Below, piece by piece: positions 1 to 48,992 of a stretch of 48,992 nucleotides of DNA. The stretch is taken from positions 1 through 48,992 of the forward strand of contig RECV01000171.1 of the NCBI GenBank assembly GCA_007693845.1. Direction: 5' to 3'. Under the pieces are notes generated by a model. That model did not search any database, had not been told where the DNA came from, and saw only the letters and a program-made list of their open reading frames with translations. The first letter of the stretch is position 1. Each line of letters begins with the position of its first letter. Source of the stretch: Phycisphaerales bacterium. Lineage in GTDB: Bacteria; Planctomycetota; Phycisphaerae; Phycisphaerales; SM1A02. The position numbers and the translations under genes were made by a program.

Positions 1-10276: not shown

Positions 10277-10918
10277 ATGACTCTGGGCGAATCCGGTTCC
10301 AATGCATCTTTCTTCAAGTCGCGCGGTATTCCGCTGCTGGTCATCGGCATCCTGCTGATCGTCATCGGCATCGCAGGAGGCGGCGTGCTTGGGTGGATGG
10401 CGATCATGAATGAAATGACTCCCATGCAGCGGGCGGTCTTTCCCGGCAGTGAGCGTTTCACCCTGGAAGAGGCCGGCCCGTACACGATCAGTCATGAATT
10501 CCGCAGTGTGATTGACGGACGGATGATAACCTCGCCACGCAATCTTCCGCCGATGCGGTACGAACTCCGCGCAGCTGATGACGGACGCGTGATCGCTCTG
10601 GAAGGGACGGGTGGCATCGTCACCTACCAGTTGGGCGGCGTCGAGGGGGAGGTGTTGATGTCATTCGAGGTCGATCAGCCGGGTGAATACGTACTGGAAG
10701 CGGTCTTCGAAGATGGTTCGACGACGCCTCCATTTGTGTTGGCCATTCGTCAAGGTTCGCTGGCCGAAACGACGGTCCGGATTGTCACTCCCTGCTGTGG
10801 CGGAGGGGTGACTGCGCTGGCGGGGTTCATTCTCGTGCTGATCGTAACGATCGGCATGCTGCAGCGGCGGGCGGCCAAGGCGGATAGCGTGGCGTATCAC
10901 GAGCCGAGCAGCAGATAA
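10277..10918 (+). CDS. Hypothetical membrane protein (N- and C-terminal TM helices)
   Basis: Hydrophobic segments LLVIGILLIVIGIAGGGVLGW and ALAGFILVLIVTIGML. Confidence 0.5.
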   Translation: MTLGESGSNASFFKSRGIPLLVIGILLIVIGIAGGGVLGWMAIMNEMTPMQRAVFPGSERFTLEEAGPYTISHEFRSVIDGRMITSPRNLPPMRYELRAADDGRVIALEGTGGIVTYQLGGVEGEVLMSFEVDQPGEYVLEAVFEDGSTTPPFVLAIRQGSLAETTVRIVTPCCGGGVTALAGFILVLIVTIGMLQRRAAKADSVAYHEPSSR

Positions 10919-11238
10919 ATCCCCAGCGCGATCAGACCGGCGGAGAGCAGGCCCATGGCCGTGAAGAGTCGAAAACGGTGTTGTCGAAGTCGGGGCTTGT
11001 CGACCCAGTAACGTCCGTCGCCGGTCGCGACGAGGATTCTTCGGCGAATCGGGCCGTCCATCATGTACTGCCGGGTGATCGAAAGGGATCCGGGCTTGCG
11101 CGCTGTCTGCGGGGAGGTTGCACCGGCCTTGAGAAAGGACGAGACCACGCCGCGGTCCTTGAGGAGCAGTGCGGTGATGGAAAGGGGGATGATGAGCGCG
11201 CCGAACGCGCCGAGGCCGCTGCCGGGTGACATGTTCAA
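10897..11238 (-). CDS. Hypothetical small membrane protein
   Basis: 113-aa ORF with two predicted TM segments. Confidence 0.4.
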   Translation of the reverse strand: MNMSPGSGLGAFGALIIPLSITALLLKDRGVVSSFLKAGATSPQTARKPGSLSITRQYMMDGPIRRRILVATGDGRYWVDKPRLRQHRFRLFTAMGLLSAGLIALGIYLLLGS

Positions 11239-11292
11239 AGCTTAGCCGGTCTGATCGTCAGGACCAGCGGAGCTGGGCAAACTGCGCGGGAA

Positions 11293-11332
11293 TGAAAAAA
11301 GCCGGCTGCAGACAACTCCGCAGCCGGTTTTA
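11293..11332 (-). terminator. Rho-independent terminator downstream of the csp gene (hairpin flanked by A-run and T-run, potentially bidirectional)
   Basis: aaaaaaGCCGGCTGCagacaactccGCAGCCGGtttt seen in sequence. Confidence 0.6.
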
Positions 11333-11379
11333 GAGCGTGTTCTATCGGACGAGTTGCCTCGTCTCAATGTTCTGACGGC

Positions 11380-11586
11380 TCACGAAAGCGGGACGACGTT
11401 CGAGGCCTTGGGGCCGCGTTCTTCCTGGGAGAGGTCGAATTCGACGCGCTGCCCGGGCCGAAGCGACTTGAAGCCGTCGGATTTGATGTCACTGAAGTGG
11501 ACAAAGATATCCTTGCCGCCGTCATCGGGGGTGATGAAGCCGAATCCCTTGTTGTCCATGAACTTTGAAACGATTCCGGTTGCCAT
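11380..11586 (-). CDS. cspA: Cold-shock protein (CspA family)
   Basis: [34 protein letters not shown]… RNP1/RNP2 motifs. Start at the internal Met (rc ATG 11584-11586). Confidence 0.9.
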
Positions 11587-11812
11587 GATCTGGCCTTTCC
11601 TTTCCGTCAAACATTCCGATCGGGCCAAACGCAGCCGAACCGTGCAGAACTGTGACGTGCAGTCTCTGACTTTTAACGAGCCCATTATATCGACCGGAAT
11701 CTCTGGGCAATGGAGGAATCAAAGAAATCTTTGATTGATCCGGGATGTGTGGGACTGAAAGCGATCGTTTGGATCATCCGAGCCCGCCCGACTCGGCGTA
11801 CGATTCGGAACG

Positions 11813-13069
11813 ATGCTGTTGGTTGTTTACACCATCCTGTTCTCCGTGCCGCTGCTGGCCATCCTCTGGTGGATCTGGGCCCATCGGCGATTGCGCACGC
11901 TCCCTCAAGCCGGATGGTGGCGGGCGGCGGTTGCGGTGTTCTCGCTGACGTTTCTGGGCTGCTACGCCTGGATGATGGCCAGCCGGTCCATGGGGACGGG
12001 CTGGTCACCGCATCCCTGGTTGCTGGCGATGCTCATGCTCTGGGGCATGATCTTCCTGCCGTTCGTCGCGATCCCTTCGGCGGCCGGGTGGTACCTTTGG
12101 CGGGGCGTGCGGCGATTCGGGCTCGCCCTCCGCCGCTTGAAGCGTGGGAAGCGCACCATGAAACCGGAGGCGGCTGACCGGGCGGAATCCACGCGAACCG
12201 ATGGCCCCGCCGCCACTTCCGATCAACTGGTCGATCAGTCGATGACCCGCCGTCAGTTGATCGCGGCCTCGTGCATCGCCTTTCCCATGGTCGCCACGCT
12301 CGGCACAACGGTCTACAGCATCCCGCAGAAGCGCCGGTTCACGGTCCGCACGATCGAGGTGCCGATTCCCGACCTGCCCCGCGCGCTGGACGGGACGCGG
12401 ATCGCCCACATCAGTGACACGCATGTCGGCAAGTTCACGCGCGGGCCGATTCTCGATCAGATCGCGCACGAGACCAGCCGGCTTGATGCGGACCTCGTTG
12501 TCATGACGGGCGACCTGATCGACCACACTGTTCAGGATCTGCCCGAAGCGCTCGAAATGATCGACAAGATCAAGACTCGCAATCCGGTCGTGACCATCGA
12601 GGGCAACCACGATCTGTTCGATGGCAGGAGCGTCTTTCGTCGCATGGTGCGTGAGCACGGCGTGTCGCTTCTTCTCGATGAGTCCCGAATCGTCTGGATC
12701 AACGACTACCCCGTGCAACTGCTGGGGATCAAATGGCATGATCGCCAGCATCCGATCGACCAACACGTGGACATCGTTGCGGAGCGGATCGACCGTGATG
12801 CGTTTCCGGTGCTGCTCGCGCATCATCCGCATGCTTTCGACCGTGCCCGGGATCACGACATTCCACTGACCCTGGCCGGTCACACCCACGGCGGGCAGTT
12901 GATGCTGAGTTCAGAGTTCGGAGCCGGCCCCGCCATCTTCAAGTATTGGTCGGGGCTTTACACCAAGGACAACAATTCGCTCGTTGTCAGCAACGGGGCG
13001 GGCAACTGGTTCCCGCTGCGCACCAACGCCCCGGCGGAAATCGTGCACGTGATTCTCCGGCGAAGTTGA
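11813..13069 (+). CDS. Membrane-anchored metallophosphoesterase (calcineurin-like)
   Basis: N-terminal TM helices followed by GDLIDHT…GNHD…GHTHGGQ metallophosphatase motifs. Confidence 0.8.
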   Translation: MLLVVYTILFSVPLLAILWWIWAHRRLRTLPQAGWWRAAVAVFSLTFLGCYAWMMASRSMGTGWSPHPWLLAMLMLWGMIFLPFVAIPSAAGWYLWRGVRRFGLALRRLKRGKRTMKPEAADRAESTRTDGPAATSDQLVDQSMTRRQLIAASCIAFPMVATLGTTVYSIPQKRRFTVRTIEVPIPDLPRALDGTRIAHISDTHVGKFTRGPILDQIAHETSRLDADLVVMTGDLIDHTVQDLPEALEMIDKIKTRNPVVTIEGNHDLFDGRSVFRRMVREHGVSLLLDESRIVWINDYPVQLLGIKWHDRQHPIDQHVDIVAERIDRDAFPVLLAHHPHAFDRARDHDIPLTLAGHTHGGQLMLSSEFGAGPAIFKYWSGLYTKDNNSLVVSNGAGNWFPLRTNAPAEIVHVILRRS

Positions 13070-13078
13070 AACGTACGG

Positions 13079-14416
13079 CTACCGGCGAGGGTTGCGGCGA
13101 CCGTCGCTGCGCTTGACGCGCGATGGCGGGTCCGTCGAGCGAGGTTGCTTCGTCGCCGCCTCGGACAGACGGCTGACCGAGCCCGATGACGATTCGCGCG
13201 AGCGGCCTGAGGATTCACCCTCGGGGCGATCGGTCTGATCAGCATCCTCCGGATCCTCCTGGGGCTCGGGATCGCCGATCCGACGGCCGAAGATCATCTT
13301 CCCCGCGCTGGTCTGCAGCGAATTGCTCACGACGATGCGGAGGGTGTCGCCGACATGGTCGGCAGCGTTCTCCACGACCACCATCGTGCCGTCGGGGAGA
13401 TAGCCGACCCCCTGATTCGGTCCCTCGCCGCGCTTGATGATTTCGACCGACATTTCCTCGCCCGGAATGGCCTGCGATTTCAACGCATTGGCGAGATCGT
13501 TGATGTTGAGCACGGTCACGTCCTGGATCTGACCGACTTTGGCGAGGTTGTAGTCCGTTGTCAGGATGCGCAGATTCTGAGACTGCGCCAAGTCGACCAG
13601 CGCGTGATCGACTGACTGCCCCATGGACACGGCCGCTTCGTCGATCGACAGGTCCAGGTACGGGCTCTCCCGCAGCTTGCCGAGAATGCTCAGTCCACGC
13701 CGGCCGCGCGTGCGTTTCATTCGTTCGCTGGAATCAGCCAGCGTTTGCAGTTCTTCAATCACGAACTGCGGAACGATCGTCGGTGCGTCAATCAAACCGG
13801 TTGAACTGAGCGACTCGACGCGGCCGTCGATGAGTACCGACGTGTCCAGCAGAATCGGCCGCACGCCTCGCACCTGCTTGGCAAATTCCACGTAGGGAAT
13901 CACCAACCGGAAATCATCCTTGGTGGTCAGCACGAACGAGACCGCGAGGTAACAAAGGATAATGGCGATCATCACTTTGAACAGACCTCGCCAGTTGTCC
14001 ATCTGTCCGCCGGTCAGCCCCCAGGCCTGGGCGACAACATCGATCAGCGCGCCGATGGCGAGCGCGACGAGCAGGCCCGCGCAGATCCCGACGTACACGC
14101 CAACCACCGAGGTCAGCCGCTTGTTCGGCAGCATGGCGTCCACGACGAGCACGACTACGCCGATGCCGACGGCGGTCAGAAACACCGCGGCGGCGGTGTA
14201 CAGATTGAAGTCCTCCGGCCGCTCGTCGCCGCTGGCCATCGTGAGCATCGCGATGGTGATCAGCAGCACGAGGAACAGCAGGCGCACGACGAGCATGAGA
14301 AATCGCTGCGATCTCTCTTCTTCCGCCCGTCGGGCTGACGGCTTGAAGATGTCGGTAGCGCGTGGCTGCTCCGGCCCGTCCGTCGGCTGCGTTTCAGTTG
14401 GCTTCTGATCGCTCAC
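13079..14416 (-). CDS. PIN/TRAM-domain membrane protein (YacL-like)
   Basis: N-terminal TM helices, PIN domain (ILLDTSVLIDGR…TTDYNLAKV) and C-terminal TRAM-like beta region (GEEMSVEIIKRGEG…). Confidence 0.8.
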   Translation of the reverse strand: MSDQKPTETQPTDGPEQPRATDIFKPSARRAEEERSQRFLMLVVRLLFLVLLITIAMLTMASGDERPEDFNLYTAAAVFLTAVGIGVVVLVVDAMLPNKRLTSVVGVYVGICAGLLVALAIGALIDVVAQAWGLTGGQMDNWRGLFKVMIAIILCYLAVSFVLTTKDDFRLVIPYVEFAKQVRGVRPILLDTSVLIDGRVESLSSTGLIDAPTIVPQFVIEELQTLADSSERMKRTRGRRGLSILGKLRESPYLDLSIDEAAVSMGQSVDHALVDLAQSQNLRILTTDYNLAKVGQIQDVTVLNINDLANALKSQAIPGEEMSVEIIKRGEGPNQGVGYLPDGTMVVVENAADHVGDTLRIVVSNSLQTSAGKMIFGRRIGDPEPQEDPEDADQTDRPEGESSGRSRESSSGSVSRLSEAATKQPRSTDPPSRVKRSDGRRNPRR

Positions 14417-14477
14417 GGGCGTGAGTGTACCACACGGACCAGAGCCGCTAAGATGCTAACTCCATGCCGAGGGCGTG

Positions 14478-14586
14478 AGAAGACGACCGGGCCCGCCGGA
14501 CGGGTGGCCCGTGAACTTGGTCAGGGCTTGACCGCAGCAGCCATAAGCGGCGTCGTCCGAGCCAGCGGTGTCCTGGTCGTCTTCCC
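14478..14586 (+). ncRNA. ffs: Probable signal recognition particle RNA (small SRP RNA/4.5S-like)
   Basis: ORF-free 230-bp gap upstream of dnaX. Segment CTTGGTCAGG…GCAGCAGCCATAAG resembles the SRP domain IV consensus (CCAGGUCAGG…AAGCAGCCAAGG). A terminal helix pairs GAAGACGACC (14479-14488) with GGTCGTCTTC (14575-14584). Supported by the classical ffs–dnaX–ybaB–recR synteny. Confidence 0.45.
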
Positions 14587-14687
14587 GCGTCTTCGGCGTG
14601 TTTCCGATTGATGGATCAGCATTCGTTTCGTGACGTTCTTTCCGCTGCGTGAGACCACCTCGTCCACGCGACCCCGCGAGTTCCCGC

Positions 14688-16484
14688 ATGGCGAAGCGCA
14701 AGAAAACAAGCTCCCCGAAAAAGTCCGCCGAGACCAAACCACCGGCCGGCGCCGAGGCGAACCCCGGCGCGGGATACACGGTCCTCGCCCGCCGGTACCG
14801 CTCGCGTGACTTCGATGAGCTGATCGGCCAAGAACCCATCGCCCGCACCCTGCAGAACGCGATCAAGAGCGGTCGGGTCGCGCACGCCTATCTCTTCTGC
14901 GGCACGCGCGGGGTGGGCAAGACCTCCATGGCCCGAATCTTCGCCAAAGCGCTCAACGTCACCGAAGATCTCAAAGAGAAGGACCGGGTGGCGGATGCGA
15001 TCATGCGCGGCGAGGACCTCGATGTGATCGAAATCGACGCCGCCTCCAACCGCGGCATCGACAATGCACGTGACGTCATTGCGGGGGCCGGTCTCAGTCC
15101 TGCCCGCTGCCGATACAAAGTCTACATCATTGACGAAGTTCACATGCTCACGCCCCCGGCGTTCAATGCGCTGCTCAAGACGATGGAGGAGCCGCCCGCG
15201 CACGTGAAGTTCATTCTCTGCACGACCGAGTCGCACAAGGTGCCGCAGACGATCCAGAGCCGGTGCCAGCGATTCGACTTCCGGCCGATCCCGACGCAGC
15301 GCATCGCGGACCAGTTACGCATGATCCTCAAGAACGAGGGCGTTGAAGCGGACGACGGCGTCATCATCAGTATCGCGCAGCTTGGTAACGGCTCCATGCG
15401 CGATGCGCTGAGCATGCTCGACCGTATTCTGGCGACCGGTGAGCGGGAATTGTCCACGGAAATGATCGAGCAGATGATCGGTCTGCCCGATCAGGCACTG
15501 ATGATGGACCTGGTGGACGCGATTATCAGCCAGGAGGCCGGAACGACGCTGGAGAAGGGCGATGTGCTGATTCGCCGCGGGGCGTCGGTGGAGCAGATCC
15601 TGGACCTCCTCGCCACGCATTGGCGCAACCTGATGGTGATCAGCGCGTGCGGAGACGAGAGCCCGCTGCTGGAGATGCCCGAAGAGACGCGCCGGCGCGC
15701 CCAGACACAGGCGCAGGCATTCGATACCGCCGGGCTGGTGCATATGGTCGCGTTGTGTGACGCGGTGGCGCAGCGGGTGAAGACGTCCGGCACCGCGCGG
15801 GCGCTGTTTGACGCGGCCATCATTCGTATGGCACAGGCGGAACACTTCGCCGATGTCGCCTCCCTGTTGCGCGGCGAGCCGGCAGCATCGAGTGGAAAAA
15901 AAAAAGCCCTGAACCCGCCGCCCGGTGAAACGGTTCGGCCCGCCGCAATGCCGCGCGTGACCGAAGTCAAGCCGGCATCACCCCCCGCGACCGGCCCGTC
16001 CCGAATGCAAGCTGCGAATTCACCCCAGTCATCCGGCACAACGCCGGACGCACCGAAGGCGAAAGGGGCTGCTTCATCTGCCGCACCGGTCGATCCGACC
16101 GATGGGGCCGCGATCTGGGCGCGATTGCGTGAAGCCGCGGCGACCAAATCATTCCTGCAGGTGAAGATCGATCTGCTGGACTACGTCGGCTTCGACGGTC
16201 GAACGCTGCGGCTGGCGCTCGTTTCCCCTCAGGCCGCCGGTTCACGATTGATCACTGCCCAGACGATGACGACGCTGGAGTCACTCGTGCGCGAATCGGT
16301 TGGCATCAACGTTCGCATCGAAATTGTGAGCGAAGAGAACGCACCAGCCGGTTCATCAGCGCCACGCGCGGCGGAAAATGAACGGATTCGTCTGGCGCGG
16401 GAGGACCCCGCGGTGAAGAAGGCGATGGAAATCTTTGATGCCACCATCATCGATGTGCAGGATCAATCCCATCAGGGAGGATAG
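14688..16484 (+). CDS. dnaX: DNA polymerase III subunit gamma/tau
   Basis: LIGQEPIARTLQNAIKSGRVAHAYLFCGTRGVGKTS… AAA+ clamp-loader motifs. ATG at 14688. Confidence 0.93.
   Translation: MAKRKKTSSPKKSAETKPPAGAEANPGAGYTVLARRYRSRDFDELIGQEPIARTLQNAIKSGRVAHAYLFCGTRGVGKTSMARIFAKALNVTEDLKEKDRVADAIMRGEDLDVIEIDAASNRGIDNARDVIAGAGLSPARCRYKVYIIDEVHMLTPPAFNALLKTMEEPPAHVKFILCTTESHKVPQTIQSRCQRFDFRPIPTQRIADQLRMILKNEGVEADDGVIISIAQLGNGSMRDALSMLDRILATGERELSTEMIEQMIGLPDQALMMDLVDAIISQEAGTTLEKGDVLIRRGASVEQILDLLATHWRNLMVISACGDESPLLEMPEETRRRAQTQAQAFDTAGLVHMVALCDAVAQRVKTSGTARALFDAAIIRMAQAEHFADVASLLRGEPAASSGKKKALNPPPGETVRPAAMPRVTEVKPASPPATGPSRMQAANSPQSSGTTPDAPKAKGAASSAAPVDPTDGAAIWARLREAAATKSFLQVKIDLLDYVGFDGRTLRLALVSPQAAGSRLITAQTMTTLESLVRESVGINVRIEIVSEENAPAGSSAPRAAENERIRLAREDPAVKKAMEIFDATIIDVQDQSHQGG
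15896..15913 (+). other. A10 homopolymer (slippery run) inside dnaX with an immediate −1-frame UGA. Candidate gamma-subunit recoding or transcriptional-slippage site
   Basis: gga aaa aaa aaa gcc ctg a: the −1 frame reads AAA AAG CCC TGA. The position is ~codon 403 of ~598, near the domain III/IV boundary where E. coli (frameshift) and Thermus (slippage) generate gamma. Confidence 0.45.
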
Positions 16485-16493
16485 GATGAAGAC

Positions 16494-16871
16494 ATGTTTG
16501 ATCAACTGAAAGGCATGGCCGGTCTCGCCGGTCTGATGAAGGATCTTCCCAAACTCAAGGCCCGCATGGAGGAGATGAAGGAGCGGCTGGGCGAAGTGGA
16601 GGTCGAAGCGGAGACCGGCGGCGGGGCGGTCCGCGCCCGCGCGAACGGCAAACTGCGCATCGTCGAAATCAAGATCGATCCCGCGCTCATGGCCGGGCTA
16701 GTCGATGCGGCCAATGAAGACGACCGCGCGATGGCGGAAGATCTGGTCACCGGCGCCGTCAATGCTGCCCTTCAAAAAGCGCGAGAGGCGGCGGAAGAGC
16801 ACATGGCGGAAGTCGCATCCGAGATGGGGCTGCCCATGCCGCCCGGCGGGCTCGGTGGGCTGATGTCCTGA
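16494..16871 (+). CDS. ybaB: Nucleoid-associated protein YbaB/EbfC
   Basis: MFDQLKGMAGLAGLMKDLPKLKARMEEMKERLGEVEVEAETGGGAVRA… typical YbaB. Lies immediately after dnaX. Confidence 0.85.
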   Translation: MFDQLKGMAGLAGLMKDLPKLKARMEEMKERLGEVEVEAETGGGAVRARANGKLRIVEIKIDPALMAGLVDAANEDDRAMAEDLVTGAVNAALQKAREAAEEHMAEVASEMGLPMPPGGLGGLMS

Positions 16872-16921
16872 CGCCCAGTGCACCGAAACAAGTGCACCGA
16901 AGTGATTCCAACCGTCAACCC

Positions 16922-17572
16922 ATGAGTTCCGAAGCCACCAGCCAGGCGTACCCCGAACCGGTCAACCGATTGATCGAGGAGTTGTCGCGTCTGCCCGGCA
17001 TCGGCCGCCGAAGCGCGGAGCGGATGGCGTTCTTCATTCTCAAGGCCGAGCGGGATGACGCGATGCGTTTGAGCAAGGCGATCGCGGATGTCAAGGACGC
17101 GGTGCGCTGCTGCTCGATCTGTTCGACCTTGACGGATGTCGACCCCTGCCGCATCTGCACGAACCCGCAGCGCGATGCAAGCACGGTGTTGATCGTCGAA
17201 CAGGCGCGCGATCTGATCAGTCTCGAACAGACCGGCATGTACCGGGGCGTGTACCACGTACTGACCGGGCGGCTCGATCCGCTCAGCGGCGTGGAGGAAC
17301 ATGACCTCACGATTCAGCAACTCTTCGAGCGGATTGACGATGCGGCGCAGAACTGTCGAGGCGAGCAGGTGCGGGAGGTCATCCTCGGCCTGAACCCGAA
17401 TCTTGAAGGGGACAGCACGGCCCTTTACCTGTCCGACGAACTGCGAAAGCGGGGGGTGACGGTCTCCCGTCTCGCCCGCGGCCTGCCCTCGGGTTCTCAA
17501 CTCGAATACGCCAGCCGCGCGGTGCTCGCCGACGCGATCATGGGTCGCCAACCGGTCCCGGATGATCAATGA
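16922..17572 (+). CDS. recR: Recombination protein RecR
   Basis: HhH (LPGIGRRSAERMAF), C4 zinc finger (CCSICSTLTDVDPCRIC) and Toprim region. Confidence 0.9.
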   Translation: MSSEATSQAYPEPVNRLIEELSRLPGIGRRSAERMAFFILKAERDDAMRLSKAIADVKDAVRCCSICSTLTDVDPCRICTNPQRDASTVLIVEQARDLISLEQTGMYRGVYHVLTGRLDPLSGVEEHDLTIQQLFERIDDAAQNCRGEQVREVILGLNPNLEGDSTALYLSDELRKRGVTVSRLARGLPSGSQLEYASRAVLADAIMGRQPVPDDQ

Positions 17573-17749
17573 CCCGGTTCCGAGCGGTTTGTGCGATCTG
17601 TTCCGGCGATTCGGGTGAAAACAGTGGGATCCGAGCAAACATGGCGATTGCTGCGGGGGCGCGGCGGGTCTGTCCGATAGAATGAAGGAGCACCGGACCG
17701 GAATGTCCGGGTTCACGGAGGTTTGATGCGGTTCGAGACCGGCCAACAC

Positions 17750-19264
17750 ATGAAGCTCGGCCAGCAGATGAAGCTGGCGCCGCGGATGATCCAGTCCATG
17801 GAGATTCTGCAACTCTCCGTGCTCGCGCTGCAGGAACGCATCGAGCAGGAACTGGAGTCGAACGTCGCGCTGGAACAGGTCGAGCCCGGCCAGCGATTGG
17901 ATCAGGATTCACCCGATGCAGCCGATGACGGCCCGAACGAGGACCGCCTGGACCGACGGGAACTCGTGGTCGGCGACAGCGACGCTACCGGAAGCGATGC
18001 GGATGATTTCGAACGGCTCAGCGTCTTCGAGTCCAACTACCGCGAAGCGTTTGACAACACGTATTCATCCGAACGCTATTCCGCTTCGCGGCAAAGCGGC
18101 GAACGCGATCGCAAGATGGATGCCATGGCCAACATCGCCGCGCGCGGCGAGAGCTTGACCGACCAACTGCTTCATCAGTGGAACTTCACCGATGTCGATG
18201 ACGAAACCCGCGCGATCGGGGAACGCCTGATCGGCTACATCAACGACGACGGGCTGCTCGATACCGACCTCGACACCATCATCGAGCAGAACCGCTCGAT
18301 TCCCGGCGTGGAACTGACCCGCGAATCACTCGAACGCACGCTGCACGAGTTACAACGATCACTCGAGCCGGCGGGAATCGCCGCCCGCGATCAGCGCGAA
18401 TGTCTGCTGCTGCAGGTCGAAGCGCTCGAACAGGAGGACGATGCGAGCGCGCCGTGGTCAACGGTGCGCCGTCTTATCGAAGATCATTTTGATGACCTAC
18501 TCGAAAATCGTCTGCCGCGCATTGCGCGTGAGACGCAACTGTCCATGACGGAGATTCAGGACGCGATCGCGCTGATGCGCAAACTGAATCTCAGCCCCGG
18601 CCGGAACCTCGTCCCCGACAGTGTCGCGCCGATCATTCCCGATGTGCTGGTCGAATACGACGATCAGTCGGATCAGTACGTCGCGGCCCTGACCGACGGC
18701 CTGCTGCCGACGCTTCGCATCTCGCCCCGCTACGAGAAGATGGCCAAGGACAAGGAAGTCGATCCCGATACGCGTGAGTTCGTCGCCAAAAACGTCCGTA
18801 ACGCGACGTGGCTGATCGACTCGATCAACCAGCGCCAGAACACGCTCCTGCGGGTCGTCAATGTCGTCCTATCTCGGCAACGCGAATTCTTCGATCACGG
18901 ACCGCAGCACTTGAAACCGATGCCCATGGTGGACGTCGCGGATCAGCTTGGCATTCACGTCGGCACGGTCAGCCGCGCGGTGGCGGAGAAGTGGATGCAG
19001 ACGCCCCGCGGCATGGTGCCGCTGCGGAAGTTCTTCTCCGGCGGGACCGAAACTGATTCCGGCGAGGATGTCAGTTGGGAAGCCGTCAAGGCCATGTTGC
19101 GCGAAATCGTTGATGCGGAAGACAAATCCAAACCGCTCAGCGACGAAGCGATCGCGACCGAACTCCGAGAGAAGGGCATCGACATCGCCCGGCGTACGGT
19201 CGTGAAATACCGTCAGCAGCTCAACATCCCGCCCGCGCGGCGGCGCAAGATTTACGCCGAGTAA
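17750..19264 (+). CDS. rpoN: RNA polymerase sigma-54 factor
   Basis: N-terminal MKLGQQMKLAPRMIQSMEILQLS (region I), C-terminal RpoN box (ARRTVVKYR). Alternative TTG/ATG starts at 17723/17726. Confidence 0.9.
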   Translation: MKLGQQMKLAPRMIQSMEILQLSVLALQERIEQELESNVALEQVEPGQRLDQDSPDAADDGPNEDRLDRRELVVGDSDATGSDADDFERLSVFESNYREAFDNTYSSERYSASRQSGERDRKMDAMANIAARGESLTDQLLHQWNFTDVDDETRAIGERLIGYINDDGLLDTDLDTIIEQNRSIPGVELTRESLERTLHELQRSLEPAGIAARDQRECLLLQVEALEQEDDASAPWSTVRRLIEDHFDDLLENRLPRIARETQLSMTEIQDAIALMRKLNLSPGRNLVPDSVAPIIPDVLVEYDDQSDQYVAALTDGLLPTLRISPRYEKMAKDKEVDPDTREFVAKNVRNATWLIDSINQRQNTLLRVVNVVLSRQREFFDHGPQHLKPMPMVDVADQLGIHVGTVSRAVAEKWMQTPRGMVPLRKFFSGGTETDSGEDVSWEAVKAMLREIVDAEDKSKPLSDEAIATELREKGIDIARRTVVKYRQQLNIPPARRRKIYAE

Positions 19265-21037
19265 TCACTCGCCCGCAGCAAACCGTCCGGTGTGTTCCAA
19301 CGTGTTGCCCGCATCGTCCTCCGCGCGAAGGCGATAGCTGGCCTCTGCATCCGAGATCCGTTCGATCACGAGGCGGTGCACGAGATGACCCGCCGAGGTT
19401 CGGTCGTGCTCATGCATCAGTAATCGCGCGCCGGTCAACTCAAACTCGACGGATTCTGACTTCAGTCCGTACACCTCGTACTCCAGCCGATTACTTGGTG
19501 GCTGTGATCGCCGCGCGACCGGGCGGCTCCAGTCGTACGGGCCCCATTCCAACATGACGATGTGGTCCCTGCCGCGCAGATGCGTGCGTTGAAATCGTGG
19601 TTCCTTCACGCCCGGCAGACGCGGCGACGGCCAGTCAAACCCGGGAATACTGGGATCCGTCAGACGCCGCACCGTCTCCTGCGTGTGCTCATCCATCACC
19701 ATCATCGTGTCATTTTCAAACTCAAAGAACTCGTTCCCGCGGATCGCCGTGTTGGTGAGGCGGTCGAGGCGCATGCCGATGCCGTCCTCCTCGAACCGGT
19801 TTGAGCCGATCGTGTTGCCGATCGCCTCGGGTGGATTCGCTGCGAACCACGGCAACTCTTCCTTCGGTTCATCCGGATCAGACCAGATCGAAAGCCCGAC
19901 CGGATTCCGTTTGAACCAGGTCTGCCGAATGTGATTCTCCGAACCGTTGCTGAGGGCGACCCCGGCCTGTGTTTGGCTGTCCATCGGCATGTCGCCGTTG
20001 GATTCCAGTTCGTTGCGCATGATGACCGAGCCGTGGACGTACCTCCCGCGGACGCCGGCGATGGCGTTTCGGTTGATCTGGTTGCGCAGAATCATCGTGC
20101 CGCGGCAGAACGAAAGATCGACACCATACGTGATCGCATCGGAAATTTCATTGAGCAGCAGCGCATTCTCATTCGAGCCGCGCTGCGCGTACCAGTCCGC
20201 ATCATCCCGGGGGTTGGTTCGGCCGACCGCTTCATCACCCGCATCGCAGATGATGCCCGCGCCGCCGTGCGTCAGCGAGTTGATCGCGACCACGTTCTCC
20301 GAGGACTGTTCGGTGAGCAGGACCGCTGCAGCACCGTGTGCGCGGTTGTAGATCCGGTGACTGTATCCTCGCACACAGAAATCAAACGCGTTATGGCTGA
20401 TCGTGTTCCCCGTGCTGCGCCAGAGCGCAATGCCCCAGCCGGAGAGAAATGAAGCGTCGTTGTCGTACACCCATGAGTCATGCACGCGATCGAACAGGAT
20501 GCCGTTCTGCGTTTCGCGCACTCGGACGTTGCGAATCGTCACGCCGCTTGAATCCTGCACGACGATCCCGCCGCCGTATCGCTTCATCCACTCGCCATCA
20601 TCGTTCTGCTGCCGATCGAGTCGGTCGCGATCATCCTGACGCCACGGCTTCGAGTGCAGCCGCTGGCGGAAATTGTCGCGCAGCGTCACACCATCGATGG
20701 TCAATCCATCCGCCCCGTGGGCATGAACGCCCACCTTGTATCCGCTGATCGTTCCGCCGCGCAGCGTGACATCCTCGCCGGTGATCACGATCCCGATGCC
20801 GGTCATCTCATCGGGATCGGTGTCCGCATCCGCGCCGCGCAGCACGGCATCATCATCCAGTTCGATGGTGAGCCCGTCGCCGATGATGCGGATGGCGCCC
20901 CGGCCGTCCGGATCGGCGAGCGTCTCCGCGGTGATCTTCACCCGGCTGCTCTCGCGGATTTCAAACGGTGCACGATTGACCTCCACCACCGGCAGCCCCG
21001 CCCACAGCAGCAAAGCGGCCAGCCATGTCGCGCTCAT
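19265..21037 (-). CDS. Secreted right-handed parallel beta-helix repeat protein
   Basis: Signal peptide MSATWLAALLLWAGLP and repetitive beta-helix-like segments (…NVRVRETQNGILFD… NAIAGVRGRYVHGSVIMRNE…). Confidence 0.7.
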   Translation of the reverse strand: MSATWLAALLLWAGLPVVEVNRAPFEIRESSRVKITAETLADPDGRGAIRIIGDGLTIELDDDAVLRGADADTDPDEMTGIGIVITGEDVTLRGGTISGYKVGVHAHGADGLTIDGVTLRDNFRQRLHSKPWRQDDRDRLDRQQNDDGEWMKRYGGGIVVQDSSGVTIRNVRVRETQNGILFDRVHDSWVYDNDASFLSGWGIALWRSTGNTISHNAFDFCVRGYSHRIYNRAHGAAAVLLTEQSSENVVAINSLTHGGAGIICDAGDEAVGRTNPRDDADWYAQRGSNENALLLNEISDAITYGVDLSFCRGTMILRNQINRNAIAGVRGRYVHGSVIMRNELESNGDMPMDSQTQAGVALSNGSENHIRQTWFKRNPVGLSIWSDPDEPKEELPWFAANPPEAIGNTIGSNRFEEDGIGMRLDRLTNTAIRGNEFFEFENDTMMVMDEHTQETVRRLTDPSIPGFDWPSPRLPGVKEPRFQRTHLRGRDHIVMLEWGPYDWSRPVARRSQPPSNRLEYEVYGLKSESVEFELTGARLLMHEHDRTSAGHLVHRLVIERISDAEASYRLRAEDDAGNTLEHTGRFAAGE

Positions 21038-21081
21038 GCTCGATCCTTTCCGGGGTCGTCACCCCTGATGATGAAAATCGT

Positions 21082-21648
21082 TCAGGTATCCTCGATCTCA
21101 GCGCACTTCTTGTCGCACATCTCATCAATCTTCTTCGTGTGCTCTTTGGTCAACTCATCCACTTCCTCGTGCGCGCCCTTGCCTTCATCTTCGGAAATGT
21201 GATTCGACTTGTCTTTCACGATCTGATCGATCTTCTTGTTCGCATCCCGCCGCTCATTGCGAATGGCGATCCGCGCTTCCTCCGCCATCTTCTTGACCTG
21301 ACCCATGAGCTGCTTTCGGCGTTCTTCCGACGGGGCGGGCACATTGATGCGAATCGTGCCGCCTTCGACCATCGGGTTCAGCCCGAGGTCCGCCGTCTCG
21401 ATCGCCTTCACGATTTCGCCCTTGACGCTCGGGTCGAACGGCTTGACCAGCAGTTGCGTCGGCTCCGGGATGCTGACGGACGCCAGCTCACGCAGGTCCG
21501 TATGGTTGCCGTAGTAATCGATCTTCACATAGTCGATCAGCGCGGTGGTCGCCCGGCCGGTGCGAATGCCCCGCATCTCCCGGTCGAAGTACTCGATCGT
21601 CCTCTTCATCTGCTCGCGGCAGTCTCGAATCACGGTATCCAGCGGCAT
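21082..21648 (-). CDS. frr: Ribosome recycling factor
   Basis: 188-aa C-terminal portion of the track ORF matches RRF end-to-end (…IRTGRATTALIDYVKIDYYG…LTEERRK…AIRNERRDANKK). Start MPLDTV (rc ATG 21646-21648). Confidence 0.93.
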   Translation of the reverse strand: MPLDTVIRDCREQMKRTIEYFDREMRGIRTGRATTALIDYVKIDYYGNHTDLRELASVSIPEPTQLLVKPFDPSVKGEIVKAIETADLGLNPMVEGGTIRINVPAPSEERRKQLMGQVKKMAEEARIAIRNERRDANKKIDQIVKDKSNHISEDEGKGAHEEVDELTKEHTKKIDEMCDKKCAEIEDT

Positions 21649-21764
21649 CGTGAGAATCTCCCAAACAGTGCGGTCACAAGAAACAGGCCGCGCATGATAC
21701 ACGCTGAACCCGCCCCGCGGGGCTGTTTCGCCCGCCGAACCGCCCCCGGGCTCGGCACCGGTGC

Positions 21765-22736
21765 TCAGCCCTCCGTCAACTCCGGCCGCGGCTGCGGGTG
21801 ATTCCAGCGTTGCCAGAGACGGACCAAGTCCGGGTCGGCATCGTCGGTGAAGGAGAGGGTCAGGTGACCGGCTTCTCCGATCATCGTCACGATCAACGGG
21901 CCGGAGGTTTCCGTGCACTTGACGAGCATGACCGCGTCGTCCACGGTCCAGCGGCGCTGCTTCCGGTCCGTGACGGTTCCGAGGCCGACGACGGTTTCGC
22001 GGTGATCCATGCGGAACAGGCGCGTGGTATCGCGCACTTCGGGCAGTTGCAGCGCGATGATTGCCGCAAGGACTAGCGCCAGCCACCACGTGCCGAGCCA
22101 GAGCAGGTACACCGCAACCACGATGACAATCCCAATCGCGATCTTGAGGCGCGCTCGCGGCTTGCTGCCGCTTTCAAGAATCCCTTCCGGTTCGAGCATG
22201 TGTTCCGGCAGCGGAATACGACGAAGCGAGGGGCGGGCCTGTTCGTCGATGATGGTTCGCGGCCGCGGGATCGAGCAAGAATCGAGCGCTTCGATGAAAC
22301 TCCGCCAGGTCCACAGGCGCGGCGGGCCGAGAAGGCGAAAACGCCGCTGGCGCTCCAGTTCAAACACGACCTCAACCGCCCGGGGGTCGCCGGTAAACGG
22401 GAGCGAAGGTGGCAGCGGACTCCAGCCGGCCGGGCGTGCGGTTGACCGTTCGTCGATGCGCTTGGTGAAGCGGGCCCAACAGAGCGGAGCAAGAATGACG
22501 AAGTGGAAGATGAGGATGCCCACCCCCCCGGAGATGGCTTGAATCAAGTCACCAGAGACAAAGTAAGTAGAAGCGAAAAATGCTGCGATGAAGACAACGA
22601 TGGCGACTGGACTTTGCAGGTCTTCCCCCACATGCAAAGGCAGCCGCCCGGCCGCAATGTACGGACACTCCGAGTTGGAAGCGCGGGTCTGATCCTCCAC
22701 GCCATGCACGATAAAGCACCAGGCCGGGACGACCAA
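21765..22736 (-). CDS. Hypothetical membrane protein with C-terminal PH-like region (start uncertain)
   Basis: Multiple TM helices (…IAIGIVIVVAVYLLWLGTWWLALVLAAIIAL…). No recognisable family. Confidence 0.4.
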   Translation of the reverse strand: MVVPAWCFIVHGVEDQTRASNSECPYIAAGRLPLHVGEDLQSPVAIVVFIAAFFASTYFVSGDLIQAISGGVGILIFHFVILAPLCWARFTKRIDERSTARPAGWSPLPPSLPFTGDPRAVEVVFELERQRRFRLLGPPRLWTWRSFIEALDSCSIPRPRTIIDEQARPSLRRIPLPEHMLEPEGILESGSKPRARLKIAIGIVIVVAVYLLWLGTWWLALVLAAIIALQLPEVRDTTRLFRMDHRETVVGLGTVTDRKQRRWTVDDAVMLVKCTETSGPLIVTMIGEAGHLTLSFTDDADPDLVRLWQRWNHPQPRPELTEG

Positions 22737-23046
22737 GTCGCAGTGTCAGTGTCCTCCTGCTCGCCGCCGCCGGACGCGATCATCAAGTGCACCGGCAATG
22801 ACCACGGCAGCCGGCTTTGCTCTACCCACCTCGCCATTGCATCCGGCCTCGGCTTCGCTATCTTGCTCTCACAATGATGCCCGGCTTCTACGAATCGCTC
22901 CTCCTGATTCTCATCTTCTTCGGCCCGCTCTTGGCCGCCGCGATGATCGTGCTTCTCGTGTTTCTTGTGCTGCGATTATTGAAGAAGGAGCGGAAGGGAT
23001 GAGTTACGCGGCCGTTCTGCCGCGAGCAGGGAAGAGGCTCGGAAAG

Positions 23047-23103
23047 TGTGCTACGCCGCGAGCGGCGTGCGACCGGCGCGCATCTCGCCGCTTGCGGCGT
23101 AGC
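23047..23103. repeat. REP-like imperfect palindrome, left flank of the RAYT gene
   Basis: GCTACGCCGCGAGCGGCG (23050-23067), 18-nt loop, CGCCGCTTGCGGCGTAGC (23086-23103). 17/18 complementary. Confidence 0.55.
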
Positions 23104-23132
23104 GCGGGTTGAATCTACCATTGACCGCCGTC

Positions 23133-23783
23133 ATGGCACGGCCCATCGTCATCGCGCACCACCTGATCTGGACGGTGTACGGCTGGTGGCTGCCCAACGA
23201 TCCGCGCGGCAGCACATCACGAACGGTCGCGTCAGATCGACTCGCAGCGCTGGGTGAATTGCACTTCGGACGGAAGAAAATCCAGCCGCAATCGCGCGAT
23301 GTGCGCGCGTTTTATGAACGGGCCGCGAAGGAACTCAAGCATCCGCTCCTGGAGATTCGCGATGACGCGGTTGATCTTGTCGCGGATTCATTTGCCGAAG
23401 TGATTGCGGAGCAGAAGTACACGTGTTATGCGTGCGCGATCATGCCGGATCATGTTCACATTCTGATTCGCAAACATAAGCATCGCGCGGAAGAGATGAT
23501 TGATCTCTTGCAGAACGCTTCGCGCTGGGCGCTGATCGAGGCGGGTCTGCGGCCGTCGGATCATCCGGTGTGGACGGGCGGTGGGGGATGGACGGTTTTT
23601 CTTGATCATCCCGATGAGGTTGAGCGGACGATTCCGTACATTGAGCAGAATCCGTTGAAGATCGGTTTACCGCGGCAGGTGTGGCCGTTCGTGGCGGTGT
23701 ACGACCGGTGGCCGTTGCATGAGGGGCATAGTGAGAATTCGCCGTATGTGAAGCGGTTGCGCGCGGCGGGGCGGTATCCGTGA
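23133..23783 (+). CDS. REP-associated tyrosine transposase (IS200/IS605 TnpA-like, Y1 HuH)
   Basis: HHLIWTVYGWW…PDHVHILI (HuH) …conserved Y. Flanked on both sides by copies of GTGCTACGCCGCGAGCGGCG palindromic elements. Confidence 0.8.
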   Translation: MARPIVIAHHLIWTVYGWWLPNDPRGSTSRTVASDRLAALGELHFGRKKIQPQSRDVRAFYERAAKELKHPLLEIRDDAVDLVADSFAEVIAEQKYTCYACAIMPDHVHILIRKHKHRAEEMIDLLQNASRWALIEAGLRPSDHPVWTGGGGWTVFLDHPDEVERTIPYIEQNPLKIGLPRQVWPFVAVYDRWPLHEGHSENSPYVKRLRAAGRYP

Positions 23784-23791
23784 GATCGTGC

Positions 23792-23829
23792 GCGTGCTAC
23801 GCCGCGAGCGGCGGCCGCTTGCGGCTTAG
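23792..23829. repeat. REP-like palindrome, right flank of the RAYT gene
   Basis: GCTACGCCGCGAGCGGCG|GCCGCTTGCGGCTTAGC, near-perfect inverted repeat centred at ~23812. Confidence 0.5.
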
Positions 23830-23902
23830 CGCACGTTAGTTCCAGATTCCCTCAGTTCGTCACCAACGTTCCCCCGCCGGACAGGGCGAGGGGCAGCATT
23901 AC

Positions 23903-24130
23903 TCACGCCGCATCAAGGGCGGCGTAGACCTTACCTTGCTGCTTGAGCCATTCCACGTCGCCGCGATCGGCGCGCTGTTCAATCTCGCGCAGGAGCTCGA
24001 CCGTCTCCGGCTCGTAGCATGGCTCAGACGGATCGGCATCAGGAATCACAGCATCGACTTCCACGACGACAACATACTTGTCCGTGCGGACCATGCGCGT
24101 GCGTCGAACTCGTTTGCCGGGAATACTCAT
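23903..24130 (-). CDS. Small hypothetical protein immediately downstream of the DUF4258-like gene (possible antitoxin partner)
   Basis: 75-aa ORF separated by 5 nt from the upstream gene on the same strand. Confidence 0.4.
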   Translation of the reverse strand: MSIPGKRVRRTRMVRTDKYVVVVEVDAVIPDADPSEPCYEPETVELLREIEQRADRGDVEWLKQQGKVYAALDAA

Positions 24131-24135
24131 GATCG

Positions 24136-24420
24136 CTACTCGTCCAAGAAGTGTACGGTTACCAGCTTCGCATAGTCAATCTCACGCATGTACGACCACA
24201 CGACAAGGACTTCGGTTCCATCGGCCAGTAGCTGCGTGACCTCAACGGACGGATTCGGCTGCGTGCGCGGGCGTTCACGCTGAAGGGCGGCGTTTTGAAT
24301 GCCGTCAACGATCTGCCATTCGAGGATTCGTCGCTCGTCCAGGCGCTCCACCGCATGATGGCCGACGACATAGCGGTTGGCCTCCACGAGTTGCTTGATC
24401 TTCTGAAAGAGTTGGCCCAC
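24136..24420 (-). CDS. DUF4258-family (toxin-like) protein
   Basis: YVVGHHAVERLDERRI matches the characteristic HAxERMxERGI signature of the DUF4258 family. 94 aa. Confidence 0.55.
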   Translation of the reverse strand: MGQLFQKIKQLVEANRYVVGHHAVERLDERRILEWQIVDGIQNAALQRERPRTQPNPSVEVTQLLADGTEVLVVWSYMREIDYAKLVTVHFLDE

Positions 24421-24430
24421 GCGTAGCCCC

Positions 24431-25189
24431 TCAATTGGTCACCAACGTGCCCACACGCTCGCCCGTCACGACCCTGCGGATGTTGCCCTTCTTCTTGAAA
24501 TCGAACACGATCACCGGCAGGTTGCGTTCCATGCACATTGACAGGGCGGTCAGGTCCATCACGCCGAGCTGTTTTTCGATCGCTACGGCGAAGGTGAGCT
24601 GATCGTACCGTGTCGCGCTGGCATCCTTCCGCGGGTCGGCGGAATAGACGCCATCGACCTTGGTCGCTTTGAGGACGATGTCCGCGTTGAGCTCCGCCCC
24701 GCGCAGTGCAGCGCAGGTGTCGGTCGTGAAGAACGGGTTGCCGGTGCCGGCCGCGAGAATGAGCACGCGGCCTTTCTCAAAATGTCGCAGGGCGCGGGCG
24801 CGGATGAAAGGTTCAGCCACGGCGGGAATGTCGATCGCGCTCATGAGGCGGGCGGGCTGGCCGAGATTCTCGATCGCTTCGCGCAGGGCGACGCCGTTGA
24901 TGACGGTGCCGAGCATGCCCATGTAATCGGCGTTGGATTGCGCGATGGTGCCGGTCTCCGCGAGCTGGCCGCCGCGAATGATGTTGCCCCCGCCGACGAC
25001 GATGGCGATCTGCGGGCGGCTGGACGCGTCGGGATTATCCGCGTCGCCGCTTCGCACGGCATCGACGATTTCCTGCGCGATGAGGCCGAGCTCATCGGGA
25101 TCGATACCGAATTCGCCGGGCTTGCTGAAGCTTTCGCCGCTGATTTTGAGAATGATTCGACGGTACTGCTGGTGTGGGGCGTCCGGCAT
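24431..25189 (-). CDS. pyrH: UMP kinase
   Basis: RIILKISGESF…IVVGGGNIIRG…GTGNPFFTTDT motifs. Start MPDAPHQQ (rc ATG 25187-25189). Confidence 0.93.
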   Translation of the reverse strand: MPDAPHQQYRRIILKISGESFSKPGEFGIDPDELGLIAQEIVDAVRSGDADNPDASSRPQIAIVVGGGNIIRGGQLAETGTIAQSNADYMGMLGTVINGVALREAIENLGQPARLMSAIDIPAVAEPFIRARALRHFEKGRVLILAAGTGNPFFTTDTCAALRGAELNADIVLKATKVDGVYSADPRKDASATRYDQLTFAVAIEKQLGVMDLTALSMCMERNLPVIVFDFKKKGNIRRVVTGERVGTLVTN

Positions 25190-25364
25190 GATTGAGCGAT
25201 TCCTCCGATGACTGGCGTCATTGGACTGTCCGTTGCGCGATCGGTCAAGGGCGTTCGCACGCAAATCGGTGGTTCATGGTCCGGTCCCGCCCGAACGATC
25301 ATGCTCCCGGCGTATACTGCCAGCGCGAGTGCGGAACTTCCCAGCCGCGGAGACGTATCAGTTC

Positions 25365-26360
25365 ATGGTGTCACCGACCCCGCCGACAACTTCGCCGAAG
25401 CTGGACGAGCTGCGCAAACAGGTGCAGTTATTGCGGCAGACGGTCCATCGCTTGACCGTGGAGCGGGAGATGCGGTCGCGCAAACGCCGACGCCGCCTGC
25501 TGGCGACCGGCCTCGCGGTCTCGGTGTTTTTTCACCTCGCACTGCTGGTGTATTTCGCGATGATGTCCCGCGCGGGTGATGGTCCGGGCGGGCCTGCTGC
25601 GGATGAGTATCAATTTGCGCTGGTTTTCGATGAGACGCTGACCACGGCGGATACGAGCGGGCTGGACGAACTCGATCTCGATCCCAGCGAGGAGTTGCTC
25701 TCGGAATTGACGGACGCCAGCGACGATGCGTTGGCCGACGCCCCGGCAGCGGCAGATCTCTCCGCCGAGGGCGTGGGCGCGATCGAAACGCTGGGCGGTG
25801 CCGGCGATGGCAGCGCGGGCGGCACGCTCGCCGGTGGGGCGGGGACGAGCTACTTCGGCATTGAAGCGGAAGGCAGCCGGTTCCTCTACATCGTTGATCG
25901 CTCGGGCTCGATGATGTTCGCGCAGCGGATGGAGATCGCCATGCGCGAGCTGCGCGAGTCGGTTGAATCTCTGCCCGACTACACGTCGTTCCAGGTGATC
26001 TTCTTTTCATCGAATCTGCTCGAGCCGGACTTCCAGCGCGGCTGGGCGCGGGCGACGGCCGCGAACATTCGGCGTTACCTCAGTTGGTTCGATCGTGTCG
26101 ATCCGGGTGGCGGAACGATCCCCCGGCCGGCGTTTCTGCTGGCGTTTGAGATGCGGCCGAGGCCGGATGTGATCTTCTTCATGACCGACGGCATTATTCC
26201 CGATCTCAGCGCGGAGGAAATCAACGACATCAATCAGCGCGGCGATCGCGTGGTGATTCACACGATTGCCTTCGGCGATCAGGGCAGCGAAGAACTGCTG
26301 CGGCGGATCGCTCGCGATTCCGGTGGGCAGTACCGGTACATTCCCGATGGAGGACGCTGA
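25365..26360 (+). CDS. Membrane-anchored von Willebrand factor A (vWA) domain protein with acidic/Gly-rich linker
   Basis: TM helix LLATGLAVSVFFHLALLVYFAMM. Low-complexity D/E/A/G region. MIDAS motif DRSGSM. ATG at 25365. Confidence 0.75.
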   Translation: MVSPTPPTTSPKLDELRKQVQLLRQTVHRLTVEREMRSRKRRRRLLATGLAVSVFFHLALLVYFAMMSRAGDGPGGPAADEYQFALVFDETLTTADTSGLDELDLDPSEELLSELTDASDDALADAPAAADLSAEGVGAIETLGGAGDGSAGGTLAGGAGTSYFGIEAEGSRFLYIVDRSGSMMFAQRMEIAMRELRESVESLPDYTSFQVIFFSSNLLEPDFQRGWARATAANIRRYLSWFDRVDPGGGTIPRPAFLLAFEMRPRPDVIFFMTDGIIPDLSAEEINDINQRGDRVVIHTIAFGDQGSEELLRRIARDSGGQYRYIPDGGR

Positions 26361-26361
26361 G

Positions 26362-27549
26362 ATGGCGGCAACCGGCCGGATCATCCTCGCATCGGTGTCG
26401 GCATTCATGTTACTCATTTTGCTGATTTTCGCATCAGTCGTCATCGCGGGAGCATCGATTGCTCACGCTGAATCCAGCGCGATCGGATTGAAAGTTGAAC
26501 CGGATCGAATCGAGCGCCGGTTCGGCCTGCCGCCGCAGACGGGCCGGATCACGCTGATGGATGATGAGGGACTCGTGATCCGGGAAGCCGATGGTGCGAG
26601 CACGACGGTGAGGTGGGATCGAGTGCGTGAGGTTCACCAGGAGCGGCCTGATCCTCGGCTTGAGTCGTGGCTGGCGCAGGGGGAACGAATGTGGCGGGCG
26701 CGAATTCGTCTGGAACGCGGCGACGTGGTGATGGCCGAGCCGCTACTCCGGGAACTCTTTGAACAAACACGCGGCCAGTCCCATGCGGGGGCGCGCCTGG
26801 TGGCGGAAGGCCTGTTGCGCTGCCGACTGGTGCGAGGCGAGCAGGCCGGCGCGGTGCTGCCCGCGCTGGAGGTGATCCGGCTGCATCGGGCGGGGATCGA
26901 GTCCGATGCGTATCGCGCCCTGCCCGCCGTTCTGGATGAGAAGCACGAACTGGTGCCCGCGCTGCCGCCGGTCTGGCAAGCGGCGGCGGGTGATCTCGCG
27001 CTGGTCAGCGAACTGGAGCAGTACGATGCGCAGGGCGATGCGGTGGTCGCGCAACTGGCGTTACGGTACCGTCAGATCGCAGCGCGGCAGGCGGGGCATG
27101 TCATTGATGCGCCGCCCGCACGTTCGAGTGCAGCAGACTCGGCGCAGCATCCGGGGCTGCAACTCGTGCAGTTGCTCGTCGATGCACACGATGGCGATTC
27201 GACACGTCGCGAAGAATCGAGACGGGTCATGAAACAGCAGATGGAGCAAGCGGACGGCTGGGTCGAAGCGTGGCTTCGTTTTCATCTGGGCAGCAGTCTG
27301 CTTGAGGAGGAAGGCGTCGGCCGGAAGCAGCGGGGATTGGTCGCCCTGATCCATCTGCCCGCGCGTTTTTCGGGCCTGCAGCCGTATCTGGCCGGCCTCG
27401 CATTGGATCGCGCCCGCGAAGGCGCGGAGAAACTGAACATGAATGAACTGGCAGACCGGTTGCGGGTTGAACTCGAACGAAACTGGTCGAACCATCCGAT
27501 TCGTCGAACGACGGAGCGGGGACGAACGCGCATCGGGAGCGCACATTGA
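26362..27549 (+). CDS. Hypothetical exported/anchored protein (operon member)
   Basis: N-terminal hydrophobic segment IILASVSAFMLLILLIFASVVIAGASIAHA. Starts 2 nt after the vWA stop. Its stop overlaps the exbB start (ATGA). Confidence 0.6.
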   Translation: MAATGRIILASVSAFMLLILLIFASVVIAGASIAHAESSAIGLKVEPDRIERRFGLPPQTGRITLMDDEGLVIREADGASTTVRWDRVREVHQERPDPRLESWLAQGERMWRARIRLERGDVVMAEPLLRELFEQTRGQSHAGARLVAEGLLRCRLVRGEQAGAVLPALEVIRLHRAGIESDAYRALPAVLDEKHELVPALPPVWQAAAGDLALVSELEQYDAQGDAVVAQLALRYRQIAARQAGHVIDAPPARSSAADSAQHPGLQLVQLLVDAHDGDSTRREESRRVMKQQMEQADGWVEAWLRFHLGSSLLEEEGVGRKQRGLVALIHLPARFSGLQPYLAGLALDRAREGAEKLNMNELADRLRVELERNWSNHPIRRTTERGRTRIGSAH

Positions 27550-28343
27550 AGGAATCGACCATGGACGCGGCAGCCGAAGCCGGCCGGCGCTTTGACTTGA
27601 CACTTCAGGAAGGACCATTGATGGGGATGATCGAAGCAATCCCAATGAACCTGATCTTGGCGGAGACCCGCGAGGCGGGCATGACCTGGCTGGAAACGAT
27701 TCAGCGCGGCGGGCCGGTCGGATATCTCATCCTGGTGATGAGCGTGGCGGCTTTGGCGTTGATCATCATGCACTTCGTCCAGATCAGGCGGGTCGCCTTG
27801 TTGCCGCCGGATCAGTTGACCGCGCTTGATGATCTGCTGCGCCGCGGCGATGTCGGGGGCGCGCTCGAGTTCTGCCTCAACCCCGAGCATGATTCCTACC
27901 TCGTGCGCATTCTGTCCTCGGGGCTGACGCGGTTTCAGAAGTCGGCGTTCGGCGCGTTTGAAATCAAGAACGCGATCGAGGAAGCGGGTGAAGATCAGAC
28001 CTCGCGGCTGTACCGTTCCACGGACGCGATCGGCGTGATCGGCAACATCGCGCCGCTGCTGGGTTTGCTCGGGACGGTCGTCGGCATGGTCGGCGCGTTC
28101 GAGGCGATCGGCCAGACCGGCGCGGCCCGGCACGAAGAACTGGCCGGCAGCATCAGTCTCGCGCTGATCACCACGCTCATGGGGCTCACCCTCGCCATTC
28201 CGTGTATCGCGCTGCACACGTTCTTCCGCAACCGAATTGACACGTTCGCCTCCGAAGCCGCGATGGAGATCGAACGGCTGACGCTGCATCTTGAATCAAG
28301 CGGTTCCGGTCAGCCCGCCGCACCGGGACAGGGAGCGCGTTGA
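27546..28343 (+). CDS. exbB: MotA/TolQ/ExbB-family proton channel
   Basis: Three TM helices with the conserved …GLLGTVVGMVGAFEAIG…LALITTLMGLTLAIPCI… core. Confidence 0.85.
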   Translation: MKESTMDAAAEAGRRFDLTLQEGPLMGMIEAIPMNLILAETREAGMTWLETIQRGGPVGYLILVMSVAALALIIMHFVQIRRVALLPPDQLTALDDLLRRGDVGGALEFCLNPEHDSYLVRILSSGLTRFQKSAFGAFEIKNAIEEAGEDQTSRLYRSTDAIGVIGNIAPLLGLLGTVVGMVGAFEAIGQTGAARHEELAGSISLALITTLMGLTLAIPCIALHTFFRNRIDTFASEAAMEIERLTLHLESSGSGQPAAPGQGAR

Positions 28344-28346
28344 CGC

Positions 28347-28766
28347 ATGGCGTGGCGCCGGAAACAACGCGATCGGATCTTCCCCGTCGACATCACGCCG
28401 ATGATCGATGTCGTGTTTCTGCTGATCATCTTTTTTATGGTGACCGCTCAGTTTGCCAAGCTCAGCCGTGCGGAGCTTGACCTGCCGCGCGAACCGGGCG
28501 AACGCAGTGAACTCGCCGAGCCCGACACCATCATCATCAACCTCACGCGGGACGGCACGTTGATCGTGAACGACCGCGAGGTCGAGCGTGACGCTCTCGC
28601 GTCGATGGTGCAAGAGGTTCTCGAGCAGACGACGGACGATCCGGCCATGGCGCACGTTCTCCTGCGAGTCGACCGGGAAACCGATTCAGCTCGTCTCAAC
28701 GAACTGGTGGTGCAACTGCAGGCGATCGGCGTTGGTAGGGTGCGCGTCGCCACCGAAGTTCCATAA
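28347..28766 (+). CDS. exbD: ExbD/TolR-family biopolymer transport protein
   Basis: ITPMIDVVFLLIIFFMVTAQF TM/consensus. 139 aa. Confidence 0.85.
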   Translation: MAWRRKQRDRIFPVDITPMIDVVFLLIIFFMVTAQFAKLSRAELDLPREPGERSELAEPDTIIINLTRDGTLIVNDREVERDALASMVQEVLEQTTDDPAMAHVLLRVDRETDSARLNELVVQLQAIGVGRVRVATEVP

Positions 28767-28796
28767 TCCTCTGTTCAGGGAATTGATCCAACCGGC

Positions 28797-29222
28797 ATGT
28801 GGACACGCGAGCGAAAAGACGATCGACGACGGGAACGCATCACGCTCAATCTGGCGAGCATGATCGACGTCACGTTTCTGCTGCTGATCTATTTTCTGGT
28901 CACCGCGGTCCTGGCGGAGCCGGAGGATCGACTCACGCCGGATTTACAGGTGCAGACCGGCGAAGCCGCCGGACGTGAGGCGGATCTCGAACCGCAGGTG
29001 CTGGAGGTGCTCATCGCGGATGGCCAGCCGATCTATCGTCTGGGCAGCATCGTCATGGCTTCCCGCGCGGAGTTGCGGGAGCGGCTGGACGCGTTGCCGC
29101 GTTCGGCGGGTGTCTTTATTCGGGTGGGGGACGGCGTGCCGGTGGGCTTTGCCGTGACCGCCATTCAGGTGGCGCGAGATCTGGACTTTGAACAGGTGAC
29201 GTATGTCCCGCATTCGCCGTAA
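28797..29222 (+). CDS. exbD: ExbD/TolR-family protein (second paralog)
   Basis: NLASMIDVTFLLLIYFLVTAVL TM/consensus. 141 aa. Confidence 0.8.
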   Translation: MWTRERKDDRRRERITLNLASMIDVTFLLLIYFLVTAVLAEPEDRLTPDLQVQTGEAAGREADLEPQVLEVLIADGQPIYRLGSIVMASRAELRERLDALPRSAGVFIRVGDGVPVGFAVTAIQVARDLDFEQVTYVPHSP

Positions 29223-31872
29223 AACACGAACCATCCTGTTGAGCGGCGCCGTGCTCGTGTGGTGTTGTTTCGTTCATCATGCGGCGTGGGGGGACGATCT
29301 GCACGATGATCAGGCGGTGACCGCGTTTCTGGAGCGGCTGGATTCACCCGAACTGCTGGTGGTGCATCTTGAGGAGAAACTGGAGCGCACGCCGCGGAAT
29401 GAACGGGGGGAATTGGTCATTCGGATTGCCGAGTTGTACGTTCAACTGCTTCAGCGCGAACAGGATGCGGCGCAGCGAAAAGTGTATGAAGCGCAAAGTC
29501 GGCAGTTGCTCGATGAAGCGCCGCCGGAGGTGGCGCGCCAACTGGAGCTGTCTCTGCTGCAGGCCCGATACCGTGAGGCAGAGTCGATCGCTGAGCGGTA
29601 CCGTCTCCGGCTGATTGACTTCGATGAGACGACGGAAGCGATCGAATTCCTGCGCGACATTGCGCCGCGGCTGTATCAGTTGAGTGAATCGCTCCGCAGA
29701 GACATCGAGCGCATGCAGCGTGAAGCGGATCGGGCCCGCGGCCGCGCTGCCGCCGCGTTGAACGAGCAGTTGCGGCGCGATCGTCAACTTCAGCGGCAGT
29801 CGGCGTTTCTGTTCGGCTGGTCCGCGTACTACCTCGCCTGGCTCGACCCGGAGTCGGCATCACTTGAGCAGTTGAACCAGGCGGAACGCGTCTTCGCCCG
29901 ACTACTTCGCACCGCAACGGACCATCCCCGGCCGGAAGATGTCTCCGTCGATCTTCGCTCCGATGAAGCAACCGCGCGATCGATCCTCGGCATGGCGCTC
30001 TGCAAATCCGTGAATCCGGAGTACACCGGGGTCGCGACCGCGCTCGAGTGGATTCGACTGCTCGAACACGAACGAACCGAATCTTCCGTGCGTGAGCAGG
30101 CGCCGGGTTGGAAGCTGGTCATTTTTCTGGAAGGCGGGGCGTACCGCGAAGCCCGGATGTTGCTTCGTGACCGGCTGGACGATGATGAACAGACGCGGAT
30201 TCCCACCGCATGGCTCCGGCTCGCGGCCATCGCAGCGCTTGAATCCGGGCAGAACGCCGAAGACGAGGAAAGTCTGCAGCAACGCGAACGCACCGCGCTC
30301 GTCGATACGGTCGTTGAGCAGTTTGCAGCACGGGGTGAGTTGAACCAGGTCCTCGAACTCGCCGAGCGGTTCGGGCTGGATACCATCTCCGGCAGCGGCT
30401 TTGCGCAGCGTTATCTCCGCGGCGTGTTGCTCTTTCGGCTCGCTCAGGAGGAGCAGGAATCCGAAACGGTGTCCGATCAGGAGCAGCGAGACCGCTACGA
30501 AGCGATCGCCGCGGAACTGCAATCGGCGCTGCAAGTGGTCGAGCCGGAGGAGTCAGCCGAACTGGTGGCATCGGTTCACCGACTGCTCGGATGGTCGTTG
30601 TACGAACTTGAACGTTGGCGCGATGCGGTGAATCACTTCCTCGAAGCGGAGAAGACGCTGCCCCGTGAGCAGGCCGCAGAATCGCTCCGCATGGCGATCA
30701 TTGCCCTTGATCGATTGCTTCGTACCGAATCAGACGCCGAACTGACATTGCTGCGTGACGAACTGTCCGAACGATATCTTGATCGCTATCCCGAGACGAC
30801 ATTCGCCAGCCGGCTTCTGCTGCACCGGACCGGTGGCCGGGAGTCGCTTACGGAAGAGGAACGCGCGGCTCTGCGTGACATCGAGACGGATGATCCCTCG
30901 TATCTCCGAGCGCGGCTGCGATTGATTTCGGATCAATTCCGCGCCTTTCGGCGCGCGACAGCAGATCAGAAAGCATCGCACGCGGATCAGTTCCTTGATG
31001 CATCCGGCGAACTTGTGCAGTTCGTTCTGGCTCAACAGGAGGGTGACCTCCCGGATGAGCCGCTGCTGCAACTCGCGCGTCAAATGCTGGAGGTCGCGCT
31101 GTCCGATCAAGGTGCGGCTCCGGATGTGGCATATCTTGCGTTTGAGTTGATTGATCGACGCGAACTGACGCCCTCCGACCCACTTGTGACGGAAGAGTTG
31201 ACCTGTCGGCGCGTGCAGTACGACCTCCTGCGCGGCCGCTTCAACGATGCGGTGGAAGAAGCCGAGCGCATGTGGAGCGAGACCCCCGGCTCGGTCTGGA
31301 CGCGACAAGCCGTCCGCGCTGTGTTTCGCGATGCCTACCGCCGCTGGGAGCGTGCTGGCAGTCGCGAGCGGGAGCAGTACGGCCGGGTCGCGTTGTCATT
31401 CGGCGGGCGCGTGCTGCGGGAGTTTGAAGATGACGCCGAAGCGCTGGCCCGAAGCGCGCCGCACAGTGTGGCCTCGATCGTGGCGGAACTGTCATACTCC
31501 TTCTGGCGCGTTCACGGCGAGGAGCGCAACGGGCGGGCGGCTCAGTATCTCTACGAACGGCTGCTGAGCTTCCACCCGCGCGTGGAGACGTACCTCGAAC
31601 GTGCCGCCACGCTGGCGGAACACTTTGATGAGTTGGAGTCTGCGCTCTCGCACTGGCGACGGCTTGCGGTGGGCCGGGAGACCGGCACGGCCCCGTGGTA
31701 CGAAGCGCGATTCCATGTCATTTCAATCCTGATGCAGGTTGATCCCGAGCGCGCTGCCGAAGCGCTGCAACAGTACGATGCGATTTATGCCGCGAACGCC
31801 CCCGAGCCGTGGGCCTCGCGTTTCGATGAACTTCCCCGCGAGACGCCTGCTGCGAGGGAGTCTGATTCATGA
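29203..31872 (+). CDS. Large secreted all-alpha (TPR-like/coiled-coil) protein, 889 aa, hypothetical
   Basis: Signal peptide (ILLSGAVLVWCCFVHHAAWG). R/E/L/A-rich helical composition. Overlaps the upstream and downstream genes by a few nt. Confidence 0.7.
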   Translation: MSRIRRKTRTILLSGAVLVWCCFVHHAAWGDDLHDDQAVTAFLERLDSPELLVVHLEEKLERTPRNERGELVIRIAELYVQLLQREQDAAQRKVYEAQSRQLLDEAPPEVARQLELSLLQARYREAESIAERYRLRLIDFDETTEAIEFLRDIAPRLYQLSESLRRDIERMQREADRARGRAAAALNEQLRRDRQLQRQSAFLFGWSAYYLAWLDPESASLEQLNQAERVFARLLRTATDHPRPEDVSVDLRSDEATARSILGMALCKSVNPEYTGVATALEWIRLLEHERTESSVREQAPGWKLVIFLEGGAYREARMLLRDRLDDDEQTRIPTAWLRLAAIAALESGQNAEDEESLQQRERTALVDTVVEQFAARGELNQVLELAERFGLDTISGSGFAQRYLRGVLLFRLAQEEQESETVSDQEQRDRYEAIAAELQSALQVVEPEESAELVASVHRLLGWSLYELERWRDAVNHFLEAEKTLPREQAAESLRMAIIALDRLLRTESDAELTLLRDELSERYLDRYPETTFASRLLLHRTGGRESLTEEERAALRDIETDDPSYLRARLRLISDQFRAFRRATADQKASHADQFLDASGELVQFVLAQQEGDLPDEPLLQLARQMLEVALSDQGAAPDVAYLAFELIDRRELTPSDPLVTEELTCRRVQYDLLRGRFNDAVEEAERMWSETPGSVWTRQAVRAVFRDAYRRWERAGSREREQYGRVALSFGGRVLREFEDDAEALARSAPHSVASIVAELSYSFWRVHGEERNGRAAQYLYERLLSFHPRVETYLERAATLAEHFDELESALSHWRRLAVGRETGTAPWYEARFHVISILMQVDPERAAEALQQYDAIYAANAPEPWASRFDELPRETPAARESDS

Positions 31873-34787
31873 ATCGCGAGCGGCTGAACTCCATTCTCGG
31901 CCATCCGACCGAGTCGGCGGCCCACGAACTGCTGGGTCTGGCCGAAATGCCGAAGGATCCCCGCGAGGTGAATCGCCGGCTCGATGCCAGACTCGCGCAT
32001 ATCGAGGCGCATCCGGATTCCGGCAGCCGGGAGGCAGAGATTGCCCGCCGGATCGTTCGCGTCGCGGCCCAACGATTGCATGAACAACTGACTCACAAGA
32101 AGATACCCGATCCGACCCGCCGCACGCCTCAGCGTTTCTCGCTCACCGAGTTTGACCGAAGTGTGCTCGGCGTGCTCGTGGGCAGTGGGGGATGGAACGC
32201 GGCGAGCCGCGCGCGTCTCGTCGCGCTGGCCAACTACCACGGCGTCGGACCGTACGGCCTCATGCGCGTGATTTGCGGGCTGAACGATCATGCGCGAAGG
32301 CACGGGCCCCGCATCACCATCTCGGATATCACCGGCCGAGCCGAAACGGCGGCGACGATCCGGCAGCGCGAGGTCGAGGAAGTTCGCACCAATGAACTTA
32401 TCAACCGTTATGCGCCGGAGTTCCGGGAAGGTACTACTTGGGCGACGGTCAAGCTTTCGATTCTGTTCGGCCTGCTCACCCTGCTGATTGCCAGCGCGAT
32501 CATCGTCCCGCTCTGGCATCATCAGCGCACGATCATGACGACGCGCGCCACTCCGCCGCCCACAGCGACCGCACCCGATCCCGATGCCGATCGTGATTGG
32601 GACCGCGATTCATCCGAGCACGAGCGCACGCGATCGCGAGAACCGGCGATGGAGCGTTGGCCGACCGTAACGCCGCCCATTCGCGCCCCGCGATGGGATG
32701 AAGTCGATCGACGAGCGGCTGAGCTTCGTGATGAGTTCAGCGCACTGACCGGGCGGATGCTCACGTCGACCGAGCCGGATGATGAGGTCTTCGAGCAATG
32801 GACCGTAGCGGTGGATCGTTTCAGCCGAGTTTGGCTGGCTTTGGATGACCGCGAGCTGGGCCGCGTTGAAGATGACTTTCTTCAACCGCTCTATGCCTCG
32901 GCCGGTCGCGCCGAACGGCACGACCGCCTGCTGGACGCTCTCGGGCCGGTCTCGCGCGAACCGGCGGCAGCGTCGGAACTGATCTCGGGAAGTTGGCGCG
33001 TCGGCATGTTGTTTGAGTTGACGCAGGATCATCGACTGCCGCAGCGCACCCGTCATCGCGCGTTGAATCTGCTGAATCAGTCTTTCGCATCGCCCATCGA
33101 TCAGGAAGCCGCCTGGCGGGATCGGGAGGCGGCCATCGGCGACTGGCTGGAACGTGTGCTGTCATCGATGGCGCGTGATGTTGACACGATCCGATCCGAT
33201 GAACTGGCGGGGTTGTGGGGCGCGTGGATCGAAACGCTCGGCCGGGTTCGATTCGGCGAATCACGGCAGCGCCAACTGCTCGATGCCGTGGAATCATTGT
33301 TGCGCGAAGTTTCCGATCCCCGTGAACCGGCGAGCCGCCCCGCGATCGTGGCGCATCTATTGCGGGAACTCGATTTCGAAACCAGCGCAACCGTTCGGCA
33401 GCGCGTAGGTGACTGGTTTCGCCCGGGCAGACTGAGTTCGAGACAACTCTGGGTGCTCACGTCACTGCTGGCCCTGGACCGGACCACGCCGTGGTTGGAT
33501 GAGCAGATGATCATCATGCCGGAAGCTGATGATCGTCTGCGCGGGCGCGCAGCGCAGGATCTCGAAGCCCACTGGCCGCGGCGGACGGTTTCAGCCGATG
33601 ACCTGGAGCGAGGACACCGCATCGCCGTCGATGTCGAGTCAGGTCAGCGCTGGCGCGATCTTGAAGAGTTGTTGCTCAATCGCCGGCGGGAGATCAGCGA
33701 CCCGCTGTCGGCACTGCGACAATTGACGCGACGGGTCTGGCTGAACGAGGCCGCACTTCATCTGGCCGTCGGCGATCGCGGACAAGCCCGCGAAGTCATG
33801 AACGCCATTGAAAGCATGGACGGCCGCTCCCGTGAAGATAATCGCCACGGCCTGACCAACCCGCGCGGCCGTGGCGGATCGGGTTCGATTCGTCCCGGTC
33901 AGCCGGTCGGGCCCGACGGCGTGTGGGCCGAGGCGTACGTATCGGCCGGGCGGAACGTTGACGCCCGGCTTCAGCAGATCAACCAGTTGGATCGACGAGG
34001 CGGCGGTGACCTCGGCCGGCGCGATGCCGCCGTGCTGGTCCGCGAGGCGTACCGCGGTTCGCCGCGTGAAGTCAGTGATCGAGCGCAGCGTCTCGTGGAA
34101 TCTCGCTTCGCTTCCGGACCGGTGGTGATCCTTGAACTGCTCGATCAGTTGCCCGATGCGCCGCGCCACAGCCGAACGATCAGCTTTATCGAGCGCATCA
34201 CGAACGCCACTATTGATGATCAGGGCGACGATCGAGAGCAAGCCGAAGCTCGCGCGCGGCTGGCGTTGATCGAGCGACTGCTGAAACTCCAGCAGCGCGG
34301 CGAGGATGCACGCGATGAGTATGCCGAACTCGTTCGCGAGTCGTTCGAAAGGCAGTTGCTGGCCATTCGACCCGAAGAACGATCAGTGAGCGACGAACCG
34401 GTTCTGGAAACCGCACAGCGCCTTCGCCAGGTTTGGTGGTCCGTTGTAAACGAAGCCGCGGCTTCAGCGGACAACCGTGAAGAGAGCTTGGCGAAGCTGG
34501 ACAACATTCAGCAGGAACACGCTCTGCGCAGTCGACTGGCCCGCGGCTCAATGCAGAAAACGCTCGCCGAGCGAATCGGCGAGCTGGATCTGCTCGCTGA
34601 GCTGATCACCCTCGAGCAGCCGCCGCGTGAAGCGACAGTGCAACGACTGCTCGAACGCACGCTGATCGACCGGCGCGAAGCGACCGACGTGCTCGAGCAG
34701 CTTCTCATCACCGAAGCCGCGCTGTCACGACTCTGGCGCATGCGGCTGGATCTTCCTGAGCGAGCTACCGGAGAGGGGTCATCATGA
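31869..34787 (+). CDS. Large membrane-anchored all-alpha protein, 972 aa, hypothetical
   Basis: Single internal TM (LSILFGLLTLLIASAIIVPLW) after a ~190-aa N-terminal region. Long helical remainder. ATGA overlaps at both ends. Confidence 0.7.
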   Translation: MNRERLNSILGHPTESAAHELLGLAEMPKDPREVNRRLDARLAHIEAHPDSGSREAEIARRIVRVAAQRLHEQLTHKKIPDPTRRTPQRFSLTEFDRSVLGVLVGSGGWNAASRARLVALANYHGVGPYGLMRVICGLNDHARRHGPRITISDITGRAETAATIRQREVEEVRTNELINRYAPEFREGTTWATVKLSILFGLLTLLIASAIIVPLWHHQRTIMTTRATPPPTATAPDPDADRDWDRDSSEHERTRSREPAMERWPTVTPPIRAPRWDEVDRRAAELRDEFSALTGRMLTSTEPDDEVFEQWTVAVDRFSRVWLALDDRELGRVEDDFLQPLYASAGRAERHDRLLDALGPVSREPAAASELISGSWRVGMLFELTQDHRLPQRTRHRALNLLNQSFASPIDQEAAWRDREAAIGDWLERVLSSMARDVDTIRSDELAGLWGAWIETLGRVRFGESRQRQLLDAVESLLREVSDPREPASRPAIVAHLLRELDFETSATVRQRVGDWFRPGRLSSRQLWVLTSLLALDRTTPWLDEQMIIMPEADDRLRGRAAQDLEAHWPRRTVSADDLERGHRIAVDVESGQRWRDLEELLLNRRREISDPLSALRQLTRRVWLNEAALHLAVGDRGQAREVMNAIESMDGRSREDNRHGLTNPRGRGGSGSIRPGQPVGPDGVWAEAYVSAGRNVDARLQQINQLDRRGGGDLGRRDAAVLVREAYRGSPREVSDRAQRLVESRFASGPVVILELLDQLPDAPRHSRTISFIERITNATIDDQGDDREQAEARARLALIERLLKLQQRGEDARDEYAELVRESFERQLLAIRPEERSVSDEPVLETAQRLRQVWWSVVNEAAASADNREESLAKLDNIQQEHALRSRLARGSMQKTLAERIGELDLLAELITLEQPPREATVQRLLERTLIDRREATDVLEQLLITEAALSRLWRMRLDLPERATGEGSS

Positions 34788-35593
34788 CCGGCACCGCACG
34801 AATGATCCTGATCCTGTCAATCGTCGTGAGCATGACGACTTTCATCGCGCTGGCCGAGGATGAGAACACCATCGACTGGACCGATCGGCTGGAAGCGCTG
34901 ACGCCCGATGATCCGCTGGCGTACTTTGAGCTGGCGGAAGAAATCGCCGACGCCGCGACAAGTGAGTCCGATCAGAACACGGCCCGGCATCTGTTCGCGC
35001 TGGCCGGGGTGCTCACGCCGGAGCGTTTCGGCGCGAGTGCGGCATTGGCCCTGGCGGACCTTGAAGCATCGCCGACGCGCGCGGAGCAGTACCGGGGGCT
35101 GGCCACCCTGCTCGCTCCCCCCGAGTCGGTCTTCTCCACCTCACTGATCGGAGCCACGCTGCGCGATGCGGATGCCACAACGGATCCGGTTCGAGCCCGC
35201 GCGCTGGTTGAAGCGTTCAGCTTGTATCGCCGCGGACACGGCCGTCGCGCTCTCCGCACGCTGCAACGCGCGGATGCGGTGGAAACGCTGCATACATTGA
35301 ATCCGATCTTTCCCGGCGGAACCCATCGATTCGTGCAAACGGCTGAAGGGCTTCATCCCGGTGCCCGGCCGACGGTGAGCGATGACGACCTTACCCGCCT
35401 GCTGCAGATCGAGTTTGCGCTGCTTGCGCCCAATCAGGTGCCCTGGTCGGTTGACCTGATCTGGTCCCGTCGTGCGCCGCTGCTGGAATTCAATCCCGGC
35501 CGGCTGGAGGAAACATTCGGCGTGGATCCGGACCGAACGATTTACCGGGATGGTCGCTGGGTCAGCCCGCCCGCCCGTTCCGGCGGCGGCTGA
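34784..35593 (+). CDS. Hypothetical membrane-anchored protein, last gene of the operon
   Basis: N-terminal TM MILILSIVVSMTTFIALA. Coupled start (ATGA). Confidence 0.6.
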   Translation: MTGTARMILILSIVVSMTTFIALAEDENTIDWTDRLEALTPDDPLAYFELAEEIADAATSESDQNTARHLFALAGVLTPERFGASAALALADLEASPTRAEQYRGLATLLAPPESVFSTSLIGATLRDADATTDPVRARALVEAFSLYRRGHGRRALRTLQRADAVETLHTLNPIFPGGTHRFVQTAEGLHPGARPTVSDDDLTRLLQIEFALLAPNQVPWSVDLIWSRRAPLLEFNPGRLEETFGVDPDRTIYRDGRWVSPPARSGGG

Positions 35594-36035
35594 GGCGTTC
35601 CTGCAGCAGCCCGCCGAGTTGGTCGGTCATCCCCGGAAACTGAAGCGACCACAGCCCCCAGTTCGTGTCGAAGGGATCCTGGGCCAGTTCAAGGCCTTCC
35701 AGGACAGTCTTCTTGAGTTGGTCGGTGGACAACTGATCGACCTCGCCGTCATCGAATGGAATGGCCAGTTGCAGATCGTCGGGGCGGGGGATGAGAATCG
35801 CCAGCGGCGGAGCGGAGGGCTCGGTGCGGTACTCGATCGTCCACCGCCAGGCATCGCCGCGCCAGACACAGACCTCATGGATCCCGTCGAGATCCTGCAT
35901 AATCTGCCGCATGCTGTCGAATATCTCCGCGCTGCCGTTCGGCAGATCGGCCCGTAAATCCTTGACCGCAGGCTCGTTGAAGCGGTCTCCCCAGACAGGA
36001 CGTGCGTAGGGGTTCTTTTTCCGGTTCCGGCTCAT
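35562..36035 (-). CDS. Hypothetical protein
   Basis: Start MSRNRKKNPYARPVWG (rc ATG 36033-36035). Convergent with the operon end. Confidence 0.45.
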   Translation of the reverse strand: MSRNRKKNPYARPVWGDRFNEPAVKDLRADLPNGSAEIFDSMRQIMQDLDGIHEVCVWRGDAWRWTIEYRTEPSAPPLAILIPRPDDLQLAIPFDDGEVDQLSTDQLKKTVLEGLELAQDPFDTNWGLWSLQFPGMTDQLGGLLQERLSRRRNGRAG

Positions 36036-36530
36036 CTGGACTCCCAGGCTACTCAACAATATCCGGCATGCGTCTGACGCAACGCATACCGATCGGAGCG
36101 GCATCAAGACCGCTCAGTCAGGGATGGCCGGCTCAAGCATGGAGACGGCTGAATATTTTCAGTGTAGGCATCGCTCGAACGAGTGTCACGCCCAGTGCCA
36201 TTCGTTTGTGGTTTTTCAGGAAAAGCTCGCGGAGGCATCACGAGCCGGATTGAATGAATTTTTCGTAAATCCATTCTCGCAAGAGTGTTACGTCTATTGT
36301 TGATAGTCGCAACATGCCGGCCGAGCTCAGCGCAGGTTGTTCTCACGATGCATATTCTTGTCTGCGATGCCGATTCGTTCGAAATCTGACCGGCACCGGC
36401 AACCCGGCTGGAATCGACCGGGGCGGCGGTTCGGGGTACGATCACCCTTGACGAATCCGTTTTCAATTCGGGAACGGAGTCGCCTGCCGACGCGGCGCGA
36501 ATGTGCGGTTCTCAGAAGACGCCTGGCCAG

Positions 36531-36546
36531 TGGCCACACTGCTGCA
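36531..36546 (+). promoter_or_regulatory. Possible sigma-54 (−24/−12) promoter upstream of the response-regulator gene
   Basis: TGGCCACACTGCTGCA against consensus TGGCACG-N4-TTGCW. GG and GC elements are correctly spaced, ~30 nt upstream of the ATG at 36577. Confidence 0.25.
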
Positions 36547-36576
36547 GTTGCTCTCCCAGGTCGATAGAAGGATTCC

Positions 36577-37098
36577 ATGAACGAAACCACTACCTTTCAA
36601 GCGACTCACCCCTCCGCTTCGACCATTGATCTCTCCGACGCCTCGATTCTGCTGGTGGATGACAATGTCCAGAACCTCGAGTTGATGCAGGCGTACCTGG
36701 AGACGCTCCCCGCGCGGATCCGGACGGCGGAGGATGGCCTCGAAGCCGCCGCCCTCATCGATGAAGAGATGCCCGACCTCATTCTGCTTGATGTGATGAT
36801 GCCGCGCATGAGCGGCTTCGAACTCTGCCAGAAACTCAAGTCGAATCCCAATACCCGCGACATCGTGATCATCATGGTCACCGCGCTCAATGAGGTCGGC
36901 GACTTTGAGCGGGCCGTGGAATGCGGCACCAACGACTTCATCACGAAACCCGTCAATAAGCTTGAGCTCGTCACCCGCGTGAAATCCCTGCTCGAACTCG
37001 CGCTGGTCAAGCGGCGCTACGACCAGATGCTCGGACTCACCCAGCGAAGGGAGCTTGACGATCGGGATCGCGTCAATGCCGGGGAGAAGCTCGAGTAA
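36577..37098 (+). CDS. Stand-alone response regulator receiver (CheY-like) protein
   Basis: ILLVDDNVQNLELM…DLILLDVMMPRMSGFE…MVTAL receiver motifs. No output domain. Confidence 0.85.
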   Translation: MNETTTFQATHPSASTIDLSDASILLVDDNVQNLELMQAYLETLPARIRTAEDGLEAAALIDEEMPDLILLDVMMPRMSGFELCQKLKSNPNTRDIVIIMVTALNEVGDFERAVECGTNDFITKPVNKLELVTRVKSLLELALVKRRYDQMLGLTQRRELDDRDRVNAGEKLE

Positions 37099-37173
37099 CC
37101 GCCCGGCTTACTGGCAGCAGTCCTGCATGCCGGCCACCTTGTTCAATCCGCGTTCGCTTCGTACCTTATCGGT

Positions 37174-37920
37174 ATGGCCATCCTCGTCTTCGAACACAGT
37201 GACCGCTCCGGCATTCAGCGGCTTGGAACAACGCTCCGCAACTACGGACACCGATTGAACATCATCCGCATTCAGCGCGGCGACGCGCTCCCGCCGGACT
37301 TGGATGATGTGGACGGCATCGTGGTCTGCGGTGGGCCGCAATCCGCCAACGACGATTCCCTCGACTGGCTGAAGACCGAAATGGAGTTTATCCGCACGGC
37401 CCACGAGTACGAGATGCCCGTCATCGGCCTCTGCCTCGGAAGCCAGATCGTCGCCCGCGCCCTCGGCGGCACGGTGGATCGCAATCCCGACGGTCCCGAA
37501 ATCGGCTGGGGTGAACTGTCGCTCACGCCGACCGGTCGTGAAGATCCGCTGTATACCGGCCTGCCCTGGAAATCAATCGTCGCGCACTGGCATCAGGATT
37601 GCGTGGCCGAACTTCCGGACGGAGCGCGGTTGCTGGCGTCCTCGCCGAAGTCGAAGAACCAGGTCTGGGCCATGGGACTGCGCACCTACGGCATTCAGTA
37701 CCACCCTGAAATCGATCGCGACGGGTTCGACGCGTTCGCAGCGGATGAGCCGGATGCTGTGCGCGAAGCGGGGTTGACGCTCGAGAAGTTGCGCGAGGAA
37801 ACCGAGAAACATTACCCGGCGTTCGAGCGATTGACCGACCGTCTGTTCGAGTCGATCGCACTCTACCTGATGCCGGTTGATCGCCGCTACAAGGGGCTGG
37901 TGAAAGACCTGCACCACTGA
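37174..37920 (+). CDS. Type 1 glutamine amidotransferase-like protein
   Basis: GATase1 nucleophile elbow VIGLCLGSQ and HxE region (QYHPE). Confidence 0.8.
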   Translation: MAILVFEHSDRSGIQRLGTTLRNYGHRLNIIRIQRGDALPPDLDDVDGIVVCGGPQSANDDSLDWLKTEMEFIRTAHEYEMPVIGLCLGSQIVARALGGTVDRNPDGPEIGWGELSLTPTGREDPLYTGLPWKSIVAHWHQDCVAELPDGARLLASSPKSKNQVWAMGLRTYGIQYHPEIDRDGFDAFAADEPDAVREAGLTLEKLREETEKHYPAFERLTDRLFESIALYLMPVDRRYKGLVKDLHH

Positions 37921-37998
37921 GTCAGCGTGGGTGCGGACCAGGCCGGACCTTCGGAGCGACAACCGACTCGGCGGCACGTGACCTGATACAAGGGGGAT

Positions 37999-38697
37999 GT
38001 GACGGAGCGATCACATCACCATTCCGATTGGCAACAGCGATGGGATGAGGTTCGTTGCCCATCGTGCCGATACCAACTCCGCGGATTGCAGGGCGTGGTC
38101 GTGCGCTGTCCGGAGTGCGGTCAGCAATGCGATCGCGTCAATGAGCTTGCGATCAGTCGTCGGAGCTGGAGCTTCACGCCCACGTACGAGCGGCTCATGC
38201 GGCCGGCGATGTGTTTTATCATGCTGTTGATCGTGCTCCCCATACTGTGGGGTTTCCTTCAGATCGTCGATGAAGTGCACGCTCGAATCAGCATGACGAC
38301 GCTCTGCGCGGTGACTGCGGTACTGGTGGTGACGTGGATTGTTCTGTTGATACGCAATTCTTTGGTCCTGCCCAGCTACGCCGGACTGGGCTACGTCCTT
38401 CTAGCGCACGTGGTCGTGGTCGGATATCTACTGCTGAGCTTCTCGATCGTGGCAGGGGCTCTATGTATAGTCATCATCGGCCTCAATCCGACGATCTCGC
38501 AGTTCTTGATCCTCGGCCTGCCGCTCCGTCACGCGATCATCATTGGCTTGCTACTCGTCTCGGCGATTTTCATATACTTTGTCCTCCGGCTGCTGTTTCG
38601 TCTCGATGCACACATCGGCCGCCACTGCCTGCGACATGAAGCGCAACTTCACTTGCCGCACGCGGTGAAAAACGAACACGGAATTGAGCACCCATGA
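37999..38697 (+). CDS. Membrane protein with N-terminal zinc ribbon
   Basis: CPSCRYQ…CPECGQQC followed by 4-5 TM helices. Confidence 0.55.
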   Translation: MTERSHHHSDWQQRWDEVRCPSCRYQLRGLQGVVVRCPECGQQCDRVNELAISRRSWSFTPTYERLMRPAMCFIMLLIVLPILWGFLQIVDEVHARISMTTLCAVTAVLVVTWIVLLIRNSLVLPSYAGLGYVLLAHVVVVGYLLLSFSIVAGALCIVIIGLNPTISQFLILGLPLRHAIIIGLLLVSAIFIYFVLRLLFRLDAHIGRHCLRHEAQLHLPHAVKNEHGIEHP

Positions 38698-39248
38698 CCC
38701 CGAATGAAGCGCGAGCTTTGATGCACGAATGGACGGAGAGCCCATCCCTGCGTGGCCACATGGAAGCCGTCGCGGCGTGCATGGCCGCCTGCGCTGACTT
38801 TTACGACCCCGATCAACGGGACCGCTGGATCGTATGTGGGCTGTTGCATGACTTTGATTACGAGAAGCATCCCTCGAAAGAGGAACATCCGTTTGTCGGG
38901 GTTCGGCATCTCCGTGATCACACGGATGTTGATGAAGAGATCATCGATGCGATTCTCGGCCATGCGGAATACACCGGCACGCCGCGCGAGTGCAAGATGG
39001 CGAAGTGTCTGTTCGCCGTCGATGAACTGGCCGGCTTTGTTGTCGCCTGCGCGAAGGTCAGGCCGAACGGACTCGAAGACCTCAAGCCGAAGAGCGTGAA
39101 GAAGAAACTGAAAGACAAGGCGTTCGCCGCCGCGGTTTCACGCGAAGATATCCGCACCGGGATCGCGGAACTGGATGTCGATGAAACCGAACACATCCAG
39201 CGCTGCATTGATGCGATTCACCACGCGCAGGAACGGGTTCCTGTGTGA
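38694..39248 (+). CDS. HD-domain phosphohydrolase
   Basis: LLHDFDYEKHP…HLRDH…ILGHAEY HD-domain metal ligands. Start overlaps the upstream stop. Confidence 0.75.
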   Translation: MTPNEARALMHEWTESPSLRGHMEAVAACMAACADFYDPDQRDRWIVCGLLHDFDYEKHPSKEEHPFVGVRHLRDHTDVDEEIIDAILGHAEYTGTPRECKMAKCLFAVDELAGFVVACAKVRPNGLEDLKPKSVKKKLKDKAFAAAVSREDIRTGIAELDVDETEHIQRCIDAIHHAQERVPV

Positions 39249-39302
39249 ATACCGATTTTGAATCGGGCATCTACGCCCAGATATAGCAGGGGAGAACACT
39301 CC

Positions 39303-39758
39303 ATGAACGTCGGCTCTCACACGTTGCCTGTTCTCCTGGCCGTTCTATTCGCGCTCGGCTGTCAATCCACGCCGGAACCGGCAGCGCTGAGCGCTCACTC
39401 TGATGAACTGAACGAGTGCCGGGTGCAGCAACCCAATGACGCCAGCCTTGAAACGGTTGTCACGACTCTGGAATCACGCACCATTGAGGCGTGGATGCGC
39501 AAGCTTCCCCGAACGGCGGATGAACCGCCGCATCCCGTGCTGGCCGCAACACGCTACCGACCGTTTCCGACCGGTTTCGATCGGGCAAAGCAAGACGTTG
39601 CGATCTGCGGCTTGCCGAAAATCTCGATTGAGCGTCGTGGCGGCGAGCAGAGATACTGGCTCCGATTGGTCGAACCATGGACGAACGCCGTCACTTGGCA
39701 CGGACCGTTTGAGCTGAGCGCCTCCGGCGAGGTCGTGATTCTGCCCGAAGAAGAATAG
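39303..39758 (+). CDS. Hypothetical lipoprotein
   Basis: MNVGSHTLPVLLAVLFALGC lipobox. Upstream alternative start at 39258. Confidence 0.5.
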   Translation: MNVGSHTLPVLLAVLFALGCQSTPEPAALSAHSDELNECRVQQPNDASLETVVTTLESRTIEAWMRKLPRTADEPPHPVLAATRYRPFPTGFDRAKQDVAICGLPKISIERRGGEQRYWLRLVEPWTNAVTWHGPFELSASGEVVILPEEE

Positions 39759-40039
39759 CCCGCTCCCAAATGCGAAAGCCCACGAATCGTCTCCATGGGC
39801 TTTGGCAATTGCATCGTGTTGTGATCAAGCGACGATGGCCGCTCGCTCAACCTTTCGACGATTCGGTCTGACGCGCGGAGCGAGATTCGACTTGAATGTC
39901 AGGTGTGAAGCCGCCCGCATCCAGCACATCGCGCACGGTGCGAGCGATCGAAACCGGATCAAGGCCGGCTTCTTCGAGTTGCTCGTCGCGGCCAACGAAA
40001 AGAATTGACGGCACTCAAACGATCAGCCAAGATGTCGTG

Positions 40040-40519
40040 ATGTCTGAAGCGACCCAGTACCGTCTGCGCCTGCCGGACGGGAACGAATACGGCCCGGTGT
40101 CGATGGACACGATCGTGGGGTGGACGCGGCAGAGCCGCGTGCCGCGGAATGCGTCCCTCGTCGAGGAGCCCGATGGAACCGTTCGGCCGGTGATGGACGT
40201 TCCGGAACTGCATCCGTTCTTTCAAGCAATGGGCGCAGCAGCTTCGCATCACGATAAACATTCATCCATCAGCTCGTTGATTCCGTATCGCAACGTGCCG
40301 GCCCTGACCGGCTACTACCTGTCGATTGCAGCGCTGCTGCCGATCATCGGCCTGCCCATTGGGCTGGTGGCGGTGATCCTCGGCGTGGTCGGGCTGTCGC
40401 GGGTGCGCGCGAATCCGGCGTGCAAGGGAACCGTGCATGCGTGGATCGCCATCGCACTCGGGACCATCGGGTTCATGATTTCACTGGTGATGTTGGTCTT
40501 GCTCATGATCCCGTACTGA
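40040..40519 (+). CDS. GYF-like (DUF4339) domain membrane protein
   Basis: YRLRLPDGNEYGPVSMDTIVGW N-terminal domain and C-terminal paired TM helices. Confidence 0.55.
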   Translation: MSEATQYRLRLPDGNEYGPVSMDTIVGWTRQSRVPRNASLVEEPDGTVRPVMDVPELHPFFQAMGAAASHHDKHSSISSLIPYRNVPALTGYYLSIAALLPIIGLPIGLVAVILGVVGLSRVRANPACKGTVHAWIAIALGTIGFMISLVMLVLLMIPY

Positions 40520-40638
40520 CGGGCGGATCGGGGGTGGACCGGGGGTGGATCGGCGTTTGACCGGCTGCGATGGCAGGGTATGATTGTTCGGTGTCTGATT
40601 GGATTCCACCGAACCGCTCCTCCTGCGGCGATGAAGTC

Positions 40639-41859
40639 ATGCTCACCACGTTGTTTCTGGATTTGAACTCGTACTTCGCCTCGGCGGAGCAGCAGCTTCA
40701 GCCCGCGCTGCGCGGCCGCCCGGTCGGCGTGGTGCCGCTGATGGCGGAGACGACGTGCTGTATTGCCGCGAGTTACGAAGCCAAGGCGCACGGCGTGAAG
40801 ACCGGCACGCGGGTCAGCGAAGCGCGGCGGCTGTGTCCGGCGATCACGTTCGTTGAGGCCCGCCCCGAAACGTACGTGCACCTGCACCACCAGGTCATCC
40901 GCGCGGTTGAGCGATGTCTGCCCGTCGCGGCGATCCACTCGATTGATGAACTGCACTGCACGCTACTGGGCCGGGAGCGCGAGCCGGATCGGGCGGTCGA
41001 ACTCGCGCAGCAGATCAAGGCGAGCATTGCGGAGTGTGTCGGCGAGCAGTTGCGTTCATCCATCGCCATCGCGCCGAATCGGTTTCTCGCCAAGGTCGGC
41101 ACCGAGTTGGAGAAGCCCGACGGCCTGGTCGTGATCGAGCGGAAGGACCTGCCGGGGAAACTGCACGGATTGTCGCTGCGTGATTTGCCCGGCATCGGGC
41201 CGCGCATGCACCAGCGTCTGCTGGCGCGCGGGGTGGATTCGGTCGAGCGATTGTGCGCGCTTTCGGAAGGAGAGATGCTGGCGATCTGGCAGAGTGTGAT
41301 CGGCAGGGTCTGGTTCCGCTGGCTGCGGGGTGAGGATGTCTGGGAGCCGCCGACGCATCGGCGATCGATCGGCCATCAGCACGTCCTGCCGCCCGAGCGG
41401 CGCACGCAGGAAGGGGCGCGCGGCGTGCTGGTGCGACTGCTCAGCAAGGCCGCGATGCGGTTGCGATCGCTCGGCTATTGGGCGCAGCAGATGACGGTTG
41501 GCGTCAAGTGTCTCGATGATCGGTCGTTCAGTCGCACGGCGAAGCTGCCCTTGACACAGGACACCATGGAGTTATTGGAAGCGTTCGGCTCGATCTGGCC
41601 GATGAGTGCAGCGCGGCTTCTGCCCGGCACGCCGCTGCGGGTGTCGATCACGTTGCACGAACTGGAAGCGAACGCGAGCGTGGCGCCGCCGCTCTTTCCG
41701 GGCGCGCGGAAGCGATTGCAACTGGCGCAGACGATGGATGCGATCAACACGAAGTTCGGCCGGGCGGCGGTGTACCCGGGATCGATGCACGATTCACGGA
41801 AGACCGCGCCGACACGGATTGCGTTCAAGAACATTCCGGATCTGACGCTGCCGGCGTGA
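40639..41859 (+). CDS. Y-family DNA polymerase (DinB/ImuB-like)
   Basis: MLTTLFLDLNSYFASAEQ… (catalytic D in LDLNSYFA), …IAPNRFLAKV… palm/finger motifs. Confidence 0.8.
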   Translation: MLTTLFLDLNSYFASAEQQLQPALRGRPVGVVPLMAETTCCIAASYEAKAHGVKTGTRVSEARRLCPAITFVEARPETYVHLHHQVIRAVERCLPVAAIHSIDELHCTLLGREREPDRAVELAQQIKASIAECVGEQLRSSIAIAPNRFLAKVGTELEKPDGLVVIERKDLPGKLHGLSLRDLPGIGPRMHQRLLARGVDSVERLCALSEGEMLAIWQSVIGRVWFRWLRGEDVWEPPTHRRSIGHQHVLPPERRTQEGARGVLVRLLSKAAMRLRSLGYWAQQMTVGVKCLDDRSFSRTAKLPLTQDTMELLEAFGSIWPMSAARLLPGTPLRVSITLHELEANASVAPPLFPGARKRLQLAQTMDAINTKFGRAAVYPGSMHDSRKTAPTRIAFKNIPDLTLPA

Positions 41860-42166
41860 TGGCGTAGCGGTTCGGCCGGAGTGACTCGGTCAGAGCGGAT
41901 TCATCGGCACGCGCAGAACACCCAGATTAACATCGCCGGCAGTTCGTGCATTGACGAAGTCTGTTGCCTGGTTTTTCTTGCATTCGGGGGCGGGACGGGG
42001 CATACTCCCAGTAGGTTTGTTTCTTCGAGACATGCTGAGGAACGGGAGCTCGGGTCCAGGCACGCTTGTGGGGCAGGCGGATGTGTTCATTCATTTGCCC
42101 CCGAGCGACTTTCTGCGGCTGTTTCGTTCCCTTGTGCCCCCACGTCTTCCCGAAGGAGCGATCACC

Positions 42167-43225
42167 GTGTTCACCCATGACCGCCGCGATGCCGCAGCGC
42201 GTTTCCGCCCGACCCTGAGAGTCGGTTTGTCGACATCCGCCGTGCTGCTGGCATGCCAGATGTCGATACTCAGCACGATCGCCCAGGCCGCGCCGAACGC
42301 CGATCCGCCGCGCATCACCTACATTGAAACGGAGCGCTCGGTGTCATTGCCCGATGAACCGCAGCCGCTGGTTCCGCTGATCGCGATGGTTGTGGATGAG
42401 ACCGGTCACCTGGCAGTGGCGAGCGCGCTGGGAGCGCCGGAGGCGTCGTATTACTTCGATCTTGAGACGCTTGAGCTGGTGGGCAATGCGCCGTACATCC
42501 TGTTGGACAGTCTCGATTACAACGGGTCGCTGTACGCCGGAACGCAGGGGGGATTCCTCGGCTTCGGCGAAGGAATCTACAACGGCGCTCCCTTTTTGAC
42601 GCGCAGTAACTGGACCAGCATTTTCATCGGCGGCGCGATCGCGGACATCACGGCCCCGCCGGTCGCCATCTTCGAACACGCAGGCGAGCCCCATTTCCTG
42701 CTCCAAGGGAAGCAGATCTACAACCTGGATGGGCAACTCGTCGCCGAAACAAGCAGCGCACCGTTTATGCAGGGCTTGGCGTTCGATCGAACCGACAGCT
42801 CCGGCCATCACCACTTCTGGTACACCCGATCTCTCAACGAGACCGGCCCTGCGCAGACCCTCTCCCGCGCTGTACTCAGATCCGACCTGACCACCTTCCG
42901 CACTGTCGAACACTTCATATTGACCGACGGGCCTGTTGAGGTGGGTGGGCTCGCCCGAGATCCAAAGGACAAAAAGCGATTCTTCATCGGCGGCCCCGTC
43001 GAAGGGCGCATTTTTGAAACCATCATTCCAAAGCTCGGCGATTGTCCTTCCGACATCACCGGGTCCGGACGGGTTGATGTGCAGGATCTGCTCCGTGTGT
43101 TGGAAGCATGGGGTGACTGCCCCGATGATGAAGACTGCCCAGAGGACACCAATCAGAGCGGAACCGTGGGTCTGCTCGATCTGCTCAACGTGCTCGCTCA
43201 GTGGGGCGACTGCCCGGACAACTGA
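42167..43225 (+). CDS. Secreted protein with C-terminal tandem dockerin-like repeats
   Basis: GTG-start signal peptide (RRDAAARFRPTLRVGLSTSAVLLACQ…AQA). C-terminal DITGSGRVDVQDLLRVLEAWGDCP / DTNQSGTVGLLDLLNVLAQWGDCP repeats. Track ORF starts at 41951. Confidence 0.5.
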   Translation: MFTHDRRDAAARFRPTLRVGLSTSAVLLACQMSILSTIAQAAPNADPPRITYIETERSVSLPDEPQPLVPLIAMVVDETGHLAVASALGAPEASYYFDLETLELVGNAPYILLDSLDYNGSLYAGTQGGFLGFGEGIYNGAPFLTRSNWTSIFIGGAIADITAPPVAIFEHAGEPHFLLQGKQIYNLDGQLVAETSSAPFMQGLAFDRTDSSGHHHFWYTRSLNETGPAQTLSRAVLRSDLTTFRTVEHFILTDGPVEVGGLARDPKDKKRFFIGGPVEGRIFETIIPKLGDCPSDITGSGRVDVQDLLRVLEAWGDCPDDEDCPEDTNQSGTVGLLDLLNVLAQWGDCPDN

Positions 43226-43260
43226 TTGCGATCAACGTAACATTCATGAACGCAAACCGG

Positions 43261-43285
43261 CGCGGCCCATGTGAAGTGGGCCGCG
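43261..43285. terminator. Hairpin between convergent genes (possible bidirectional terminator)
   Basis: CGCGGCCCAtgtgaagTGGGCCGCG perfect 9-bp stem, followed by gttcgtcttcgtc. Confidence 0.45.
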
Positions 43286-43295
43286 TTCGTCTTCG

Positions 43296-44441
43296 TCATT
43301 CTGACTCCGATTCAGTTTCAGTCATCGTCGCGTCGATCCATTGGCGAACGATCGCAAGCAGTTGCGGGCTGACCGGCCCGACGAATCCCGGATCATCGTG
43401 TGATTCGACGATCTTGAAGTTGTGACTCGCCGCGGGAATCACCCGCGCCGTGACCGAGCTCGATTCACGACTCTCCAGCGCCTCACGCAAACGCTTCAGG
43501 TCGATCTCCGCGCTGACCTGCGCATCGAACTGGCCGTTCACCACGAGCACCGGCCCGTCGTACGTACGGGCATACGGCAGGGGATCGACCGTCAGGTACG
43601 CCCGAATGACATTCCGCGCCGCTGGCGAAAAGAGCGTTCCCAACATCGGGTGCAGATCATCGGGTACTGGTTCATCATCCTTCACCGCCGACATTGCCCG
43701 CTCGAGATCTGCCATGATGCGCTCAAGTTGCGCCTCATCGGTCACCACCCGCCCGGCCGTGCGCGAAATCTGCTCGCGCAGCAGATGATCGAGCGTGCGG
43801 CCGGCGGTTCCGGCCAAGATCAACCCGCGCGGCGGAGCCGTGCTCGCCTCATCATCCTCCCCCAACATCTGCGCAACCTGAAGCGCGATCAATCCGCCCT
43901 CGCTGTGGCCGAGGATGATCGTGCGCTCCGCATCCACCCGATCGTGCTCGCGCAGAAATCGAAATGCAGCTGCGGCATCGTTGAGAAAGTGCGGCCAGTC
44001 AAAAAACTCGTTCAATGCTTCAAGACTCTCGCGCGGCCAGCGTTCGTGGTACACCAGGCAGGCCCGCTTATCGAACCGCAACGTCGCCACATCGGCCTTC
44101 GCTAGATCGTGCGCCACATCGCGCAGCAGGTTTGTCATCAGACGCGGCGGCTGGTTGCCGTTGCGATCCGTCGGGCCGGAGCCGGGCAGGAGCAGGACGC
44201 CGATGAACGTGGTCTCTTCATCCTCCTTCGCTCGTTTGGGCAGGGTCAACGTCCCGCGCAGTTGAAAATCCTCCGCCCCGGAGAAAGTCACTTCCTGTTC
44301 GTGAAAAGGGCGGTCAACTTGATGATCAATAAGAGCGGCATTGGCCTCCACCATCATGCCCGTCGCGGGCGCTGCCGACAGCAGACCGCATAGCGTGAAC
44401 ATGATCGCAGTGCCGGAAATCACGAACGTTCTCATCCGCAT
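43296..44441 (-). CDS. Secreted alpha/beta-hydrolase (esterase/lipase-like)
   Basis: Signal peptide MRMRTFVISGTAIMFTLCGLLSAAPA. Nucleophile elbow GHSEGG. Confidence 0.75.
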   Translation of the reverse strand: MRMRTFVISGTAIMFTLCGLLSAAPATGMMVEANAALIDHQVDRPFHEQEVTFSGAEDFQLRGTLTLPKRAKEDEETTFIGVLLLPGSGPTDRNGNQPPRLMTNLLRDVAHDLAKADVATLRFDKRACLVYHERWPRESLEALNEFFDWPHFLNDAAAAFRFLREHDRVDAERTIILGHSEGGLIALQVAQMLGEDDEASTAPPRGLILAGTAGRTLDHLLREQISRTAGRVVTDEAQLERIMADLERAMSAVKDDEPVPDDLHPMLGTLFSPAARNVIRAYLTVDPLPYARTYDGPVLVVNGQFDAQVSAEIDLKRLREALESRESSSVTARVIPAASHNFKIVESHDDPGFVGPVSPQLLAIVRQWIDATMTETESESE

Positions 44442-44686
44442 GCCACATCCTCCAAAGCCTGGTTGAGTGAACCGGCATGAGCTTGCCGATGCATGGTGCA
44501 TATTGTGCCGCGCCTTGTGCGGCGTTTCCACACGATGATTGGGGAAACCGTACCAGAAGATTTACCATCGTCCTGAATGAAAGAAACCGGAGCGGATGCG
44601 GTCCCGTCGGGACCACACCACACTCCGGTTCAGGGCTCCGGTTCAGGCGATCTTCCGTCGCAGTGAACGAGAGCGGGAAAGCCATC

Positions 44687-45808
44687 TCAGTTCGGCTCCT
44701 GATCGATCAGTCGCCGGATCTGGCCGGTCAACTCACCCGAGCCGAACACGAAGGTGCTCTTCGCGCCTTGCAGAATCGACTGCAGCGCTTCGAGTTCCTT
44801 CATCCGCGCGAGCACGGGATTGTCCGCGAGCAACTTGGCGGTATTCGCCTGGCTGCGCGCCGCGGCCGTTTCCTCACGCCGACGGATCAGGTTCGCCTGC
44901 GCTTCCTTCTCGGCGGTGATGACCTGATTCAGAATCAGCTTCATCTCGCCGGGCAGGATGATGTCACGCAGACCGACGCTGCGCACGCTCACGCCGAACT
45001 CACTCGCCCGACGTGCGATCACGGTCTTCACCTCGTCGCCGATCGACTCCTTGTCCGACAGAAGTTCATCGAGCGTGCGGGTTCCGATTGCCGATCGCAG
45101 CGCGAGCTGCGACTCGCGGTAGAGGGCCTGGCTGAAGTCGCTCACGACGGTGACCGCTTCAACCGGGTTGCTGACACGGTACCCGACGAGGAGATTGACG
45201 CGCAACGTGACCTTGTCCTTCGCCATGATCTCCTGTCCGGAGACATCGAGCACCTGCTCGCGCCGATCCACCGCACGGGGGATGAGCCGCCCCGTACCGG
45301 TCCAGAAGACGTGCCGACCTTCGCCGAGCCGTTCCATGAGACGGCCGTTCCGGAAGAGAAGCACATCCTCGCTGGGATCGACGTAGATCGTGAACAGTCG
45401 CTTGGACGCATCCGCGTTCTCGAGAATCACGTCCAACCGAGGATGCTCAAACCGGATCGATTCGATGTTGATGATCTCGACGCGCAGCGAGCTGTTCGCC
45501 TTCCAGTACGCGTGCCGGCCGGGGCCGAGGATCTCGACGAGACGCTCATCCTTCCAGACGAGCGCGCGTTGATCATCGTTCAGTTCGACGATGAGCAACT
45601 CGTCCTGTGCCTCGGGCTGCCTGGCGATCACCTCGAGCAGTTCGTGATCGAACCGCGGCTTGAGGGTGTTCACCACTTCGACGCGCGTGCGGCGTCGGGT
45701 GAACAGGCGGCTGGGCGTCCAGTACCGACCGGGCGCGAGAATGCGCACGAAGTCGCCGTAACGGAAAAGCAAGCCGCGTTCGTGTTGTCGAATGCGTTGA
45801 AGAATCAT
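44687..45808 (-). CDS. SPFH/band-7 (stomatin/prohibitin-like) domain protein
   Basis: …KDKVTLRVNLLVGYRV… SPFH core and C-terminal coiled-coil (ITAEKEAQANLIRRREETAAARSQANTAKLL). Confidence 0.8.
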   Translation of the reverse strand: MILQRIRQHERGLLFRYGDFVRILAPGRYWTPSRLFTRRRTRVEVVNTLKPRFDHELLEVIARQPEAQDELLIVELNDDQRALVWKDERLVEILGPGRHAYWKANSSLRVEIINIESIRFEHPRLDVILENADASKRLFTIYVDPSEDVLLFRNGRLMERLGEGRHVFWTGTGRLIPRAVDRREQVLDVSGQEIMAKDKVTLRVNLLVGYRVSNPVEAVTVVSDFSQALYRESQLALRSAIGTRTLDELLSDKESIGDEVKTVIARRASEFGVSVRSVGLRDIILPGEMKLILNQVITAEKEAQANLIRRREETAAARSQANTAKLLADNPVLARMKELEALQSILQGAKSTFVFGSGELTGQIRRLIDQEPN

Positions 45809-46460
45809 GATGACGAAAGACTCCTTGGTTCAATGCGTGATCGCGACATGTGATCACGCGGGGCAATGGGGTTATCCGGGACGGGGATGCGGACGCACAT
45901 GGCGCCGACACACCTCCAGGAGTTCGGCCAGGCCGCCGTGCACCAACTGGTGACGGTGACAGGCCACGAGCACATCGCTGCCGCCCACAACTTCGGGGAC
46001 GTACGGCCGATGTGGCGGTCGTTCATGACGTCTGAACAACATGGCGAGTTTCCTTTTTCAATGTTTCCTGCACTTGAACGAATACGATCAACGGTCTTCA
46101 GAAACGCACTGCCACGCGCAGCGCGATGGAACTTCAAAGGGGCGAACGAGCAAGGGGCACGTTGGGAGAGCCCCGCCTCGGTGACGGGCCCGGGCTTAAG
46201 CGCAGCGTCGGGTCAACGGTGGTTCGAACGTGCGACCTGGCCCCCCTCACACACCGGCGCACACGTTCGAGCCGTTCACACTTCACCGCGCGGTATCCAC
46301 CCTGGCGCAGGCCACCTCGTCGGTGTCATTCGGCGATCGGCGCGGCCGCCCCGGTGGCGGCAGGCACGCTTCCCGTCGAATGACCGGCTCGCCCGACGAT
46401 TCCCCCGCCCGTCCGCCGGGATGGAGCGCATGGACATGCGCGGTAACCGCCGAAGCGGTG

Positions 46461-46533
46461 GGTGCTGAGCAGGAGTCGAACCTGCGCTTACGGATGAGGA
46501 TTCCGTCGCTCTACCATCTGAGCTATCAAGCAC
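46461..46533 (-). tRNA. tRNA, anticodon read as CCU (Arg), with atypical features
   Basis: rc: GTGCTTGATAGCTCAGATGGTAGAGCGACGGAATCCTCATCCGTAAGCGCAGGTTCGACTCCTGCTCAGCACC. D-arm GCTC/GAGC. Anticodon stem ACGGA/TCCGT with loop AUCCUCA. T-arm GCAGG-TTCGACT-CCTGC. The acceptor stem needs a 1-nt bulge and position 37 is C. Confidence 0.65.
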
Positions 46534-46865
46534 GGTCAGCCAGCATGCTTCGAACCCGTTTCGCGGTACGGCGCGGCGTGATGCCTTTGCAACGCCACGA
46601 CGCCGCCGGTGCGTGTTGGCTGGGAACGTCGGATCGGATTGTCTGGGACAGTGGGAATGAAGCCGAGGGGTATGATTGGAGGCACTGAGGCACTGAGGCA
46701 TCATGTAACTCGACACTCGCCACACACGGTTTCTCTTTGACCTTTGCGCATTGCGTCTTGGTCTCGGTTGTAACTTCCCATCTGTCGTGTTATTTATCTG
46801 CGCACTGATCGCGCAGAACATGTGTTCACCTCCTTGTCTTCTCAGACTCAGGAACTGTCCAAAAC

Positions 46866-46896
46866 GAAAAACGCCCCGGAGTGAGGTCTCCGGGGC
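46866..46896 (-). terminator. Rho-independent terminator for the small minus-strand ORF
   Basis: aaaaaCGCCCCGGAGtgaggtCTCCGGGGCG: perfect 10-bp stem with a U-run on the minus strand. Confidence 0.5.
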
Positions 46897-46927
46897 GGGT
46901 CAGGTCACGTCAACGTGGTTGGACGTT

Positions 46928-47080
46928 CTACCTTTCCGCGGGGAGACCGATGCAAAGGCCATCGAATCCGAAGTCGTACCGATCGGCACCAATCGCCGAC
47001 TCGTTCCGAACGACAAGCGTGCTCGCATCAGATTTTGATGTCCGCGTGCATGATGGATTGTGGTTCATGGCTTCAAACAT
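46928..47080 (-). CDS. Small ORF (50 aa) with a strong Shine–Dalgarno sequence, not in the supplied track
   Basis: rc: AGGAGGTGACCC-ATG TTT GAA GCC ATG AAC… giving MFEAMNHNPSCTRTSKSDASTLVVRNESAIGADRYDFGFDGLCIGLPAER*. SD lies 6 nt upstream and the terminator hairpin lies 30 nt downstream. Confidence 0.35.
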   Translation of the reverse strand: MFEAMNHNPSCTRTSKSDASTLVVRNESAIGADRYDFGFDGLCIGLPAER

Positions 47081-47263
47081 GGGTCACCTCCTGCGGAAAA
47101 CGCATCCGCACTATCGGGAAGGGCGTAAACATAACATCCGCATGACAACTGTCAATGCAGGAATCACAATTTAATGGCAAATTCTGAAACTGAGAATGCT
47201 TCGCAATTCCGCGAAGCTGACTGTCCGGATGACTTTGCGATCGCGCAGGCCGAGCGGCCGCCC

Positions 47264-48992: not shown

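Follow-up and report, generated by a model that had tools for sequence, protein, structure and literature searches.

Conserved A10 Run in dnaX of a Phycisphaerales Bacterium: A Probable Gamma/Tau Recoding Site, with Transcriptional Slippage as the Favored Route

Results

The dnaX Gene and Its Neighborhood

The window, that is, the whole stretch of 48,992 nucleotides (61.7% GC) analyzed here from a Phycisphaerales contig, harbors the classic gene order SRP RNA, dnaX, ybaB, and recR, the last two being the usual neighbors of dnaX (Table 1). The deposited start of dnaX is the ATG at 14688, which yields a protein of 598 aa and 64.4 kDa that is 100% identical to the NCBI protein P0001, annotated in its source as DNA polymerase III subunit gamma/tau of a Phycisphaerales MAG. 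The N-terminal AAA+ clamp-loader domains I-III and the curated dnaX models identify the open reading frame as DnaX. Indeed, TIGR02397 (dnaX_nterm) matches it at 389.7 bits (cut-off 250) and PRK05563 at 412.8 bits (cut-off 400), and three Pfam families score above their gathering scores (611-aa numbering): PF13177 (delta2, 61-214), PF22608 (lid, 219-265), and PF12169 (gamma3, 269-405). Structures of E. coli gamma/tau can be aligned with aa 38-342 (E of about 1e-66). As for the remaining part of the protein, PF12362 gives a weak match at aa 535-603, below its cut-off, and the gamma/tau equivalog models align over the full length of the window DnaX but score below their cut-offs.

Table 1. Features of the dnaX region of the window and simulated products of dnaX mRNAs that differ in the number of A residues in the run.
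Feature	Position	Strand	Remarks
SRP RNA (ffs), upstream of dnaX	14485..14581	+	RF00169, 45.3 bits (gathering score 40)
dnaX ORF (tau)	14649..16484	+	longest ORF, GTG 14649, 611 aa
Clamp-loader domains I-III, common to tau and gamma	14829..15863	+	aa 61-405 (611-aa numbering), Pfam
A10 homopolymer, proposed slippage site	15896..15905	+	register 2 (GG-A AAA AAA AAA)
Tau-specific C-terminal part (Pro-rich linker and C-terminal domain); needs the zero frame to be kept	15906..16484	+	C-terminal HMM match in the zero frame
Predicted MFE hairpin CUGAACC.../...GGUUCGG	15909..15938	+	15909-15915 pairs with 15932-15938, about -17 kcal/mol
TGA, +1 (= -2) frame	15910..15912	+	frame AAG CCC TGA, 1 sense codon
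TGA, -1 frame	15926..15928	+	AGC CCT GAA CCC GCC GCC CGG TGA, 7 sense codons (SPEPAAR)
ybaB	16494-16871	+	TIGR00103, 57 bits
recR	16892-17572	+	TIGR00615, 221 bits
mRNA with A8			gamma, 412 aa, stop 15926-15928 (simulated)
mRNA with A9			gamma, 407 aa, ...GKKKP, stop 15910-15912 (simulated)
mRNA with A10			tau, 598 aa, 64.4 kDa (simulated)
mRNA with A11			gamma, 413 aa, ...GKKKSPEPAAR, stop 15926-15928 (simulated)
mRNA with A12			gamma, 408 aa, ...GKKKKP, stop 15910-15912 (simulated)
mRNA with A13			tau with one extra Lys, 599 aa (simulated)

The A10 Run and the Closure of the Alternative Frames

Within dnaX lies a run of ten A residues, the sole homopolymer of at least 8 nt in the entire window, for which the iid expectation of an A/T run of at least 10 is 0.006. 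The first A occupies the last position of codon 416 (codon 403 of the 598-aa numbering), and the run is read in the zero frame as GGA AAA AAA AAA GCC CTG AAC, i.e., G403-K404-K405-K406 in the shorter numbering; it contains two in-register A_AAA_AAA heptamers (15896-15902 and 15899-15905). An earlier note on this DNA had described the run inside dnaX with these codons and had placed it at the gamma/tau boundary, after domains I-III. Both statements hold, since the run lies 11 codons past the Pfam domain III match, 68% through the ORF. Beyond it, the zero-frame ORF extends for 192 codons, and the tau C-terminal HMM matches in this same frame.

Both alternative frames are shut close to the run. 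The -1 frame, which would be entered by one extra A in the mRNA or by a -1 ribosomal shift, and the +1 (= -2) frame, entered by the loss of one A or the gain of two, each meet a TGA, as the earlier note had recognized, although with the labels swapped: the CCC TGA that it had assigned to the -1 frame belongs to the +1/-2 frame, and the -1 stop is the downstream one. Stops within 7 codons in both alternative frames are found at 2.1% of the codon boundaries of the window's own dnaX (P = 0.021). The gamma-like short forms predicted by simulation have masses of 44.5-45.1 kDa and lengths of 407-413 aa; thus, a short product is predicted as had been proposed, and the length of about 405 aa given for it needed correction.

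Signals around the Run

None of the motifs GGAG, GAGG, and AGGA is present in the 24 nt upstream of the A10 (cggcgagccggcagcatcgagtgg), positions -17..-9 included, and the RF00382 covariance model finds no match in the window even at E <= 10, the E. coli positive control scoring 96.8 bits. The stimulatory hairpin suggested previously (GCCCGCC...GGCGG) had to be discarded: no GGCGG occurs within 15900-15990, the copies of CCGCC repeat in direct orientation, and the two arms do not constitute an inverted repeat. A different, MFE hairpin is predicted to begin 3 nt 3' of the run, with a stability close to that of the E. coli hairpin (Table 1). Its shuffle z-score ranges from -0.3 to +0.4, so that shuffled versions of the sequence fold equally well and the hairpin gains no support as a stimulator from this test, whose power is low given that the proven E. 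coli hairpin itself reaches only z = 0.06. The shuffle z-score lacks power on single GC-rich sequences, and the hairpin argument relies instead on the class-level contrast described below and on a consensus-structure test, which predicted no consensus structure downstream of the A10 in the eight species of the window's immediate clade.

Distribution of the Run among Relatives

The dnaX loci were taken from 80 species-representative relatives, all of them Phycisphaerae-like MAGs, which together with the window make 81 loci. For each locus we scored the run and the codon register in which it lies, the frame that encodes the tau C-terminus (by profile HMM), and the distance to the next stop in every frame; the profile HMM fixed the tau frame in 69 of the 81 loci, whereas tblastn with single tau C-termini did so only in about half.

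About 70 of the 80 relatives carry an A-run or a slippery heptamer at the homologous junction, and 21 of them have the exact layout of the window (A10, in one case A11, with a zero-frame tau and closure of both other frames), two more being probable; the conservation among orthologs that the earlier note had recommended checking is therefore present. The run has the same length in 30 independent species-representative assemblies. In the 22 loci with the window layout, the run occupies all three codon registers (10/8/4), and the nucleotides on either side of it are almost uninformative. A run length that is constant over three registers, with uninformative flanks, implies that the nucleotide run is conserved, and not a codon pattern. 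Lys codons elsewhere in the surveyed genes are 77 AAA versus 262 AAG, so that three successive AAA would be expected at about 0.012 per species; the run, nevertheless, is unbroken A in every species and in all three registers, flanking partial codons included. Moreover, 37 A/T runs of at least 8 nt lie at the junction versus a single one elsewhere (512 kb, genomes of 64% GC). On these grounds selection appears to act on the nucleotide run rather than on a Lys patch.

The closure of the alternative frames follows the same trend. In the 22 window-layout loci, the -1 stop lies at a median distance of 2.5 codons (maximum 17) and the +1 stop likewise at 2.5 (maximum 48), against null medians of 26 and 24 at codon boundaries drawn at random from these genes. 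Of these 22 loci, 13 have both non-zero frames shut within 8 codons (p about 5e-12 against a null of 0.05) and 20 have them shut within 17 codons (p about 2e-14 against a null of 0.16); these binomial p-values ignore shared ancestry and are optimistic on this account, but the stops sit in unrelated sequence contexts and the flanks have diverged.

The immediate clade of the window (the window itself with L001-L005, L007, and L009) comprises eight deep-branching species, all with A10 in register 2 and tau in frame, and the run alone is conserved at the site. In many other relatives, a zero-frame stop directly follows the run and tau is encoded in a shifted frame, which implies that recoding is obligatory there. 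On an NJ tree built on DnaX, which is not a species phylogeny, the in-frame loci are intermingled with A9/A10 loci that have tau in the -1 frame and with two A9/A10 loci (L052 and L069) that have it in the +1 frame. One sub-clade (L017, L020, L023, and L044) lacks any slippery site.

Contrast with the A7-Type Sister Loci

Sister loci with exactly A7 (one of them A8) number 32, and their run is always in the X_XXY_YYZ register; three further loci (L019, L073, and L080) carry G_GGA_AAA at the junction, a sequence which cannot support polymerase slippage. The A7 class and the A9-A11 class differ in their surroundings. A GGAG-like (SD-like) motif at -17..-9 occurs in 22 of the 32 A7 loci versus 4 of the 31 A9-A11 loci (Fisher p = 8e-6), and the downstream folding is stronger in the A7 class (mean MFE of -25 to -28 versus -15 to -17 kcal/mol; the z-scores differ with p = 0.002). 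Those A7 loci that keep tau in frame have a -1 stop within 1-7 codons and leave the +1 frame open for 4-192 codons; the +1 frame is shut within 10 codons in 20 of 22 A10 loci versus 1 of 5 in-frame A7 loci (Fisher p = 0.004).

Judging from these signals, the A7 and G_GGA_AAA loci bear the signature of E. coli-type -1 ribosomal frameshifting (-1 PRF), in which only the needed frame is shut. RF00382 matched none of the nine A7-type sister loci searched; by their sequence features, the A7-type elements work like the E. coli element and yet fall outside the enterobacterial Rfam family. The A10 class, devoid of the -1 PRF signature and with both frames shut, would instead belong to the transcriptional-slippage type, as does Thermus thermophilus dnaX.

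Discussion

Comparison with Known dnaX Systems

In Thermus thermophilus, slippage on the A9 of dnaX produces mRNAs in all three frames and a tau:gamma ratio of about 1:1 (PMC1088944, PMC5009743), the site being that of Larsen et al. 2000 as described in these two papers. The Thermus gene resembles that of the window in having a sense-strand A-run, tau in one ORF, and near stops in both non-zero frames, so that every non-3n transcript leads to gamma, an outcome that the window sequence would share. The local contexts are also similar (A9-GCC-TGA in Thermus, A10-GCCC-TGA in the window). The differences are the length of the run, the phylum, the window belonging to the Planctomycetota (class Phycisphaerae), and the fact that slippage in the window is predicted. 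What the window shares with the Thermus type at the sequence level is, thus, a run of at least 9 A at the boundary, a zero-frame tau ORF, closure of both other frames, and conservation.

The -1 PRF element of E. coli dnaX (RF00382) lies in the same gene and at the same junction, about two-thirds through it and after domain III; it too has an in-register A-rich heptamer and gives a gamma without the tau C-terminus, which in the window is a prediction. Unlike the E. coli element, the window lacks an SD-like stimulator and a match to RF00382, its -1 frame stays open for 7 codons instead of 1, its +1 frame is also shut, and its run exceeds a heptamer.

A third arrangement is the "reversed" two-ORF dnaX reported by Antonov et al. 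2013 (PMC3711429) for 17 genes of 12 genera, nine of them with A10; the A10 examples seen in their Figure S3 include Chlorobium, Flavobacterium, Cytophaga, and Coraliomargarita. Like the window, these genes have an A10 at the gamma/tau junction that is read as a site of transcriptional realignment; there, however, translation in the zero frame stops just past the run and tau is reached through the shift, whereas the window gene encodes tau directly in the zero frame. The reversed architecture (R10 class) is found in 7-12 of the window's relatives. The dnaX of Chlorobium phaeobacteroides is an A7 gene in the same study (PMC3711429), and E. coli-like stimulatory signals have been described in it (PMC5009743). 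Lastly, Caulobacter crescentus obtains gamma by proteolysis of tau, according to the work cited in PMC5009743. There, a long and a shorter clamp-loader subunit come from one dnaX, as is predicted for the window, but this route is post-translational, needs neither a slippery sequence nor out-of-frame stops, and leaves a conserved A10 unexplained.

A Possible Mechanism and Its Alternatives

Taken together, the data make it very probable that the A10 is a functional gamma/tau recoding site in dnaX. The production of both gamma and tau from this one gene, as put forward in the earlier note, is supported by the conservation in orthologs and by the closure of both frames. With less confidence, although we still favor it, we suggest that transcriptional slippage of the Thermus thermophilus type is the main route. 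According to this model, RNA polymerase would slip on the ten A's and yield dnaX mRNAs of variable A count. Those with 10 or 13 A's would direct the synthesis of full-length tau (598-599 aa, about 64 kDa); those with 11 or 8 A's would be read in the -1 frame and end after SPEPAAR (412-413 aa), and those with 9 or 12 A's in the +1 frame, ending after one Pro (407-408 aa). All of the short forms, of about 45 kDa, would resemble gamma in retaining domains I-III and losing the tau-specific C-terminus. The anatomy, the conservation, and the frame closure were computed, whereas we infer the occurrence of slippage, its being the main route, and the gamma:tau ratio. The literature search found no study on the slippage behavior of the Planctomycetota RNA polymerase.

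A different possibility is that gamma arises mainly through E. coli-type -1 PRF on an in-register A_AAA_AAA, ending at the TGA of the -1 frame, with polymerase slippage playing a minor role. The two in-register heptamers, the -1 stop 7 codons on, and a possible hairpin 3-6 nt downstream with a predicted stability near that of the E. coli one are all compatible with it, and sister lineages, to judge from their signals, clearly use this mechanism at the same junction. However, the SD-like motif typical of the A7-type loci is missing at -17..-9 in the window and rare in the A10-type loci, RF00382 fails to match under conditions in which the E. coli control does, and the downstream structure is not conserved in the window's clade. 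In addition, 7 A's would suffice for such a mechanism, and yet the run is kept at 10; a closed +1 frame, as seen in 20 of 22 loci, is not needed for it; and it does not account for the two A9/A10 relatives having tau in the +1 frame. A tau frame that varies among the A9/A10 relatives is instead what one would expect from an mRNA population that covers all three frames, and only in that case can it be easily tolerated. For these reasons we consider -1 PRF unlikely as the principal route to gamma, although it may contribute at the window run, or even dominate, since the heptamers are in register and the -1 frame is shut.

Less probable still is the absence of any recoding, with the A-run representing a conserved Lys-Lys-Lys patch of the tau linker, the stops being incidental and any gamma being made otherwise, e.g., by proteolysis. 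The 120 closest database homologs, 49-68% identical to the window protein, carry exactly KKK just past domain III in about 114 cases, the sub-clade devoid of a slippery site lives without one, and the proteolytic origin of the Caulobacter gamma, as given in PMC5009743, offers a precedent. The rest of the linker is unconserved, though, and a requirement for lysine fits poorly with an unbroken A-run in every species, partial flanking codons and three registers included, in genes where 77% of the other Lys codons are AAG. The closure of both alternative frames far above the null and the obligatory recoding in many relatives, whose zero frame stops right after the run, also argue against it. Finally, the A10 might be an artefact of assembly or sequencing of the MAG contig, or a hypermutable tract for phase variation at the DNA level; the exact protein is found in one assembly only, and homopolymers are both error-prone and mutable. 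This appears very improbable, as the assembled run length keeps tau in frame and is identical in 30 independent species-representative assemblies, and an on/off phase variation is implausible because dnaX is essential and single-copy.

Significance for the Planctomycetota

The literature search for Phycisphaerae and dnaX retrieved no paper linking them, and that for Planctomycetes, dnaX, and frameshift retrieved only the taxon table of Antonov et al. 2013, whose dataset contains two Planctomycetes genomes only (PMC3711429). In the literature searched, therefore, dnaX recoding in the Planctomycetota is unreported. Every layout seen here has already been published, and the window is probably a new example of a known mechanism. 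As far as annotation is concerned, the dnaX of the window should be annotated as the source of both tau and gamma; the site splits the gene in many relatives, and gene callers appear to give a gamma-length protein only, leaving the essential tau C-terminus unannotated.

The most interesting by-product of the analysis is that all the published layouts coexist across the clade and switch repeatedly, a computed pattern. Four layouts occur at the Phycisphaerae-like dnaX junction. Two of them keep tau in frame, one with A10 and the other with an in-register A7; in the third, an A9/A10 run is followed by tau in the -1 or +1 frame, and in the fourth, tau lies in the -1 frame behind an in-register A7 or G_GGA_AAA. 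It is possible, and in our opinion as plausible as not, that the window represents one state of a class-wide evolutionary toggle in which the layouts have interconverted repeatedly on the DnaX tree. If this were true, recoding would be efficient and entrenched enough for the essential tau C-terminus to drift freely among genomic frames, and lineages would switch between transcriptional slippage and ribosomal frameshifting.

The dnaX gene is the textbook case of homologs reaching a two-product outcome by slippage or by frameshifting, and this case would now be extended to the Planctomycetota. Even though the known mechanisms are left unchanged, the clade provides a dense comparative series for the evolution of the signals and, should the toggle be confirmed, it would offer a natural comparative system for the mutual replacement of the two mechanisms.

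Candidate recoding sites in the dnaX genes of the relatives

The analysis of the dnaX loci of the 80 relatives (L numbers) revealed 27 species (L011, L018, L022, L026-L028, L035, L037, L040-L042, L048-L050, L055, L056, L060, L061, L063-L065, L067, L070, L071, L075, L077, and L079) that harbor an in-register A_AAA_AAA (A8 in L060) about 1.1-1.3 kb into the gene, with a zero-frame stop 1-5 codons further on and with the C-terminus of tau encoded in the -1 frame. A GGAG-like motif lies about 11-14 nt upstream of the run in 18 of them and, when the classes are compared as such, the downstream folding is stronger than at the A10 loci. This arrangement resembles a -1 frameshift of the "reversed" kind, with the essential tau as the presumed shifted product, so that the efficiency of frameshifting would have to be high.

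In three further loci, A7 is replaced by a G_GGA_AAA heptamer, followed by one codon and then by a zero-frame TGA; the search for the tau C-terminus placed it in the -1 frame for L019 and L080 and detected none in L073. This heptamer can function solely at the level of the ribosome, a fact that lends support to the assignment of the A7 class to ribosomal frameshifting.

The dnaX layout of five other loci resembles that of E. coli: tau is in frame, a -1 stop occurs within 1-7 codons of A7, and the +1 frame is open for 4-192 codons. An SD-like motif precedes A7 in four of the five, and none of them matched the Rfam DnaX frameshift element (RF00382).

Coordinates of the features (each locus in its own numbering)
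Locus	Feature	Position	Strand	Remarks
L018	A7	4167		tau in -1 frame
L050	A7	4209		tau in -1 frame
L019	G_GGA_AAA	4173-4179		in register
L080	G_GGA_AAA	4113-4119		in register
L073	G_GGA_AAA	4098-4104		in register
L021	A7	4194		in register, tau in frame
L024	A7	4116		in register, tau in frame
L025	A7	4152		in register, tau in frame
L039	A7	4254		in register, tau in frame
L058	A7	2741		in register, tau in frame
L052	A10	4166		tau C-terminus in +1 frame relative to N-terminus
L069	A9	4118		tau C-terminus in +1 frame relative to N-terminus; C-terminal match short
Window	small bacterial SRP RNA (ffs)	14485-14581	+	RF00169, 45.3 bits
Window	tRNA-Arg (CCT)	46460-46533	-	sole tRNA

In the two loci with tau in the +1 frame (tentatively so in L069), its synthesis would require either a +1/-2 shift or an A-run shortened by one A or lengthened by two. 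The sub-clade formed by L017, L020, L023, and L044 is nested among the A10-type genes and has tau in frame; at its gamma/tau junction (about 4080-4300, or 1950-2150 in L020), neither an A-run, nor a slippery heptamer, nor clustered out-of-frame stops are present; the recoding site appears to have been lost here.

Sequence context and gene surroundings

Thermus dnaX carries A9-GCC-TGA, as depicted in Fig. S3 of PMC3711429; A7-GCC-TGA occurs in L018, L028, L064, and L077, and A10-GCCC-TGA in the window (15896-15912). This recurrence could be due to convergence or to chance.

The gene order in the window is ffs-dnaX-ybaB-recR, and 67 nt separate the SRP RNA from the GTG at 14649. The dnaX start is ambiguous between this codon and the ATG at 14688. 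A small SRP RNA likewise precedes dnaX in L021, L024, L025, L027, L050, and L058, and a large one in L039. The window has no tRNA-Lys gene from which one versus two Lys isoacceptors could be told.

Database gene calls

The gene calls of two database homologs, P0042 (406 aa) and P0110 (407 aa), stop 3-5 residues past KKK, which fits the view that only gamma was called in "reversed" dnaX genes and that the tau portion was left without annotation. If this reading is true, there would be a systematic annotation gap across the clade.

Follow-up and report, generated by a model that had tools for sequence, protein, structure and literature searches.

The pyrH–frr interval of the window (the whole 48,992-nt stretch of Phycisphaerales DNA analysed here) has very probably grown by nested gains of accessory DNA at a hotspot of recurrent insertion and rearrangement located directly 3′ of the pyrH stop codon. 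The upstream anchor pyrH (UMP kinase, 24431-25189) and the downstream anchor frr (ribosome recycling factor, 21082-21648) both lie on the minus strand and keep their canonical order, and they are separated by 2,782 nt (21649-24430) in which two ORFs run on the opposite strand. The anchors were identified by Pfam profiles (AA_kinase, E=4.8e-30; RRF, E=9.3e-57). PyrH is 100% identical to the NCBI protein 'UMP kinase [Phycisphaerales bacterium]' and Frr shares 97% identity with the protein of a related locus, L086. Looking up the two proteins by exact sequence gave no entry, even though both are present in the protein database. Profile searches and the ORF list recovered all the features that an earlier sequence-only reading had placed in the interval. 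All of its components are of already known kinds and represent ordinary genome plasticity, not a new type of system. Scanning the interval with PADLOC, PHROGs and Rfam gave no matches.

The ancestral state of the pair was approached by a survey of adjacency in 80 species-representative loci from several phyla. In 72 of them frr is found 6-213 nt past pyrH, so that the two genes are not routinely unlinked. The tight pair is present in 9/10 Phycisphaerae-like loci and in every Pirellulales/Planctomycetales locus extending far enough. For instance, two more distant Phycisphaerae (L007 and L008) show a VWA gene beside pyrH, frr and a NosD-like gene, with a pyrH-to-frr gap of 34-43 nt and the same backbone as in the window. 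More generally, outgroups at 58-67% PyrH identity keep the tight pair together with the VWA and NosD-like genes that flank it in the window. This makes the tight pair the ancestral state, and its backbone is preserved in the window; the earlier proposal that an insertion has split the pair is thereby upheld. By this comparison, the starting point is a Phycisphaerae ancestor with a VWA gene next to pyrH–frr–NosD-like gene, the spacer measuring about 35-200 nt. That tsf is missing upstream of pyrH had been noted as well. The gene is indeed lacking from the whole 49-kb window: tsf stands upstream of pyrH in 0/14 Phycisphaerae loci, a divergent VWA-domain gene being found there instead, and its absence is a class-wide Phycisphaerae trait unrelated to the insertion.

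The segment next to frr carries a gene (21765-22700, minus strand) for a four-helix membrane protein of 311 aa, hereafter hyp, that belongs to a lineage-restricted and uncharacterised family. The ORF is listed as 21765-22736 and the alignment of orthologs backs a GTG start at 22700. The family comprises 218 clusters of proteins of about 310 aa with an invariant C-terminus, WQRWNHPxPRPEL. In a close relative, L091 (PyrH 97%), the order is pyrH, 209 nt, a hyp of 313 aa, 203 nt and frr, and the membrane-protein gene is the only intervening gene in common with the window. DNA of this relative aligns only to window positions 25458-24427, 22713-21769 and 21742-20491. In parallel, L086 aligns without a break to 17001-22727 and diverges beyond. 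The hyp–frr DNA of both relatives is 84-87% identical to that of the window while the other 1.7 kb is lacking, and the sequences upstream of hyp are mutually unrelated in the three genomes. Since L091 has hyp alone between pyrH and frr, the membrane-protein gene constitutes the older layer. It came to lie there in the ancestor of this genus-level group, a state that survives in L091. The 1.7 kb holding the DUF4258 gene pair, the RAYT-like gene and the mini-ORF described below is private to this genome, and the content of the interval varies between genomes sharing 93% pyrH DNA identity. No leftover REP or TA fragments were found in the L091 and L086 spacers. Of the single mobile or accessory cassette proposed from the sequence alone, the inserted DNA is retained, whereas its unity gives way to at least two layers differing in age, and the 311-aa gene turns out to be vertically inherited, lineage-restricted and not obviously mobile.

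On the pyrH side, the private segment begins with two small genes. The first (24136-24420, minus strand), which starts 10 nt past the pyrH stop, encodes a 94-aa putative toxin of the BECR-fold family DUF4258 (PF14076, 31.7 bits versus a gathering score of 25, E=1.9e-7, 66/71 profile positions covered). The second (23903-24130, minus strand) begins 5 nt past the stop of the toxin gene and encodes a 75-aa partner, regarded as a putative antitoxin or immunity protein from its adjacency to the DUF4258 gene and its conservation in other loci. Homologs of the toxin (61-67% identity) were detected in five metagenome loci (L097-L101), each time with a partner homolog (65-76% identity) directly downstream, adjacent or overlapping. 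These loci have unrelated contexts, none of the five being beside pyrH, and homology among them sets in some 10 nt ahead of the toxin start and ends at the partner stop. The two genes thus appear to form a putative bicistronic TA module that is independent of the locus. The partner had no match in Pfam, NCBIfam, PADLOC or PHROGs, permissive thresholds included, nor in plasmid records (tblastn) or viral contigs.

This pair is exactly bracketed by a 25-nt direct repeat enclosing 554 nt, the RAYT-like gene and hyp remaining outside. The first copy (24428-24452, minus strand, repeat family D1) spans the seven final pyrH codons (GTLVTN*) and 3 further nt, the motif at the pyrH 3′ end being GGNACNYTNGTNACNAAYTGA. 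The second copy (23849-23873, minus strand) is an orphaned leftover from the 3′ end of a pyrH gene; it likewise reads GTLVTN* and lies 30 nt beyond the partner gene stop. The copies are identical at 22/25 positions, stop codon included, and 0/2000 Markov simulations exceeded 20/25. Such a duplication of the pyrH 3′ end around the TA pair is read as a recombination scar. Inspection of the sequences places all three mismatches at synonymous third-codon positions, a pattern that suggests two pyrH alleles rather than duplication in situ followed by drift. No integrase or recombinase gene is located between the repeats, which enclose the TA genes only, the Y1 transposase being outside. In the same way, no donor with a pyrH–TA linkage was found among the homologous TA loci, a scan of viral contigs for the orphan 24-mer gave no match and no attP-bearing element, and sliding-window identity of pyrH against L091 and L096 made no recombination breakpoint visible. 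A search of L001, L002 and L005 for duplicates of the pyrH 3′ end was negative, which means that att-like repeats are no general feature of the site. A 26-nt repeat around the homologous TA pair of L098 might have been another target duplication, a reading that was dropped because its motif recurs locally.

The 1.7 kb would have been gained between pyrH and hyp after the older layer was in place, the DUF4258/75-aa module probably being joined 7 nt past the pyrH stop by a recombination that left the 25-nt copy of the pyrH 3′ end on the far side. One possible route is a site-specific integration into an att-like core at the pyrH 3′ end, the element having since decayed until only the TA pair was left; the other is homology-facilitated illegitimate recombination anchored in pyrH.

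Further towards hyp, a gene on the plus strand (23109-23783) encodes a Y1 (HUH) transposase of 224 aa. Its best family match is NCBIfam NF047646 (REP_Tyr_transpos, E=3.5e-12) with 46.4 bits for a cutoff of 80, and it matches Pfam Y1_Tnp (PF01797) with 21.3 bits for a cutoff of 23 (E=3e-4). Since the E-values are significant and the scores stay below both curated cutoffs, the protein is a divergent member of the superfamily and is termed RAYT-like. Its MPDHVHIL stretch aligns with the HUH motif of ISDra2 TnpA and of the related transposase 2fyx, and the C-terminal IPYIEQNP contains a Y-x-x-x-N-P motif in which the catalytic tyrosine was assigned by inspection only. The window contains no paralog of this gene. 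It is flanked by two REPIN-like hairpins. The left palindrome (23048-23106, inverted repeat I4) has 18-nt arms, 94% complementary, and an 18-nt loop, with a predicted single-stranded DNA fold of -30.3 kcal/mol (z=-4.97); the right one (23787-23835, repeat families D2/D3) reaches -22.2 kcal/mol (z=-3.46). Both have a 20-nt arm in common, and the candidate REP sequence is GCTACGCCGCGAGCGGCG. No additional copies were found in the 49-kb contig beyond the two flanking doublets, and an exact 20-nt match to the left-palindrome arm is located downstream of frr in L087, L088 and L089. Also on the plus strand, the ORF list contains a hydrophobic, putatively coding mini-ORF (22817-23002) of 61 aa from a TTG or 42 aa from an ATG at 22874. 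Its GC content by codon position (0.56/0.28/0.79) is coding-like, and it has no homologs among the fetched loci and family libraries. The RAYT-like gene within its hairpins and the mini-ORF, both oriented against pyrH and frr, would represent a further addition to the private segment. A deviant composition or codon usage, put forward earlier as a possible mark of the insertion, was not observed: the inserted genes show |z|<1 and thus no independent sign of foreign origin or recency. As they are host-like in both respects, composition is uninformative here.

Comparison of the sequences past pyrH extends these observations to other genomes. In six relatives, homology to the window ends at 24427-24431 and different DNA follows. 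L091 carries a 200-nt hairpin element, L095 and L096 bactofilin genes, L001 a small membrane-protein gene and L002 other ORFs. L005 harbours a 4.6-kb island with a different TA-like pair at its head, 7 nt after the stop; a 103-aa protein of this locus was rejected as a DUF4258 homolog for lack of similarity in BLASTP and Pfam. Because all these relatives lose homology at the pyrH stop and carry differing DNA, the site qualifies as an insertion hotspot. A narrower and rather doubtful proposal is that the pyrH 3′ end (the last ~21 nt and the stop) would serve as a specific attachment site in this Phycisphaerales clade, where a trans-acting recombinase would insert minimal TA cassettes or small elements. 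The position of the DUF4258 pair within att-like 25-nt repeats, the distal copy resembling a foreign pyrH allele, would fit such an attachment site, as would the presence of the L005 TA-like pair and the L091 hairpin element at the same point of pyrH. If true, TA cassettes would be shuffled at an integration hotspot that is targeted to a protein gene and needs no integrase encoded in cis.

The contiguity of the genes between two conserved anchors would also be expected if the whole 2.78 kb, with the TA pair, the RAYT-like gene, the mini-ORF and hyp, were one composite mobile island acquired in a single event, and TA modules and transposases often travel together on islands. Such an origin is nevertheless very unlikely, since L091 and L086 possess hyp–frr without the rest and with unrelated upstream sequences, the direct repeat of the TA pair leaves out the RAYT-like gene and hyp, and the TA pair is found alone elsewhere. 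It was also considered that the arrangement is ancestral or results from neutral drift of gene order, with native genes lying between a pyrH and an frr that do not form an operon in this lineage. Planctomycetota are known for scattered operons; L001, L002 and L005, the closest loci outside the genus (81-85% PyrH identity), have no frr in the 2-10 kb around pyrH, pyrH is missing from the loci retrieved with Frr (76-79% identity), and the host-like codon usage of the intervening genes points the same way. This remains quite improbable in view of the more distant outgroups that keep the tight pair and the window's flanks, of the differing interval content among genomes with nearly the same pyrH, and of the orphan copy of the pyrH 3′ end, direct physical evidence of an insertion.

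Finally, the source is a metagenome-assembled contig and the relatives compared are all metagenome-assembled genomes or metagenome contigs. The contig of L086 ends about 465 nt upstream of hyp, and GCA_007127615.1 has pyrH on one contig and hyp–frr on another. That a chimeric contig or a collapsed repeat has artificially joined pyrH to hyp–frr is nonetheless extremely improbable: L091, assembled independently, links them with unchanged order and orientation, an independent Logan assembly also contains an identical hyp protein (P0254), and the junctions are biologically sensible, one at a stop codon and the other 13-27 nt before hyp begins. Nested accumulation at the pyrH stop is the preferred explanation.

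With regard to frr expression, the sequence-only reading had offered a new promoter or read-through across the interval; upstream conservation in four genomes favours a promoter or leader proximal to frr and disfavours read-through. The hyp–frr spacer (21649-21764, minus strand) was aligned between the window, L086, L091 and L087, and about 60-95 nt on the frr side are conserved in all four. This candidate promoter/leader segment holds GTGTATCATGCGC (21690-21702) and a GGGAGA Shine-Dalgarno sequence, and L087 keeps it despite an unrelated upstream gene. Taken together, this suggests that frr may have its own proximal promoter/leader, and we infer that its expression would be independent of pyrH co-transcription in this clade. 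A scan for sigma-70 promoters and intrinsic terminators yielded no convincing sites above shuffled expectation, planctomycete promoters being poorly defined. Transcripts reading from pyrH into frr would need to pass through a REPIN-type hairpin and would be antisense to the two opposite-strand ORFs. It is likely that pyrH shares one transcript with the TA pair, its end probably lying at the hairpin, and that frr is transcribed from its own proximal promoter/leader, possibly also with hyp, rather than by pyrH read-through.

The locus provides a clean and dated case of a near-universal housekeeping pair being dismantled, from a short spacer to one lineage-specific gene and then to the TA pair with RAYT/REPIN, with complete separation in sister lineages. 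Current concepts are unchanged and its value is chiefly for annotation and comparative genomics. Three leads emerge, namely a conserved non-MqsA-like partner family for DUF4258 putative toxins, an uncharacterised family of ~310-aa membrane proteins and a candidate att site in a protein gene.

As in the rpsB-tsf-pyrH-frr cluster, pyrH and frr of the window share strand and order. On the contrary, tsf does not precede pyrH in Phycisphaerae-like loci, and the pair is 2.78 kb apart in the window and wholly separated in sister lineages. DUF4258 is listed among the BECR-fold TA toxin families, its activity is entered as unknown and its fusions with MqsA have a toxin-first order (PMC11980606), while in a 2026 preprint it falls into the colicin-like branch (10.64898/2026.08.28.747851). 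The window pair resembles BECR/RelE-ParE type II TA modules (PF14076 overlaps Ntox49) in that the toxin passes the gathering score and forms a tight bicistron with a small partner. It differs from them in having no space for its own promoter outside pyrH, since the toxin starts so close to the pyrH stop. It also differs from DUF4258–MqsA fusions, the partner not being an MqsA/YgiT zinc-finger protein and matching no known antitoxin family. The RAYT-like gene shares with RAYTs and their REP/REPIN sequences (IS200/IS605 TnpA superfamily) the HUH and Y-x-x-x-N-P motifs, the single copy and the hairpins on both sides. It departs from them by scores below the curated cutoffs and an N-terminal extension of ~80 aa. 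REPs are dispersed in many extragenic copies through a genome; the 49 kb covered here contain the flanking pair of palindromes, and a relative has one related site. Lastly, the bracketed segment is without a recombinase gene and only 554 nt long, in which it differs from integrative elements that target gene 3′ ends. It is nevertheless similar to them, and to products of homology-facilitated illegitimate recombination, in that the insert abuts a conserved gene and leaves an orphan copy of its 3′ end on the far side. As with the attL/attR of islands in gene 3′ ends, its repeats duplicate the 3′ end of the target gene, and a comparable pattern is seen in the orphaned 3′ regions of Rhs and T6SS effector-immunity arrays (PMC5361080, PMC3240628).

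The window spans an entire contig of 48,992 bp from a metagenome-assembled Phycisphaerales bacterium. In it, pyrH (24431-25189, − strand; AA_kinase, E=5e-30) and frr (21082-21648, − strand; Pfam RRF, E=9e-57) are separated by 2,782 nt. A DUF4258 protein gene (24136-24420; 31.7 bits to PF14076, whose gathering score is 25) starts 10 nt past the pyrH stop, and a 75-aa partner ORF (23903-24130) starts 5 nt past the DUF4258 stop. They are followed by a gene for a 224-aa Y1/HUH transposase-like protein (23109-23783) on the strand opposite to pyrH and frr (NCBIfam REP_Tyr_transpos, E=3.5e-12, 46 bits vs a cutoff of 80), with palindromes on either side (23048-23106 and 23787-23835) that share a 20-nt arm, by a hydrophobic mini-ORF (22817-23002, + strand) and by hyp, which encodes a 311-aa membrane protein (21765-22700, − strand; GTG start at 22700 set by ortholog alignment). 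The flanks are a VWA gene (25221-26360, + strand) on the pyrH side and a NosD-like gene (19265-21037, − strand) on the frr side. Gene calls and family matches thus bear out the separation of the two genes described in the sequence-only reading.

A PyrH query was used to fetch 80 species-representative loci, and frr was located in each. It lies 6-213 nt downstream of pyrH in 72 of them, and the gap is short in 9 of the 10 Phycisphaerae-like loci. In two loci with PyrH at 64-66% (L007, L008), pyrH lies between a divergent VWA-domain gene and frr, 34-43 nt separate it from frr, and a NosD-like beta-helix gene comes after frr. Because this backbone is exactly that of the window's flanks, the tight pair is ancestral and the 2.78 kb is added DNA, as the proposed insertion implied. 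The absence of tsf upstream of pyrH, noticed at the same time, is true but not part of this event. tsf is found there in none of 14 Phycisphaerae-like loci, in 7/7 Pirellulales/Planctomycetales loci and in 50/65 loci of other phyla; its absence is a class-level trait. In the window and all Phycisphaerae-like loci (L001-L014), a divergent VWA-domain gene and then a MotA/ExbB–ExbD cluster stand in for tsf. Three metagenome-assembled records that are GTDB representatives (L006, L008, L019) have Phycisphaerae-like or planctomycete-like PyrH and synteny, yet are named Chitinophaga pinensis, Singulisphaera sp. and Comamonadaceae; they are probably mislabelled or contaminated bins.

Composition had been proposed as a check. 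None of the inserted genes departs from the contig's normal range in GC content or synonymous codon usage (|z|<1), and composition offers no support for a recent foreign origin. Relatives of the 311-aa protein are few (8 by word-indexed search, 218 clusters at 50% identity by profile search); it matches no Pfam or NCBIfam model and its family is uncharacterised. The contigs encoding these relatives were looked up and provided two close comparisons. In L091 (GCA_003558685.1; PyrH 97%, pyrH DNA 93%), pyrH is followed by 209 nt, the ortholog hyp313, 203 nt and frr, and alignment to the window is found only over 25458-24427, 22713-21769 and 21742-20491. In L086 (GCA_007127615.1; Frr 97%), 465 nt of unrelated DNA precede the ortholog hyp314, frr, the NosD-like gene, rpoN and recR, with unbroken alignment to 17001-22727. 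The interval is therefore layered: hyp is common to the three genomes, and what is confined to the window is the 1.7 kb from ~22714 to 24427 with its mini-ORF, hairpins, RAYT-like gene and toxin–antitoxin (TA) pair. The conserved soluble parts, divergent transmembrane parts and invariant C-terminal WQRWNHPxPRPEL motif of the encoded protein indicate that hyp is a real gene; its C-terminal domain may be PH-like. The start codon of its NCBI annotation (EA377_08335, 252 aa) is seemingly too far downstream. Since the hyp homolog does not adjoin frr in more distant genomes (L092, L093/L094), the location of hyp between pyrH and frr is itself derived.

In every relative, homology to the window ends at 24427-24431, and the DNA past the pyrH stop differs from one relative to another. 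In L091, a ~200-nt near-perfect hairpin element (L091:1075-1281; ssDNA z=-8.35) fills the pyrH–hyp spacer, and the 25-mer at its core, GGGTGGGTAGAGCGACGAAGGAGCG, is found again at the hyp stop / hyp–frr spacer (L091:2244-2268). This hairpin repeat is absent from the window and looks like a REPIN/MITE-like family private to the L091 genome. Two bactofilin genes and ubiB occupy the site in L095/L096, and a 148-aa membrane-protein gene followed by bioY in L001. Relative to L001, L005 contains a 4.6-kb island (L005:10737-15380) that opens 7 nt past the stop with a 103-aa ORF and an antitoxin of the YgiT/MqsA zinc-finger type (Pfam, 30.9 bits vs a cutoff of 30). The pyrH-frr linkage is wholly lost in 81-85% relatives, including L001 and L005, and in the Frr-found loci L087-L090 (Frr 76-79%). 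Across these genomes, the site at the pyrH stop codon is a hotspot. The L005 pair is a second TA-like pair at this site, unrelated to the DUF4258 pair of the window.

When metagenomes were scanned with the toxin as query, five loci emerged in which a DUF4258 gene (61-67% identical) is directly followed by a 74-75-aa gene (65-76% identical), in mutually unrelated surroundings and none near pyrH. DNA homology extends from ~10 nt before the toxin start to the partner stop. We infer that the two genes act as toxin and antitoxin, or as toxin and immunity protein. The literature classes DUF4258 as a BECR-fold toxin family of unknown activity and describes fusions of DUF4258 to MqsA (PMC11980606); in a 2026 preprint, the family falls in the colicin-like branch, overlapping Ntox49 (10.64898/2026.08.28.747851). 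In contrast to these fusions, the 75-aa partner is not MqsA-like, and it matches no known family. In L098, a soil/peat metagenome contig, the homologous pair is bracketed by a 26-nt direct repeat (5882-5907 and 6605-6630, 85% identical); as a related motif, GCGAAGCG(A/G)AATCCCG, recurs nearby, this may be a local repeat and not a target duplication.

In the window, a repeat search found a 25-nt direct repeat (24428-24452 and 23849-23873, 22/25 identical). One copy is the pyrH end (GTLVTN, stop codon, GGG) and the other an orphan of the GTLVTN codons 30 nt past the partner stop, so that the repeat encloses the TA pair and nothing else. Simulating the interval 2000 times under a first-order Markov model gave no match to the pyrH arm better than 20/25. 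Each of the three differences between the copies (GGC/GGA, ACC/ACG, AAT/AAC) falls on a third position and is synonymous, which suggests a difference of the kind two pyrH alleles would show and is unexpected for an in-situ duplication with a drifting orphan copy. Third-position divergence between the copies (3/7) exceeds that of pyrH between the window and L091 (39/253; binomial estimate p≈0.07), and with so few sites is only suggestive.

Two mechanisms both fit this repeat. An element with an attP mimicking the pyrH 3′ end could have integrated and then decayed to the TA pair; no recombinase was found between the 25-nt repeats. Alternatively, homology-facilitated illegitimate recombination could have been anchored in pyrH; such recombination has been put forward to explain the orphaned 3′ regions of Rhs and T6SS effector-immunity arrays (PMC5361080, PMC3240628). 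No breakpoint was visible in the pyrH identity profile, an att-like duplicate of the pyrH 3′ end was absent from L001, L002 and L005, and viral-contig scans gave no matching element. It is rather unlikely that small integrase-less cassettes use the pyrH 3′ end as a true att site.

The RAYT-like protein also scores just under the Pfam Y1_Tnp cutoff; ISDra2 TnpA and a related transposase, 2fyx, align with it at the HUH motif. Its gene is single-copy in the contig and lies between two REPIN-type hairpins (as ssDNA, z=-5.0 for 23048-23106 and z=-3.5 for 23787-23835). It is a plausible candidate member of the RAYT family. No palindrome copies were found beyond these flanks in the 49-kb contig. One arm, GCCGCTTGCGGCGTAGCGCG, has a 20-nt exact match ~80 nt downstream of frr in a relative with Frr identity of only 79% (L087:10653-10668, L088:792-807, L089:3286-3301), which hints at a dispersed, lineage-wide family of this REP sequence. 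The mini-ORF in its 42-aa hydrophobic form (22874-23002, + strand; MMPGFYESLLLILIFFGPLLAAAMIVLLVFLVLRLLKKERKG) shares the strand of the RAYT-like gene, and 45 nt separate it from the left hairpin downstream. Its GC3 of 0.79 is coding-like and its product looks like a small membrane peptide with a single helix; no homolog was found, and it is a putative gene.

A transcript continuing from pyrH on the − strand would have to pass through the TA pair and the right-hand hairpin and then run antisense to the RAYT-like gene and mini-ORF before it came to hyp. Conservation among the window, L086 and L091 covers the ~95 nt that precede the frr start; just past the hyp stop the sequence varies. The conserved core consists of GTGTATCATGCGC (21690-21702), with a TATCAT −10-like hexamer in it, and a GGGAGA Shine-Dalgarno sequence; L087, which has an unrelated gene upstream, keeps this core too. 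A simple sigma-70 and terminator scan was uninformative and Rfam gave no family match. frr had been expected to depend on a new promoter or on read-through. The conserved stretch favours an frr-proximal promoter or leader that would be older than the private insertion.

The main claim of an accessory insertion into a housekeeping pair is thus upheld, in the form of a composite. Elements of known kinds (TA module, RAYT/REPIN-like element, lineage-specific gene) have built up step by step at the variable site that follows pyrH on its 3′ side. The locus illustrates operon erosion well and is not a new type of system.

What the first reader, a model, noticed from the sequence alone, without database searches (positions are those of the whole stretch)
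23047..23829. REP-associated tyrosine transposase flanked by matching palindromes
Seen in sequence: the Y1/HuH transposase ORF (HVHIL motif) is bracketed by two copies of GTGCTACGCCGCGAGCGGCG (23047 and 23792). Each forms an imperfect palindrome with a downstream CGCCGCTTGCGGCGTAGC-type arm, one with an 18-nt loop and one with adjacent arms. Established: RAYTs (domesticated IS200/IS605 TnpA relatives) are characteristically flanked by the REP hairpins they act on. Further copies of this palindrome would be expected elsewhere as REP/BIME elements. Only one such pair occurs in this 49-kb window.
Basis: partly seen in the sequence, partly recalled or inferred. Interest (0 to 1): 0.5.

Follow-up and report, generated by a model that had tools for sequence, protein, structure and literature searches.

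The report
REP-associated transposase gene with flanking REPs
This is a single-copy, domesticated IS200-like (HUH/tyrosine) transposase gene bracketed by two hairpin-forming pairs of a 17-nt repeat that is also scattered through the intergenic DNA of many Planctomycetota genomes: an ordinary, if divergent, example of the known RAYT/REP ("REPtron") arrangement.

Summary
The exact 20-mer GTGCTACGCCGCGAGCGGCG lies at 23048-23067 and 23794-23813. Each copy pairs with an inverted partner (23086-23103, 23813-23830). The window holds four copies of the unit GCTAMGCCGCRAGCGGC against 0.06-0.33 expected by chance.

The enclosed ORF (23133-23783, 216 aa) has an IS200/RAYT fold. Its HuH motif (H107-V-H109) and its Tyr169, in a Y---NP motif, are invariant across the family. 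The best solved-structure match is E. coli TnpA_REP.

The same unit, or a co-varying variant, flanks orthologues (50-85% identity) on both sides, in several different gene neighbourhoods. A capped scan of reference genomes returned 120 stretches:
- 103 came from Planctomycetota.
- Single MAGs contributed up to 6 contigs.
- Only 1 stretch lay next to the gene.
- Most units formed inverted doublets.
- Units were strongly enriched outside coding sequence.

Three features are atypical. The protein falls below the curated RAYT/Y1_Tnp thresholds. It carries a family-specific insertion of about 60 aa with an invariant WLPNDPRGS motif. The REP is a short GC mini-hairpin with a GCTA foot rather than a canonical 5' GTAG hairpin.

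No further REP copy lies in this 49-kb window, so abundance in the source genome is untested.

Verdict: new member of a known kind, of modest interest.

The parts
23048..23067 (+). REP unit 1 ('+' orientation; core GCTACGCCGCGAGCGGC at 23050-23066). It is the outer arm of the upstream doublet.
   Evidence: Exact 20-nt repeat with 23794-23813 (D3). Zero mismatches to the family unit. Alone it folds as a 4-nt GCTA foot plus a 5-bp stem with a tetraloop.
23086..23103 (-). REP unit 2 ('-' orientation; top strand reads CGCCGCTTGCGGCGTAGC). It is the gene-proximal arm of the upstream doublet.
   Evidence: 94% complementary to unit 1, with an 18-nt spacer (I3). One mismatch to the 18-mer.
23048..23105 (.). 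Upstream REPIN-like doublet: a hairpin of two inverted REP units.
   Evidence: Single-stranded DNA fold of -30.3 kcal/mol on the top strand (z = -4.4) and -26.9 kcal/mol on the bottom strand (z = -3.6). The same doublet lies upstream of orthologues L002, L004, L006, L143 and L166.
23133..23783 (+). RAYT-like Y1 HUH transposase gene, 216 aa. HuH = H107-V-H109 (nt 23451-23459). Catalytic Tyr169 (nt 23637-23639) lies in YIEQNP.
   Evidence: NCBIfam REP_Tyr_transpos 46.6 bits (cut-off 80) and Pfam Y1_Tnp 21.4 bits (cut-off 23). Family profile against PDB: 4ER8 is best at E = 3.5e-8, with the motifs aligned. Fold matches are IS200/IS605 TnpA and 4ER8. H107 and Y169 are invariant and H109 nearly so (90% or more of sequences).
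23160..23213 (+). Codons for residues 10-27 (HLIWTVYGWWLPNDPRGS). This motif is invariant across the family and opens an insertion of about 60 aa between strand beta1 and helix alphaA.
   Evidence: H10, W19, N22 and G26 are invariant; Y16, G17, L20, P21, D23, R25 and S27 are conserved in at least 90% of 40 sequences that go down to 30% identity. HMM and PDB alignments to known RAYT/TnpA begin only at about residue 67-76. The model has lower confidence over residues 21-50.
23794..23813 (+). REP unit 3 ('+' orientation). It is the gene-proximal arm of the downstream doublet and starts 10 nt after the stop codon.
   Evidence: Exact copy of 23048-23067 (D3).
23813..23830 (-). REP unit 4 ('-' orientation; top strand reads GCCGCTTGCGGCTTAGC). 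It is the outer arm of the downstream doublet and abuts unit 3.
   Evidence: 3 mismatches to the 18-mer. Zero mismatches to the degenerate family unit GCTAMGCCGCRAGCGGC. Hairpin of -22.2 kcal/mol.

Best explanation
The locus is a 'REPtron'. A single-copy, domesticated IS200-type HUH/tyrosine (Y1) endonuclease gene, a RAYT/TnpA_REP relative, sits between two inverted doublets of its cognate repeat.

Shown here:
- The protein has the IS200/RAYT fold with an intact HuH and Tyr.
- The 17-nt unit GCTAMGCCGCRAGCGGC brackets the gene on both sides, here and in orthologues placed in other gene neighbourhoods.
- The unit varies with protein divergence.
- In related Planctomycetota genomes the same unit is dispersed, mostly as hairpin-forming inverted doublets in non-coding DNA, without the gene nearby.

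Inferred from the biochemistry established for E. coli TnpA_REP and for IS608/ISDra2 TnpA:
- The enzyme binds the REP hairpin in single-stranded DNA, for example on the lagging-strand template.
- It uses the HuH-bound metal and Tyr169 to cleave next to the hairpin, forming a 5'-phosphotyrosine intermediate, and then rejoins the strands.
- In this way it excises or copies REP doublets (REPINs) in trans, while the gene itself is inherited as one copy.

The doublets may also act as hairpin terminators or mRNA stabilisers for the flanking convergent genes.
For: Repeats are real and non-random.

Protein:
- H107 and Y169 are invariant and H109 nearly invariant (90% or more of sequences), with a Y---NP motif, in 40 relatives down to 30% identity.
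- The family profile hits E. coli TnpA_REP (4ER8) best, E = 3.5e-8, with HuH, W and YxxxNP aligned.
- The AlphaFold2 model has pLDDT 86.2. Its top 30 Foldseek PDB hits are all IS200/IS605 TnpA or 4ER8.
- 40 of 40 members match NCBIfam REP_Tyr_transpos and 17 of 40 match IS200.
- JGI names many homologues 'REP element-mobilizing transposase RayT'.

Flank conservation:
- Orthologues in several different neighbourhoods carry the same unit on both sides. The neighbourhoods are EF-G/Exo_endo_phos, Oxidored_q6/HNH, a 1457-aa protein/PhoPQ_related, and DDE transposase/DUF4405.
- In 32 loci the longest exact inverted match between the two flanks has a median of 17 nt, against 7 nt in shuffles (maximum 11).
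- Distant orthologues (50-60% identity) carry variant units, for example GCGAAACCGCAAGCGGT and GCGAAGCCGGCAAGCGGC.

Dispersal:
- The capped genome scan gave 120 stretches, 103 from Planctomycetota, with up to 6 contigs per MAG. All 15 non-Planctomycetota hits are singletons.
- Only 1 of 120 stretches lies beside the gene.
- 51 of 59 neighbouring unit pairs are inverted.
- 31.6% of units lie in predicted coding sequence, against 78.5% of bases (p = 7e-40).
- In loci with gene calls, every extra copy checked against them lies in an intergenic gap (L006, L165, L166).

The gene is single-copy in the window.
Against: No REP copy other than the four flanking units lies in the 49-kb window. Whether this particular genome holds a REP population is therefore unknown; orthologue loci L002 and L004 also show none in 20 kb.

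The protein is below the curated thresholds of both the NCBIfam RAYT model (46.6 against 80 bits) and Pfam Y1_Tnp (21.4 against 23 bits).

The REP lacks the canonical arrangement of a 5' GT[AG]G foot followed by a long hairpin. GTAG/TTAG lies 3' of the conserved mini-hairpin.

The gene sits in different neighbourhoods among orthologues of about 80% identity (window; L006/L165; P0010). This could also mean that the whole unit sometimes moves.

No activity has been shown for any member of this subfamily.
Confidence: 0.8

Rival explanations
1. An autonomous IS200/IS605-type insertion sequence. The flanking palindromes would be its own left-end and right-end subterminal hairpins, and the whole 0.8-kb unit would transpose.
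For: The fold and chemistry are those of IS200/IS605 TnpA. The gene lies between inverted units, with the inner pair arranged '- gene +'. It occupies different neighbourhoods in orthologues of about 80% identity. In L166 it lies beside DDE transposases.
Against: 119 of 120 genomic stretches that carry the unit lack the gene. There is no second copy or fragment in the window. There is no tnpB neighbour. The Y---NP motif is the class-2 (RAYT) signature, not the Y---Q of IS200 (PMC6006769, Table 1). 90%-identity clusters are seen on only 1-4 contigs in nearly all cases. Synteny is kept between L006 and L165 and between L129, L130 and L136. All members score higher on the RAYT model than on the IS200 model.
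Confidence: 0.06
2. A relic or re-purposed HUH protein. The gene and its four flanking units are conserved, but in this genome the enzyme no longer spreads REPs. Instead it serves a host function at a few hairpin sites, for example single-stranded DNA processing or regulation. The flanking hairpins would act mainly as terminators or autoregulatory sites.
For: There are no extra REP copies in 49 kb here, nor in 20 kb of L002 and L004. Protein conservation is very high (65-85% identity across families), with an invariant extra N-terminal motif of unknown role. Many orthologues carry an exact REP unit inside their own coding sequence. The downstream doublet sits between convergent genes, where a terminator would be expected.
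Against: Related genomes do carry dispersed doublets in intergenic DNA. The catalytic residues are fully conserved. A density of one site per 5-50 kb, as seen in relatives, is compatible with finding none in 49 kb.
Confidence: 0.12
3. Coincidental GC-rich palindromes, such as terminators, that are unrelated to the transposase-like gene.
For: The genome is GC-rich, where short GC palindromes are common. The hairpins lie at gene ends.
Against: The unit occurs four times against 0.06 expected. It is conserved on both sides of orthologues in unrelated neighbourhoods. Rfam gives no real match.
Confidence: 0.02

Closest known systems
E. coli TnpA_REP / RAYT (YafM; PDB 4ER8). Subclass 2.2 of Quentin et al. 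2018 (PMC6006769), Group 2 of Bertels et al. 2017 (PMC5581495).
   Same: It is the best solved-structure match of the family profile, with HuH, the conserved W and the YxxxNP tyrosine helix aligned. Both have the IS200-like fold. In both, the gene is flanked by inverted REP pairs in a REPtron arrangement, and the same REP is dispersed in intergenic DNA.
   Different: Only about 12% identity in the structural alignment. The NCBIfam RAYT model scores 46.6 bits against a cut-off of 80. An extra ~60 aa lies between beta1 and alphaA, with an invariant WLPNDPRGS motif. The conserved position reads W-T/K rather than W-E. The REP is a 17-nt unit with a 4-5-bp GC stem and a GCTA foot, rather than a 5' GTAG followed by a long bulged hairpin.
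Pseudomonas REPIN-RAYT systems (Bertels & Rainey 2011, PMC3116915). Subclass 2.5 / Group 3.
   Same: Short REP units are arranged as inverted doublets that form hairpins (REPINs). Doublets flank a single-copy RAYT and are dispersed in extragenic space.
   Different: The protein subfamily and the REP sequence differ. Spacers here are short (0-44 nt). The exact unit is shared across orders, and even across two classes, of Planctomycetota, rather than being specific to a species or genus.
Rhodopirellula baltica REP families GTAG-20 and GTAG-21 with their tyrosine transposases (Di Nocera et al. 2013, PMC3733652).
   Same: REP/RAYT systems have already been reported in a planctomycete, so the kind is known in this phylum.
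   Different: Those are GTAG-tagged families. The text and supplements held for that paper do not contain the GCCGCAAGCGGC core. The proteins were not compared directly.
Class 3 TnpA_Y1 of Quentin et al. 2018 (Planctomycetes, Acidobacteria, Proteobacteria).
   Same: It is found mainly in Planctomycetes. [quoted passage not shown] It shares the HVH and W[TA] motifs.
   Different: Class 3 is defined by a Y----Q motif and a CnGA foot. This family has Y---NP (YIEQNP; consensus YVExNP) and a GCTA foot.
IS200/IS605 TnpA (IS608, ISDra2; PDB 2XMA, 2VJU and others).
   Same: The same HUH/Y1 fold, with the top Foldseek hits. It recognises DNA hairpins at the element ends.
   Different: Those are autonomous, multi-copy elements with a Y---Q motif, often with tnpB. 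Their ends are not dispersed without the gene.

Membership tests
RAYT / TnpA_REP (class 2 TnpA_Y1) | HuH motif and catalytic Tyr in a Y---NP context | tested here: met
   H107-V-H109 and Y169-IEQ-NP. H107 and Y169 are invariant; H109, N173 and P174 are conserved in at least 90% of 40 relatives. The motifs align to the HuH and YIYINP of 4ER8.
RAYT / TnpA_REP (class 2 TnpA_Y1) | IS200-like Y1 transposase fold | tested here: met
   AlphaFold2 model with pLDDT 86.2. The top 30 Foldseek PDB hits are ISDra2, IS608 and Sulfolobus TnpA plus 4ER8, at probability 1.00.
RAYT / TnpA_REP (class 2 TnpA_Y1) | Gene flanked on both sides by REP units in inverted orientation (REPtron) | tested here: met
   Four units at 23050(+), 23086(-), 23796(+) and 23813(-). 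The same holds in orthologues: across 32 loci the median exact inverted flank match is 17 nt, against 7 nt in shuffles.
RAYT / TnpA_REP (class 2 TnpA_Y1) | The flanking repeat is abundant elsewhere in the same genome, mainly extragenic | tested here: inconclusive
   Met in related genomes. There are up to 6 contigs per MAG in a capped scan, 119 of 120 stretches lack the gene, and 31.6% of units lie in coding sequence against 78.5% of bases. For the window's own genome only 49 kb is available, and it holds no extra copy.
RAYT / TnpA_REP (class 2 TnpA_Y1) | Single or low copy number, mostly vertical inheritance | tested here: inconclusive
   One copy in the window. 90%-identity clusters are seen on 1-4 contigs in nearly all cases. 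Synteny is kept in L006/L165 and in L129/L130/L136 but differs between the window, L006 and P0010. No complete genome could be counted.
RAYT / TnpA_REP (class 2 TnpA_Y1) | Passes the curated HMM thresholds (NCBIfam NF047646 REP_Tyr_transpos; Pfam PF01797 Y1_Tnp) | tested here: not met
   46.6 bits against a cut-off of 80, and 21.4 bits against 23. All 40 relatives hit NF047646 at E <= 0.001 (best 7.9e-19; window protein 46.6 bits against the cut-off of 80), and 22 of 40 hit PF01797. This points to a divergent subfamily, not an equivalog.
RAYT / TnpA_REP (class 2 TnpA_Y1) | Canonical REP: a 5' GT[AG]G foot directly before the hairpin | tested here: not met
   The conserved mini-hairpin has a 5' GCTA (CTAM) foot. 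GTAG/TTAG lies on the opposite strand reading, 3' of the mini-hairpin. In '-+' doublets it sits at the foot of the variable inner stem, resembling a 'double foot'. Quentin et al. also describe atypical REPs for subclass 2.6 and class 3.
RAYT / TnpA_REP (class 2 TnpA_Y1) | Sequence-specific binding and cleavage of single-stranded REP DNA | not testable with these tools
   This needs biochemistry.
IS200/IS605 insertion sequence (subclass 1.1) | Y---Q tyrosine motif; short protein of about 150 aa made of the core only | tested here: not met
   The motif is YIEQNP (Y---NP). The protein is 216 aa with an N-terminal insertion.
IS200/IS605 insertion sequence (subclass 1.1) | Multiple near-identical copies of gene plus ends; ends not found without the gene; frequent tnpB partner | tested here: not met
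   One copy in the window. The neighbours are a 61-aa ORF and a 75-aa ORF, with no tnpB. The repeat is found without the gene in 119 of 120 stretches.
Class 3 TnpA_Y1 (Quentin 2018) | Y----Q motif and a CnGA foot on the flanking structures | tested here: not met
   Y---NP motif and a GCTA foot. The definition is from PMC6006769.

The most novel reading that the evidence does not exclude
This may be a deeply conserved RAYT/REPIN lineage that spans the phylum Planctomycetota. The 17-nt REP unit has stayed essentially frozen across orders and across both classes, Planctomycetia and Phycisphaerae. The enzyme has gained an invariant N-terminal WLPNDPRGS module. Many members carry an exact REP unit inside their own coding sequence, encoded as SRLRLS or LSRKRL. 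Together these features would point to a host-level or self-regulatory role, with the enzyme acting on its own gene or mRNA hairpin, rather than mere selfish REP spread.
Probability: 0.2. Interest if true: 0.55.

Novelty: new member of a known kind. Interest (0 to 1): 0.3.

Why it matters
RAYT/REPIN systems are the best-documented case of a domesticated transposase maintaining a population of non-autonomous repeats by vertical inheritance. Almost all detailed work on them is in Proteobacteria. This locus extends the pattern to a large, well-conserved Planctomycetota subfamily: more than 3000 homologues were found, and about 1000 clusters at 50% identity. Its cognate REP is unusually simple and unusually conserved. 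That makes it a convenient system for asking how a Y1 HUH enzyme recognises a minimal hairpin, and why REP sequences can stay fixed over long times. For annotating this window, the practical result is simple. The ORF should be called a RAYT-family (TnpA_REP-like) protein, and the two flanking palindromes should be called REP doublets.

Tried and rejected
(1) A single-sequence PDB search gave only marginal hits (E = 0.045-0.2). A 40-member profile was needed to reach 4ER8.

(2) A stop-to-stop ORF test for intergenic location discriminated poorly in these GC-rich genomes (median covering ORF 948 nt against 1356 nt). I replaced it with a GC3-based coding map, checked against the gene calls of L006.

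(3) The fifth near-match, at window 4177-4194, was examined and rejected. It lies inside a 453-aa ORF, lacks the palindromic core and has no partner.

(4) Rfam gave only a far sub-threshold miRNA-hairpin match (24 bits against 87), so no known RNA family is present.

(5) Literature searches for the core sequence found only unrelated primers. The Planctomycetes Class 3 family of Quentin 2018 was considered and rejected on its Y motif and its foot.

(6) At first the gene-flanking doublets ('+-') seemed to differ from the dispersed ones ('-+', 46 against 5), which could have meant a distinct element. This was rejected. Polarity follows the clade: L129, L130, L132 and L136 have '-+' flanks, and L166, from the window's clade, has a dispersed '+-' doublet.

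The window's source genome is represented elsewhere only by a 2.7-kb contig.

(8) Chance expectation for the degenerate 17-mer in 596 Gb is roughly 280 hits under equal base frequencies (my arithmetic). Singleton hits outside Planctomycetota were therefore treated as noise.
Full report
**1. What is in the sequence**

Reading 22700-24200 and listing ORFs shows a 216-aa ORF at 23133-23783 on the + strand. An alternative TTG start lies at 23109, but orthologues begin MARPIVIAHH, which supports the ATG. The ORF contains PDHVHIL.

The repeat finder places the exact 20-mer GTGCTACGCCGCGAGCGGCG at 23048-23067 and 23794-23813. The upstream copy has an inverted partner at 23086-23103 (94% complementary, 18-nt spacer). 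The downstream copy abuts its partner at 23813-23830.

The repeats are more than chance would give:
- The 18-mer with up to 3 mismatches gives 5 hits against 0.33 expected.
- The 12-nt palindromic core GCCGCRAGCGGC gives 4 hits against 0.06 expected, and none of 100 shuffles reaches 4.
- The fifth hit, at 4177, is a chance near-match inside a long ORF.
- No other copy and no comparable palindrome family lies in the 49 kb.

As single-stranded DNA the two doublets fold at -30.3 and -22.2 kcal/mol (z = -4.4 and -3.1). A single unit folds as a 4-nt GCTA foot plus a 5-bp GC stem with a tetraloop.

**2. The protein**

The ORF scores below the curated cut-offs on Pfam Y1_Tnp (21.4 against 23 bits) and on NCBIfam REP_Tyr_transpos (46.6 against 80 bits). 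It scores only 18 bits on the IS200 model.

The family is large:
- More than 3000 homologues, the top 120 at 64-85% identity. Where a source names them they are Gemmataceae, Isosphaera or Planctomycetota, and JGI often labels them 'REP element-mobilizing transposase RayT'.
- 1059 clusters at 50% identity with E <= 0.001.

In an alignment of 40 members reaching down to 30% identity, the invariant residues are H10, W19, N22, G26, H107 and Y169. H109, W147, N173 and P174 are nearly invariant. This gives an intact HuH motif and a tyrosine in the Y---NP context, which Quentin et al. 2018 give as the signature of class 2 (TnpA_REP) proteins.

Further support for a RAYT-type protein:
- A profile of this alignment hits E. 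coli TnpA_REP (4ER8) best among all PDB sequences (E = 3.5e-8). HuH, the conserved W and the YxxxNP helix are aligned. ISDra2, Sulfolobus and other IS200-family TnpA follow.
- The AlphaFold2 model (pLDDT 86.2) finds only IS200/IS605 TnpA structures and 4ER8 among its top 30 PDB matches.
- All 40 members match the NCBIfam RAYT model, and only 17 match the IS200 model.

One feature is specific to the family. Known models align only from about residue 67-76 onward. Between strand beta1 (residues 8-15) and helix alphaA lies an insertion of about 60 residues that opens with the invariant motif YGxWLPNDPRGS.

**3. Are the palindromes tied to the gene?**

Orthologues were fetched from long contigs and from a metagenome scan. 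They sit in several different neighbourhoods:
- frr/pyrH in the window;
- EF-G/Exo_endo_phos in L006 and L165;
- Oxidored_q6/HNH in L004;
- a 1457-aa protein/PhoPQ_related in L002;
- urocanase for P0010;
- DDE transposase/DUF4405 in L166.

Nearly all carry the unit GCTAMGCCGCRAGCGGC on both sides. Across 32 loci with both flanks available, the longest exact inverted match between the upstream and downstream flanks has a median of 17 nt. Shuffles give a median of 7 nt and a maximum of 11 nt, and 22 of the 32 loci reach at least 12 nt.

Orthologues at 50-60% identity carry variant units in the same '- gene +' arrangement, for example GCGAAACCGCAAGCGGT, GCGAAGCCGGCAAGCGGC and GCGAAACGGTAAACGA. 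Repeat and protein therefore change together. The window uses the GCTAC variant in three of its four units, as L006, L165, L129 and L130 do.

**4. Is the unit dispersed?**

- 103 stretches are from Planctomycetota. These include Gemmatales, Isosphaeraceae, Pirellulales, Planctomycetaceae, and the class Phycisphaerae with Tepidisphaerales.
- Two are from an unnamed MAG that holds several copies.
- 15 are singletons from other phyla. That fits the roughly 280 chance hits expected in 596 Gb (my arithmetic).
- Single MAGs contribute up to 6 separate contigs.
- Only one stretch (L049) also encodes the protein.

With up to 2 mismatches allowed, 51 of 59 neighbouring unit pairs are inverted doublets, with spacers of 2-44 nt in the '-+' doublets printed. 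These form long hairpins of the REPIN type.

A GC3-based coding map was checked against the gene calls of L006. It classes 78.5% of bases as coding but only 31.6% of units (p = 7e-40). In loci that have gene calls, every extra copy I compared with them falls in an intergenic gap. This holds for L006 at 11775 and 12600, L165 at 8721, and L166 at 2212, 4181/4206, 7142 and 11566.

Doublet polarity follows the clade. The window's clade has '+-' doublets both beside the gene and dispersed, as at L166 4181/4206. Other clades have '-+' doublets in both places.

**5. Interpretation**

These are the features that define a RAYT/REP 'REPtron' (Nunvar 2010; Bertels & Rainey 2011; Ton-Hoang 2012; Quentin 2018, as summarised):
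- a low-copy Y1 HUH gene;
- flanking inverted REP doublets;
- the same REP dispersed in extragenic space without the gene;
- co-variation of REP and protein.

The mechanism is inferred, not shown. By analogy with E. coli TnpA_REP and IS608/ISDra2 TnpA, the enzyme would recognise the REP hairpin and its foot in single-stranded DNA. It would cleave through Tyr169, with the HuH-bound metal, and rejoin the strands, mobilising doublets in trans.

The rival reading as an autonomous IS200-type element is unlikely:
- the gene is single-copy in the window;
- it has no tnpB neighbour;
- it has the Y---NP motif;
- its 'ends' occur without the gene in 119 of 120 stretches.

A weaker rival cannot be excluded. 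In this particular genome the system may be a relic or may serve another host role, because the 49-kb window holds no further copy.

**6. Comparison with what is known**

The family is closest to class 2 TnpA_REP but is a divergent subfamily:
- it falls below the curated HMM thresholds;
- it has the extra N-terminal module;
- it has W-T/K where E. coli TnpA_REP has W-E and most REP-associated class 2 subclasses have W-Q;
- its REP has a GCTA foot and a mini-hairpin, rather than a 5' GT[AG]G foot and a long hairpin.

It is not Quentin's Planctomycetes-rich Class 3, which is defined by a Y----Q motif and a CnGA foot.

REP/RAYT systems have already been reported in a planctomycete: Rhodopirellula baltica families GTAG-20 and GTAG-21 (Di Nocera 2013). 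I found no paper that mentions this core sequence, and no Rfam family matches.

**7. Verdict**

The locus is a new member, a divergent subfamily, of a known kind, and interest is modest (0.3).

Three points might interest a specialist:
- the exact conservation of the 17-nt unit across two classes of Planctomycetota;
- the invariant N-terminal motif;
- an exact REP unit embedded in the coding sequence of many orthologues at nt 388-404, encoding SRLRLS or LSRKRL. This site is degenerate in the window itself (10 of 17 positions).

Noticed in passing
Orthologues: L049 7745-7761, L133, L138 (0 mismatches); L002/L128, L142, L146 (1 mismatch); L143 and L145 ('+' orientation). Window equivalent: 23521-23537.: Many orthologues carry an exact or near-exact REP unit inside the RAYT coding sequence, about 390 nt from the start, in the helix after HuH. 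It causes no length change. It encodes SRLRLS ('-' orientation) or LSRKRL/LSRERL ('+' orientation), and the palindromic core sits at the same nucleotides in both. Codon choice therefore seems constrained at the DNA level. In the window the site is degenerate (SRWAL; 10 of 17 nt match). This recalls the in-frame REP insertions reported for subclass 2.4, but here nothing is inserted. The function is unknown; autoregulation or gene conversion are possibilities.
   Followed up: partly
window 23160-23213 (residues 10-27) and the insertion up to about residue 76: The invariant motif H-x5-YGxWLPNDPRGS opens an insertion of about 60 aa between beta1 and alphaA. Solved IS200/RAYT structures and the curated HMMs lack it. 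It is conserved down to 30% identity, so it is presumably functional. Its role is unknown.
   Followed up: partly
L008-L127 (genome scan); L049 (Phycisphaerales MAG): The exact 17-nt unit is shared by MAGs labelled Gemmatales, Isosphaeraceae, Pirellulales, Planctomycetaceae, Phycisphaeraceae and Tepidisphaerales. That is unusually broad conservation for a REP sequence, which is normally specific to a species or genus. The result depends on MAG taxonomy labels and on a scan that was capped.
   Followed up: partly
window and L002, L004, L006, L143, L166 ('+-'), against L129, L130, L132, L136 and most dispersed copies ('-+'): Two doublet polarities exist. In one the GCTA feet face outward; in the other they face inward, next to a variable inner stem (a 'double-foot' look). 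Polarity follows the RAYT clade and is the same for gene-flanking and dispersed copies within a clade.
   Followed up: partly
window 24136-24420 (-) and 23903-24130 (-): A 94-aa DUF4258 protein (Pfam, 31.7 bits) is followed 5 nt downstream by a 75-aa ORF with no Pfam match. This looks like a small toxin-antitoxin-type pair, placed between pyrH and the RAYT locus and convergent with the RAYT gene.
   Followed up: no
window 21082-25264: frr (RRF domain) and pyrH (AA_kinase), which are adjacent in many bacteria, are separated here by about 2.8 kb. That stretch holds a 323-aa ORF with no Pfam match (21765-22736, -), a small hydrophobic ORF (22817-23002, +; called as 42 aa in L001), the REPtron and the DUF4258 pair.
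   Followed up: no
window 21706-21729 and 21748-21771: Two short GC-rich palindromes (16-17 nt, 88% complementary) lie just upstream of the frr coding region, near the end of the 323-aa ORF. They are unrelated in sequence to the REP unit and may be terminators.
   Followed up: no
L166 6235-8667: In one orthologous locus the RAYT gene lies directly downstream of two DDE_Tnp_1 transposase genes, in a region that looks rich in mobile elements.
   Followed up: no

Follow-up and report, generated by a model that had tools for sequence, protein, structure and literature searches.

A vWA protein as the probable force transducer of an ExbB/TolQ-type motor encoded by a conserved eight-gene operon of Phycisphaerae

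Gene organization and conservation

The window analyzed here is the whole of a 48,992-nucleotide contig from a Phycisphaerales metagenome-assembled genome (62% GC). Open reading frame calling in the window locates eight co-directional genes, g1 to g8, on the + strand between positions 25365 and 35593. A first-pass annotation of this DNA had reported the same eight reading frames, and orthologs keep their order in many other genomes, which indicates that they are genes rather than the chance reading frames that are common at this GC content.

The junctions between these genes were read from the sequence. A gap of 1 nt separates g1 from g2, one of 3 nt separates g3 from g4, and one of 30 nt separates g4 from g5, whereas g5 and g6 overlap by 20 nt in the window. 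An ATGA overlap joins g6 to g7 (31869) and g7 to g8 (34784), as annotated previously, but the third ATGA overlap in that annotation, at 27546 between g2 and g3, is a TTGA overlap. Similarly, the gaps of 2 to 4 nt that were assigned to the remaining junctions are found only at g3/g4. Two start codons are candidates for g3, namely TTG at 27546, which overlaps the g2 stop, or ATG at 27561, which has GAAGGAA ahead of it. Among the 35 to 51 orthologous loci compared, median intergenic gaps range from -17 to +6 nt, and the overlap between g5 and g6 is constant at 17 nt. The conservation of such tight junctions agrees with the earlier proposal of a single coupled operon.

The operon order is found next to pyrH in 64 species-level genomes and in 80 metagenome contigs of uncultured Phycisphaerae, with all eight genes in order in 31 of the 80 contigs. 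These loci number more than 140 within one lineage, and the conserved gene neighborhood on which the first-pass interpretation depended is thus present. In essentially all of the loci, pyrH is upstream and divergently oriented. The operon is single-copy and vertically inherited, and its fixed position adjoining pyrH-frr is more suggestive of a core function than of accessory motility.

The vWA protein

The g1 gene (25365..26360, + strand) encodes a 331-aa protein that is predicted to be a force transducer tethered to the inner membrane; the database start, GTG at 25329, gives 343 aa. Its basic, cytoplasmic N terminus is followed by a transmembrane helix (aa 45-67), a D-box-like motif (aa 82-89), a linker, acidic and rich in Gly, that extends to about aa 162, and a vWA domain with a MIDAS (aa 174-328). 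The protein matches the Pfam family VWA_3 at 4.6e-11, and a profile of the g1 family matches the solved vWA domains of ITIH4 (1.7e-12) and 4fx5 (3e-10). The MIDAS contains the motif DRSGSM, as the first-pass annotation had recognized, and the site is complete, with D178, S180, S182, T251 and D275 conserved among orthologs.

The transmembrane helix of g1 includes a Ser53-x3-His57 pair (codons at 25521..25535, + strand), which corresponds to the Ser and His of SHLS, the motor-docking motif of TonB and TolA. This motif has been defined, and its docking contacts with ExbB/TolQ have been seen by cryo-EM (PMC12215075). In the g1 protein of the window, the spacing is S53-x3-H57-x6-F64-x3-S68. Ser53 is present in 121 of 121 aligned orthologs and His57 in 120 of 121, and both are invariant in 48 distant representatives. 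An exhaustive search recovers S-x3-H in 130 of 140 full-length g1 representatives. The +11 position of the motif is hydrophobic (Ala, Leu or Phe) across orthologs, and the +15 Ser is not conserved, as is likewise the case in TonB (PMC12215075).

About 15 residues past the helix, after a Gly/Pro-rich segment, is the candidate motor box, or D-box, strand YQFALVFD (aa 82-89; 25608..25631, + strand). Over 123 orthologs, its eight columns are hydrophobic (V/I, 95%), E/D, hydrophobic (F/L, 97%), Ala (89%), hydrophobic (96%), hydrophobic (97%), T/S and E/D. The pattern is close to that of the D-box by which TonB is captured by ExbD (PMC10907165), and both the strand and its binding to an ExbD-type protein are putative in g1. 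The linker that follows has a median length of 100 aa in the same orthologs (interquartile range 97-103), and consists of 17% D+E, 2% K+R, 17% Gly and 6% Pro.

Judging from these motifs, g1 is a functional analogue of TonB with a predicted motor-docking helix. The first-pass annotation had described the operon as having no TonB partner, a description that does not hold, because g1 itself has a near-invariant Ser-x3-His docking helix and a D-box-like motif.

Stator genes and their linkage to the operon

The g3 gene (27546..28343, + strand) encodes an ExbB/TolQ-type stator channel with three transmembrane helices (MotA_ExbB, 2.5e-28). The motifs LLGTV of the second helix and TT..LAIP of the third are conserved and can be aligned to E. 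coli TolQ. In E. coli, TonB/TolA are contacted by a Ser-x3-Trp pair that is missing from the first helix of g3, in which S61, A64 and H71 are conserved instead, so the docking geometry may differ from that in E. coli.

The next two genes encode ExbD/TolR paralogs. The 139-aa product of g4 (28347..28766, + strand; ExbD, 4e-24) bears a protonatable Asp in its transmembrane helix (MIDVVF) that is conserved in 52 orthologs, and the transmembrane Asp is also conserved in the 141-aa product of g5 (28797..29222, + strand; ExbD, 2.2e-12). The two proteins can be aligned only over this helix, in which 13 of 25 residues are identical; their periplasmic domains are unrelated in sequence, and g5 forms a separate orthologous group that is kept across loci. 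The set of one MotA/TolQ/ExbB channel and two ExbD/TolR paralogs had already been recognized in the first-pass annotation.

In NCBIfam, g3 is closest to TolQ (TIGR02796; 65 bits against a cut-off of 221) and g4 to TolR (TIGR02801; 58.5 bits against 127.3). At these scores, the two genes were rejected as TolQ and TolR equivalogs.

In approximately 10 loci, the exbB-exbD-exbD triplet is displaced or missing from the neighborhood, and g1-g2-g6-g7-g8 remain together. The triplet is upstream of pyrH in loci L001/L047 and L045, and is absent from the 10-kb neighborhood in L042, L063, L065-67, L131, L133 and L145, in which g1-g2-g6-g7-g8 are contiguous. Thus, the motor module and the g1-g2-g6-g7-g8 module are separable. 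Bat operons combine transmembrane-anchored vWA proteins with TPR proteins, and perhaps two independent modules share the locus: a stator whose partner is encoded elsewhere, and a PMF-independent complex, for example Bat-like, of the vWA, TPR and solenoid proteins. However, g1 keeps its Ser-x3-His pair and D-box-like motif even in loci whose motor genes are elsewhere or missing, and motor docking is the sole known role of these Ser/His residues (PMC12215075). Moreover, Pfam reveals in this operon neither the MoxR ATPase nor the DUF58 gene that would be expected of a Bat operon, and the large majority of loci have the motor genes inside the operon, with stop codons that overlap the next start. 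Independence of the two modules is therefore quite unlikely.

Secreted and membrane-spanning helical partners

The g2 gene (26362..27549, + strand) is always found after g1 and encodes a secreted periplasmic protein of 395 aa. A Sec signal peptide precedes a small N-terminal beta domain, weakly similar to bacterial PH-like domains, and a helical region of TPR-like character. The copy in the window has no Pfam match, and among 43 orthologs, 12 match TPR_14 and five match bPH_6, although the best E-value, 1.9e-4, is weak. The products of g2, g6 and g8 all have cleavable Sec signal peptides, and a lipobox is absent from each of the three. These assignments replace the first-pass description of g2 as signal-anchored and of the helical proteins as having a single signal peptide among them and otherwise membrane anchors.

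The g6 gene (29203..31872, + strand) encodes a secreted protein of 889 aa, which is modelled as an all-alpha TPR superhelix. The g7 gene (31869..34787, + strand) encodes a bitopic protein of 972 aa (AlphaFold2 model, pLDDT 75). Both proteins are all-helical in their AlphaFold models, in agreement with the helix content predicted for them previously. The cytoplasmic region of g7 spans 190 aa, and comprises a J-domain-like head (aa 1-76) and a helical domain (about aa 90-155) with an invariant GGWN. An internal transmembrane helix (about aa 190-220) leads on the periplasmic side to a Pro-rich, disordered linker (aa 226-276) and an ARM/HEAT-like alpha-solenoid (aa 277-960). Ten Pro residues occur in the approximately 59 aa past the helix, so the earlier statement that no reading frame has a Pro-rich spacer is incorrect. 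The protein has no Pfam or PDB sequence match, and Foldseek searches with its model return generic solenoids only.

The J-domain-like head, which was overlooked in the first-pass annotation, is encoded at 31869..32096 (+ strand) and was recognized from the AlphaFold2 model and a fold search. It has the J-domain layout of helix II, loop and helix III, with HPD at aa 48-50 between the two long helices. Membrane-anchored J proteins, such as E. coli DjlA, share this layout and also face the cytoplasm. In contrast to these proteins, the g7 head falls below Pfam detection of DnaJ and is fused to a periplasmic solenoid of 680 aa, a fusion for which no J protein is known. Among 76 g7 orthologs, the tripeptide is HPD in 12, HPE in 10 and another HPx in 38, and is lacking in 16. 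Because only these 12 retain the Asp, stimulation of an Hsp70 is doubtful for most members, although the copy in the window has HPD.

The last gene of the operon, g8 (34784..35593, + strand), encodes a secreted protein of 269 aa with a signal peptide. Its place in orthologous loci is always after g7, which it overlaps by 4 nt. Searches of Pfam and the PDB gave no match for g8, and no fold is recognizable in it; Y47, E52, R149 and W221 are invariant.

Comparison with known energy-transducing systems

Partner proteins of the Ton and Tol systems were sought in the eight operon proteins and in 30 others from among the largest reading frames of the window (38 proteins in 49 kb). In agreement with the first-pass annotation, this set yielded no TonB_C, TolA, TolB, Pal/OmpA or TonB-dependent receptor. 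At E<=1, TonB_C (PF03544) matches none of the eight operon proteins, and profiles of g2 and g8 match no TonB or TolA chain of the PDB at E<=10. A TonB- or TolA-like C-terminal fold, which might have been present in the large proteins, was also not found in the g6 and g7 models, which are all-helical.

The operon nevertheless resembles a Ton system in its ExbB-type channel and its ExbD-type plugs with transmembrane Asp residues, and g1 has the Ser-x3-His anchor helix, the D-box-like strand motif and the helix-linker-head layout. Loci of the form exbB-exbD-exbD-tonB, with two ExbD genes, occur in other phyla. On this basis, the stator genes might energize distant receptors in ordinary Ton-dependent uptake, in which case g1 would be a divergent TonB, and the adjacent helical proteins would be unrelated to the system. 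Such a reading is very unlikely. In place of a TonB C-terminal domain, g1 has a vWA/MIDAS head, for which the known mode of Ton box binding, beta-strand addition, is impossible; its linker is rich in Gly and acidic residues and, at 6% Pro, is not of the polyproline type; and no receptor was encountered among the 38 proteins scanned in the window. The operon also differs from Ton systems in its two dissimilar ExbD proteins and its four extra, dedicated partners. In more than 100 loci, the latter (g2, g6, g7 and g8) are inherited together with the motor genes and coupled to them in translation, which shows that they are not neighbors by chance.

Likeness to Tol-Pal consists of the family of the best g3 and g4 matches and of a single-copy, core-genome locus. 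However, the operon is without TolA domain III, a TolB propeller or Pal, and Pal is reported to be absent from Planctomycetes (supplement of PMC12204202).

The resemblance to the Agl-Glt gliding machinery of Myxococcus, which the first-pass annotation favored over a Ton system, is borne out at the level of architecture. One TolQ-like and two different TolR-like genes are present, as in AglR/AglQ/AglS; g6 is a large periplasmic TPR protein comparable to GltD/E; g7 is, like GltG/GltJ, a bitopic inner-membrane protein with a cytoplasmic domain; and the vWA protein has a counterpart in CglB, which is essential in Agl-Glt (PMC11761067). The operon might thus encode a machine for surface motility or adhesion, in which a heterodimeric stator drives the TPR and bitopic proteins and the vWA protein is an adhesin module, and gliding was raised as a possibility for the related systems described below (PMC12204202). 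The resemblance does not extend to the diagnostic parts. The g7 protein lacks the TonB-CTD of GltG/J, its periplasmic part being an all-alpha solenoid, and its head is J-like rather than FHA or ZnR-GYF. The SHLS helix anchors the vWA domain at the inner membrane, unlike an outer-membrane adhesin displayed at the surface. None of the eight proteins has a Pfam match to an outer-membrane barrel, and neither a counterpart of the GltA/B/H/K barrels nor a lipoprotein is encoded in the operon. The likeness to Glt proteins is one of generic folds, with no homology established, and a fixed core locus adjoining pyrH-frr is not suggestive of accessory gliding genes. A machine of the Agl-Glt type is accordingly unlikely.

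Zorya anti-phage systems also combine MotAB-like stators with large helical partners, and a defensive role for the MotA/ExbB-type channel might be considered. This idea is extremely improbable, since PADLOC models match none of the eight proteins, Pfam finds no nuclease or helicase domains in them, and vertical inheritance at a fixed core-genome position contrasts with the patchy distribution of defense islands.

The closest counterpart is a class of vWA force transducers that was proposed in silico in 2025 (Mol Biol Evol), on the basis of AF3 models and with Tichowtungia aerotolerans as the seed (PMC12204202). In PVC bacteria, including Planctomycetes, these inner-membrane-tethered SHLS-vWA proteins are encoded near tolQ, two tolR genes and one for a TPR protein (PMC12204202). 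The operon is likened to the Tichowtungia system by architecture and gene content, as described. Shared features are the SHLS helix with its key His, the motor-box motif in a disordered linker, a domain II of about 100 aa, a globular C-terminal vWA domain, and linkage to a motor gene set of one tolQ-like and two heterologous tolR-like genes, together with a TPR gene. In contrast, the vWA gene is first in this operon, whereas it is downstream of TPR-tolQ-tolR-tolR in the published class, and there is one transducer here but two in Tichowtungia (PMC12204202, supplement). Also, PMC12204202 makes no mention of g2, of g8 or of g7 with its solenoid of 680 aa and J-like head. The vWA-first gene order and the four invariant partners g2, g6, g7 and g8 are new relative to the published class. 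The first-pass term "uncharacterised" is not wholly apt, in that the class had already been proposed.

Proposed mechanism and role

The operon probably encodes a PMF-transducing machine akin to TonB/TolA, with a vWA domain where TonB has its C-terminal domain. The docking motifs of g1 and the accompanying stator make this the best reading of the locus, and the first-pass proposal of a PMF-powered envelope machine with the vWA protein receiving force is consistent with it. The mechanism is well supported, by evidence that is computational for the vWA transducer class as a whole, published work included.

In this machine, a pentamer of g3 would surround a g4/g5 heterodimer, and proton flow would turn or cycle the motor. 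From their motifs, we infer that g1 contacts both g3 and g4/g5, so that it might ride the motor rim and be pulled through its D-box-like strand. The MIDAS of g1 could then grip a carboxylate of a partner, which may come from among the helical proteins of the operon or be a component of the envelope with its gene at another locus. The operon itself encodes no component that binds peptidoglycan or resides in the outer membrane. Its helical proteins might form a periplasmic scaffold that receives the force, and g7 might link the assembly to the cytoplasm.

Core envelope maintenance, in the manner of Tol, is the likeliest role, rather than nutrient import or gliding, and this is the weakest step of the interpretation. 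It is suggested by synteny and distribution: one operon copy, inherited vertically, occupies a constant place next to pyrH-frr in a lineage from which Pal is reported to be absent. FtsZ is reported to be absent in some PVC bacteria. A more specific and rather doubtful idea is that the operon is the Phycisphaerae replacement for Tol-Pal: a PMF-driven vWA/MIDAS tether, a TPR/solenoid scaffold and cytoplasmic wiring through the J-like head of g7 would be needed for outer-membrane integrity or for constriction in the FtsZ-independent binary fission of Phycisphaerae. If so, the Ton/Tol motor family would have a third functional branch, with a cytoplasm-to-periplasm link that is missing from both Ton and Tol.

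Ton and Tol were long the sole known routes by which ExbB/TolQ-type motors act across the periplasm, and the vWA/MIDAS domain is a third head group, proposed only in 2025 (PMC12204202). The locus described here gives the vWA class a sharply defined, invariant parts list: eight coupled genes whose products have assigned topologies, two of them with good structural models. It also supplies candidate force-receiving partners, namely three secreted proteins, including the modelled TPR superhelix g6, and the membrane-spanning solenoid protein g7, and adds a J-like module on the cytoplasmic side. This parts list, in a lineage reported to lack Pal, makes the function of the machine directly testable.

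The eight-gene operon

Eight ORFs (g1 to g8) fill positions 25365-35593 of the forward strand. They encode a vWA-domain protein (g1), a secreted 395-aa protein (g2), an ExbB/TolQ-type channel (g3), two ExbD/TolR paralogs (g4 and g5), a secreted 889-aa protein matching database entry EA377_08385 (g6), a bitopic 972-aa protein (g7) and a secreted 269-aa protein (g8). The first-pass annotation of this interval as eight co-directional, coupled ORFs is confirmed, with minor corrections to coordinates and topology. ATGA overlaps had been placed at three junctions and are present at g6/g7 and g7/g8; position 27546, at the g2/g3 junction, instead reads TTGA, and g3 has an alternative ATG start at 27561 behind GAAGGAA. 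Gaps of 2-4 nt had been assigned elsewhere, which holds for g3/g4 (3 nt) but not for g1/g2 (1-nt gap), g4/g5 (30-nt gap) or g5/g6 (20-nt overlap).

Antisense ORFs of 150-335 aa are also numerous in the 62% GC DNA of the window, so ORF length alone does not establish these genes, and the proof lies in their conservation. Stop-to-start distances are conserved across related loci, with medians, from g1/g2 to g7/g8, of -1, -4, +2, +6, -17, -4 and -4 nt. A scan for promoters and terminators was uninformative (one promoter-like site, versus 2.2 expected).

Conservation and synteny

A pattern scan with the g6 family, in a sample of one genome per GTDB species, recovered 64 loci, all in uncultured Phycisphaerales or Phycisphaerae metagenome-assembled genomes. 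When these loci were searched with the eight window proteins by tblastn, pyrH on the opposite strand was followed by g1 through g8 in order wherever the contig was long enough, and precomputed Pfam tables give the identical gene order for two long contigs. Record titles of loci L005-L068 assign about a dozen of the 64 genomes to "uncultured Isosphaeraceae" (class Planctomycetia). These automated labels look doubtful, because the genomes share the pyrH-linked, Phycisphaerales-type locus.

With g1 as the query, an exhaustive HMMER search returned 212 representatives at E<=1e-30 and 3841 at E<=1e-10. Of the 139 top full-length matches, 110 share less than 45% identity with each of the orthologs from the 64 genomes. 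A metagenome scan seeded with 48 distant g1 sequences yielded 80 contigs, whose genes were called with custom HMMs of g1 to g8. These contigs carry the same genes in the same order; 31 have all eight, and the others are truncated yet collinear. In essentially all contigs that reach far enough upstream, pyrH precedes the operon and is divergent from it. Co-conservation of the eight-gene order, proposed earlier as a check, is thus borne out in 64 genome loci and 80 metagenome contigs where length allows. Because gene order, the position of pyrH and the stop-start spacing are all conserved, the operon is a fixed, vertically inherited core locus in a broad Phycisphaerae clade.

The motor triplet (exbB-exbD-exbD, g3-g4-g5) is separable from the rest of the operon in about ten loci. 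It has moved across pyrH in L001, L047 and L045, and is not found in the neighborhood in L042, L063 and L065-67; g1-g2-g6-g7-g8 are still contiguous in all of these loci. The custom HMMs also detected no motor triplet in metagenome loci L131, L133 and L145. As the remaining genes stay together in L001, L045 and L047, the triplet behaves as a movable cassette. In these three loci, the block lies between frr and pyrH, beside a dockerin-like gene (positions 3079-6100 in L001).

The transducer

The first-pass annotation treated g1 as a vWA anchor. Its single membrane helix reads S53-x3-H57-x6-F64-x3-S68, a predicted docking motif with a near-invariant Ser/His pair. In an alignment of 123 orthologs, Ser is present in 121 of 121 and His in 120 of 121 aligned sequences; 130 of the 140 full-length representatives keep S-x3-H, and the 48 distant representatives all have both residues. 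A second conserved motif (aa 82-89: hydrophobic, acidic, hydrophobic, Ala, hydrophobic, hydrophobic, polar, acidic) is located 15 residues past the helix, behind a Gly/Pro-rich stretch. Its pattern closely resembles the D-box of TonB, which is captured as a beta-strand by an ExbD dimer (PMC10907165). The Ser-His pair and the D-box-like motif are retained even in loci whose motor genes are elsewhere.

Leading up to the vWA core is a linker with a median length of 100 aa (interquartile range 97-103), acidic and Gly-rich in composition (17% Asp+Glu, 2% Lys+Arg, 17% Gly, 6% Pro). The head is a vWA domain (Pfam VWA_3, 4.6e-11; profile against solved vWA domains, 1.7e-12) in which all MIDAS residues are conserved.

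The motor

The motor proteins match MotA_ExbB (g3, 2.5e-28) and ExbD (g4, 4e-24; g5, 2.2e-12) in Pfam. In NCBIfam they score best against TolQ and TolR, though far below the equivalog cut-offs. Both ExbD paralogs keep the membrane-helix Asp, and their similarity to each other is confined to this helix (13 of 25 residues identical), which implies that g4 and g5 probably form a heterodimer. In an alignment with E. coli TolQ, the conserved g3 motifs LLGTV and TT..LAIP fall on its TM2 and TM3.

In E. coli ExbB and TolQ, a Ser-x3-Trp pair in TM1 contacts TonB or TolA. This pair was not located in g3 TM1, which the hhalign alignment left uncovered. In its place, TM1 has conserved Ser61, Ala64 and His71 (g3 aa 61-71, window 27741-27773). 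A possible counterpart of the Ser/His pair of g1 is the conserved His with which TM1 ends.

Partner proteins

The g2, g6 and g8 proteins have Sec-type signal peptides without a lipobox, and so are predicted to be soluble periplasmic proteins and not the anchored ones of the earlier reading. A PDB profile search gives g6 a weak match to a designed TPR protein (5e-6). The g2 protein has sub-threshold TPR_14 and bPH_6 matches, with weak TPR and PH-like signals in some orthologs. No match to g7 or g8 was found in Pfam, NCBIfam or PDB profile searches. Paralogy among g2, g6, g7 and g8 was rejected (hhalign probabilities <2%). In line with the first reading, no TonB C-terminal domain or TolA domain III fold was found in g2, g6, g7 or g8. 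The operon encodes no outer-membrane or peptidoglycan-binding component.

The g7 model (pLDDT 75), for which a second profile search added just two sequences to the alignment, begins with a confident helical domain (aa 1-76). Next come a helical domain carrying a GGWN motif, the TM helix, a Pro-rich segment that is disordered, and a solenoid of 680 aa. In a fold search, the solenoid resembles only generic ARM/HEAT proteins. The cytoplasmic helical domain between the N-terminal head and the TM helix (aa ~90-155, window 32136-32333) matches neither a Pfam family nor any PDB sequence. Its Gly-Gly-Trp-Asn motif was called invariant, and G[GR]WN occurs in 63 of 76 orthologs.

The N-terminus of g7 has the arrangement LLGL, helix, HPD, helix. 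It is not matched by Pfam DnaJ, and comparison with a single J-domain sequence gave a probability of 0.9%. When a profile of 30 g7 orthologs was aligned by hhalign to a profile of eight J domains, the score was 31.0 (P 2.2e-5), in register on both motifs, whereas 200 column shuffles averaged 8.0 and reached 15.9 at most. The sub-threshold PDB profile matches of g7 also include two J domains. These data support a J-like fold. The His-Pro is near-invariant, but the Asp of HPD is found in only 12 of 76 orthologs, so Hsp70-stimulating activity seems doubtful in most members.

Genomic surroundings

The other large ORFs scanned in the window with a Pfam match are purA, ddl, mnmA, dnaX, rpoN, a NosD-like beta-helix protein, frr, pyrH, a CheY-like receiver and dinB, which are housekeeping or unrelated genes. 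None of the other large ORFs scanned is a TonB-dependent receptor, in agreement with the initial reading. A defense-system reading was rejected, as no defense-system model matches. A bacterial small SRP RNA (14485-14581, forward strand, 45.3 bits), directly upstream of dnaX, and a tRNA-Arg(CCT) (46460-46533, reverse strand) are ordinary housekeeping RNA genes.

Upstream of the operon, frr (21085-21639) and pyrH (24431-25264) are on the reverse strand. Related genomes have the two genes side by side (for example, L003 4494-5967); in the window they lie ~2.8 kb apart. The intervening region (21640-24430) looks like an insertion into the pair, and contains an IS200-like Y1 transposase fragment (23109-23783; Y1_Tnp, 3.2e-4). 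A 590-aa NosD/beta-helix protein (19265-21037, reverse strand) adjoins frr. L001 has a related NosD/Beta_helix/PA14 protein at the same position, which suggests wider synteny of the frr-NosD region.

Downstream, a convergent 181-aa ORF (35562-36107, reverse strand) without a Pfam match shares 32 nt with the 3' end of g8. The ORF is conserved right behind g8 in 25 related loci (identity 41-46% among those listed), and could be a ninth, oppositely oriented neighbor of the system. Farther on is a stand-alone CheY-like receiver protein (36577-37098, forward strand; Response_reg, 1.1e-28). It is also conserved in 23 related loci, 1-2 kb past the operon, with identities of 65-79% among those listed.

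A proposed mechanism and a published class

From the observed domain identities, topology signals, motif conservation and synteny, we infer the following mechanism. A g3 pentamer would surround a g4/g5 heterodimer, and g1 would dock on the motor rim through Ser53 and His57 and be engaged through its D-box-like strand. Motion driven by the proton-motive force (PMF) would then pass along the ~100-aa linker to the MIDAS head, which may grip a carboxylate on a partner, perhaps one of the operon-encoded helical proteins or an unlinked envelope component. The g7 protein may link the assembly to the cytoplasm. Two observations call for caution: the Ser-x3-Trp pair was not located in g3 TM1, and the motor is separable in about ten loci. 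Because of the core-genome character of the operon and the reported lack of Pal in Planctomycetes, a Tol-like envelope-maintenance role is weakly favored over uptake or gliding.

The operon belongs to a class of vWA force transducers proposed in silico in 2025 (PMC12204202), and no follow-up literature on the class was found. Members have an inner-membrane-tethered SHLS helix (the motor-docking motif of TonB and TolA), a motor box, a ~100-residue domain II and a C-terminal vWA domain, and occur in Proteobacteria, Planctomycetes, Verrucomicrobia, Bacteroidetes and Rhodothermaeota. An AF3 model places the helix on the motor rim via the His, no phenotypes are reported, and the supplement describes Planctomycetes as lacking Pal (PMC12204202). 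The initial interpretation of an uncharacterized PMF-powered envelope machine is supported in part; the class itself was already known in silico. The operon departs from the published description in having the vWA gene at its front, one transducer, and three additional invariant genes that the paper does not mention. What is new is the Phycisphaerae eight-gene form, with four dedicated partners and a J-like head. The operon is not categorically new, but it offers an unusually clean, testable way into an uncharacterized third branch of the Ton/Tol motor family.
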